The notes beneath the pieces were generated by a model, which was not told the DNA's origin, did no database searches, and was given only the letters and a program-made list of their open reading frames with translations. From contig JBECKX010000086.1 in the NCBI GenBank assembly GCA_040235515.1, positions 1 to 42,938 of the forward strand: a DNA stretch of 42,938 bases, read 5' to 3'. The position numbers were made by a program, and so were the translations under genes. Numbering within the stretch: position 1 is the first letter of the stretch; each line of letters begins with the position of its first letter. Below are positions 1 through 42,938 of this stretch, piece after piece. This DNA comes from Candidatus Zixiibacteriota bacterium (lineage in GTDB: Bacteria; Zixibacteria; MSB-5A5; CAIYYT01).

Positions 1-1
1 C

Positions 2-589
2 GATATCTTTACCGAGGCGGGTGTTTTTGATATCGATCAGTCGAGACGAATCATGCAGGCAGCGCTGGACCATGGTTTCGAATTGAAGTTCCACGCCGAT
101 GAACTGAAATCGATCGGCGGTGCTGAGTTGGCGGCTGAGTTGAATGCCGTCAGCGCCGACCACCTCGTATATATTTCGGATCAGGGGATCGAGCGAATGG
201 CTGCGGCGCAGACGATCGCCGTCTTCCTGCCTGCCACGACATTTTTCCTGGGACACAAGGAATACGCTCCAGCGCGCAAGATGATCGAACGGGGAGTGCC
301 GGTCTCGATAGCGACCGACTTCAATCCGGGATCATCCTGCACGACCTCTCTCCCTGCCACGATGACGATTGCGGCGATCTACCTCAAGATGACACCTGCA
401 GAGATCATGACAGCCGTCACTTACAATGCCGCCTGTGCCGTCGGCCTGGGAGAGAAGATCGGAGTTCTGGAACCGGGAATGCAGGCGGACCTGGTTCTCT
501 GGGACGTAACCGACTACTCGCAGATACCATATCTTTTTGCACAGAATCCTGTTAAGGCCGTTTATAAACGGGGACGACAAGTCGTATGA
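2..589 (+). CDS. hutI: Imidazolonepropionase (5'-truncated by window edge)
   Basis: Open frame from base 2 (DIFTEAGVF...), with KFHADEL, SADHL, ATDFNPGSS and G.LEPG.QADLV motifs of the HutI amidohydrolase. Confidence 0.92.
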   Translation, partial: DIFTEAGVFDIDQSRRIMQAALDHGFELKFHADELKSIGGAELAAELNAVSADHLVYISDQGIERMAAAQTIAVFLPATTFFLGHKEYAPARKMIERGVPVSIATDFNPGSSCTTSLPATMTIAAIYLKMTPAEIMTAVTYNAACAVGLGEKIGVLEPGMQADLVLWDVTDYSQIPYLFAQNPVKAVYKRGRQVV

Positions 590-1098
590 GGTTGAACTCG
601 CCGGCGATCAAGTGGCTCATTCTCTCCCTGGGCGGCATGCTGATTGCCGCAGCCGCGACCGGGTGTGGCGTCTATTCGTTCTCGACCACCGCACTCGGCG
701 GAGTGAAATCGATTTCCGTTCCACAATTCGAGAACGAATCGACCGAGTATGGCATCAATGAGGACCTCACCACCGAACTGATCAATCGCTTCATCGAGGA
801 CAATACGCTGAAAGTTGCCGCTGCGGGTGATGCCGATGCCGTCCTGCGCGGGCGGATTGTCAGCTATGAACGAAACGCCTACACTTATGAGCTCGGCGAT
901 GTGGTTAACGAATACAAGGTGAATATTGTCATAGCCTATGTGATTGAACGCAAGGATGGGAAGATTCTGGTCGACAAATCTGGTGTGCTCGGCTGGGGGA
1001 TTTACAATGTCAGCACCGGGTCCGAGGAGGAGGCGCAGCTCGAGGCTATCACCAAGCTGGCACGCGACATCGTCGATGAAACAACCAGGAGTTGGTAA
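586..1098 (+). CDS. lptE: LptE-family LPS assembly lipoprotein
   Basis: Lipobox ATGC, then YSFS...KSISVPQFENES...LTTELINRF...DADAVLRGRI, a pattern typical of FCB/delta LptE-like proteins. ATGA overlap with hutI stop. Confidence 0.75.
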   Translation: MRLNSPAIKWLILSLGGMLIAAAATGCGVYSFSTTALGGVKSISVPQFENESTEYGINEDLTTELINRFIEDNTLKVAAAGDADAVLRGRIVSYERNAYTYELGDVVNEYKVNIVIAYVIERKDGKILVDKSGVLGWGIYNVSTGSEEEAQLEAITKLARDIVDETTRSW

Positions 1099-1138
1099 GC
1101 CGCGATCCGCAGGAGACAGGCGAGGTTGCGGATACGAA

Positions 1139-1167
1139 TTGATCAATGTATTGAACTGAATTATAGT
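1139..1167 (+). promoter_or_regulatory. Putative sigma70 promoter for the PorV-like gene
   Basis: TTGATC (1139-1144) - 17 nt - TATAGT (1162-1167). Confidence 0.55.
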
Positions 1168-1409
1168 ACCGTCACTGATTGGCGGGACAAAGATCACCAG
1201 ACTAGGTCTGCAGATGGAGTGGTTTGCATCCCGGCGGAGATTCGGATGAATTGTCCGTAGATGCCAGGAACTTATCGAGACGATCGGCATTTAATTTACA
1301 GATGCCTTGAATTATGAAAAGCTGGTCCGAAACTCTGTGGGAACGATATAGTCGACTCGTCATCGAGCCACGAAACAGACTTGCGGGACAACTCAAGCGG
1401 AGAAGATTG

Positions 1410-2411
1410 ATGAAATCGAAAACAGTCTTTCTTGTTATGGTTGCGGTGGCATTGTTGGCCGCAACAGCATTTGCCGGCAACTCCAACACCGGTACGACGG
1501 CCTACTCCTTTTTGAAGCTTGGCACCGGTGCCCGCGCCCTCTCGATGGGAGGAGCTTTCGCGGGACTAGCCGATGATGAGTCAGCCATCTACTACAACCC
1601 CGCCGGTTTGACCGGAATGATGAATCGCGCCTTCTCGGCCTCCTACATGAACTACATCGCCGATATCCAATCTGGGAATTTGATGTTTGTCATGCCGCGC
1701 GGTACGGTCGAGATCGATCAGACCAGCGACCTCTACTACGATGAAGAACCGCTGCCACCAACTTCGGAATCCGCGATCGCCTTTTCACTGGTCTACCTGA
1801 ACTATGGCACCATCGATGAGACTAACGGCAATGGCGACGTCGTTGGCGATTTCGGTGGTTCAGACATGGCTTTCTCAGCAACTTACGCACGCCAGGTGAG
1901 TCCCCAGCTTTCGATCGGAGCCTCCGGCAAGCTGATCTACGAGAAGATCGATGAGTATTCCTCTACCGGTGTGGCAGCCGACCTTGGTCTGCTTTATCGC
2001 TTCAAGGATGGTCGCACCCGTGCCGGTATCTCCGCTACCAACCTCGGCGCCCAGCTTTCGGGGTTGAATGATGACCACAAAGACCCGCTCCCGATTCTGC
2101 TGCGCGCCGGACTCTCACACACCCTGCGGGGTACGCCGTTGACGGTCGCAGGTGAGGGTGTATTTCCGACTGACAACGACCTTTACGGTTCAATCGGTGT
2201 AGAATTCAATCCTGATATGCCGATCGCGCTGCGAGCGGGATATACCTCCTTCGGCTCTAACTACAAGACAGACGGCGGCTCGGACGGCACAGCGGGCTTC
2301 GCTTTTGGCGCAGGGTTTACCTTGCCGCAAGTGGCGGTAGACTACGCCTTTGTGCCGTATGCCGATCTCGGCTCTCTCCATCGGATCAACTTCGCGTATC
2401 GGTGGCAGTAA
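1410..2411 (+). CDS. PorV/PorQ-family outer-membrane beta-barrel protein
   Basis: Signal peptide, then FLKLGTGARALSMGGAF and AIYYNPAGL motifs, amphipathic beta-strands and C-terminal DLGSLHRINFAYRW. Start moved to ATG 1410 (GGAGA upstream). Confidence 0.85.
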   Translation: MKSKTVFLVMVAVALLAATAFAGNSNTGTTAYSFLKLGTGARALSMGGAFAGLADDESAIYYNPAGLTGMMNRAFSASYMNYIADIQSGNLMFVMPRGTVEIDQTSDLYYDEEPLPPTSESAIAFSLVYLNYGTIDETNGNGDVVGDFGGSDMAFSATYARQVSPQLSIGASGKLIYEKIDEYSSTGVAADLGLLYRFKDGRTRAGISATNLGAQLSGLNDDHKDPLPILLRAGLSHTLRGTPLTVAGEGVFPTDNDLYGSIGVEFNPDMPIALRAGYTSFGSNYKTDGGSDGTAGFAFGAGFTLPQVAVDYAFVPYADLGSLHRINFAYRWQ

Positions 2412-2483
2412 GCGTATGCCCTCAGGCAAGCGGAACTGGTTCTGATCATGATGATTGGTCAACGCAGATCGCCTGGTTCATCA

Positions 2484-2969
2484 ATGCGAACCTCACCATC
2501 TGACCACCCGGTTCAAATTCTCATACTCTTTACTATCATAGTTCCCCTGGTAGCGATAACACTGGTCGCATGTGGCGGGAGCGAGACCATGACCTCCTCG
2601 CCGCGTGAGCGCGTCCTGGAGTTTGTCAAAGAGGTCCAGGCCGACACCCTTCCAGACATCAGTAAATACCTCGACTTCGATTCGGTAGCCACCTACGAAT
2701 ACAGCGAATCGCGTTACGACACCCTGAGCCCGCTCCAGAAGAAAGAGTTGCTGGTACGCGAGTTTACGGGTCGCGGGGCGTACATGACCAGTTGGCGCAA
2801 CTCACAGATTGTCGTTAGCAACGAGATGCTGGAAAACGACACCACCGCATTGGTGCAGGTATCCTTCATCGACCGCAATACGCGTGTTCAGTATGTCAGC
2901 CAGATGCGCCTCAAGAAGCGCAACAACTGGTGGTTGATCACCGACTTCCGAGCAAACCAGCCTCACTAA
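2484..2969 (+). CDS. Hypothetical lipoprotein (NTF2-like/DUF4878-like)
   Basis: Lipobox LVAC and C-terminal 'LKKRNNWWLITDF' typical of NTF2-like lipoproteins. Start uncertain (2448 or 2484). Confidence 0.55.
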   Translation: MRTSPSDHPVQILILFTIIVPLVAITLVACGGSETMTSSPRERVLEFVKEVQADTLPDISKYLDFDSVATYEYSESRYDTLSPLQKKELLVREFTGRGAYMTSWRNSQIVVSNEMLENDTTALVQVSFIDRNTRVQYVSQMRLKKRNNWWLITDFRANQPH

Positions 2970-3038
2970 AGGCTTTACCGCAGAGAAATCAGGAAGATGC
3001 AAACTCCCACCAGATCTGCCGCGTTTGAGAATCAAGCT

Positions 3039-3461
3039 ATGAATCCCCGTATCTCTCTGAGATTCATAGCGATAGTCATTGCCATCCAGATTCTGCTGGC
3101 TCTCAACCTCTCTTGCAGCGGTGGTGGCTCCGCTACAATCGAGGAGGTTTCAGTTGGAGAATTGCACAACATTCTTGCACGCGACACAACCGTCAACCTT
3201 ATCGACGTGCGGACCTTGAAAGAGTATCGCGCCGCGCATGTTCCGTATGTAAAGGAAAGACTCGACTACGAAGACATCGTCTCCAGCATTGATACGCTCA
3301 AGTTCCCGAAGAACGAACCCATCTACCTCATCTGTCGCACCGGACGGCGTAGCGCCATCGCAGCCACCGCGCTCTCCAAAGCCGGATACCGCAATCCCAT
3401 CAATGTTTTGGGTGGGACCACCGCCTGGCAACAATCAGGCTATCAGGTGATTAAACACTGA
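3039..3461 (+). CDS. Rhodanese-domain lipoprotein
   Basis: Lipobox NLSC, LIDVRT..EY...HVP, active-site loop CRTGRRS and VLGGTTAW. Start 2997 also possible. Confidence 0.88.
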   Translation: MNPRISLRFIAIVIAIQILLALNLSCSGGGSATIEEVSVGELHNILARDTTVNLIDVRTLKEYRAAHVPYVKERLDYEDIVSSIDTLKFPKNEPIYLICRTGRRSAIAATALSKAGYRNPINVLGGTTAWQQSGYQVIKH

Positions 3462-3681
3462 TCCCTTTGTCGACGTCTCACTCATCGGATTATAGTTAAC
3501 GCCCCGGGTTTCCGACCGCAGCACATTCGCTGTTGCGGGCAGGGCAGCATTTTGTTTTGGCGGAAGCGACTCAGCACCACTATTTGTGCCTGCTTGACAG
3601 CGTCGTTGACTGAGAATGGTGAAGTCCGTTAGTCAAAGTCAGGCAGCAGATTGGACGAAATTCCGCAAGCCAAAAAATCCC

Positions 3682-3710
3682 TTGCTTTTCCCTGGGGTCT
3701 TTTATATGGT
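3682..3710 (+). promoter_or_regulatory. Putative sigma70 promoter for the lipoprotein triplet
   Basis: TTGCTT (3682-3687) - 17 nt - TATGGT (3705-3710), with an A-tract upstream. Confidence 0.4.
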
Positions 3711-3764
3711 GGCGTCTGTTATTTTTCAGGGCACATGGGGTTTATAGGATTTATGGAGGAGACG

Positions 3765-4817
3765 ATGACGGTCGGGAAGTCAGTATCTCGCTGGCTTGGG
3801 TTGACCTTGCTGGTGACCGCGCTCGTACTAGGCTGTGAAGGTGATGAAGGCCCGATGGGTCCACGGGGATTTGACGGAACTCAGGGCGATCCGGGACAGA
3901 ATCGCACGGCCGACCCAATTGCAGATCAAGTTTTTGGTATTCTGATTAACAACTCCACAGCGGTAGACTTCAACGGGGCGATGATGGTCCAGCTTACGTC
4001 TGATGCAAGCGCGACTCCGTCCGCTTCACGCGTTGTCGCTCGCGACCTCGAGAAGGCGCCGGTCATCGATGGCATCGATGGAGGAACTGCAGAGTGGGGT
4101 GATGCTGTCGCATCGAATATCACCCTGTCAACGATCGCAGGGGCAGACAACGGAGTATCGTCCGTTTCGATGCGCGTTGGCTACAACTTCGAGAATGTTT
4201 ACGTGCAGTTGAAGTGGACTGAAACCGCAACCGCACCCTTTGTCATAAAAGCTGATACAACCAAGAACCAGTGGCGCGCCTCCAGTGCGACTAGCTGGTC
4301 GCAGTCGGGCGGAGAGGATCGAGTGATTCTCGCGTTCGAGATCAATGATATCACCGGCTGGAACAGTGAAGGACTTGGTGCAATCTTTGATGGCGCTACC
4401 TTCGCCACCCCGGCTGAGGGTGAGATCGCGGACCTCTGGGAGTGGGGCTCCACGGTGAATTACTACTTTGAGCTGGCGCAGGATCGCGTTGTGCGGGATG
4501 CCGGCAACGGTGGACTTGCTGATGACGTCGGCGGGCCGTACGTCTGGCTCAATGATCGCTTCAACAGCAGACCGCGTTACATGCGTGCGAACTCACCGAT
4601 TACGGGTTCAGATTACCCGCTCTATGATTTTGAGTATACAAGTTTCGTGCGCACGCTCGCCTGGCGAGCCGGCGCAACGATACCGGGTTATGTTTACCTG
4701 GAGCCGTCACGTTCTGCGGCCAATGTTCTTGCCGTCGGAAAATTCTCGAATGGTACCTGGACGGTGGAACTTCAGCGCAAGCGCAGAACCGGACAGGCTG
4801 ACGACGCAATCCTGTAG
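3765..4817 (+). CDS. Collagen-repeat lipoprotein with ethylbenzene-dehydrogenase-gamma-like (EB_dh/DOMON) domain, paralog 1
   Basis: GGAGGA SD before ATG 3765. Lipobox VLGC, G-X-Y repeats, PVIDGIDG..EW, EDR, DLWEW and C-terminal GTWTVELQRKRRTG..DD. No heme-c motif. Confidence 0.7.
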   Translation: MTVGKSVSRWLGLTLLVTALVLGCEGDEGPMGPRGFDGTQGDPGQNRTADPIADQVFGILINNSTAVDFNGAMMVQLTSDASATPSASRVVARDLEKAPVIDGIDGGTAEWGDAVASNITLSTIAGADNGVSSVSMRVGYNFENVYVQLKWTETATAPFVIKADTTKNQWRASSATSWSQSGGEDRVILAFEINDITGWNSEGLGAIFDGATFATPAEGEIADLWEWGSTVNYYFELAQDRVVRDAGNGGLADDVGGPYVWLNDRFNSRPRYMRANSPITGSDYPLYDFEYTSFVRTLAWRAGATIPGYVYLEPSRSAANVLAVGKFSNGTWTVELQRKRRTGQADDAIL

Positions 4818-5014
4818 GTTGTCGCGATCGCGGCTGGGATCTGGTTACGGTCACAGCACGATTGCTGGCGCCCGAAACTCGCTAAGTGAATCGATAGTCG
4901 AATTGAAATATCTGGCTGATACACTTCATAGTTTGGATGATTTTGATACACCTGGTTATTGCGATTTTGGTTTTCCCAATCAGTGTGCCGGTAGAGGTAT
5001 CAGGGAGGAAATAG

Positions 5015-6328
5015 ATGCGTAAGTGGTATATGGTTGCCTTTTGTCTGATCACTGCTTTTGGCATCCTGGCAATGTTGGGTTGTGAGGGTGATGCCGGACA
5101 GCCCGGAAATCAAGGCCTGGTTGGTCCTCCCGGTGATTCCGGTATTGACCTGACAAAACTGCAGCCCGCTGATAGACCGATCGGAGTGGGGCTTACGAAT
5201 AGTTCGTTCAACGGAGTCGAGGGCGTCAAGTCGCTGTGGCTCACGTTTAATGAAGCGGCACGTGGTCGTCCCGACACACTGGCAGCTTCCCGCTTGGAAA
5301 ACCCGCCGCTTATCGATGGTATCGACGGAACCGAAGCCGAATGGGGCGAGAAGCAGTCGCGCGTCCGTCTGGCGTTTTTGAATCCCGATCCGAACGTGCT
5401 CGATCCTACCATCTATGATCTGGTGGCACGGGCCGGATACGATGATGAGAACGTCTACTTCTTCTTCTCATGGAAAGAAATCAATATCACTGTCAGAACC
5501 GAGGATGGCCGCGACACCACACTCGTGGACGCGATTCCCTCCCGCGCCGTCAGAGAACTTTTCTTCGACAACACGGCGCAGATTATAGATGATATCGATA
5601 CGTTGCAGGAAGGCGGCGGCGGTCAGGATCTGATCACCGATACAACCTTCTTCAAGTGGGTGAGAATCGATACCGTTAGCGCAGATACATTGATCTGCAT
5701 TGACAGTATTCCTTCCACGCCGGAGTTTGATTCCCTCTGCGTGCTCGCAAACGTTGTCGCCGATTCGTCTTTGCTCTGGCGTTCCTGGCGTGAGGGAGAG
5801 GATCGACTCGTCGTGTTCTTCAATGGCGCTGAGGACCCGGTCGCCAATTGGCTCGATCTCGCTTTCGCCGAGTTCTTCGATTTCCCGGGCGGTGCTAATC
5901 TGCCGGCTGGGTATGATGTCGATGTCTGGGCGTGGGGGTCTGGCACCTCCGACCCGGTGTATATCGCCGATGATTGGCATATCACTTCAAGCGGCAAGCG
6001 ACCCGACCTAGGTGCCCCGCCATACCTTGACAACTATGTGCTCCCAGATTCGACGCCGCGATTTATGCATTTTCGCGACCCGAACTATAAAACAGAATTG
6101 AATCTTGATACGGATCTTTTCCCGTTCTGGTACTATGACGCCGTTGGTTATTCATTCAGTGGATGGCAGAAGAACCGCGGCTGCTTTGTCGCGGGATATG
6201 TTACCACGATCCCATCCGGTAGCCGGGCAGATGTCTATGCAGCTTCCACCTTCGAATCCGCCACCGGTTGGGTGCTGGAATTGAAACGTGCCCGCAGGAC
6301 CAATAACGGTGATGACGTTGTTTTCTAG
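5015..6328 (+). CDS. Collagen-repeat lipoprotein with EB_dh/DOMON-like domain, paralog 2
   Basis: GGAGG SD. Lipobox MLGC, G-X-Y repeats, PLIDGIDG..EW, YDDENVYFFFSW, EDR, DVWAW and GSRADV...GWVLELKRARRT..DDVVF. Has a long acidic insertion. Confidence 0.7.
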   Translation: MRKWYMVAFCLITAFGILAMLGCEGDAGQPGNQGLVGPPGDSGIDLTKLQPADRPIGVGLTNSSFNGVEGVKSLWLTFNEAARGRPDTLAASRLENPPLIDGIDGTEAEWGEKQSRVRLAFLNPDPNVLDPTIYDLVARAGYDDENVYFFFSWKEINITVRTEDGRDTTLVDAIPSRAVRELFFDNTAQIIDDIDTLQEGGGGQDLITDTTFFKWVRIDTVSADTLICIDSIPSTPEFDSLCVLANVVADSSLLWRSWREGEDRLVVFFNGAEDPVANWLDLAFAEFFDFPGGANLPAGYDVDVWAWGSGTSDPVYIADDWHITSSGKRPDLGAPPYLDNYVLPDSTPRFMHFRDPNYKTELNLDTDLFPFWYYDAVGYSFSGWQKNRGCFVAGYVTTIPSGSRADVYAASTFESATGWVLELKRARRTNNGDDVVF

Positions 6329-6340
6329 GAGGATCCAGTA

Positions 6341-7477
6341 GTGACTCGCAAAACGTTTAAATACTCGATAATTTTCCTCGCTGCTCTCGGCTTGTTCGGG
6401 CTCTTGATTCTCGCCGGCTGCGAGGGTGTCAGCGGACCTCGAGGTGACAACGGTCCCCCCGGTGAAAATGGCCCCGACTACCAGGATCCGACACCGGAGA
6501 ATCGTTTCTTCTCGCTCGCCGTTACAAACAAGTCGATGGCCGAGCATAATGGTGCCCCGAAACTCTACCTCTCTTTCGATGGTGAGCACACGGCTGCCGG
6601 AGATACAGTGGTTTCGGTCAGACTGGAAGATACCGACCCGGTTCCGGCCGTCGATGGTGTCGATGGTGGCAGCCAGGAGTGGGCGGGCCCGGCCACTACG
6701 GTAAAGCTCTACAAGGCTGCCGGCACATTCAACTTCATCGAGGCTGCTACCGTACGTTCAGCTTTTGATGAGGAGTATGTTTACTTCCAGGTGAAATGGA
6801 CCGAGGTCGCTAATGAGCAGTATGGGCTCGAAGTGGGTCTTTCCGATCGCCCGGCTTACTTGATCTATCCCCAGGGTGGCACCGGCAACGCCGCCGTCTG
6901 GGACTATGAAGAGGGCAATGAAGACCGCGTGCTCCTGCTCTTTGAGATCACACCGGTCACACGCTATGCCTCAGATGGCTGCTTTGTGACCTGCCACACC
7001 GACGATGAAGCAATCGAGCGTAACTATCATGCAACTCGCGCCGGCGGCGAATGGATGGATGTCTGGATGTGGGGTGCGGCGCTGACGAACCCGACCGGTT
7101 ATCTGCGCGATCAATACATGACCAGCTCGCCCAGCCTGAACGTACTCGATGATAACGGACTGCCGCTCCTGCTCAGCAATATGACGCTCGAGCGCGATAA
7201 TCTGGGCGTGATCACACGGAGGCAGCCGACCTATCAGGCCCTCGGCGATCCCAACCTGAACTCCAGCTATCCGCTCTGGCCGTGGCAGATTGTCAGAGTC
7301 AGCACCAGCGGATGGGTTGCGGGATCTCAGGTCCCGGCCTTTATCTCGAATCCGAATCCGAGCAACAGCGCCGGCGATGTCGAAGCTCAGGGCACGTTTG
7401 ATGCCGATTCCGGTACCTGGACCGTTGAGATGCGCCGTGCACGCCGCACCGGCAACGGCGACGACGTTCAGTTCTAG
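6341..7477 (+). CDS. Collagen-repeat lipoprotein with EB_dh/DOMON-like domain and CX3CH motif, paralog 3 (putative cytochrome)
   Basis: AGGAGG SD and GTG start. Lipobox LAGC, G-X-Y repeats, EDR, GCFVTCH, DVWMW..TNPTG and GTWTVEMRRARRTG..DDVQF. Confidence 0.75.
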   Translation: MTRKTFKYSIIFLAALGLFGLLILAGCEGVSGPRGDNGPPGENGPDYQDPTPENRFFSLAVTNKSMAEHNGAPKLYLSFDGEHTAAGDTVVSVRLEDTDPVPAVDGVDGGSQEWAGPATTVKLYKAAGTFNFIEAATVRSAFDEEYVYFQVKWTEVANEQYGLEVGLSDRPAYLIYPQGGTGNAAVWDYEEGNEDRVLLLFEITPVTRYASDGCFVTCHTDDEAIERNYHATRAGGEWMDVWMWGAALTNPTGYLRDQYMTSSPSLNVLDDNGLPLLLSNMTLERDNLGVITRRQPTYQALGDPNLNSSYPLWPWQIVRVSTSGWVAGSQVPAFISNPNPSNSAGDVEAQGTFDADSGTWTVEMRRARRTGNGDDVQF

Positions 7478-7534
7478 GAGTCACTCCCAGGGACCTGATT
7501 CGCAGATTTGACAAATCAAATTTGAGAAATCCAG

Positions 7535-7566
7535 CAGCCGCCGTCACTTTGATGGCGGCTGTTTTC
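7535..7566 (+). terminator. Rho-independent terminator after the lipoprotein triplet
   Basis: Stem CAGCCGCCGTCA / TGATGGCGGCTG (one G-U pair) followed by TTTT. Confidence 0.75.
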
Positions 7567-7631
7567 AATTGTCTTCAATTTGTGCTGATAGCTCAAGAGT
7601 GCAGACAAAACGGCACGCGAAGGATTCGACC

Positions 7632-8267
7632 ATGGACGACGACTCGGAGATCTTTCAGCAGTTTCAGGAACAGGTTAACCGGCGCGGCGATATGCTCAAG
7701 CTCAAAGGTAAGACGATCTATCTGCGGAAACTTCAAATGAATGACGCAGCCGAAATGTTTGCGGCCATCGAGGAGAGCCGCAACGAACTCAATGAATTCT
7801 TCGTCTGGTCCCCACTCGTGCGCGCCGTCAAAGATAGCGAAGAGTTTATCAAGAGCAGGCGGAAGATCACGGTTAAGGGACGCGAACTGCTGCTGGGAAT
7901 CTTTACGTCAGATTCCGAGCGCTACCTCGGTAACGTCGGGCTGCATCCGGTTCCGGCCTCCCCGCACTCTGCTGAGGTAGGGTACTGGGTACGAACCTCC
8001 GCAGTCGGCAGGGGAGTGGCCACCGCAGCGGCCGCACTGGTGACGGTGGCGGCGTTCGAGGAGTTTCGCTATCATCGTCTGGTGTTGCGGGCAGCCACCG
8101 ATAATGTTGCTTCGAATCGGGTTGCGGAGAAGCTTGGCATGAAACTCGGTGGCGTTCAGCGCCACGAACTGCAAGTTTTGCGGGGCTATCTTGATCTTAA
8201 CTACTACACGTTGCTCGATCGCGAGTACCGAGAACTGGCAGATTCGATCAAAGCTCGTCTGATCTGA
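7632..8267 (+). CDS. GNAT N-acetyltransferase, RimJ/RimL family
   Basis: AEVGYWV...GRGVAT and N.AS.RVAEKLG motifs. Start at 7632 (AGGA upstream) or 7692. Confidence 0.88.
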   Translation: MDDDSEIFQQFQEQVNRRGDMLKLKGKTIYLRKLQMNDAAEMFAAIEESRNELNEFFVWSPLVRAVKDSEEFIKSRRKITVKGRELLLGIFTSDSERYLGNVGLHPVPASPHSAEVGYWVRTSAVGRGVATAAAALVTVAAFEEFRYHRLVLRAATDNVASNRVAEKLGMKLGGVQRHELQVLRGYLDLNYYTLLDREYRELADSIKARLI

Positions 8268-8419
8268 TTCACCTAAACTGCGGGGCGCCACCCGAGCCGC
8301 AGCTCTACCACCCGGTGAAAAACCGCGAGTTGGTCACCACTTTATCCCGCTTCAACTGACAAGAATTGTCAGCCATGTTCCCTATACTCCTGTCTGAACA
8401 AAAGGAAAGGACAGTTGGG

Positions 8420-9958
8420 ATGCTGGCAAAAATCCTCTCGAGCGCAGTTCTGGGCATTGATGCCTACACCGTTGAAGTCGAAGCGGACATCACGCCGCAG
8501 CTACCTGCATTCGCGACCGTAGGCCTGCCTGATGGCGCGGTCAAGGAGGCAAAGGAGCGGGTAATGTCCGCTATCAAGAACTCAGACTTTGTCTTCCCGA
8601 ACAAGAAAGTAACGATAAACCTGGCCCCTGCTGATATTCGCAAAGAGGGCTCGGCCTTTGATCTGCCGATGGCGGTAGGTATCCTGGCTGCGACCGGACA
8701 GATTCTGCGAGAGGATTTCCACGAGTTTGTGATGGCCGGAGAGCTATCCCTCGATGGGACGCTCAAGTCGGTCGATGGTGTCCTGCCGATGGCAATCAAT
8801 GTTCGCAAGGAATCGATTCGAGGTTTCATCGTTCCACGCGAGAACGCCTCTGAGGCTGCCATGGCGGAGGGGCTGGAGGTCTACCCGGTGGGATCGCTCC
8901 GTGAAGCGATTGCGTTTCTCGAGGATGAGCGTCTGGTCAAGCCGTTCGAGATCGACATGAAGGCGCTCTTCGACACGGCGCGGCACTACAATATCGATTT
9001 CGCCGAGGTAAAGGGGCAGGAGTCCGCCAAGCGGGCGCTGGAGATAGCTGCCGCCGGGGGACATAACATCATTCTTGTCGGTCCGCCCGGTTCCGGCAAG
9101 ACCATGCTGGCACGACGAATCCCAACGATTCTTCCAGACATGACTCTGGAAGAAGCGCTTGAGACCACCAAGATTCACTCTGTCGCAGGTTTGCTCCCAG
9201 ATGATACGGCCTTGATCGCGACGCGTCCCTTTCGGTCGCCACACCATACGATCAGTGATGCCGGTTTGATCGGCGGTGGTCGGATCCCGCGACCCGGCGA
9301 GGTTTCACTCTCCCACAACGGCGTACTGTTTCTGGACGAACTGCCGGAGTTCCGTAAGGATGTGCTGGAGATGCTGCGGCAACCGCTCGAGGATGGCTCT
9401 GTCACGATTTCGAGGGCGATGACATCGCTGACGTATCCATCGAAGCTGATGCTGGCGGCGGCGATGAATCCATGTCCCTGCGGCTATCATGGCGATTTGA
9501 GCCACGAATGCGCCTGCACCGGTGTCCAGATTCAGCGCTATCGCAGCAAGATCTCAGGACCGCTGCTCGACCGGATCGACATCCATATCGAGGTCCCGGC
9601 GGTCAAGTTCAAAGAGCTTGCCGACTCGGAACCGGCTGAGAAGTCGGAGTTAATCAGATCTCGGGCGAACGCGGCGAGGTTGATTCAGCGGGAGCGTTTC
9701 TCGGAACACGCTTCGATTTACTGCAATGCCCATATGGAGTCGCGGAACATCCGCAAATTCTGTCCGCTCGATGAGAAGAGCCAGGACCTGCTGCGCCTGG
9801 CGATCAACAAACTGGGGCTCTCCGCCCGCGCCTATGATCGTATCATCAAAGTTGCACGCACGATAGCCGATCTTGGCGATGCGGAACGAATCGAACCGGA
9901 ACACATCTCAGAGGCGATTCAGTACCGCAGCCTCGATCGCAATCTCTGGCTCAGTTAG
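8420..9958 (+). CDS. comM: YifB/ComM Mg-chelatase-like AAA+ ATPase
   Basis: [26 protein letters not shown], Walker [32 protein letters not shown] and LSARAYDRI. Confidence 0.95.
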
Positions 9959-10113
9959 TTGGATCGCACAACTCCGCTTTGACCCACTTTTGTCACCCGC
10001 CGGTAGTCTTTTTGGGTGCGTATTGTCTCCGTTTTATTATAATGGCGGAAGCATTTTACGGAGGCAAAATCGCTACTTCAACCAATCAGCAGAGTGGAAA
10101 GGACCAGAGCGCG

Positions 10114-11520
10114 ATGCTTAGTTTCACGGAGCAAGTGAATCGCAATTTCGACAAGGCGGCACAGTATCTCGATTACGATCCCGGCCTGCTTGAACAGATC
10201 AAGTGCTGTAACAGCGTTTACCATATGAATTTCCCGATCCGAAGGGATGACGGCTCCGTGGTAGTCGTGAAGGCGTGGCGCGCCGAACACAGTCACCACA
10301 AACTGCCGGTGAAGGGCGGTATCAGGTACTCCCGTCACGCTTCGGAAGATGAAGTAGTTGCCCTCGCATCTCTGATGACTTACAAGTGCGCGCTTGTTGA
10401 TGTGCCGTTTGGCGGTGCCAAGGGTGCGGTGCAGATCAATGTCCGCAATTTCTCGGATGCCGAATTGCAGCGCATCACGCGCAGGTACACCTATGAACTG
10501 ATCAGGAAGAACTTCATCGGTCCCGGAACCGATGTTCCGGCCCCCGATTATGGCACCGGACCTCGTGAGATGGCCTGGATTGTCGACACTTACACCGCGA
10601 TGGCCGGCGGAGAGATCGAGGCTGCTGGCGCAGTTACCGGCAAACCTGTCTCGCAGGGTGGTGTCGCAGGGCGCACAGAAGCTACCGGCCAGGGCGTCTT
10701 CTACGGTATTCGTGAGTTCTGTTCGATCGCCGAGGATATGAAGAAGCTCAACCTGCCCACCGGAATCGATGGCAAGACAGTCGTCGTTCAAGGTCTCGGA
10801 AATGTCGGTTACCATGCCGCAAAGTTCCTGCAGGAAGGTGGAGCACGCGTGATCGGGATAGCGGAATTCGAGGGTGCGATCAAATCTGACAAGGGTCTGG
10901 ATGTCGACGCCGTCTTTGCCCACCGGAAGGAGACCGGATCGCTGCTCAATTTCCCCGGCGCCGAAAACCTTGAGAGCAACATGGATGCCCTCTTCCTCGA
11001 GTGCGACATCCTGGTACCGGCAGCGCTCGAGAACCAGATTCACAAAGACAATGTGGACAGAGTGAAAGCAAAAATCATTGCCGAGGCTGCCAACGGACCT
11101 GTCACCGCCACCGCTTCCGAGCAGTTGCATGAGCGTGGAGTCGTGATCATCCCCGACACCTTCCTCAACGCCGGCGGTGTTACTGTCTCTTATTTCGAGT
11201 GGCTCAAAAATCTCTCCCATATTCGCTTCGGGCGTATGGCCAAGCGCTACGAGGAGGCCTCTCACGTCGAGATGATTCGCACGGTCGAGAAATTGACCGG
11301 TCGCACACTCACCGATGCCGAGATGGCGAAAATCGCGCGTGGTGCTGATGAAGTTGACCTCGTCAATTCGGGTCTCGAAGAGACGATGATCAACGCCTAC
11401 CAGGAAATCAGGGAAATCTACACCGAGCACTCCGGCAAGATCGATTTGCGCACGGCTTCCTTTATCAATGCGATCAATAAGGTAGCTACGGCGTACATGG
11501 AATTGGGCATCTTCCCGTAG
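10114..11520 (+). CDS. gdh: Glu/Leu/Phe/Val dehydrogenase, probably glutamate dehydrogenase
   Basis: [40 protein letters not shown] and [12 protein letters not shown]. Start uncertain (10042 or 10114). Confidence 0.93.
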
Positions 11521-11688
11521 ACCTCTGGCGGAACTGCACAATTTCTGGTGCTCGAACTCGATTTCTGCATATCACCTTAAGATTAGAGTTGTAGAACGGA
11601 TGCCGATCCGTTAAACGTTAGCTGCGCGGTAGGGTATCTAACAGGGGCTGCTCGTTGAAGTGTGTCAACCACCGGCAGAGGTGTATTC

Positions 11689-13410
11689 ATGTTACCATCA
11701 CAATCCGCCAGATTTTCTCCAGCCATCTCCATTCCGCTGGCGCTGCTGCTGTGTGTTGCAGCGGTTTTCGCCAGCTTCGAACCTGCCGACGCTGCGACAT
11801 TCCCTCCAGCCAAGCTGACTTTGCTCAAATCTGACTGGAACAGTGAGTCACTCGATGTCTGGGTCTTCTTCAGCGACAAACAGGACACTGGCGGCAGGCT
11901 CTCCAAGCCTGTTGCGGTATCGGAGAAAGCTCTCGCCAGGCGCGCAGTGCGCGGGAGTTCGGTGGATGCCGACTGGTTCGATCGCGAGGTGAGCAGCGCC
12001 TATCGTGAGGCGGTACTTTCCACCGGCGCCGAACTGCGACAGCAATCTCGCTGGCTAAACGGTATCAGCATCAGCGCTACCCCCGCCCAGGTCGCGGAGA
12101 TTGCCGAGCTGCCATTCGTTACCGAGTTGCGGGAAGTTGCAGTTTACCGCCGGGAACTGCCCGAAGTGGTTGAAACGCCTCCCCTCCACAAACCGACTAG
12201 TCCCGGAGTGCTCAACTACGGCAATTCCTTCGGCCAACTCGATATCATCCAGGTCATCGATCTTCACAACCAGGGGTTGTCAGGTGAAGGGGTTACGATC
12301 CTGATTCTCGACACCGGATTCAAACTCGATCATGAGGTATTCAGGGGAATCGATCTGCTTGGTACCTACGATTTCATCAATGACGATACAGATGTTCAGG
12401 ACGATGGCGAAGTGACGGGCCAACAATCGCATGGGACTTCGACCCTATCGACAATCGCCGCATTCCTGGATGGCACGATGATCGGCGCCGCCTACAACGC
12501 ATCATTTCTGGTGGCAAAAACCGAGGACGTTGCCGCGGAGATTCAGCAGGAAGAAGATAACTGGGTTGCCGCTATCGAGTGGGGAGAGGAGAATGGCGCC
12601 GACATCGCAACCAGTTCGCTCGGATACGATGATTGGTACAACTATTCTGACTTTGACGGCAATCGGGCAGTGACGACTAAGGCTGCGGATATCGCCGCCT
12701 CACTCGGCGTGATTGTAGTGAACTCGATCGGCAACGACGGGCATGATGGTCCTCCCAGCCTCAATGCTCCGGCAGATGGTGACAGTGTGATTGCCGTCGG
12801 CGCAATCGACCTCACCGGGCGGATCGCCGCCTTCTCCTCGAACGGCCCCACCGCCGATGGTCGCATCAAGCCTGATGTGCTTGCTCCGGGGGTTTCCGTG
12901 CTGGTTGCCACGAGTTCAGGTGGCTATGGGACCTCCAGCGGTACCTCATTTTCCTGCCCGCTTGCCGCCGGCGTCTGTGCCTTGTTGCTGGAGGCACATC
13001 CCGATTGGACTTATGGCCAGCTCTACGGCGCCCTTACCGGGTCCGCAACCCGTGCACTCGATCCTGACAACGTCTCCGGATATGGCATTATCAGGGCCGA
13101 GCGTGCCGCTAACTATACCCCGGGTGATGAGGTCACGATTAAGGGCATGGTAGGGTTTCCCAACCCGTTCAATCCCCCACAGGAAAGCATCGAATTCGCG
13201 TTCGAGATTGAACCGAGCGGGCCGATCGAGCTGCGGATTTACACCGTCGCCGGTGAGAAAATCTTCGAGTATACCCGTGGCGCCGAGGATCCGCTGCCGC
13301 TGTCGTGGGATGGCACTAATCAGGATGGCGAAGAAGTGGCCTCGGGCGTCTATATCGCTTTCATCTCCGGGTCGGGCATCTCCGAGACCTACAAAATCGT
13401 GAAATTGTAG
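11689..13410 (+). CDS. Secreted S8 (subtilisin-like) serine peptidase with C-terminal T9SS/FlgD-Ig-type sorting domain
   Basis: Catalytic triad motifs LDTG, HGT and SGTSFSCP. C-terminal FPNPFNP...IYTVAGE...WDGTNQDGEEVASGVY...KIVKL. GAGGTG SD. Confidence 0.92.
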   Translation: MLPSQSARFSPAISIPLALLLCVAAVFASFEPADAATFPPAKLTLLKSDWNSESLDVWVFFSDKQDTGGRLSKPVAVSEKALARRAVRGSSVDADWFDREVSSAYREAVLSTGAELRQQSRWLNGISISATPAQVAEIAELPFVTELREVAVYRRELPEVVETPPLHKPTSPGVLNYGNSFGQLDIIQVIDLHNQGLSGEGVTILILDTGFKLDHEVFRGIDLLGTYDFINDDTDVQDDGEVTGQQSHGTSTLSTIAAFLDGTMIGAAYNASFLVAKTEDVAAEIQQEEDNWVAAIEWGEENGADIATSSLGYDDWYNYSDFDGNRAVTTKAADIAASLGVIVVNSIGNDGHDGPPSLNAPADGDSVIAVGAIDLTGRIAAFSSNGPTADGRIKPDVLAPGVSVLVATSSGGYGTSSGTSFSCPLAAGVCALLLEAHPDWTYGQLYGALTGSATRALDPDNVSGYGIIRAERAANYTPGDEVTIKGMVGFPNPFNPPQESIEFAFEIEPSGPIELRIYTVAGEKIFEYTRGAEDPLPLSWDGTNQDGEEVASGVYIAFISGSGISETYKIVKL

Positions 13411-13500
13411 CGGCAGTCTCCGTTTCGGCCAATAAAATCGGGCATTCCCATAATAGTCTACTAAAACGTCACTTTTTGCCGCGGGTCATCCCTTTTGCGT

Positions 13501-13529
13501 TTGACTTGCCAATCTCGACTAGATATACT
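13501..13529 (+). promoter_or_regulatory. sigma70 promoter of sucCD
   Basis: TTGACT - 17 nt - TATACT. Confidence 0.7.
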
Positions 13530-13601
13530 GCGGCTCGTGGCGCGGGCGCAGGCTCCGCGTCTTGCTGTTTGGGGAGATAATTGCTTGTCCGAGGAGTGGT
13601 C

Positions 13602-14792
13602 ATGCGACTCTACGAATTCGAAGCCAAAGAACTATTCAGAAAAATGAGAATACCTACAACCGAGGGCACCGTGGTGACTTCGGCTGCTGATGCCATTGCC
13701 CGGACCGTTGAGCTTGGCCTGCCGCGTGTGCTGAAATCGCAGGTCCTCACCGGCGGTCGCGGCAAGGCGGGCGGCATCATGATCGTCCGAAACCAGGACC
13801 AGCTCGAGAAGGCCGCGAAAGCACTCTTTGAATTGAAGATTAAAGGCTACCCGGTCGAGAAGGTGTTACTTGATCCTTTTGTCGAAATCGAGAGGGAGTT
13901 CTATCTCGGTGTGACCATCGATCGCGCCAACTACAAGCTGGTCGTGATCGCCTGCGCCGAGGGTGGTGTTGAGATCGAAGAGACCGCGCGTCTTAACCCG
14001 GAAAAGATCATGAAGGTACCGCTCGACGTCGACGAGTATCTGATGTCATTCGATGCCATCAGGATCGGCAAGTTTCTGGGATTGGCGGGAGACCAGCTCA
14101 AGGCATTTATCCCGATCGCGGTTAATCTCTACCGACTCTTTAAGGTTTATGATGCCAAGCTGGTGGAGATCAATCCGCTGGTGTTGACGAAGGCTGGCAA
14201 ACTCCTCGCCGCGGACGCCCGCATGTCTATTGACGATGACGCTCTGTTCCGTCACAGGGATCTTCAGGAGATGGGGATCGAGAAGCGTCATGAGGAGGGT
14301 GAGATGACACCCCGCGAACAACAGGCGCGCGAGTGGGGCATTCCATACCTCGACCTGGATGGCGATATCGGAATGTTCCCCGGAGGGGCGGGATTCGGGA
14401 TCATGGGCAATGACTTCATTCACTACTATGGGGGCAAACCCGCCAATTTCATGGACTCCGGCGGAGGCCCGTCACCGGAACGAATCGCCAAGATGCTTAT
14501 CCTGCTCGATGAAAACCCCAATGTCAAAGCGATTTTCGGCGCGCGTTTCGGCGGGATCAGCCGTTGCGACGACTTTGCCAGGGGCGTCGTGATGTTCCTC
14601 AAGGATCATGGCCTCTCCAAGCCGATGGTGATGCGCTTCACCGGCAACATGTGGCAGGAGGGAATGCGAATCTTCGAAGAGGAGAAAGCTGCCAACCCCG
14701 AATTGTTCAAGCGAATCGAATACCACGGCATTGAGACGCCGATCGAAGAAATCTCCAAGCGCGCAGTCGAACTGGCGAAGGAGGTGAAGTAA
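13602..14792 (+). CDS. sucC: Succinate--CoA ligase beta-subunit family (ATP-grasp), divergent
   Basis: MRLYEFEAKELF, KSQVLTGGRGKAGG, EINPL, GGKPANFMD.GGG and FGGISRCD. GAGGAG SD. Confidence 0.85.
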   Translation: MRLYEFEAKELFRKMRIPTTEGTVVTSAADAIARTVELGLPRVLKSQVLTGGRGKAGGIMIVRNQDQLEKAAKALFELKIKGYPVEKVLLDPFVEIEREFYLGVTIDRANYKLVVIACAEGGVEIEETARLNPEKIMKVPLDVDEYLMSFDAIRIGKFLGLAGDQLKAFIPIAVNLYRLFKVYDAKLVEINPLVLTKAGKLLAADARMSIDDDALFRHRDLQEMGIEKRHEEGEMTPREQQAREWGIPYLDLDGDIGMFPGGAGFGIMGNDFIHYYGGKPANFMDSGGGPSPERIAKMLILLDENPNVKAIFGARFGGISRCDDFARGVVMFLKDHGLSKPMVMRFTGNMWQEGMRIFEEEKAANPELFKRIEYHGIETPIEEISKRAVELAKEVK

Positions 14793-15658
14793 TGGCTATT
14801 CTCGTAGATAAGCAGTCGCGCGTGATAGTGCAGGGCATCACCGGTGGTGCTGGATCATTCCACGCCAAACGTATGAAGAACTACGGCACCAATATCGTGG
14901 CGGGAACCTCTCCCGGTAAAGGCGGAGAGCAGGTCGAAGGAATTCCGGTGTATGACACCGTTATGGAGTGCGTGGAGCATCAGGACGCCGACACTTCCGT
15001 AATTTTCCTGCCGGCGCAGTTTGTCAAGGACGCTGCGATTGAGTCGATTCGAGCCGGGATCAAGTTTATCGTGGTGGTACCGGAGCATATCCCGATTCAT
15101 GATATGCTCGTTGTCCGAAAGGAAGCGCTGAAGTATGGCGCAACGGTTCTGGGTGGTAACACAGCGGGGATCATTACGCCGGGTGAAGCCAACCTGGGAA
15201 TCATCCCCGACATTGCATTCAAGCCGGGTCGTGTCGGTACTGTCAGCCGCTCCGGTTCGCTGACGTATTACATTGCGGATACGTTGACCTCAGCCGGGTA
15301 TGGCGAAACCACCTGCGTGGGACTTGGTGGCGATCCCGTGCTGGGGTCGACTTTCGATGAGATTCTCTGGAAATTCGAAGAGGATGACAAGACCAAAGCG
15401 GTGGTGATGGCCGGCGAAATCGGTGGCGTGTATGAAGAGCGTGCCAGGGATGTAATCGCTAAGATGAAGACACCTGTCATTGCAATGATCGGGGGTGTCT
15501 TCGCTCCTCCCGGAAAGCGAATGGGACACGCAGGCGCCATCGTCGAAGGCAATATGGGCACGGCGGAGTCGAAACTGAAAGTACTTGAGGAAGCGGGTGC
15601 GCATCGCGCACGCACATTCCTCGATATTCCGAGGATTCTCGGCGAACTGGGAGTGTAG
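14792..15658 (+). CDS. sucD: Succinate--CoA ligase alpha subunit
   Basis: VIVQGITG, SRSGSLT, GLGGDP, GEIGG and phospho-His motif RMGHAGA. TAATG overlap with sucC. Confidence 0.92.
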   Translation: MAILVDKQSRVIVQGITGGAGSFHAKRMKNYGTNIVAGTSPGKGGEQVEGIPVYDTVMECVEHQDADTSVIFLPAQFVKDAAIESIRAGIKFIVVVPEHIPIHDMLVVRKEALKYGATVLGGNTAGIITPGEANLGIIPDIAFKPGRVGTVSRSGSLTYYIADTLTSAGYGETTCVGLGGDPVLGSTFDEILWKFEEDDKTKAVVMAGEIGGVYEERARDVIAKMKTPVIAMIGGVFAPPGKRMGHAGAIVEGNMGTAESKLKVLEEAGAHRARTFLDIPRILGELGV

Positions 15659-15744
15659 CGACATTCACCTGGCGCAGCATCGCTTGCGGTGGGTTGGGAT
15701 ATAGGAATCGGTACCCCTCTGCTGACTGTGGGGAAGACCTATCT

Positions 15745-16010
15745 ATACACACCCCGGCTCCGATTCGCCGAAGCGAATCGATGCCACCCCTCTCAAGAGG
15801 GGTAGGGCTGCGTCGAGAGTAGGTCGGGGTTCAGCATGCTGAGCCCTCTTGAAGCTGTCAGCTTGCAGGGGCGAATGGCATTCGCCCAAGCGATTGCGAT
15901 GGGTGAATGCCATTCGCCAACGCAGGAAGGTGAGGCTTCGCCTCACCGTCATTCCCGCGCAGGCGGGAATCCAGGAGGACAGACGTGCCTGTCTGTCTTC
16001 TGGTAGGGCC
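15745..16010. repeat. Cluster of REP-like palindromes
   Basis: CCCCTCTCAAGAGGGG; GTAGGTCGGGGTTCAGCATGCTGAGCCC; inverted pair GGCGAATGGCATTCGCCC (15870-15887) / GGGTGAATGCCATTCGCC (15901-15918); GGTGAGGCTTCGCCTCACC; CGTCATTCCCGCGCAGGCGGGAATCCAG (15947-15974); GACAGAC..GTCTGTC. Confidence 0.8.
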
Positions 16011-16143
16011 GATTTTATTGTGACATTTTCGTGCGCGGCAGCCGTCCTCGCCTGCTGCGAAACAATGTCTTTGTGAGGAGCAGAACGACGCAGAAATGCC
16101 CCGGCGGTGATTTTCCGATTCCGGCAGATGCGTGGAGAAATGT

Positions 16144-17151
16144 ATGCACGAGATCTTGACTGAAGTATACCGCAACAAAACCGTTGAATCAGTTCACTAC
16201 GGTTCGGTTGTCGTCACCGACGAGAAGGGTACCGTACTCTGGTACGCCGGCAACCCCGACCTGGTCACCTTCTCACGTTCGTCGGCAAAGCCATTTCAGT
16301 TTCTTCCTGTTTACGAGTCAGGCGCAACCCGGAAATTCGGGCACAGCCTCAAGCAAATGGCTATCATGCTCGGTTCACACAACGGTTCGGACGAGCATGT
16401 CAGGGTGGCCAAGTCAAACCTCGATCTGATCAAGCTGGATGAATCCTACCTCAAGTGCGGCACCCATCTTCCGATCGAACGCCGCATCAAGAATATCGGC
16501 CCGCGTGAAGGAGAGAAGTTTACCCCGTTGCAGCACAACTGTTCGGGCAAACATTCGGGGCAGTTGGCGCTCTCTGTGCATATCGGGGATGATCCATTGC
16601 ACTATATCGATCCGGAGTCGAAGACCCAGCAATTGGTGAAGCGTACCGTTGCCGAGATGTATGACTACCCGGTAGAGAATATCCAGATGGGTACCGACGG
16701 CTGCTCGCTCCCCAATTTCGCCTTACCGCTGAGGAACATGGCGCGCGGATTTGCGGCAATCGTAGCCGGGAACACGAGTTCCGCCACGCGCAGGGAAGCG
16801 TTTAAGACCATTATCGCCGCGATGACTCAACATCCCGAAATGGTCTCTGGCGATGGTCGCCCCGACCTGGCGATCGCCCGCGTTTGTAACGGAGATGTGA
16901 TCTGCAAGGTGGGCGGGGAAGCGGTCGAGGGAATCGGCGTAATCCCGCAGAAGATCGGTATTGCGATCAAGATGGCGGATGGTCAACCCCGCGGCTTGAC
17001 ACCGGTTATCTGTTCGGTTCTGCAACAGCTCAAGGTCATCGATGCACAGCAGAGCAAAGCGCTGCTGGACTTTAGCCGTCCACAGTTATATAATAACCGG
17101 GACATTAATATCGGCGAAGTAGTGCCGGTCGTGCGGCTTAAGAAGGGCTAG
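16144..17151 (+). CDS. ansA: Class 3 (Rhizobium etli AnsA-type) L-asparaginase II
   Basis: RSSAKPFQ, SH.G, HNCSGKH, TDGC and CKVGGEA motifs. Confidence 0.88.
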   Translation: MHEILTEVYRNKTVESVHYGSVVVTDEKGTVLWYAGNPDLVTFSRSSAKPFQFLPVYESGATRKFGHSLKQMAIMLGSHNGSDEHVRVAKSNLDLIKLDESYLKCGTHLPIERRIKNIGPREGEKFTPLQHNCSGKHSGQLALSVHIGDDPLHYIDPESKTQQLVKRTVAEMYDYPVENIQMGTDGCSLPNFALPLRNMARGFAAIVAGNTSSATRREAFKTIIAAMTQHPEMVSGDGRPDLAIARVCNGDVICKVGGEAVEGIGVIPQKIGIAIKMADGQPRGLTPVICSVLQQLKVIDAQQSKALLDFSRPQLYNNRDINIGEVVPVVRLKKG

Positions 17152-17198
17152 TCAGGAAAGGTAAATTGAGTGAGGTCAGTCAGAGAGGTTAGAACCCT

Positions 17199-17738
17199 GT
17201 GAGAAAATTCCTTGAAGAGAAGTTTCCCGAGCTGAGTCAGATCAGTGATTCCGATTTGCGAGAGAAGACGATCAACGTGATGCTGGAAGCGATCGAGTTG
17301 AGCGGCTTCGCGCAGAATGAGCTGGAGCAGGTGCCGTTCACGCTCCTGATCCCCGGTACGCCGATCAGTCTGATCGATCATATTCGCGCCGTCACTGACA
17401 CCGCTCTCAAGATGACCGAGGCCGTGAACAAGGCCTATCCGGATCGCATCAAGATAAACGTCGACTACATGATTATTGGCGGCTTGCTGCACGATATCGG
17501 CAAGTTTTCGGAATACAAATTTGCGGACGGCAAATTCTCCAAGTCAGATTTCGGCAAACTGGTGCGGCATCCCTTCAGCGGCGCGGGCCTGGCCCTTAAG
17601 CATGGCCTGCCGGCGGAAGTGATTCACCTGATCGCCACACATGCCGGGGAAGGGGATAAAGGCTACCGTTCACCCGCTTCGGTAGTGTTGCATCACGCCG
17701 ACTTCACCAATTTTGAAGCCCTCGGGGGCAAGATATAG
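17199..17738 (+). CDS. HD-domain (HDIG) phosphohydrolase
   Basis: PFTLL...H...LLHDIGK...RHPFSG...HA.EG...HHADF. Confidence 0.88.
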   Translation: MRKFLEEKFPELSQISDSDLREKTINVMLEAIELSGFAQNELEQVPFTLLIPGTPISLIDHIRAVTDTALKMTEAVNKAYPDRIKINVDYMIIGGLLHDIGKFSEYKFADGKFSKSDFGKLVRHPFSGAGLALKHGLPAEVIHLIATHAGEGDKGYRSPASVVLHHADFTNFEALGGKI

Positions 17739-17772
17739 AGCGTACTTGCGCGAACTTCTTGAGGAGTAATTG

Positions 17773-19167
17773 ATGGACCACTTTTCGGAACCATATCGCA
17801 TAAAGGTCGTCGAGCCGATCAACCTGATTTCGCGCGAAGAGCGCGAGCAGAGGATTCAAGAGGCCTACTTCAACATCTTCAACCTCAAGTCACAGGATGT
17901 TTTCATCGACCTGCTGACCGATTCAGGCACGGGTGCGATGAGCGATAACCAGTGGGCCGGCATGATGCTGGGTGATGAGGCTTACGCACAATGCCGCAAC
18001 TACCAGAATTTTGTCGAGACGCTGCGCGACGTCTTCGGTTTCGAACACTTCATTCCGGTTCATCAGGGACGCGTGGCAGAGAACCTGCTCTTCTCGACGA
18101 TCGTCAAGAAGGGTGATTACATTCCCAACAACACCCATTTCGATACCACCCGCGCCAACACACTGCATAAGGGCGGTATCCCGGTCGACCTGATCTGCAA
18201 AGAAGCCAAGGACCCGCACAGCCAGGAACCGTTCAAGGGTAACATGGATGTCGAACGGCTGGAGGATTTCATCCGCGAGAAGGGTGCCGCCAAGATTCCC
18301 GCCTGTTTCCTGACGATTACCAACAACTCCACCGGCGGGCAGCCGGTTTCGATGGCCAATATCAAAGCGACCCGGATGGTACTGGAGAAATTCGGTATCC
18401 CGCTCTATTTCGACTGTGCCCGTTTTGCGGAGAACGCTTACTTCATCAAGACTCGTGAGAAGGGCTATGCCGACAAGACGATCAAGGAGATCACGCGCGA
18501 GATGTTTTCCTACGCCGATGGCGCGCTGATGTCTGCCAAGAAGGATGGCCTCGTTAATATGGGTGGCTTCATCGGAATGAATGATTCGGAACTGGAGCAG
18601 AAGGTCACCAACCTGATGATCCTGATCGAGGGGTTCCGCACCTACGGCGGTCTTGCGGGTCGCGACCTCGAAGCGATCGCGCGCGGAATCTATGAGGCGC
18701 TCGATGAGCGTTACCTCGAGTTCCGCACCAAGCAGGTAAAATACCTCGGTGAGGAGTTGATAAAGCGTGGTGTGCCGATCATCGAACCGACCGGCGGACA
18801 CGCGGTGTTTATCAATGCCGGGGAATTCCTGCCGCACATCCCTCCCGGTGAGTTCCCGGGGCAGGCTCTCGTGGTGGCTCTATACCGCGAAGGCGGAATT
18901 CGTTCCTGCGAGATCGGGTCGATCATGTTCGAAACCGAGAATCCTGACAGCGGCGAGAAAGAGTATGCCCCATACGAGTTGGTTCGTCTGGCAGTGCCGC
19001 GCCGAGTGTATACCAACGCCCACCTGATGCATGTTGCTCTCTGCGCTGAAAAGATCGCAGGCTACAAAGAGAAGCTGGGTGGTTTCGAGTTCGAATACCA
19101 GTCCCAATACCTCCGCCATTTCACCATGCGCCTGCGGGAGTTGAAGCCGGTAACAGCGAAGGTGTAG
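17773..19167 (+). CDS. tnaA: Tryptophanase (beta-eliminating lyase)
   Basis: EPYRIKVVE, IDLLTDSGT, HQGR.AE and FDTTR. The PLP-lysine motif MSAKKD and C-terminal LRHFT favour TnaA over tyrosine phenol-lyase (MSGKKD/LRFFT). Confidence 0.88.
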   Translation: MDHFSEPYRIKVVEPINLISREEREQRIQEAYFNIFNLKSQDVFIDLLTDSGTGAMSDNQWAGMMLGDEAYAQCRNYQNFVETLRDVFGFEHFIPVHQGRVAENLLFSTIVKKGDYIPNNTHFDTTRANTLHKGGIPVDLICKEAKDPHSQEPFKGNMDVERLEDFIREKGAAKIPACFLTITNNSTGGQPVSMANIKATRMVLEKFGIPLYFDCARFAENAYFIKTREKGYADKTIKEITREMFSYADGALMSAKKDGLVNMGGFIGMNDSELEQKVTNLMILIEGFRTYGGLAGRDLEAIARGIYEALDERYLEFRTKQVKYLGEELIKRGVPIIEPTGGHAVFINAGEFLPHIPPGEFPGQALVVALYREGGIRSCEIGSIMFETENPDSGEKEYAPYELVRLAVPRRVYTNAHLMHVALCAEKIAGYKEKLGGFEFEYQSQYLRHFTMRLRELKPVTAKV

Positions 19168-19202
19168 CGCCTATCATTGCGATGAGCGAAGGGCTTTAGT
19201 AA

Positions 19203-19253
19203 GTCAAGCTCTCCCGGGGCTTGACGGCGGGAGGTCAGACAATCGTGTCTGAC
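19203..19253. repeat. Two REP-like hairpins downstream of tnaA
   Basis: GTCAAGCTCT-CCC-GGGGCTTGAC (19203-19225) and GCGGGAGGTCAGACAATCGTGTCTGAC (19227-19253). Confidence 0.65.
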
Positions 19254-19319
19254 ATGAAGAGTCGTGGCGCGTAAAGATGAAAGACCCACCCTGTCTCCCG
19301 ATCATGACAAGTCGTGACC

Positions 19320-19791
19320 ACGGGTACCCCAGCCCTTGGGCTGGGTAGGTCTTCAATTCGGTTCTTGGCCCTAACCCAGGAGTTCCGCTACCGAGCATCG
19401 TGGCAGGTTACACGCTAACGCTGCAAAGCAGCGTCGTCGCAAGACCTGCCACAACCAAGCAGGGTAGGAGGGACCAGAGTGCTGTCGATGCCTCCGGCAT
19501 CGCGTCAGACAAGAATCTCTAACCTCCTGCATTCACTGCCCAAGGCGGCAGCTACACGGGTACCCCAGCCCTTGGGCTGGGTAGGTATTCAAATCGGTTC
19601 TTGACCCCAACCCAAGAGTTCCGGTACCGAGCATCGTGGCACGTCACACGCTAACGCTGCACAGCAGCGTCGTCGCAAGACCTGCCACAACCAAGCAGGG
19701 TAGGGGGGACCAGAGTGCTGTCGATGCCTCCGGCATCGCGTCAGACAAGAATCTCTATCCTCCTGCATTCACTGCCGAAGGCGGCAGCTAC
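19320..19791. repeat. 236-bp tandem direct duplication (19320-19555 and 19556-19791) built of stacked hairpins
   Basis: Both copies begin ACGGGTACCCCAGCCCTTGGGCTGGGTAGGT and end GGCGGCAGCTAC. They differ by scattered substitutions, with no indel seen. Confidence 0.95.
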
Positions 19792-20372
19792 CCCCGGCTC
19801 ACCGTAGCGTCGCCCAATCCAACCTTTGCAGTAAGCTTGATCCTGACGTCGGCGCTGCGGTAGTTGTCATCCTCATACCGTGCCTTTTTGCCGAATCCAT
19901 CTGTCTGTTTGCCGAAAATCCGACCCGATCCGGCGCCGATTTCCAAAACTGCTGATACCGGTACTCCAGAAGGGATAACTACGTCGAGATCACCCACTCC
20001 GAGGCTACAGTAAACGACATTCTCACCGGCATTCAGCGTAGTGCTGGTCAGGTCGACCGTAATATCGCCAACTCCCTGTTCAGCTTTCAGCCCGCCGGGA
20101 TCGACCGTTTCGGGGCGCAGGTGGACATCACCGACGGTCTTTTTGAACTCTTTGCCGGAGAAATGTGTCCAGGTGCGCGCATCAGAGAGGATTTCCTCCT
20201 TGTCACTTTTCCCGGTCGCCTTCTCATAAATCAGGTAGCCGCCGAGGATTATCAGCGCGACCGGCCAGGCGTCACCGATGAATTCAAAGAAATCAAAGTC
20301 AAACCAATGCAGGCTGTCTCCCAGGAACAGCACTCCTATTGAGACCAGAATCAATCCCCAGACTATCTGCAT
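19788..20372 (-). CDS. LiaF-like cell-wall-antibiotic response membrane protein (DUF5668 + DUF2154-type)
   Basis: N-terminal WGLILVSIGVLFL...WPVALIILGGYLI and C-terminal repeated GVGD beta-roll (VGDITVDL, GVGDLDVVIP). GGAG SD. Confidence 0.78.
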   Translation of the reverse strand: MQIVWGLILVSIGVLFLGDSLHWFDFDFFEFIGDAWPVALIILGGYLIYEKATGKSDKEEILSDARTWTHFSGKEFKKTVGDVHLRPETVDPGGLKAEQGVGDITVDLTSTTLNAGENVVYCSLGVGDLDVVIPSGVPVSAVLEIGAGSGRIFGKQTDGFGKKARYEDDNYRSADVRIKLTAKVGLGDATVSRG

Positions 20373-20472
20373 ACTCCCTCCAGTTTTCCACTAGCACCGC
20401 AATCGCGCTGCTCCACTCCTCGACAATATCATCAAATATCTATCCTGAACCAACTGCCGGGAAGGAAATCCC

Positions 20473-20501
20473 TTGACCTTATCCCACGTGCGGAATACCT
20501 T
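20473..20501 (+). promoter_or_regulatory. Putative sigma70 promoter of argF
   Basis: TTGACC - 17 nt - TACCTT. Confidence 0.55.
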
Positions 20502-20590
20502 CTCCGCGATTAGAAATAGCCACTCAATTGCCACGATGCGGCGGCATCTCCCCGGCGTTCACCATCGTGCGCACATAAGGAGAATACCCT

Positions 20591-21511
20591 ATGAAACGTG
20601 ATTTTGTTGCCGAAACCGACTTCTCCACCGAGGAGATCGAACAAGTTTTTGCGCTCTGTCGCGAAATGAAAACGGGCGAAATCGCCCCGCAGCCGCTCGC
20701 AGGGCAAACGGTCGGCTGTATTTTCCACAAGGCCTCCCTCCGTACCCGCATCTCGTTTGAAGTTGGAATCAATCAGCTTGGCGGCAGTTCTCTCTATATC
20801 ACAGATAAGGAGATCGAGCTGGGTAAGAGGGAATCGATCTACGATGCGGCCAAAGTACTTTCCCGCTATCTCGCGGCGATCACAATCAGGACTTTCTCGC
20901 ATCAGGATGTTGTCGACCTGGCCAAACATGCAGATATCCCGGTCGTGAACGCTCTCACCGATCTGCTGCATCCCTGTCAGATCCTCGGTGATGCCTTTAC
21001 GATTATCGAGAAGGGCAAGTCGCTCGACGGCCTGCGCCTGGCGTACCTCGGCGATGGCAACAACATCACCAACTCATTCATCAACCTGACCCGCAGATTC
21101 CCGATCAATCTGGTGGTCGGCACCAACAAAGACACGTTACCCGACAAAGCCCTTCTTCAAGCGGCGCAAGAGGATGGCGTCGGCAGCGTGGAGATCGTTC
21201 ACAACCCTAAAGAAGCGGTAGAGGGTGCCGATGTAATCTATACAGATGTCTGGGCGAGTATGGGGCAGAAGCATCTGGCGGAGGAAAAGGCAGCGCTACT
21301 GGCTGATTTTCAAGTTAATGATCAGTTGGTCAAGCTGGCCAAGCCCGATTGCCTCGTAATGCACTGTCTCCCCGCACAGAGGAACGCTGAAATCACCGAT
21401 TCGGTGATGGATGGACCCAATTCTGTCGTGTTTGATCAGGCGGAAAACAGACTCCATATCCAGAAGGCGATACTCTTGGTATTGGTCGATGAAAAGAGAC
21501 TAAAAACTTAA
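20591..21511 (+). CDS. argF: Ornithine carbamoyltransferase
   Basis: SLRTRISFE, HPCQ, GDGNN, DVWASMGQ, HCLPA and FDQAENRLH. AAGGAG SD. Confidence 0.93.
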   Translation: MKRDFVAETDFSTEEIEQVFALCREMKTGEIAPQPLAGQTVGCIFHKASLRTRISFEVGINQLGGSSLYITDKEIELGKRESIYDAAKVLSRYLAAITIRTFSHQDVVDLAKHADIPVVNALTDLLHPCQILGDAFTIIEKGKSLDGLRLAYLGDGNNITNSFINLTRRFPINLVVGTNKDTLPDKALLQAAQEDGVGSVEIVHNPKEAVEGADVIYTDVWASMGQKHLAEEKAALLADFQVNDQLVKLAKPDCLVMHCLPAQRNAEITDSVMDGPNSVVFDQAENRLHIQKAILLVLVDEKRLKT

Positions 21512-21538
21512 GTCCACTATTCGTAAAGGAGCTTTGCT

Positions 21539-22363
21539 ATGCTGCGCCGCAGTACCATTGCAGGACTGGTTCTCCTGATGGCGGGTGCCCTGATTTTTGC
21601 AGGTTGCTCGTCGAGTTCTACAGATGCAAACAATAATATGGGTGATCCCGATTCTCCGGCGTTTCAGGCGATGAAGTCGGCAATCGCGATGGCTATCGAT
21701 TCAACGATCGCTATCTCGCTCGATTTCACGTTCAAGCCTGATCGTTACCCGAACGACGGAAACGTCGGCTACGACCGTCCGGAGTTGGGACCGAACGATT
21801 CGCTCCTTTACAACTACGTCGATAACTGGCACGTGCTGATCGTTGGCGGTACGAGTGCTTCCAACTATCAAAACACCTACGTTGACTCAGCCCGCTACTG
21901 GGAAGGCTCCGAGACCAAAGAACTGTTCCGCTGGGACCGCGTTACCAAGCTTGAACTGATTCACCATCAGAGCACCAGCTACACCGGCAGCAGCAGCGAG
22001 TACAACGACGTTGAAGCGTACGTCAACATGGATTTCGACAATTGGGGTCAGGCTGACCAGATGTTCTCCGGTGAAGCCCACGTAATGGTTGATATGCACT
22101 ATCTCGAGAGCCTGTCACCGCAGAACGATACTTATGAATTCGATATCGTTGCTGAAGATGTTGTCTATTCCAATCCGACCGATTACTCCTGGACCAGCTG
22201 CAGGGCGCTCGATGGTTCTATGACCATCACCGGTACCGTCACCGCCGATGGCGGCGTCGCTGAGTGGAGTGTGGAGGTCGAATTCATGGATGGCACCGCC
22301 AGCATCACCGCTCAGCAGGGCGAGATGGTCTACCATTACAATATGACTCCTGAGTATAACTAA
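21539..22363 (+). CDS. Hypothetical lipoprotein
   Basis: AAGGAG SD, lipobox FAGC and a beta-rich mature part. Confidence 0.75.
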   Translation: MLRRSTIAGLVLLMAGALIFAGCSSSSTDANNNMGDPDSPAFQAMKSAIAMAIDSTIAISLDFTFKPDRYPNDGNVGYDRPELGPNDSLLYNYVDNWHVLIVGGTSASNYQNTYVDSARYWEGSETKELFRWDRVTKLELIHHQSTSYTGSSSEYNDVEAYVNMDFDNWGQADQMFSGEAHVMVDMHYLESLSPQNDTYEFDIVAEDVVYSNPTDYSWTSCRALDGSMTITGTVTADGGVAEWSVEVEFMDGTASITAQQGEMVYHYNMTPEYN

Positions 22364-22394
22364 CGAATACTCTCGATCGCTGATCAGATCACTC

Positions 22395-22426
22395 AAGGCC
22401 GTTCCGGTTCACGGGACGGCCTTTTC
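22395..22426 (+). terminator. Rho-independent terminator
   Basis: AAGGCCGTTCC...GGGACGGCCTT followed by a T-rich tail. Confidence 0.75.
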
Positions 22427-22428
22427 AT

Positions 22429-22457
22429 TTGACATCAGTCGAGGATCGCGGCATAAT
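22429..22457 (+). promoter_or_regulatory. sigma70 promoter of the thioesterase (predicts a leaderless mRNA)
   Basis: TTGACA - 17 nt - CATAAT, with the ATG beginning 7 nt after the -10 box. Confidence 0.7.
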
Positions 22458-22463
22458 TGACGC

Positions 22464-22904
22464 ATGAGTGAACAGGAAGTCGCCAAGTACAACAACTGCT
22501 TCGTCTGTGGCCCACACAACCCCACCGGCCTGAATCTGAAATTCACTTTCGATGGCAAACGCGCCCACACCAGCTACCAGCCGGGTGCCTCCTTCGAGGG
22601 CTACAAGGGAATTCTCCACGGTGGGATCATTGCCACCATCCTGGACGAAGTGATGATTAAAGCAGCGCTGGCGCAGGATATCATGTGCGTCACGGCGCAA
22701 ATGGATATCCGTTTCAAAGCACCGGTATTCCTCGGCAAGAACATCGAATTCAGTGGTGAGGTTACGGAAATCAAGGGTCGCATCATCACCACTTCCGGCA
22801 AGGCCGTCGACTCAGAGGGACGAGTCTTGGCAGAATCGAGCGGCAAGTATATGACGGTTTCTCCCCAGATGGAGCAGGTGCTTCAGCAGTCGCTTTCGGA
22901 ATAA
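22464..22904 (+). CDS. PaaI-family hotdog thioesterase
   Basis: CFVCG..NP.GL.L.F, G.LHGGIIATILDE and VTA.M.IRFKAPV. Confidence 0.9.
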   Translation: MSEQEVAKYNNCFVCGPHNPTGLNLKFTFDGKRAHTSYQPGASFEGYKGILHGGIIATILDEVMIKAALAQDIMCVTAQMDIRFKAPVFLGKNIEFSGEVTEIKGRIITTSGKAVDSEGRVLAESSGKYMTVSPQMEQVLQQSLSE

Positions 22905-23126
22905 TCCTTCACCCGGGCTATCTCTCACGTCCACAAAACACGCAATACCGGTGTCGTTCCGAGCACAGTTCTCTGCAAAGAATTGCATTGTCTGGAAGGG
23001 CCCTGTGACAGCCGGACAGGTTGTAGCCGAGCTGTTCACGCGCAGAGCAAACGTAAGTTCATACTTTCTTGCACGTTAGGCGGCCCCGGCCCGGAGGTCT
23101 CATGACCTCATTCGCCCGTTCTGAAA

Positions 23127-23142
23127 TGGCACACTCCTTGCA
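23127..23142 (+). promoter_or_regulatory. sigma54 (-24/-12) promoter
   Basis: TGGCACACTCCTTGCA matches TGGCAC-N5-TTGCW with the exact GG-N10-GC spacing, 27 nt before the ATG at 23169. Confidence 0.75.
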
Positions 23143-23168
23143 CTGTAATCAGTCTGCGAGGAATCACT

Positions 23169-23654
23169 ATGAAATGCTACTTCTACGGGACAAATCTCCA
23201 CGAGCAAAAGCTCGTCTCTAAACAGGGGCTGATTTCATTTGCCATACCAGACTACGGCGTTCTCTTCCGCGCGCAATACATCGGCAATCGCTATGAATGC
23301 GAGTACGCGGCGGGCATCGCGCTGATCCGCTTTCTGCAGTTGAATGCGGAGCACTTCAAGAACAAAGCAGTCACTCTGATGACCGACTCGCCGATCGTCG
23401 TCTATCAGGTGAACAACAAGTTGGCGGCGATCAACTCGTTGCAGAAATTCCGCGATCTGTTTCTGTACTACAAACGCAAGTTGAACTTCGAATTGCAGTG
23501 GGTTCCGACCAAGATGAACCGCGCCGAGATGGGGCTGGAGGGACTGGCGATCAACAAGAATTCTCCCAAGTTCAACTTTGACATCTTCGAAGAAAGCACC
23601 CGCCGCAAGTCGCGAACGCAACGTCGCGCAGATGAAGGCATACAGATTTCTTAA
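23169..23654 (+). CDS. RNase H-like fold protein, probably catalytically inactive
   Basis: ECEYAAGI, VTLMTDSPIVVYQVN and FELQWVPTKMNRAE align with the RNase HI/RVT_3 pattern, but the first-strand DG reads YG. GAGGA SD. Confidence 0.65.
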   Translation: MKCYFYGTNLHEQKLVSKQGLISFAIPDYGVLFRAQYIGNRYECEYAAGIALIRFLQLNAEHFKNKAVTLMTDSPIVVYQVNNKLAAINSLQKFRDLFLYYKRKLNFELQWVPTKMNRAEMGLEGLAINKNSPKFNFDIFEESTRRKSRTQRRADEGIQIS

Positions 23655-23854
23655 AGCAAAACAGGGGCATGATCGCGCTTGAAAAGGGATATTCATTCGA
23701 TCTTTGATCTCGAACGGGCGTAAAACCTCGATGAGGGAGAGAATCTACTCAGAAACTCTCAGGCGTGTACTTAAACACTTTCAGATAGATAGTTTTCTGA
23801 TAGATTGCCCTACTCGATAGATCCGGCAGGCAGAATTCACTCATTGGTGGGAAT

Positions 23855-24991
23855 GTGACAGTGCGCAGCTACCGTTCGATAAGCTATTTCACAGATTTGT
23901 TGATGTTGATGATACTGGTTGTGTCTGCATCCAGTCTCCAGGCACAGAGCGACGCAGTCGTCTCTCCACAGTTGATCGATGAAGCGCAATTCGAGGAGTT
24001 TCGTCGTATGTGGGGGGCTCCTGACGGTGCCTTCTACCTGATGGAGCGTGGTGGCTGCGAGATTCGTACCTATCCCGACAAGAAGGCACGTACCATCAAG
24101 CTGCAGGGCAGTCGCAAGCTGATCTCTTCAGAGAGGGGTAACTACTACGGTGTGATTCGGTACAATAGTTTCTCACCGTCGTCGCTCAGCATCAGCGACA
24201 TCACGATCTATAGCCGATCGGGTGAGAAGCGATACACCATCGACAAGCCGGACTGCACGGCATTCGTTATCTCCGATGAAGGGCCATCCGTCGTCGGCAT
24301 CTCTGGCGCGGAAGGTCTGGGTGAAACCCGCTTGAAGTTCTACAATTCCAGCGGCAAGCTGGTGGGGACAACCGCGGTCAATGGATTCTTCAGCCCATCG
24401 TTTTCCGCTAATGGGGAATACTTCTACGCGCTGAGTGAAGGGGGAACGTTGGTGAAATTCAGCAGCAGCGGCAAGCGTCTGGAGGATGTTGTTCGCTGCC
24501 GCAGGTACTTCCTCTCCGACAACGGCGAAATCGTGGCGGCGTACAACGATACGATCCTTACAATAGTAACCTCTGCTGACAATTCGTTAGGGCTGTCGGT
24601 GAAGGGCGCGGAGCTGCGCGACGTGAAATTCTCTCACGATGGTACTCGGCTGGCGATGCTCTCATCCGACCGCCTCGAACTCTTCGACCTGGTTGACCGC
24701 CAGATGGTAGGGGAATACCGCAGCGAGGATACAACCTATCAGTTGCTGCATTTGGCCGCAGGGAGCAACCTCAATTCGCTGGTGGTATCAGCAAGCAACG
24801 CCGGGGCAAGCCCGGAGGTTCGTCATAGAGAGGGAAAACTGCTGCTGTTCGACGGCTTCGCCCGCAAGCTGTGGGAGGATGATCTTTCCTACACGGAGTG
24901 GTCGATTCGTTATCCCGAAGTGCGGATGAATCGTGATGGCGATCTGTTCTCAGCCCTCACCGCCAACGGCCTGAAGGTTTATCAACTCTAG
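23855..24991 (+). CDS. Secreted WD40-like beta-propeller protein
   Basis: Signal peptide and repeated FS.DG/S.NG blade motifs (FSANGEYF, LSDNGEIV, FSHDGTRL). Confidence 0.6.
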   Translation: MTVRSYRSISYFTDLLMLMILVVSASSLQAQSDAVVSPQLIDEAQFEEFRRMWGAPDGAFYLMERGGCEIRTYPDKKARTIKLQGSRKLISSERGNYYGVIRYNSFSPSSLSISDITIYSRSGEKRYTIDKPDCTAFVISDEGPSVVGISGAEGLGETRLKFYNSSGKLVGTTAVNGFFSPSFSANGEYFYALSEGGTLVKFSSSGKRLEDVVRCRRYFLSDNGEIVAAYNDTILTIVTSADNSLGLSVKGAELRDVKFSHDGTRLAMLSSDRLELFDLVDRQMVGEYRSEDTTYQLLHLAAGSNLNSLVVSASNAGASPEVRHREGKLLLFDGFARKLWEDDLSYTEWSIRYPEVRMNRDGDLFSALTANGLKVYQL

Positions 24992-25153
24992 TCTTTTAAG
25001 TCGGATGTTCTTAAGGGGGAGAGGTCGAACTGGAATACTCCGTGATGAGCTACGACACTTCAGGCACTCAGCGGAGCAGCGGAAGATCGAACAATACTCC
25101 ACGAGGCGACAACGCACACCTGAGATGAGCCGTTTATCTCCTGCCACTAACAC

Positions 25154-25180
25154 AAAAACGACGGTCGGTTGACCGTCGTT
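25154..25180 (-). terminator. Rho-independent terminator of rpsT
   Basis: Perfect stem AACGACGGTC-GGTT-GACCGTCGTT with an A-run on its left, which is a U-tract on the minus strand. Confidence 0.75.
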
Positions 25181-25273
25181 AGTTGCATGCTTTGAGCAAT
25201 TGTGTTGAGCAATTGCGTCCAGTGCATCAGTCACAAACTGACACTCTAATGCACCGGTTCAGCAGACAGATTT

Positions 25274-25531
25274 TTAGTTGGTTTCTGACTTCTTATTAAT
25301 CATCTTCGCCAAACGACTTTTCTTGCGGGCAGCGGTATTCTTATGGATGAGGTCTTTCTTAACCGCGCGGTCGATTAGCGAAGTCAACTCACGAAGATCG
25401 CTCTGGGCGTTCTCGCCACCAGCCTCAACTCGCTTGATCTGGCTGCGGATGGCAGATCTGACTGCCCGGTTACGCGAACGCGCCTTCTGTGATTGACGAT
25501 GTCTCTTTTCGGCTGACTTGTTATTAGCCAA
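25274..25531 (-). CDS. rpsT: 30S ribosomal protein S20
   Basis: ANNKSAEKR...RNRAVRS...IDRAVKK.LIHKNTAARKKSRL. TTG start preceded by GGAGGT. Confidence 0.97.
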   Translation of the reverse strand: MANNKSAEKRHRQSQKARSRNRAVRSAIRSQIKRVEAGGENAQSDLRELTSLIDRAVKKDLIHKNTAARKKSRLAKMINKKSETN

Positions 25532-25589
25532 ATTCATTACCTCCAAATTCCAAAGACCCGCAAGATATAGTTCCGAAAGGATTTGTCAA

Positions 25590-27167
25590 TTGGAAAGTGC
25601 GCCGCAGCAAAAGAGCAGTCTGATGAAATCCGCGGGCGTGGTTTCCAGCGCCACCCTGGTCTCGCGCGTCCTTGGCCTTGTGCGCGAACAGGTTACGGCC
25701 TATCTTTTTGGGGCAGGGGATATGGTCGACGCTTTCAAATCGGCGTTTCGTATCCCGAATCTGCTGCGCGATATGTTTGCCGAAGGCGCTCTCTCCGCTG
25801 GGTTCATCCCGATTTTCAGCGAAAAAATGCGAATCCACGGCAGAGACGAAGCTATGCGCTTTGCCGGATTGGTTTTCGGCGCGCTCACCGCGATCGTCTC
25901 CGCAGCGGTCTTGCTCCTGATCTCGATCACCCCGGAGATCGCCGGCGTGATTGCCGAGGGCTTCGAGCAGGTGCCGGGGAAACTGGCAGATACCATCCAG
26001 ATGGCGCGTGTGATGATGCCGTTCCTGTTGATGGTTTCACTGGCGGCGATGCTGATGGGGGTGCTCAATTCTCTCGGGAAGTTCTTCATTCCTGCGCTGG
26101 CGCCAGCCCTCCTCAATCTCGGAATGATCATCTGCGGAGTAGCACTCTCGACGGTGGTTGATCCGCCAATCCTCAGTCTCGCGATCGGCGTACTGGTCGG
26201 CGGAGCGGCGCAGTTTCTGATACAATATATCGCGTTGCGTAAATCGGGATTTCGGTTCCACCTCGCCTTCGATCTGATCAACCCCGATCTCCTGCGGCTG
26301 TTATTGCTCATACTGCCGACCACAATCGGGCTGGCGGCCACGCAGATCAATGTCGCAATCATCAATCGACTTGCCTCCGCCGATTCCGGGGCGGTGTCAT
26401 ATCTCGATTACGCCTTCAGGTTGCTCCACCTGCCACTGGGACTCTTCGCAGTGGCGATTGCGACGGTCGCCTTACCGCGCTTGTCCAGCGAGGCGGCGGC
26501 GGGCAACACCGATGAGTTCTCTCGCATTCACACCTCCGCGCTCAGGCTGGGCCTGTTCCTGAGTGTCCCGACGATGGCCGTGATGCTCCTGCTCCCCACC
26601 GAGATTTGCGCCGGAATCTTCCAGTATGGACGCTTCTCCGCCGAGGACTCGCTCCAAACCGGTAATGCGCTGATGATGTATGCGGTGGGCTTGCCATTCT
26701 TTACATTGGTGCGCATAACCGTGCCGGCGTTTTATGCGGTGAAGGACACACGCACGCCCGCGATAGTCTCGATCTTCAGTGTGGCCGTAAATATCTTTCT
26801 CTGCTTCCAGTTGCGCGACCAGTATGGTTTCGTCGGGCTCGCACTGGCCGCCTCGATCGCCGGGATCGTCAACCTCACCGCGCTCACCTACCTGCTGCGA
26901 AAGCGGATCTCCATCGAGGAGAACAACCAGGTTGCGATCAGCGGAATCAAGATCATCCTGGCCGCCTCGATTATGGCGCTGGCGATCTGGAGTGCCAAGA
27001 CCTACCTGATCGGCGGTTTGCTCGCCGGTACTCTCCACCACCTGGTGGAACTGTTGCTCCTGCTCACGATAGCTGCGGTCGTCTATTTGCTGTTTTGCCA
27101 CTTGCTCGGCATCGAGGAATGGCATAACTTGACCAAAGGAATTGCCCGCAGGTTACGCGGTCGTTAG
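25590..27167 (+). CDS. murJ: Lipid II flippase MurJ (MviN)
   Basis: SRVLGLVRE, AFRIPNLLRDMFAEGALSAGFIP and RL..LPLGLF, with many TM helices. Start at TTG 25590 (AAGGA upstream) or ATG 25623. Divergent from rpsT. Confidence 0.95.
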   Translation: MESAPQQKSSLMKSAGVVSSATLVSRVLGLVREQVTAYLFGAGDMVDAFKSAFRIPNLLRDMFAEGALSAGFIPIFSEKMRIHGRDEAMRFAGLVFGALTAIVSAAVLLLISITPEIAGVIAEGFEQVPGKLADTIQMARVMMPFLLMVSLAAMLMGVLNSLGKFFIPALAPALLNLGMIICGVALSTVVDPPILSLAIGVLVGGAAQFLIQYIALRKSGFRFHLAFDLINPDLLRLLLLILPTTIGLAATQINVAIINRLASADSGAVSYLDYAFRLLHLPLGLFAVAIATVALPRLSSEAAAGNTDEFSRIHTSALRLGLFLSVPTMAVMLLLPTEICAGIFQYGRFSAEDSLQTGNALMMYAVGLPFFTLVRITVPAFYAVKDTRTPAIVSIFSVAVNIFLCFQLRDQYGFVGLALAASIAGIVNLTALTYLLRKRISIEENNQVAISGIKIILAASIMALAIWSAKTYLIGGLLAGTLHHLVELLLLLTIAAVVYLLFCHLLGIEEWHNLTKGIARRLRGR

Positions 27168-27219
27168 CGACTCAGCTAAATCACACACAGCGCACCGAAA
27201 CGGCTAAAGGAGGATCATC

Positions 27220-29442
27220 GTGCGCACACCCGCATTGTATGCACTGCTGCTCTTCATCGCAGGCATACTGACAGGTGTGTACTTCGATATCCATGCCTTC
27301 ATCCTCTATTGCACCTGCGCTGTGGCTCTCGCTACAACATTGATTCTGCTTGCAGTTGGGAACACCCGGTTGGCGCAGTGGACATTGTCACCGGCCATCC
27401 TGATTGCCGGAATCCTCCTGACCCAACTACAGACAGGAGACTTTCCGAGCAATCATATCTCCAACTTCACCAATCTCTCCCACAAACTTGAGATCTGCGG
27501 GGTGATAACTTCAGAGCCTGATATTCGACCGGACAAGACGTACCTAACTGTTGCCGTCGACTCCATCGGCCGTGGTGACCGCCATATCCCTGTCTCGGGG
27601 CAATTGCGACTCAGAATTGCAGAGGCGACCAATCGCTTCAATTACCATGACAGGATCGAGTTCGAGTCGTGGCTGAACCGTCCCAACAGCGCACGCAACC
27701 CCGGTGCGTTTGATTATCAGCGCTATCTCGAAATCAGGGAGATACACGCCCTCGCGTTCGCCGGCAGCGCAGCCGAAATCACGCTGGTAAATTCCGGAGC
27801 GAGCGAACCGTTCATACGCACGATTGTCTCACCAGTCCGGGACTACATCGGCCGCGTCTTCGATCGCGATATGCGACCCCACCAAGCCGCGCTGCTGAAA
27901 GGCTTTCTGCTCGGCGACGTTCGTTTCATCCCGAGCGATCTTTACAGACGCTTCAAGGACACCGGGACTCTCCATGTCCTGGCGGCGTCCGGCGCCAACG
28001 TTGGCTACGTGGTTGGGGCGCTGCTTCTCTTCGGTCGGCTGCTTGGAATCCGCAGACGCTCTATCTATGCCCTCGCGATCGTCGGTGTGATCGTCTTCAG
28101 CTTCCTCGCATTCAATCAGCCCTCCGTGGTGCGAGCGGCTGTGATGGCGGTAATCGTCCTCGTAGGCAAACTGCTCCGCCGCGACGCCAACTGGATAAAC
28201 ACCATCTCGCTCGCCGGGCTGATCATCCTCGCCTTTCGCCCTCTCTACCTCTTCGATCTCGGCACCCAGCTCTCGTTTGCCGCAGCCTTCTCTTTGATAT
28301 TGTTCCTGCCGGCGATCGAGCCGTTACTGCCGGTAGCCAGACCCGGCACAAATCGGTTTATGCGCTACTTCCTCTTGATTTTCTGGAGTACTCTGGTCGC
28401 GCAGGTGGGAGTGCTACCGATCCTGCTCTTCCATTTTCAGACTGTGCCGCTCGTCAGTTTCCTCGCCAACCTCGTCGTGGTGCCACTGGTTGGACTGGTC
28501 GCTACGCTGGGAATAGTGCTGATCGCTTTCTCCGGCGTTCCCTACCTGAGTTCGCTTCTGGGTCACCTTTGCGGCGCCGCGATCGATCTCGTGCTCGGCT
28601 CCATCGATTACTTCGAGAGCCTCCAGATTCCACCAATCGAGATTGGGGCGCCCGATCTTCTGGTAGTACTGCTGTATTACCTGGTGATTCAACTCATCTA
28701 CCTCATTTTCACGCGCAGCCGGCTGGTAGGCTGGGTTACGTTACTGGTTGTTCTCCTGATAAATGTCGCGCTCTGGAAGCCGGTGGTGGCGGGCAACAAA
28801 TCGGACGGCAGCGTAACGGTTCTCGATACCTGGGACACTCCGACACTTGTGATTGCGAGTGGATCTTCCGAGACGACGCTGATAAATGGCGGGGGAGTAT
28901 ACCGGTCATTCGACAGGGGAGAGTCTGTCGTGCTACCTTATCTCCGCTATCGGGGAATCTCCGCGATCGACCGCTATCTGACAACCGACTGCGGCCCGGC
29001 CAATCAGCAATCGCTAAAGAGTGTTATCCTGGGACTCCAACCTCCGCTTACCCGTCGGTATGAGCCTGACCCGAATTCGACGGGGGGTTCGATAGATACC
29101 CTCTCCCCGTTTTCCTTTCTGCACATAAACCAAACAGAGATTGCGCTTCTCCTCGATCCGGGGAGTGTTCACGATTTGAGCAATCTGGTGCATGAGGTGG
29201 CGCTCCTCGTGATTACTCATGATTACGCCGACGAGGAACGACTCGGCAGGCTCGTCGAGTTGTTTCATCCCGAAACGGTGGTGATCTCCACCTACGCATC
29301 CCGCTATCGTAAACGAGATCAACTGGATCACTTGAGGAGCGTTTTCCCCGATATCGCCATTTACTCGGTTCGGGATCAGGGAGCGATTACGATTCAGATT
29401 CAGGATAAGGGTTACGAGGTATTGGAGATGTCCAATGACTGA
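27220..29442 (+). CDS. comEC: ComEC/Rec2 DNA-uptake channel
   Basis: DUF4131 region (NPGAFDY..YL), GTLHVLAASGANV, PSVVRA..M, GTQLSF and ANL..VP, plus a degenerate C-terminal MBL domain. AAGGAGG SD. Confidence 0.92.
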   Translation: MRTPALYALLLFIAGILTGVYFDIHAFILYCTCAVALATTLILLAVGNTRLAQWTLSPAILIAGILLTQLQTGDFPSNHISNFTNLSHKLEICGVITSEPDIRPDKTYLTVAVDSIGRGDRHIPVSGQLRLRIAEATNRFNYHDRIEFESWLNRPNSARNPGAFDYQRYLEIREIHALAFAGSAAEITLVNSGASEPFIRTIVSPVRDYIGRVFDRDMRPHQAALLKGFLLGDVRFIPSDLYRRFKDTGTLHVLAASGANVGYVVGALLLFGRLLGIRRRSIYALAIVGVIVFSFLAFNQPSVVRAAVMAVIVLVGKLLRRDANWINTISLAGLIILAFRPLYLFDLGTQLSFAAAFSLILFLPAIEPLLPVARPGTNRFMRYFLLIFWSTLVAQVGVLPILLFHFQTVPLVSFLANLVVVPLVGLVATLGIVLIAFSGVPYLSSLLGHLCGAAIDLVLGSIDYFESLQIPPIEIGAPDLLVVLLYYLVIQLIYLIFTRSRLVGWVTLLVVLLINVALWKPVVAGNKSDGSVTVLDTWDTPTLVIASGSSETTLINGGGVYRSFDRGESVVLPYLRYRGISAIDRYLTTDCGPANQQSLKSVILGLQPPLTRRYEPDPNSTGGSIDTLSPFSFLHINQTEIALLLDPGSVHDLSNLVHEVALLVITHDYADEERLGRLVELFHPETVVISTYASRYRKRDQLDHLRSVFPDIAIYSVRDQGAITIQIQDKGYEVLEMSND

Positions 29443-29497
29443 TCAGATCAACGGCTTATCCTGCAAATAGATCACCCACCTTAAGATCAATTCCTAA

Positions 29498-29525
29498 TCA
29501 AGAAACCGGGCTCACTGCCCGATAA
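29498..29525 (+). promoter_or_regulatory. Possible sigma28-like promoter of the Mgl/pil operon
   Basis: TCAAG-N15-CCCGATAA resembles TAAAG/TCAAG...GCCGATAA, but the spacing is 1 nt longer than canonical. Confidence 0.3.
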
Positions 29526-29600
29526 AGAATATGAACTACACCGTGTGGAGACCTGTCTCCGAACGGCGTTAAATTTTGAACAATTTAACAGCGCGAGAGC

Positions 29601-30791
29601 ATGAGTTTTACCGGGAATCTTAAAACCGTAACATTTCCTGATTTGCTGCAATTGTTTTCTGCCGGCAAGAAGACCGGTACTGTGACAATTATCCGCGGCA
29701 ACATCAAAAAGGAAATCATTTTCAAGAACGGGAATATCATCAGTGCCTCATCGCAGGACGCAGAAGAGGACTATCTGGGTCAGCTGCTCCTGAAGACGGG
29801 GCGCATCACCAAGAACGACCTGCAACGTGCGGTCTATATGCACAAGGGTTCGGGCAAGCGTATCGGGCAGGTGCTGGTGGAGATGAAGCTCATCTCGCGT
29901 GAAGAGCTTGGTATCTATCTCAAGCAGCAGGTCGAAGAGATTATCTACAACCTCTTCAGCTGGAAGGAAGGGGAATTCATATTCAAGGAGGGACAACTCC
30001 CGGCCAACCGCGAGGGCCTGGTCGAGCTCAACACTATGAATATAGTGATGGAGGGCACCCGCCGTGTTGACGAGTGGGATGAAATCCAGAAAGTCCTTCC
30101 GAACGATCACCAGATTCTGCGCGTGGCGTCGTCGCCGCAAACGAAAGCGGACGAGGTGACAATTTCGCTCGATGAATTCAGAGTTATCACCCTCATAGAC
30201 GGTCAGCGCACCCTTGCCGAAATCCTCGAATCCTCGCCCCTTGGTGAGTTCTCCACCTCCCGGGCGATTTACAAGTTGATGCTCTCGAAGCTTGTTGAGG
30301 TCTCAGGCGCGAAGAAGGCGGAGGTTGCTGATCCCAAGGAAGAGGACTCGCTCTTCTGGTTACTCCTCCGTGTTTACGCATCCGCGTTCACGCTGATTCA
30401 GCGCACCCTCGAACGCAAGCTCGGAACCGACAATGAAAAATTACAGGCAACTCTCGCCGGTTTCCGCAAGGGAATCTGGCAATATTTCAGCGGTGTGAAT
30501 CACGCCGATTTCCCGACCAGTTTCGAGTCGCTGAAGCGCACACTCAGCCGCACGCCGAAAGAGGTGCGCGCGCTCAAACTGATCGGCGGACTCAACCAGC
30601 TGCTCGAAGAGCAACTGGCTTTTGTCTATTCCTACCTCGGCAGCGAAGTCCGCAAGCAGGTCGCAGCCGAGATCAAGAAGGAAGTCGCGTTACCGCTGGC
30701 AGAGAGGCGTGAAGTGGATAAGAAGTATGACGTGGGGAACGATCTCTATCGCATCCTGCGCGAAATCAAAGTGACCAAGGAAGTCATGTGA
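29601..30791 (+). CDS. DUF4388 (PatA-N-like) domain protein with MshEN-like tandem motif
   Basis: MSFTGNL....PDLLQL....KKTG, I.FKNG.I.SA, LFSWKEGEF.F and IVMEG.RRVDEW. Confidence 0.85.
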   Translation: MSFTGNLKTVTFPDLLQLFSAGKKTGTVTIIRGNIKKEIIFKNGNIISASSQDAEEDYLGQLLLKTGRITKNDLQRAVYMHKGSGKRIGQVLVEMKLISREELGIYLKQQVEEIIYNLFSWKEGEFIFKEGQLPANREGLVELNTMNIVMEGTRRVDEWDEIQKVLPNDHQILRVASSPQTKADEVTISLDEFRVITLIDGQRTLAEILESSPLGEFSTSRAIYKLMLSKLVEVSGAKKAEVADPKEEDSLFWLLLRVYASAFTLIQRTLERKLGTDNEKLQATLAGFRKGIWQYFSGVNHADFPTSFESLKRTLSRTPKEVRALKLIGGLNQLLEEQLAFVYSYLGSEVRKQVAAEIKKEVALPLAERREVDKKYDVGNDLYRILREIKVTKEVM

Positions 30792-30798
30792 GGATCGT

Positions 30799-31167
30799 AT
30801 GAGAAAACTGACTCTCTTAGCGATTCCGGTAATTCTGATGCTCTCTCCGCTGCAGCTGATGGCGCAGGCGGGGGTGATGGATGTCTCCGCGGTTGATGTC
30901 GTCGTCGATGTCCTGCTGCTGGTTGCCGGGCTCGTTTGTTTCTCGCTTTGCCTCAAGGTGTTCAGTCTGCTGCGTGGCGGCGAACTCTCACCCGGCTGGC
31001 AAATGCTCGCAGTTTCATTCCTGATTTTCTCGATTGGCCAGGGATTGGGCCTGCTGATCGCGCTCGAATTCATCGCGATGCCGAAGAATGCTATTAGCGC
31101 GCTTAACGTCGTAGCGCTCTTCATGATCGTGTTTGGCGTCGCGAAGATAAAGAAGAGTTTGACCTAA
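30799..31167 (+). CDS. Small multi-pass membrane protein of unknown function
   Basis: Signal-like N-terminus plus three hydrophobic helices. GAGGA SD. Operonic position. Confidence 0.7.
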   Translation: MRKLTLLAIPVILMLSPLQLMAQAGVMDVSAVDVVVDVLLLVAGLVCFSLCLKVFSLLRGGELSPGWQMLAVSFLIFSIGQGLGLLIALEFIAMPKNAISALNVVALFMIVFGVAKIKKSLT

Positions 31168-31192
31168 TAACCTGATTCTCAGGGCGTTGATA

Positions 31193-32071
31193 ATGGAAAC
31201 AGCCACTCTCGCGGATCGCATCGAGAAATGCGAACGGATTCTCAAAGAGAATTCCAATTCACAGATCTTTGCCGCACTGGCAGATGCATACCGTGCTAAT
31301 GGAGATTTGGACCAGGCATTTCGTGTGTGCCGCCAGGGGCTAAGGGTGCATCCCGAGTATGGGGCAGGACACCTCGTGATGGCACGCATCAACTATGAGC
31401 GGAAGATGTACGACTGGGCGGAACAGGAGCTTCTCGAGTCGGTCCGGCTCGATGGCGAGACACGCGCCTCGGAGCAGCTCCGCGTGGAGATCATGATGGC
31501 CAAGGGCCAACTCGATCGTGCCGAACAAGCCGTTAAGACCCTGCGGGGCAAAGGCGTCAGCCCGCTGATGATTCAGGACCTGGGACAACGATTGGAAAAG
31601 CTACGGCGCGAACAAGCCAGACGGCGCGCCGATTCGGGGGATACCATCAACGGAAACACGCTGGCAGGTTCACCGATGCCGAGCTCCGGTGGCAGGGCTG
31701 TCGAGCCGACCCCGGAACTCAAACCCCTGAGCCTCTCCGAGGTACTCGACCAGTTGTCGGAGGTGCAGGGAGTAATCGACCTGATCTGCGCGCGCACCAA
31801 CGGTGAAATCGTTGATAGCCGCGGTCACTGCAAACGTGACCCCGTGGAGATGGCGGCCTTCGGCGTCGAGATGTTCAATGCCGCCAATACCGAGGATGCA
31901 CACAAGGTGTTCGGCAATCCCGAGCAGATCGTGATTGAGACGGAGAATGAGTTCCTGATGATAATGAAGTTGCGTCGGTATGACCTCGTACTGACATGCT
32001 CTAAGGATGTAAACTTGGGCTCCGTGCGGCTGAAGCTCGATATGCTGGTCGAGCGGCTGCAGGAGAACTAA
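31193..32071 (+). CDS. TPR + C-terminal roadblock/LC7 domain protein
   Basis: FAALADAYR..GDLDQA..VCRQGL..HPEY (TPR). C-terminal GV.......NGEIVDS...MAAF...EQIVIETE...VNLGSVRL (roadblock). Confidence 0.75.
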   Translation: METATLADRIEKCERILKENSNSQIFAALADAYRANGDLDQAFRVCRQGLRVHPEYGAGHLVMARINYERKMYDWAEQELLESVRLDGETRASEQLRVEIMMAKGQLDRAEQAVKTLRGKGVSPLMIQDLGQRLEKLRREQARRRADSGDTINGNTLAGSPMPSSGGRAVEPTPELKPLSLSEVLDQLSEVQGVIDLICARTNGEIVDSRGHCKRDPVEMAAFGVEMFNAANTEDAHKVFGNPEQIVIETENEFLMIMKLRRYDLVLTCSKDVNLGSVRLKLDMLVERLQEN

Positions 32072-32087
32072 GAACGGAGTAACTGGA

Positions 32088-33035
32088 ATGGCACTTTCAG
32101 GACGAGAGACTAGACATATCGCGCTGGTAACCTTCATCATGGCTGCATTGCCGATGTTGGTTTTCCCACGTACCCTCGGTTTCGAGTTTGAGATATCGCT
32201 CTTCTTCTACGTCGTACTCGAACTCGCCTACTTCACGGTCGTGTCGTGGGTTCGTAACAGCAAACTTGAAACCGGTCAGAAGATCAGTGCCGCCGGGCTC
32301 TACCTGTTCGGCAGGCTGCTGCTCTCATTCGTTTTCTTTGTCTACCTGCTGATGATGGAGAGCATCACGGCGGGAGCTGCCTGGATCGCCGCCTTCAGTG
32401 GCTACAAGCTGTCGCTTCTGCTCTTCAGCCTGACAGCCCCATTCCTCTACGGCTCCTCGATCCAGACGATCTTCGGTGGCGGTCGGCGCGGCAAGATTCG
32501 CCGCATTCGTCCGTCGACCCGGCAGATCATTACCTCCGATTCGCAGCGGATGCCGTCGCGCTCCAGCCTCTCCGGTTTTCGGCCGGCGGAACCTGAAGCG
32601 CCGAAAGCCAACCAGGATTTTCTCGCGCGCTCCTTCGACGACGCGGTTCAGCATGTCGGTGACTATTCCGGCGTGCAGTGCGCGATGCTGCTCGATGGCG
32701 AGGGTTTGCCGGTGGCGGGCTGGAGCCGTGGTCAGTTCAACCCTGAAGATTGGGCGGCGCTTGCCCGCCTTTTGATAGATCAAGTCGATGATACCTGTTC
32801 GCGTGGTGGCGCTCAGCCTGTTGAGATGCTCGAGTTTCGTTCGGGTCAGCAGCGCTTCTACCTCTATCGTGTCAACGATATGTGGCTGATGTCGATCGCC
32901 GATGCCGCCTCGGACGAACTGGAAAAGATCCGTGTGCATCAGGCCGCAGAGATGATCACACGGCGTTGTAACGAAAGATATGCACATGTCTATATGACTG
33001 AAGCAGGGAGATCATATGCGGGAAGTACTGTCTGA
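32088..33035 (+). CDS. Membrane-anchored roadblock/LC7 domain protein
   Basis: About four N-terminal TM helices, a basic linker, then SGVQCAMLLDGEGLPVAG...WAALA (roadblock). Confidence 0.7.
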   Translation: MALSGRETRHIALVTFIMAALPMLVFPRTLGFEFEISLFFYVVLELAYFTVVSWVRNSKLETGQKISAAGLYLFGRLLLSFVFFVYLLMMESITAGAAWIAAFSGYKLSLLLFSLTAPFLYGSSIQTIFGGGRRGKIRRIRPSTRQIITSDSQRMPSRSSLSGFRPAEPEAPKANQDFLARSFDDAVQHVGDYSGVQCAMLLDGEGLPVAGWSRGQFNPEDWAALARLLIDQVDDTCSRGGAQPVEMLEFRSGQQRFYLYRVNDMWLMSIADAASDELEKIRVHQAAEMITRRCNERYAHVYMTEAGRSYAGSTV

Positions 33036-33351
33036 AATCAATAAGACAACCGGTGTGACCGGCAGCATGCTGGTCGGAAACGACGGTATCGTGATCGCGT
33101 CGGACTTGAACACGCGACTCGATGAAGAAACCATGGGAGCGCTGGCCGGTTCGATCAGCTCAACTGTCTCGAAGAGCCTCGAACGTCTCGATTCGTCGCC
33201 TTTGTCGCAGCTCACCATCGAGGCGGATGACGGCAAGCTCTTCATCACGCAGACCCCGGTCGGCTTCCTCGTTGTCACCGCCGAAGACAAGGTGAACATG
33301 GGACTGATCAGGCTGGAAATCAAGAACGCTGTCGCGCAGATCGGAATCTAA
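33016..33351 (+). CDS. Stand-alone roadblock/LC7 (MglB/MglC-like) protein
   Basis: GVTGSMLVGNDGIVIAS...GALAG...QLTIEADDGKLF...VNMGLIRLEI. Overlaps the upstream gene by 20 nt. Confidence 0.88.
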   Translation: MREVLSEINKTTGVTGSMLVGNDGIVIASDLNTRLDEETMGALAGSISSTVSKSLERLDSSPLSQLTIEADDGKLFITQTPVGFLVVTAEDKVNMGLIRLEIKNAVAQIGI

Positions 33352-33410
33352 TGACGCATCCTGTCGGATTACATCAGGCGTGCATCAATCAAGAGGAACG
33401 GGATTAACAA

Positions 33411-34631
<1,221 letters not shown>

Positions 34632-34641
34632 GAGGTCTGAA

Positions 34642-35133
34642 GTGGCTGGCGACAAAATGGTCGTGTATTGGGACGACACCGAAAAGATCGACACGACGAT
34701 GACCAAGCTTCTGAAAGGCTCGGAAGCAAAGTGCGCGTTGTTGGTCGATAAGGACGGACACCTGATCGCGCGGCATGGGTTTACGCAGACTCTCGACACC
34801 ACTGCGCTCGCAGCGCTGATGGCCGGAAGTTTTGCGTCAACCGCTGAGATTGCCAAGCTGGTAGGTGAGCCGGAATTCTCGGTTCTGTTCCATCAGGGTA
34901 AGAAAGACCACATCCACATGAGTCTGGTCAATGAACGCTCAATCCTGGCGGTCATTTTCGACGACCGGACAACGATCGGTATGGTCAGGCTTTACGCCAA
35001 AGAAGCAACCGATGAGTTGCGCAAGAACTTCGAAGCGAATCTTCAGAAGGGCAAGAATGACGACGAGGGATTGTCGGATGAGTTCACCGCCTCGGCCGAA
35101 GACAAGCTAGAGGATATTTTCAGAGACTCTTAA
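34642..35133 (+). CDS. mglB: MglB roadblock GTPase-activating protein
   Basis: LLVDKDGHLIA, LAAL.AGSFA.T..IAKLVGE.EFSVLFHQG, FDDRTTIGMVRL and an acidic C-terminal helix (EDKLEDIF). AGGAGGT SD. Confidence 0.92.
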   Translation: MAGDKMVVYWDDTEKIDTTMTKLLKGSEAKCALLVDKDGHLIARHGFTQTLDTTALAALMAGSFASTAEIAKLVGEPEFSVLFHQGKKDHIHMSLVNERSILAVIFDDRTTIGMVRLYAKEATDELRKNFEANLQKGKNDDEGLSDEFTASAEDKLEDIFRDS

Positions 35134-35245
35134 CAGAAGAGACTCCCGGGGAGTTTCGCAGAAAGACTCCGACAGGGACTCCGGGAGCGGGACGAACTCT
35201 CCGCGCTCGGAAGAGGATTACTTTTAGGCAATACCAGGAAGGAAC

Positions 35246-36970
35246 ATGCCGAACCCCAGAGAGCTAGGGACGATGCTGGTTGACGCCGGTAAGATTACCG
35301 ACGAGCAACTGGAGAAAGCGCTAGAGCAGATCGAGAAGAGCGGTGGAGGTCGCCTCGAGCAGGTACTGGTGTCGCAGGGCGCCGTGCATGACGAGGAAGA
35401 ACTCACCTCTTTCATCGGGAAACAGCTCAATATCGGAGCGGTACGCCTCTCCGACCTTGAGCTCAATCCCGACGTGGTCAAGCTGATCCCGCAGGATATC
35501 GCGCGCAAGTTCAACGTCATTGCGGTAAGCAAGTTGAACAAGACGCTCGTGGTGGCGATCAGCGACCCGAACAATATCTATGTGCTCGACGCCGTGAAGT
35601 TCATCACGGGGTGTTCCGTCCAGCCGGTGATCTCGCCCGAGCAGGCGATTTCAAAGGCGATTGAGCATTACTACGCCGATTCGGCGCAGTACACGCAGAT
35701 CCTCAAGGGCCTGGAGGATTCCGAGCTTGAAGTCATCAGCGCGGGCGATGACGAGGTCAACGAGCTTGATCTGCAGTCGGCTGTCCAGGACAAGCCACTC
35801 GTCAAGCTGGTTGATTCGATTATCAGCGAAGCGATTCGCAAGGGAGCTTCCGATATTCATATCGAGACTTACGAGAAGAAAATCCGCGTGCGTTACCGTA
35901 TCGACGGTGAACTGATGGAGATGGCGCCACTGCCATTCAAGTATCGGGCGGCGATCGTCAGTCGTGTCAAGATCATGGCTGACCTCGACATTTCCGAACG
36001 CCGCCTGCCGCAGGATGGCCGCATCAAGATCAAGGTCGGCGATCGTGCCGTCGATCTGCGTGTGTCGGTACTCCCGACGATTTTCGGCGAGAAGGTCGTG
36101 ATGCGAATTCTCGACCCGAAGGCGCTGATGCACGACCTTACCAAACTCGGATTTCCGAAACTGGCGCTCTCCAAATTCGAGGCCGCCATCAGGTTGCCGT
36201 TCGGGATCGTGCTCGTTACCGGCCCCACCGGATCAGGAAAGACGACCACGCTGTACTCGGCGCTGAAGACGATCAATCAGCCCGATGTCAATATCATGAC
36301 TGCCGAGGACCCGGTTGAGTTCAACTTTGAGGGAATCAACCAGGTCGCCGTCAGATCAGATATCGGACTGACCTTTGCCGCCGCACTGAGATCGTTCCTG
36401 CGTCAGGACCCGGATGTGGTCATGGTGGGTGAGATTCGAGATGGTGAAACCGCGGAGATCGCCATCCGCGCCGCGTTGACCGGTCACCTCGTGTTCAGCA
36501 CGCTCCACACCAACGACGCACCCTCGTCGATCAACCGTTTGATCGATATGGGTATCCCGAACTACCTCGTGGCGAGCGCGACAAAATTGATCATGGCGCA
36601 GCGTATGATTCGCTGCATCTGTAAGTCATGTAAGGAAGAAGTAAAGACCGATCCGGAAGTTCTGCTGAACCTGGGAGTTCCGGAAGCGGAGATCCCCACC
36701 TTCAAGACCTATGAAGGCAGGGGCTGTTCCGAGTGCAATAATACCGGTATGTCCGGTCGTTCCGGCCTCTTTGAGGTGATGCCGATCACACCCGCGATCG
36801 AACGCCTGATCCTCGACGAGGCATCCGCCCCGGTGATCCAGGCGCAGGCCCTCAAGGAGGGTATGCTGACCCTCCGGATGGCCGGCATCGAAAAGATCAA
36901 GATGGGAGTAACTACCATCGATCAGGTGCTCGCCGAGACGTCTCACGCCGGTATCGACGAACCTGAATAG
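35246..36970 (+). CDS. pilB: Type IV pilus assembly ATPase PilB
   Basis: ASDIHIE, ERRLPQDGRI, GPTGSGKTTT, LRQDPD, TGHLVFSTLHTND and a tetra-Cys Zn motif. Confidence 0.95.
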   Translation: MPNPRELGTMLVDAGKITDEQLEKALEQIEKSGGGRLEQVLVSQGAVHDEEELTSFIGKQLNIGAVRLSDLELNPDVVKLIPQDIARKFNVIAVSKLNKTLVVAISDPNNIYVLDAVKFITGCSVQPVISPEQAISKAIEHYYADSAQYTQILKGLEDSELEVISAGDDEVNELDLQSAVQDKPLVKLVDSIISEAIRKGASDIHIETYEKKIRVRYRIDGELMEMAPLPFKYRAAIVSRVKIMADLDISERRLPQDGRIKIKVGDRAVDLRVSVLPTIFGEKVVMRILDPKALMHDLTKLGFPKLALSKFEAAIRLPFGIVLVTGPTGSGKTTTLYSALKTINQPDVNIMTAEDPVEFNFEGINQVAVRSDIGLTFAAALRSFLRQDPDVVMVGEIRDGETAEIAIRAALTGHLVFSTLHTNDAPSSINRLIDMGIPNYLVASATKLIMAQRMIRCICKSCKEEVKTDPEVLLNLGVPEAEIPTFKTYEGRGCSECNNTGMSGRSGLFEVMPITPAIERLILDEASAPVIQAQALKEGMLTLRMAGIEKIKMGVTTIDQVLAETSHAGIDEPE

Positions 36971-37007
36971 TTGAATTCGTACTGTATGTCCCTTTCTAAT
37001 AGAGGAG

Positions 37008-38099
37008 ATGGTGATGATTAACCTGAGGGAACTGTTGGAGATTCTGCTGGAGAAGAAGGGATCCGACCTCCATTTGTCGGTCGGTTGCCCGCCGCAGATT
37101 CGTGTCGATGGCAAACTGCAGACCCTTGATATGGACCCGCTGACACCTGACATCACCAAAAAGCTTGCTTACAGCATGATGTCCGAGAAGCAGAAACAGC
37201 GTTTCGAGGAAAACAACGAACTCGATATGTCGTTCGGTATCGAGAATATGAGTCGCTTCCGTTGCAACGTCTTCACGCAACGAGGCAACATCTCGGTGGC
37301 GTTACGTCAGATTCCTTTCAAGGTGCCGACTTTCGAAGAGCTTGGCGTCGACAAGACAATCGTGGAAATGGCCAACCTGCCGCGCGGACTGGTGCTCGTG
37401 ACCGGCCCCACCGGTTCAGGCAAATCGACCACGCTCGCGGCGCTGATCGACAAGATCAACCGGGAGCGCCACGCACACATCCTTACCGTCGAGGATCCGA
37501 TCGAGTACCTGCATCGCCACCAGTCATGTCTGGTCAATCAGAGGGAGGTAGGCGCCGACACACGTTCGTTCGCGGCGGCGCTGAAGTACGCCCTGCGACA
37601 GGACCCCGATGTCTGTCTCATCGGTGAGATGCGTGATCTGGAGACCGTGTCCGAGGCACTCAACATCTCCGAGACCGGTCACCTGACCTTTGCGACCCTG
37701 CACACCAACTCCTGCGCGGAGACGATCAACCGCGTGATCGACGTCTTTCCTGTTAACCAGCAGGAGCAGATTCGCGTCACGCTCTCGTTCGTGTTGCAGG
37801 GTGTGGTGTCGCAGCAGCTGGTGCCGAAGATCGGTGGTGGTCGCGCCCTCTGCACGGAGATCATGGTGTGTACACCGGCGATCAGAGCGCTGATCCGCGA
37901 TGACAAGATCCATCAGATTTATAGCATGTTACAATCGGGCCAGAAGTACGGTATGAAAACGATGAATATGTCTCTGGCCGACTTATACCTGAAGCACAAG
38001 ATTACGATAGGCGAAGCAATGGCGCGGTCATCGAACGTTCAGGAACTGAACGAGATGCTTTCACGCGTCCAGTCTGGTCAACCGACCATGGCACGCTGA
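37008..38099 (+). CDS. pilT: Type IV pilus retraction ATPase PilT
   Basis: GSDLHL, GPTGSGKSTT, EDPIEYLH, NQREVG, ETGHL...TLHT and AIRALIRD (AIRNLIRE-like). Confidence 0.95.
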   Translation: MVMINLRELLEILLEKKGSDLHLSVGCPPQIRVDGKLQTLDMDPLTPDITKKLAYSMMSEKQKQRFEENNELDMSFGIENMSRFRCNVFTQRGNISVALRQIPFKVPTFEELGVDKTIVEMANLPRGLVLVTGPTGSGKSTTLAALIDKINRERHAHILTVEDPIEYLHRHQSCLVNQREVGADTRSFAAALKYALRQDPDVCLIGEMRDLETVSEALNISETGHLTFATLHTNSCAETINRVIDVFPVNQQEQIRVTLSFVLQGVVSQQLVPKIGGGRALCTEIMVCTPAIRALIRDDKIHQIYSMLQSGQKYGMKTMNMSLADLYLKHKITIGEAMARSSNVQELNEMLSRVQSGQPTMAR

Positions 38100-38120
38100 A
38101 GTCGATGAACGGAGGTCGCA

Positions 38121-39320
38121 ATGCCGGTATTTGAATACAAAGGTAAGACCGTTACCGGCTCGCCGGTCGAAGGCGAGCTGAAGGTCAAGGATCGCGGTGA
38201 GCTGGAGCGCATTCTGCGCCGCAACCGCATCCTGGTTGACAAGGTCAATAAGAAGCCGTCTCAGATCACCATCAAGATCGGTTCCGGCATCAAGAAAATC
38301 CACGTTTCGCGCTTCACCCGTCAGTTCGCGACGATGATCGGCGCCGGTCTGCCAATGGTGCAGTGTCTGGAGATCCTCTCGAAGCAGATGGAAGCCCCGG
38401 AATTCCGGAAGGTGATTACTGAGATCAAGGAAGCTGTGTCATCCGGTTCGACCCTTTCCGAAGCGATGAAGAAGCACAACAAAGTGTTCGACGACCTTTA
38501 CGTCAACATGGTTGAAGCCGGTGAAATGGGTGGTGCACTCGATACGATCCTCGTGCGACTCGCCAACTATCGCGAGAAGGCAGACGCTCTCGCCCGCAAG
38601 ATCAAGGGTGCGATGGTTTATCCGGCGGTCGTCTCGATCGTGGCGACCGGTGTGACTATCGCGATGTTGACCTTCATCGTGCCGATTTTCGCCAAGATGT
38701 TCGAGAACCTCGGTGCCGAACTCCCGGCCCCCACGCAGTTCATCCTGGCGATCTCCGAGATCATCCAGTCATACTTCCTGCTCGGAATCGCGTTCGTCGT
38801 TGCCGTGATAGTCGGTTTGAAGTTGATGCTGCGCAACGAGGATGGTCGATTCTACTTCGACAGGTTTATGCTGAAATCGCCGGTGTTCGGTAACCTGATT
38901 CGCAAGGCTGCGGTCGCCAGGTTTACGCGAACGCTGGGAACCCTGATTCAGTCAGGTGTGACCATTCTTGACGCCCTGGAGATCACGGCCAAGACAGCCG
39001 GCAACATGGTGCTGCAGCGTGCAATCAAGAAATCGGTGCTTTCGATCGCGGAGGGTGATACCATCACCAATCCGCTCAAAGACTCCGGCGTGTTCCCACC
39101 GATGGTTATCCAGATGATCGGCGTCGGTGAGAAAACCGGTGGTCTCGACGACATGCTCAGCAAGATCGCTGATTTCTACGATGAGGAGGTTGACGCCGCC
39201 GTCAGCGCCCTCACTTCGCTGATCGAACCGGTGATCATCGTCTTCATGGGTGTGGTAATCGGTGGTATCCTTATCGCCATGTACCTCCCGATGTTCGACA
39301 TCATCGGTCAGATCAACTAA
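38121..39320 (+). CDS. pilC: Type IV pilus platform protein PilC (T2SS F family)
   Basis: FTRQFATMI.AGLP, AGE.GG.LD, AMVYP, GEKTG.LD.ML..IADFYDEEV and EP..I....YLPMF. Confidence 0.95.
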   Translation: MPVFEYKGKTVTGSPVEGELKVKDRGELERILRRNRILVDKVNKKPSQITIKIGSGIKKIHVSRFTRQFATMIGAGLPMVQCLEILSKQMEAPEFRKVITEIKEAVSSGSTLSEAMKKHNKVFDDLYVNMVEAGEMGGALDTILVRLANYREKADALARKIKGAMVYPAVVSIVATGVTIAMLTFIVPIFAKMFENLGAELPAPTQFILAISEIIQSYFLLGIAFVVAVIVGLKLMLRNEDGRFYFDRFMLKSPVFGNLIRKAAVARFTRTLGTLIQSGVTILDALEITAKTAGNMVLQRAIKKSVLSIAEGDTITNPLKDSGVFPPMVIQMIGVGEKTGGLDDMLSKIADFYDEEVDAAVSALTSLIEPVIIVFMGVVIGGILIAMYLPMFDIIGQIN

Positions 39321-39371
39321 ACTCGGGTCGCGACTCGAATCCACCCGGGAGATCACATTTCGAGAAACACT

Positions 39372-39405
39372 CGGCCACCCTTGTCTTGACAAGGGTGGCC
39401 GTTCT
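39372..39405 (+). terminator. Perfect 14-bp hairpin between pilC and pilS (terminator-like)
   Basis: CGGCCACCCTTGTC-TT-GACAAGGGTGGCCG followed by only a weak T tail (TTCT). Confidence 0.5.
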
Positions 39406-39459
39406 CATGCAGTCGGCCGATTAGTAACAATAGGGAAGGATTTCAGGTAACACGGACCG

Positions 39460-41205
39460 GTGACGACAATGGTTAAGCGTAGAAAGCTGAAAGAAGAACT
39501 CCGCAGCTTCTGGTTCATTCCGCTGCGCCTCTCGATCTTCCTGCTGCTCTTCGGAGCCGCCTTCCTCGCGCGCGGAAATCAGGAAGCCGTTTTCTGGCCG
39601 TTCCTTTGCTACTCGCTGGCGACACTGGTGTTCCTGTTCGCGATCGAGGTCGACGCCCGCTTCTTCCGACCCGGCTTCCTCCAGTTCATGATCTTCGTGC
39701 ACTTCGTGTTCGAACTGATCGCGGAAGGCGCGATCCTGAGCAAGTCAACCGCACTCACTTCGCAATATTCGATACTCTTTCTCCTCACGATTGTCTCGGC
39801 GAGTCTGGCGTACAAGCTGGCCGGAACCCTAACAATCGCGACGCTCGCATCGATCACTTATGCCTTCACATCGAGTTTCAACGAAGTCTTCGAGTCGCTC
39901 GACACCGTAACGCTGGAGACACTCAAACAGGCGCTGCAGACGAATGATGAGGTGTTCTACGCCATCTTCCTGCACGTATGCACATTCTACCTGATTGCAT
40001 TCATCTCGGGATTCTTAGCTCAGAAATTGAGGGCGAAGGAGGGCGAGCTGTCGCAGGCATCTCAGGTGCTCGAGCGTGTACAGCTTGACACCGACGAGAT
40101 ATTGCTGAATCTGCATTCCGGTCTTATCACAATCGACAGCATCGGTCGAGTCGTCTACTTCAACCGTGCGGCGGAGGCGATCCTCGGCTACCGGCAATCC
40201 GAGGTTCGAGGACGGCATTTTCTCGACATCTTCAACGACCAGATGCCCGATTTCTGTGAGCAGGTCCTCTCGGTATTGAAGGATGCCAAACCGAATATCC
40301 GCACCGAAGTTGAGATCATGACTCCGGCGGGGGAAGTCCTTCCGCTGGGGCTAACGGCTTCCGTGCTCGGTGATCAGAGGATCGGTGTGCGTGGTGTGGT
40401 CGCGATCTTCCAGGACCTGACGCAGGCGAAGGAGATGGAGAACGCCCTGATCAAAGCCGACCGGCTGGCTGCCGTGGGTGAGTTGTCGGCACGCATCGCC
40501 CACGAAATCCGCAACCCGCTAGCATCGATTTCCGGTTCCGTCGAAGTTTTGCGGAAGGAGATTGAGGTAGGCGGCGACAACGCTCGCCTGATGGAGTTGA
40601 TCGTCAAGGAATCGGAGCGGCTCTCGCGCGTGCTGAACGACTTCCTCAACTACGCGCGCCAGAGACCGGAGCGGTCAGACAAAGTTGAGTTGGTGTCGCT
40701 GCTCAGTGAAGTCACGGAGTTGTTGAAGAACTCGATCAACATGCCCGCTAAGGTGGAACTCCACCTACACACGCCGGCCAGTACGGAGTATGTAGTGGGT
40801 GACGAGGATCAAATCAAACAGATCATCAACAATCTCGTGACCAATGCTATCGAAGCGGCCAACCCAGAGACCGGCCAGGTCAATGTCTCGATCTGCGAGA
40901 ATCCCGACGACGAACGCCATCCTGCGTCGCGCTGGGTTGAAATCCAGGTGACCGACGACGGCGCCGGCTTCGGCGAGGATGTCAGAAGACGCCTGTTCGA
41001 ACCATTTTTCTCGCGCAAGAAGGGCGGCACCGGGCTCGGTCTCGCAATCGTCAAACGCTGTGTCGACAACGTAAGAGGTGAGATTGAAGTCGAATCGGCC
41101 AGCGGAGCCGGAACGCGCTTTCGGGTCTATCTCCGTCGTTACCAGGCGAGTCGATCAGAGGCAGAGGAAGAGCCGCAGACATCTCAAGCGGTCGAGACTC
41201 CCTGA
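39460..41205 (+). CDS. pilS: PilS-like membrane PAS sensor histidine kinase
   Basis: TM N-terminus, PAS (FNRAAE.ILG), H-box AHEIRNPL, N-box NL..NA and G boxes D.G.G / FEPFFS / GTGLGL. Follows pilC. Confidence 0.8.
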   Translation: MTTMVKRRKLKEELRSFWFIPLRLSIFLLLFGAAFLARGNQEAVFWPFLCYSLATLVFLFAIEVDARFFRPGFLQFMIFVHFVFELIAEGAILSKSTALTSQYSILFLLTIVSASLAYKLAGTLTIATLASITYAFTSSFNEVFESLDTVTLETLKQALQTNDEVFYAIFLHVCTFYLIAFISGFLAQKLRAKEGELSQASQVLERVQLDTDEILLNLHSGLITIDSIGRVVYFNRAAEAILGYRQSEVRGRHFLDIFNDQMPDFCEQVLSVLKDAKPNIRTEVEIMTPAGEVLPLGLTASVLGDQRIGVRGVVAIFQDLTQAKEMENALIKADRLAAVGELSARIAHEIRNPLASISGSVEVLRKEIEVGGDNARLMELIVKESERLSRVLNDFLNYARQRPERSDKVELVSLLSEVTELLKNSINMPAKVELHLHTPASTEYVVGDEDQIKQIINNLVTNAIEAANPETGQVNVSICENPDDERHPASRWVEIQVTDDGAGFGEDVRRRLFEPFFSRKKGGTGLGLAIVKRCVDNVRGEIEVESASGAGTRFRVYLRRYQASRSEAEEEPQTSQAVETP

Positions 41206-41299
41206 TCGCTGCTGCGTCGATGACCGACGTCGCTTCTACCATTCCTCAACAACTTTCCCCTTGTCCAAGCGTATTCTTCCCGTTACCAGTTAGGCTACG

Positions 41300-42937
41300 A
41301 TGCGCATACTTGAAGATCTGCAATCATGCTCTTACCGCTCGATCCTGCCGGTGCTGTTCGTCACTCTGCTGCTGTTGGCGATTGTCGGCTGTTCGCGGGA
41401 CGGAAATCATGAAGCTGAGGAACGGAAGAGAAGCGAGGAACAATCGATGACCCAGCACAATAACGGCTCAGGTGATGGCAACCCGAAGCGGAATCATCTT
41501 GCGAATGAATCCTCGCCATACTTGTTGCAGCACGCCGATAACCCGGTCGAATGGTACCCGTGGGGGGAAGCCGCACTCGCGAAAGCAAAGGCCGAGGACA
41601 AGCCGATCTTCCTCTCGATAGGTTATTCCGCCTGCCACTGGTGCCATGTGATGGAGCATGAGTCGTTCGAGAATGATACCATCGCCGCCATCATGAACGA
41701 ACACTTCGTCAATATCAAGGTGGATCGCGAAGAACGTCCCGACCTCGACGATATCTATATGACCTTTGTGCAGATGACGACCGGCGGCGGTGGATGGCCG
41801 ATGTCGGTGTTTCTCACACCCGAAGCCAAACCGTTTTTCGGTGGGACTTATTTTCCGCCTCGTGATGCGCACGGACGCCGGGGCTTTCCTAACATCCTGC
41901 TGGCGGTCGCGGAGGCATGGCGAGAGGACAGAGCCAGTATTGTCGAGAGCGCCGATACCGCGGTCGGTTACCTCCAGCAGACCCTCTCACGGAGTCGGGC
42001 ATCAGAGTCGTTTGCCGAAGAGTATCTCGATTCGGCAGTTCAGCAGCTGACCCGGCGCTACGATCCGGTCAACGGCGGGTTCGGTGACGCCCCCAAATTC
42101 CCACCAAGCTTCGCACTGGTCACGCTGTTGAAGGAGTACAAACGCACGGGCAACGATCGCCTGCTCCAGATCGTCACGCACACGCTCGACAAGATGGCCT
42201 ACGGGGGGATGTATGACCAACTCGGCGGTGGATTTCACCGCTACTCCGTCGATGCGCGCTGGTTGGTCCCCCATTTCGAAAAAATGCTTTATGACAATGC
42301 CCAACTCGCAGTGGCTTACTTCCAGGCGTACCGTGCAACCGACAGGCAACTCTACAAGCGCATCGGGCAGGATATCCTCGACTACGTAATCCGCGACATG
42401 ACAGATCGTGATGGGGGCTTCTATTCCGCCGAGGATGCCGACAGTGAAGGGGAGGAGGGCAGGTTTTACGTCTGGACCCCGGAGGAAGTGATCGCAGTGC
42501 TCGGCGACAGGGCGGGCAAGATGTTTTGCGATTACTATGGAGTCACGAACGGCGGTAACTTCGAGGGCAACACCTCCGTGCTCCATGTGCGGGTTACGCC
42601 TGAGGAATTCGCGAAACAGTACAATGTCTCAGTCGATGAACTCCTCGACTCCCTCAATTACTCACGTCGTGAATTGCTGGATGCGAGGAACAAGCGCATC
42701 CATCCCAACAAAGATGATAAAGTTCTCGCCGACTGGAACGGGCTGATGCTCTCGGCATTTGCCGGCGGTTACCAGGTAACAGGTGAAGACAGATACGCCG
42801 CCGCCGCGACGAAATGCGCCGAATTCATAGAGTCACGGATGATCGTTCAAGGCGACCTGATGCGCGTCTACCGCGATGGCAAGACCAAGCAACCGGGGTT
42901 TCTGACCGACTACGCCGCCGTGATTAATGGCCTGGTG
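41300..42937 (+). CDS. yyaL: YyaL/SSP411 thioredoxin-domain (DUF255) protein, 3'-truncated by window edge and absent from the ORF track
   Basis: Manual translation gives [67 protein letters not shown] and [12 protein letters not shown]. Starts at ATG 41300 (lipobox IVGC) or ATG 41447. Confidence 0.92.
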
Positions 42938-42938
42938 G

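Follow-up and report, generated by a model that had tools for sequence, protein, structure and literature searches.

A variant of the Myxococcus polarity module with a predicted membrane tail on MglA, encoded beside type IV pilus motor genes in Zixibacteria

We describe a new variant of the Myxococcus polarity module in a Candidatus Zixiibacteriota bacterium, where seven regulatory genes, from a PATAN-domain gene to mglB, directly precede pilB, pilT, pilC and a pilS-like gene in the 42,938-nucleotide stretch of DNA analysed here (the window). Its most unusual feature, overlooked in the first-pass annotation, is a predicted membrane tail on the small GTPase MglA. In the reading that we favour, and judge somewhat probable, the seven genes encode a membrane-tethered MglA/MglB/MglC-like switch that controls PilB through the PATAN protein; such a polarity switch variant, with a predicted membrane anchor on its Ras-like GTPase, probably sets where or when pili form. 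No description of this locus variant was found in the literature. The features of the locus are as follows.

27220..29442, + strand: comEC, DNA-uptake channel (Pfam Competence and DUF4131)
29601..30791, + strand: PATAN (DUF4388) protein, 396 aa (DUF4388 domain)
29766..29945, + strand: MshEN-fold insert of the PATAN protein, residues 56-115 (NF053729 and structure match)
30799..31167, + strand: small membrane protein, 122 aa (hydrophobic helices)
31187..32071, + strand: TPR-roadblock, about 292-294 aa (family profile and AF2 model)
32088..33035, + strand: TM-roadblock, 315 aa (family profiles)
33016..33351, + strand: stand-alone roadblock, 111 aa, MglC-like (Robl_LC7)
33411..33998, + strand: MglA G domain, group 1 (phmmer and motifs)
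33999..34568, + strand: MglA low-complexity linker (composition)
34569..34631, + strand: MglA C-terminal polybasic/aromatic tail (sequence pattern)
34642..35133, + strand: MglB, canonical GAP type (profile match to M. xanthus MglB)
35246..36970, + strand: pilB, type IVa extension ATPase (TIGR02538)
37008..38099, + strand: pilT (TIGR01420, above cut-off)
38121..39320, + strand: pilC (T2SSF/PilC)
39460..41205, + strand: pilS-like sensor kinase (6TM_PilS, weak; PAS, HisKA, HATPase)

The open reading frame list of the whole stretch contains 11 + strand frames in the expected order at 29601-41205, separated by 7, 19, 16, -20, 59, 10, 112, 37, 21 and 139 bp, which bears out the first-pass description of eleven co-directional genes with short gaps (-20 to 139 bp) in a non-myxobacterial host, the lineage being Zixibacteria. 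comEC ends 158 bp 5' of the cassette on the same strand and is the co-directional upstream neighbour in most relatives. Promoter and terminator scans stayed at chance level, with counts of 4 (4.8 expected) and 14 (10.6 expected). The 112-bp mglB-pilB gap of the window folds into two hairpins; a conserved terminator at this position was rejected, as a same-genus relative has a gap of 35 bp. Across relatives, the median mglB-pilB gap is 40 bp, with 33 of 48 at <=50 bp and a minimum of 5 bp.

By its sequence, MglA is a catalytically intact group 1 G domain followed by a low-complexity linker and a MinD-like basic/aromatic tail, giving 406 aa in place of about 195 aa. M. xanthus MglA matches the G domain with an E value of 1e-81 (phmmer). 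Group 1 is defined, in the available part of the reference survey (PMC4316618), by an intrinsic Arg finger beside the G2 Thr and by the G3 motif TVPGQ; the window protein has the R53 finger, TVPGQ and NKRD, and R53, T54 and T78-Q82 are invariant in all 43 aligned sequences. mglB starts 10 bp 3' of mglA and is of the co-evolving type by profile (E 6e-45). The genome encodes only one MglA, so the annotation of a single group 1 MglA stands. The protein exceeds the single-domain size of that survey (<240 aa), which according to the available part left out sequences >240 aa; since its Table S2 lists long group 1 members, this length marks a variant of MglA and not exclusion from the group. The 113 complete homologues span 313-649 aa.

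The linker varies in length, is rich in P, S, T, A, Q and E and is likely to be disordered. The tail, with a 14-residue sequence that resembles the E. coli MinD membrane-targeting sequence quoted in PMC5471200, is a predicted membrane-targeting helix; the tail itself is present, and its binding to membrane would follow from this resemblance. Its pattern recurs in 106-111 of the 113 complete homologues. Under rules drawn up after the tails had been inspected, the strict form matches 8 of 1,776 long frames of the genome and the loose form passes 108 of 1,776 background frames. In 7 of 9 complete Planctomycetota-type homologues a transmembrane helix takes the place of the basic/aromatic tail. A cluster look-up returned a taxon for 1 of 10 tailed MglAs, Planctomycetota; a plasmid search recovered a single Deinococcus MglA, and the homologue search gave only Zixibacteria-level matches among the 120 listed of 516.

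The first-pass annotation had counted four roadblock domains, and all four hold, two by Robl_LC7 (the 111-aa protein, E 2.9e-13, and MglB, E 6.5e-14) and two at the family level. As single sequences the fused roadblocks are weak: the TM-roadblock reaches Robl_LC7 at E 1.3e-4, slightly below cut-off, and the TPR-roadblock, in which TPRs were found, only LAMTOR5 at E 0.023. As families, the TPR-roadblocks and the TM-roadblocks match the small roadblock with hhalign probabilities of 98.9% and 95.5%, and Robl_LC7 matches 22 of 43 and 16 of 40 of their members, respectively. The AF2 model of the TPR-roadblock (pLDDT 92) has matches at ~2 Å rmsd among Ragulator, Asgard roadblock and MglB folds; the matches to LAMTOR2 and Asgard roadblocks arise because the fold is common to all. 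Its C-terminal domain thus models as a roadblock, and that of the TM-roadblock, a protein of 3-4 N-terminal hydrophobic helices, a linker and a roadblock at about 185-275, is identified by profiles. An earlier proposal that the TM-roadblock is a membrane-anchored landmark survives in its roadblock domain and is weakened as to the landmark, the membrane part being absent in 6 of 52 homologues. Atlas leads for the TM-roadblock all fall below 0.9. Planctomycetota, too, have TPR-roadblocks, and an Atlas lead points to Gemmatimonadota as well.

The small roadblock carries D23-G24-I25, which does not vary in any of 42 sequences. This is an MglC-type D-G-I loop, whose D-G part is shared by all roadblocks. 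The available parts of PMC4719450 and PMC7949163 characterize MglC by an acidic residue 26 and Ile28 in the beta1-beta2 turn. The profile of the small roadblock reaches 7CT3 with an E value of only 0.49, against 1e-13 for an Asgard roadblock. MglB matches its M. xanthus counterpart (profile E 6e-45), retains the C-terminal helix and has an invariant R116, equivalent to the MglC-binding R115.

DUF4388, also known as PATAN, was confirmed in the 396-aa protein (E 7.6e-34; 116.8 bits against a cut-off of 25) and is the only one in the genome. The protein comprises a PATAN core, an inserted MshEN-fold hairpin, a winged helix at about 169-237 and a helical bundle at about 243-390. The insert scores 45.9 bits with NF053729 (cut-off 38) and aligns with MshE 5HTL (Z 10.3, rmsd 2.9, 60 aligned). 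The whole model had no Foldseek match at E <= 0.001, and its C-terminal bundle gave generic matches only. An intact MshEN c-di-GMP motif is a tandem RLG...G...Q. In the insert the first Arg is found in 2 of 40 sequences, the first Gln in 3, the second Arg in 9 and the second-motif Gly in 5; judged on these residues the motif is degenerate, and c-di-GMP sensing by this protein was dropped as the main input. The MshEN motif of PilB itself is likewise degenerate. The 122-aa protein encoded next has a signal-peptide-like N terminus and three hydrophobic helices and matched no known family.

The pilus genes are those of a type IVa system. PilB scores 709 bits with TIGR02538 (cut-off 676), PilT exceeds the TIGR01420 cut-off, PilC is a T2SSF/PilC protein whose best NCBIfam match, below cut-off, is myxobacterial PilC, and the pilS-like gene encodes a 6TM-PAS kinase. 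The order pilB-pilT-pilC-pilS is also that of Myxococcus. No pilR lies 3' of pilS; a sigma54-type regulator and two pilins are on another contig (C66). The genome holds a type IVa set of PilB, PilT, PilC, PilM and pilins, with the pilM-pilN contig ending there, and also encodes flagellin and CheW.

To assess conservation, we compared the locus across Zixibacteria, where MglA was present in 149 of 151 searched genomes. The full 11-gene order was found in 46 of 56 relative loci and an unbroken part of it in 8, so the proposed synteny, including the linkage to pilB, is conserved. The 10 loci that depart from the full order comprise 6 cut by a contig end, 2 with the cassette and pilB without pilTCS, and 2 without the cassette. 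In family f6 (L097, L118) the cassette stays with pilB, pilTCS having moved off. In genus g6 (L109, L110) comEC abuts pilB and all seven regulatory genes are gone; MglA, roadblocks and PATAN were not found genome-wide, and pilM and pilBTCS are retained. The 122-aa membrane protein is present in every cassette-spanning locus and disappears with the cassette in g6. All seven genes are missing together in one lineage and have stayed beside pilB in another where pilTCS moved away; the genes from PATAN to mglB thus behave as one unit, and their removal beside a retained pilBTCS means that the pilus motor can exist without the module. The g6 PilB nests among those of cassette bearers (SH-aLRT 96) in a quick PilB tree, which recovered 4 of 6 intended outgroups, and the absence is therefore read as loss. 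In one further genome, G074, the entire block is missing, comEC and the orthologous pilB with it, and pilM is present; this is probably an assembly gap. We regard it as very improbable that the cassette and the pilus genes stand together through inheritance of gene order, with no functional coupling. The loci come from a single phylum and are thus not independent, and comEC is an equally conserved neighbour; against this, mglB-pilB gaps shrink to 5 bp, the order persisted even as the accessory proteins fell to about 22-30% identity, and exactly these seven genes were removed in one lineage.

The loss also coincides with changes in PilB. The g6 PilB alters otherwise conserved residues at 6 of 54 columns in the N-terminal domain and 1 of 211 in the ATPase; among 64 cassette bearers the highest count is 4. 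This signal appears only at the 90% threshold, with non-conservative changes split by domain, a choice made post hoc; at 97% conservation the cassette-less PilBs did not stand out. The footprint comes from a single, long-branched lineage, in which PilT and PilC likewise diverge most. PilB residues 62-68 look like a roadblock motif; mimicry was rejected, as outgroup PilBs show this stretch to be a variant of the ordinary segment.

Planctomycetota have a related cassette of PATAN, TPR-roadblock, roadblock, mglA and mglB, whose PATAN-TPR-beta-propeller protein is larger. In L054 and L057, the two loci where the downstream flank extends for 9 kb, it does not adjoin pilBTC, and such a cassette can therefore serve other outputs. 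Together with the wide spread of PATAN-mgl neighbourhoods, this speaks for a general envelope-polarity module that would share an operon with pilB but act directly on another machine (adhesion, secretion or division), any influence on pili being indirect. We think this unlikely for Zixibacteria, where the cassette stays with pilB across the phylum even after pilTCS left, the PilB N-terminal domain shifted after loss, and a PATAN-PilB contact has a precedent.

Less easily set aside, though still rather doubtful, is that the module turns pili on and off or times them, for example in competence or surface attachment, with no front-rear polarity or reversal and with MglA simply kept close to the membrane-bound motor. 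comEC lies co-directionally upstream in most loci, PilS and the MshEN-fold insert suggest signal input, an MglA permanently fixed to the membrane might not move between the poles like its soluble counterpart in Myxococcus, and two short RomR/RomX-like motifs, a weak test, were not found in the genome. However, the cassette-less lineage keeps comEC with pilBTCS, which suggests that pili of the uptake type can do without the cassette; the c-di-GMP residues are degenerate, and characterized group 1 MglAs act in spatial control.

In the favoured membrane-tethered switch, MglA would be a working GTPase that its tail, at the end of a long flexible linker, keeps at the inner membrane, with the MglB dimer, by close homology, as its GAP. 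The small roadblock may play the part of MglC and, together with the TPR- and TM-roadblocks, recruit MglB to particular membrane sites, a role that RomR has in Myxococcus. Active MglA would work through the PATAN protein docking on the N-terminal region of PilB and/or on PilC, on the model of cyanobacterial PATAN domains; PATAN binds PilB1 and PilC in Synechocystis (bioRxiv 10.1101/2021.06.11.447907). Pilus extension would thereby be limited in place, most likely to one pole, or in time. Pilus polarity, reversal and every protein contact are predictions at this locus.

MglA, MglB and MglC have roles in pilus polarity, and the M. xanthus module (MglA, MglB, MglC, RomR/RomX and RomY, with SgmX, FrzS and SopA) shares with this locus the group 1 catalytic motifs, an MglB orthologue, a second roadblock with the MglC loop, a TPR component and type IVa motor genes. 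The Zixibacteria differ in that MglA is long-tailed (313-649 aa in total) with a predicted membrane-targeting end, mglA precedes mglB, there are two further roadblock fusions, the PATAN gene belongs to the block, and the block adjoins pilB directly; RomR/RomX motifs were not found in the weak motif test. The first-pass statement that the added roadblocks have no characterized equivalent was overstated, given the MglC-type loop, TPR-roadblocks elsewhere and catalogued neighbourhoods of PATAN, MglA and one or two MglBs (PMC4316618 Table S2, as available, which cites Makarova 2006). In the accessible part of that survey, Chloroflexi rows place PATAN beside a group 1 mglA with two roadblock genes, and Fibrobacter Fisuc_0226 is a 313-aa MglA in mglA-mglB order, both as here; the 60 of 112 group 1 rows available list no tail, TPR- or TM-roadblock or pil linkage. 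Cyanobacterial PatA-type regulators (PixE, TaxP) send PATAN output to PilB and PilC, as proposed here, but their input is a receiver domain. The PATAN protein of this locus has no REC; it has an MshEN-fold insert, a winged helix and a helical bundle, and a GTPase is encoded nearby. MinD and FtsA likewise carry a C-terminal basic/aromatic helix on an NTPase, an analogy without claimed homology of the tails. Eukaryotic Ras polybasic tails and Rag-Ragulator, where several roadblocks, one membrane-anchored, surround a small GTPase (in part after PMC9481161), are analogies only, the GTPase here being MglA and not Ras or Rag. Neither MglB nor MglC was seen to bind liposomes in the available part of PMC7949163.

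More tentatively, tailed MglAs might be a class of bacterial Ras-like GTPases that has gone unnoticed, each with a membrane anchor of its own: an amphipathic helix in the Zixibacteria and in one other clade, a tail-anchor helix in Planctomycetota. The Zixibacteria protein might then act on a membrane-bound platform of several different roadblocks, much as Rag does on Ragulator, form a self-organizing, MinD/MinE-like membrane pattern together with its GAP and without RomR, and signal via PATAN directly to PilB. Characterized bacterial MglA proteins reach the pole via protein partners, and a 240-aa filter in the reference survey removed a large group whose GTPase has a predicted membrane anchor of its own; the tailed MglA bears on how small-GTPase/roadblock switches became membrane-based. 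PATAN has been seen beside mglAB since 2006, and its binding to PilB was demonstrated independently. In this locus a single block encodes the GTPase, PATAN and PilB, which makes this old hint testable with a handful of proteins and with a natural loss lineage as control.

The first-pass annotation had described eleven consecutive genes from a DUF4388 gene to pilS, and open reading frames together with Pfam and NCBIfam identities (DUF4388, TPR, Robl_LC7, small GTPase, MglB, PilB, PilT, PilC and PilS-like kinase, plus a family-less membrane protein) bore out their order. The first seven, referred to here as the cassette, encode a PATAN (DUF4388) protein, a small membrane protein, a TPR-roadblock, a TM-roadblock, a 111-aa roadblock, MglA and MglB. 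Intergenic gaps in the block range between −20 and 139 bp. Upstream, at a distance of 158 bp, lies comEC.

3651–7477: predicted lipoproteins, three tandem paralogues (388, 437 and 378 aa) that share a C-terminal motif and have short collagen-like Gly-X-Y stretches close to the N-terminus; a CxxCH heme motif occurs in the third
29601–41205: the eleven genes, all in one direction
41300–42938: thioredoxin-like DUF255 protein, truncated by the contig end; downstream of pilS in family f1 only

The cassette is real and phylum-wide. Its host is non-myxobacterial, the closest named records being Candidatus Zixiibacteriota, and on a quick PilB tree the Zixibacteria clade also takes in some records titled Ignavibacteria. 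MglA was present in 37 of 41 relatives and in 149 of 151 phylum genomes; whole-genome search of the source genome returned one MglA and one DUF4388 protein. Synteny was compared at 56 loci, comprising all 36 relatives with an MglA match and 20 hand-picked to span families, two MglA-less genomes among them. The complete eleven-gene order, which had been expected to be conserved, was found at 46 of these, counting frameshifted pil genes of two loci as present. The other ten comprised six unbroken parts interrupted by a contig end, two with the cassette and pilB but no pilT-pilC-pilS, and two without the cassette. Metagenome loci of at least 5 kb (among 80 loci) had the identical order as far as sequence extended, although these and the relatives are kin rather than independent trials. 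Short mglB-pilB gaps (median 40 bp, minimum 5 bp, 48 loci) fit a single transcript without proving one. Genes in frameshifted pieces at L076 (pilB, pilT, pilC) and L087 (pilB, pilS) are probably assembly errors.

MglA has 406 residues and a G domain close to that of Myxococcus xanthus MglA (E 1e-81). Because G1, R53, T54 and TVPGQ (43/43 aligned sequences), together with N, K and D of G4, are kept, it belongs to group 1 by the criteria of PMC4316618. A variable, low-complexity linker follows, then a 14-residue basic/aromatic segment in the C-terminal tail. Many homologues end in KKRGFFKRLFG, closely resembling KGFLKRLFGG, the Escherichia coli MinD targeting sequence given in PMC5471200. All 113 complete, distinct homologues were 313–649 aa, and the tail was present in 111 under a loose rule and 106 under a strict rule, compared with 108 and 8 of 1,776 long frames of the source genome, both rules having been written after the tails had been seen. 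MglA ends at ten related cassettes of Planctomycetota type comprised seven transmembrane helices, two amphipathic helices and one incomplete end. The best 150 MglA representatives at 50% identity divided into 49 with basic/aromatic tails, 21 with transmembrane tails and 80 others, often with a C-terminal beta-strand-like segment; these are not frequencies, since such clustering over-represents long MglAs. Tail types grouped by clade in a FastTree of G domains. As two kinds of membrane anchor occupy the same position, which is the best evidence, we infer that the MglA C-terminus serves membrane anchoring. Among the representatives, a subset of P0020–P0065 forms a second clade of 440–720 aa with a similar basic/aromatic tail. 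Many long MglAs in a subset of P0080–P0149 and at L064 and L065, Acidobacteriota included, have no membrane helix at the C-terminus but a conserved, beta-strand-like segment of alternating hydrophobic residues.

MglB (E 6e-45 to its M. xanthus counterpart) belongs to the canonical type, with the C-terminal helix present, R116 (equivalent to the MglC-binding R115) invariant and E84 replaced by Q. The 111-aa roadblock has D-G-I in 42/42 aligned sequences, corresponding to the MglC signature in PMC4719450 and PMC7949163, which also describe mglA genes that are paired with a single MglB gene and a single gene of the MglC clade; because its match to MglC is weak (E 0.49), we label it MglC-like only. 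Profile comparison confirmed at family level the roadblock domains proposed for the TPR and TM fusions. The AlphaFold2 model of the TPR-roadblock (pLDDT 92) matches the structures of Ragulator, of an Asgard roadblock and of MglB, and relatives occur in Planctomycetota cassettes and, via Atlas clusters at 0.96–0.97, in Gemmatimonadota. An Atlas search gave no convincing TM-roadblock relatives outside Zixibacteria. This protein had been proposed as a membrane landmark, but it would not be an indispensable one, given that 6 of 52 homologues lack the membrane part. Unlinked to the cassette, two adjacent unannotated ORFs of 209 and 266 aa (L131:4751-6117, source-genome contig C58, minus strand) had no Pfam family over cut-off; the former weakly matches the roadblock part of the TPR-roadblock family (E 1.4e-7; Robl_LC7 E 0.034) and is possibly a divergent fifth roadblock. 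In families f8 and f16 (L094, L102, L117, L119, L123, L127), which the PilB tree groups with the lineage that lacks the cassette, the TM-roadblock has shrunk to 133–171 aa without membrane helices.

The cassette behaves as one unit. Two genomes of genus g6 (G021, 96% complete; G030, 88%) have pilB-pilT-pilC-pilS immediately after comEC, and genome-wide searches of them found pilM but not MglA, Robl_LC7 or DUF4388. The g6 PilB nests on a long branch among cassette-bearing families in the quick tree (SH-aLRT 96), which we read as cassette loss. It has non-conservative changes at 6/54 conserved N-domain columns versus 1/211 ATPase columns (0–4 in 64 cassette bearers), in an analysis that concerns one loss event and was tuned after a stricter version gave no signal for g6. 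G64, kept in 64/64 cassette bearers, is altered. Given the single event, the post hoc tuning and g6 PilT and PilC that are also the most divergent, these changes are a hint of a docking surface, nothing more. In family f6 (L097, L118), pilT-pilC-pilS have relocated while the cassette is still with pilB, which points to PilB as its partner. That the adjacency is inherited gene order without functional coupling is very improbable.

According to 10.1101/2021.06.11.447907, the PATAN domain in Synechocystis binds both PilB1 and the N-terminus of PilC, and alone suffices to reverse phototaxis; that preprint also mentions fusions of PATAN to GspE_N, as well as PATAN genes in the vicinity of mglAB. 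In the AlphaFold2 model of the cassette's PATAN protein (pLDDT 84, pTM 0.51), an insert adopts the MshEN fold (Z 10.3 to 5HTL), and there are also a winged helix and a helical bundle. The insert has lost most c-di-GMP residues and is therefore more likely a protein-contact surface. Elsewhere the source genome encodes pilM-pilN, a second PilT-family ATPase, a separate T2SS-like cluster, flagellin and CheW. Short RomR and RomX motifs, a weak test, matched nothing in it. The pilR-pilA part lies apart from pilS, at L132 (G000:C66:11515-14057), where a sigma54-type response regulator gene precedes two type IV pilin genes. That the cassette's output is another machine seems unlikely beside its retention with pilB.

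The cassette's parts are those of the Myxococcus module (PMC9481161, PMC11580455) and of the PATAN-mglA-mglB-mglB neighbourhoods in PMC4316618 Table S2 (among 60/112 group 1 rows). That survey left out MglAs >240 aa, yet its table has some long ones, such as Fibrobacter Fisuc_0226 (313 aa). Among the papers listed in literature searches, whose coverage excluded subscription journals and preprint supplements, none described an MglA with such a tail, roadblock fusions of the TPR or TM kind, or a link between the cassette and pilB, and these features appear new. Planctomycetota-type loci (L051–L055, L057, L058, L061–L063) encode a PATAN-TPR-beta-propeller protein of ~1,100 aa along with a TPR-roadblock, a roadblock, MglA and MglB, and most of these MglAs end in a transmembrane helix; at L063 a GAF-domain PilB-like ATPase lies downstream.

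The sequences themselves establish which genes are present and in what order, their folds and catalytic motifs, the MglA tail and the joint loss of the cassette genes. These genes might, though this is unlikely, switch pili for DNA uptake or attachment on and off. Spatial (polar) control is the least secure part of the reading we prefer. In that reading, the MglA tail would bind the inner membrane, MglB would be the GAP of MglA and possibly its exchange factor too, as proposed for M. xanthus in PMC13408092, roadblock partners would position MglB, and PATAN would relay the signal to PilB. The cassette is probably a membrane-tethered MglA/MglB/roadblock switch acting via PATAN on PilB.
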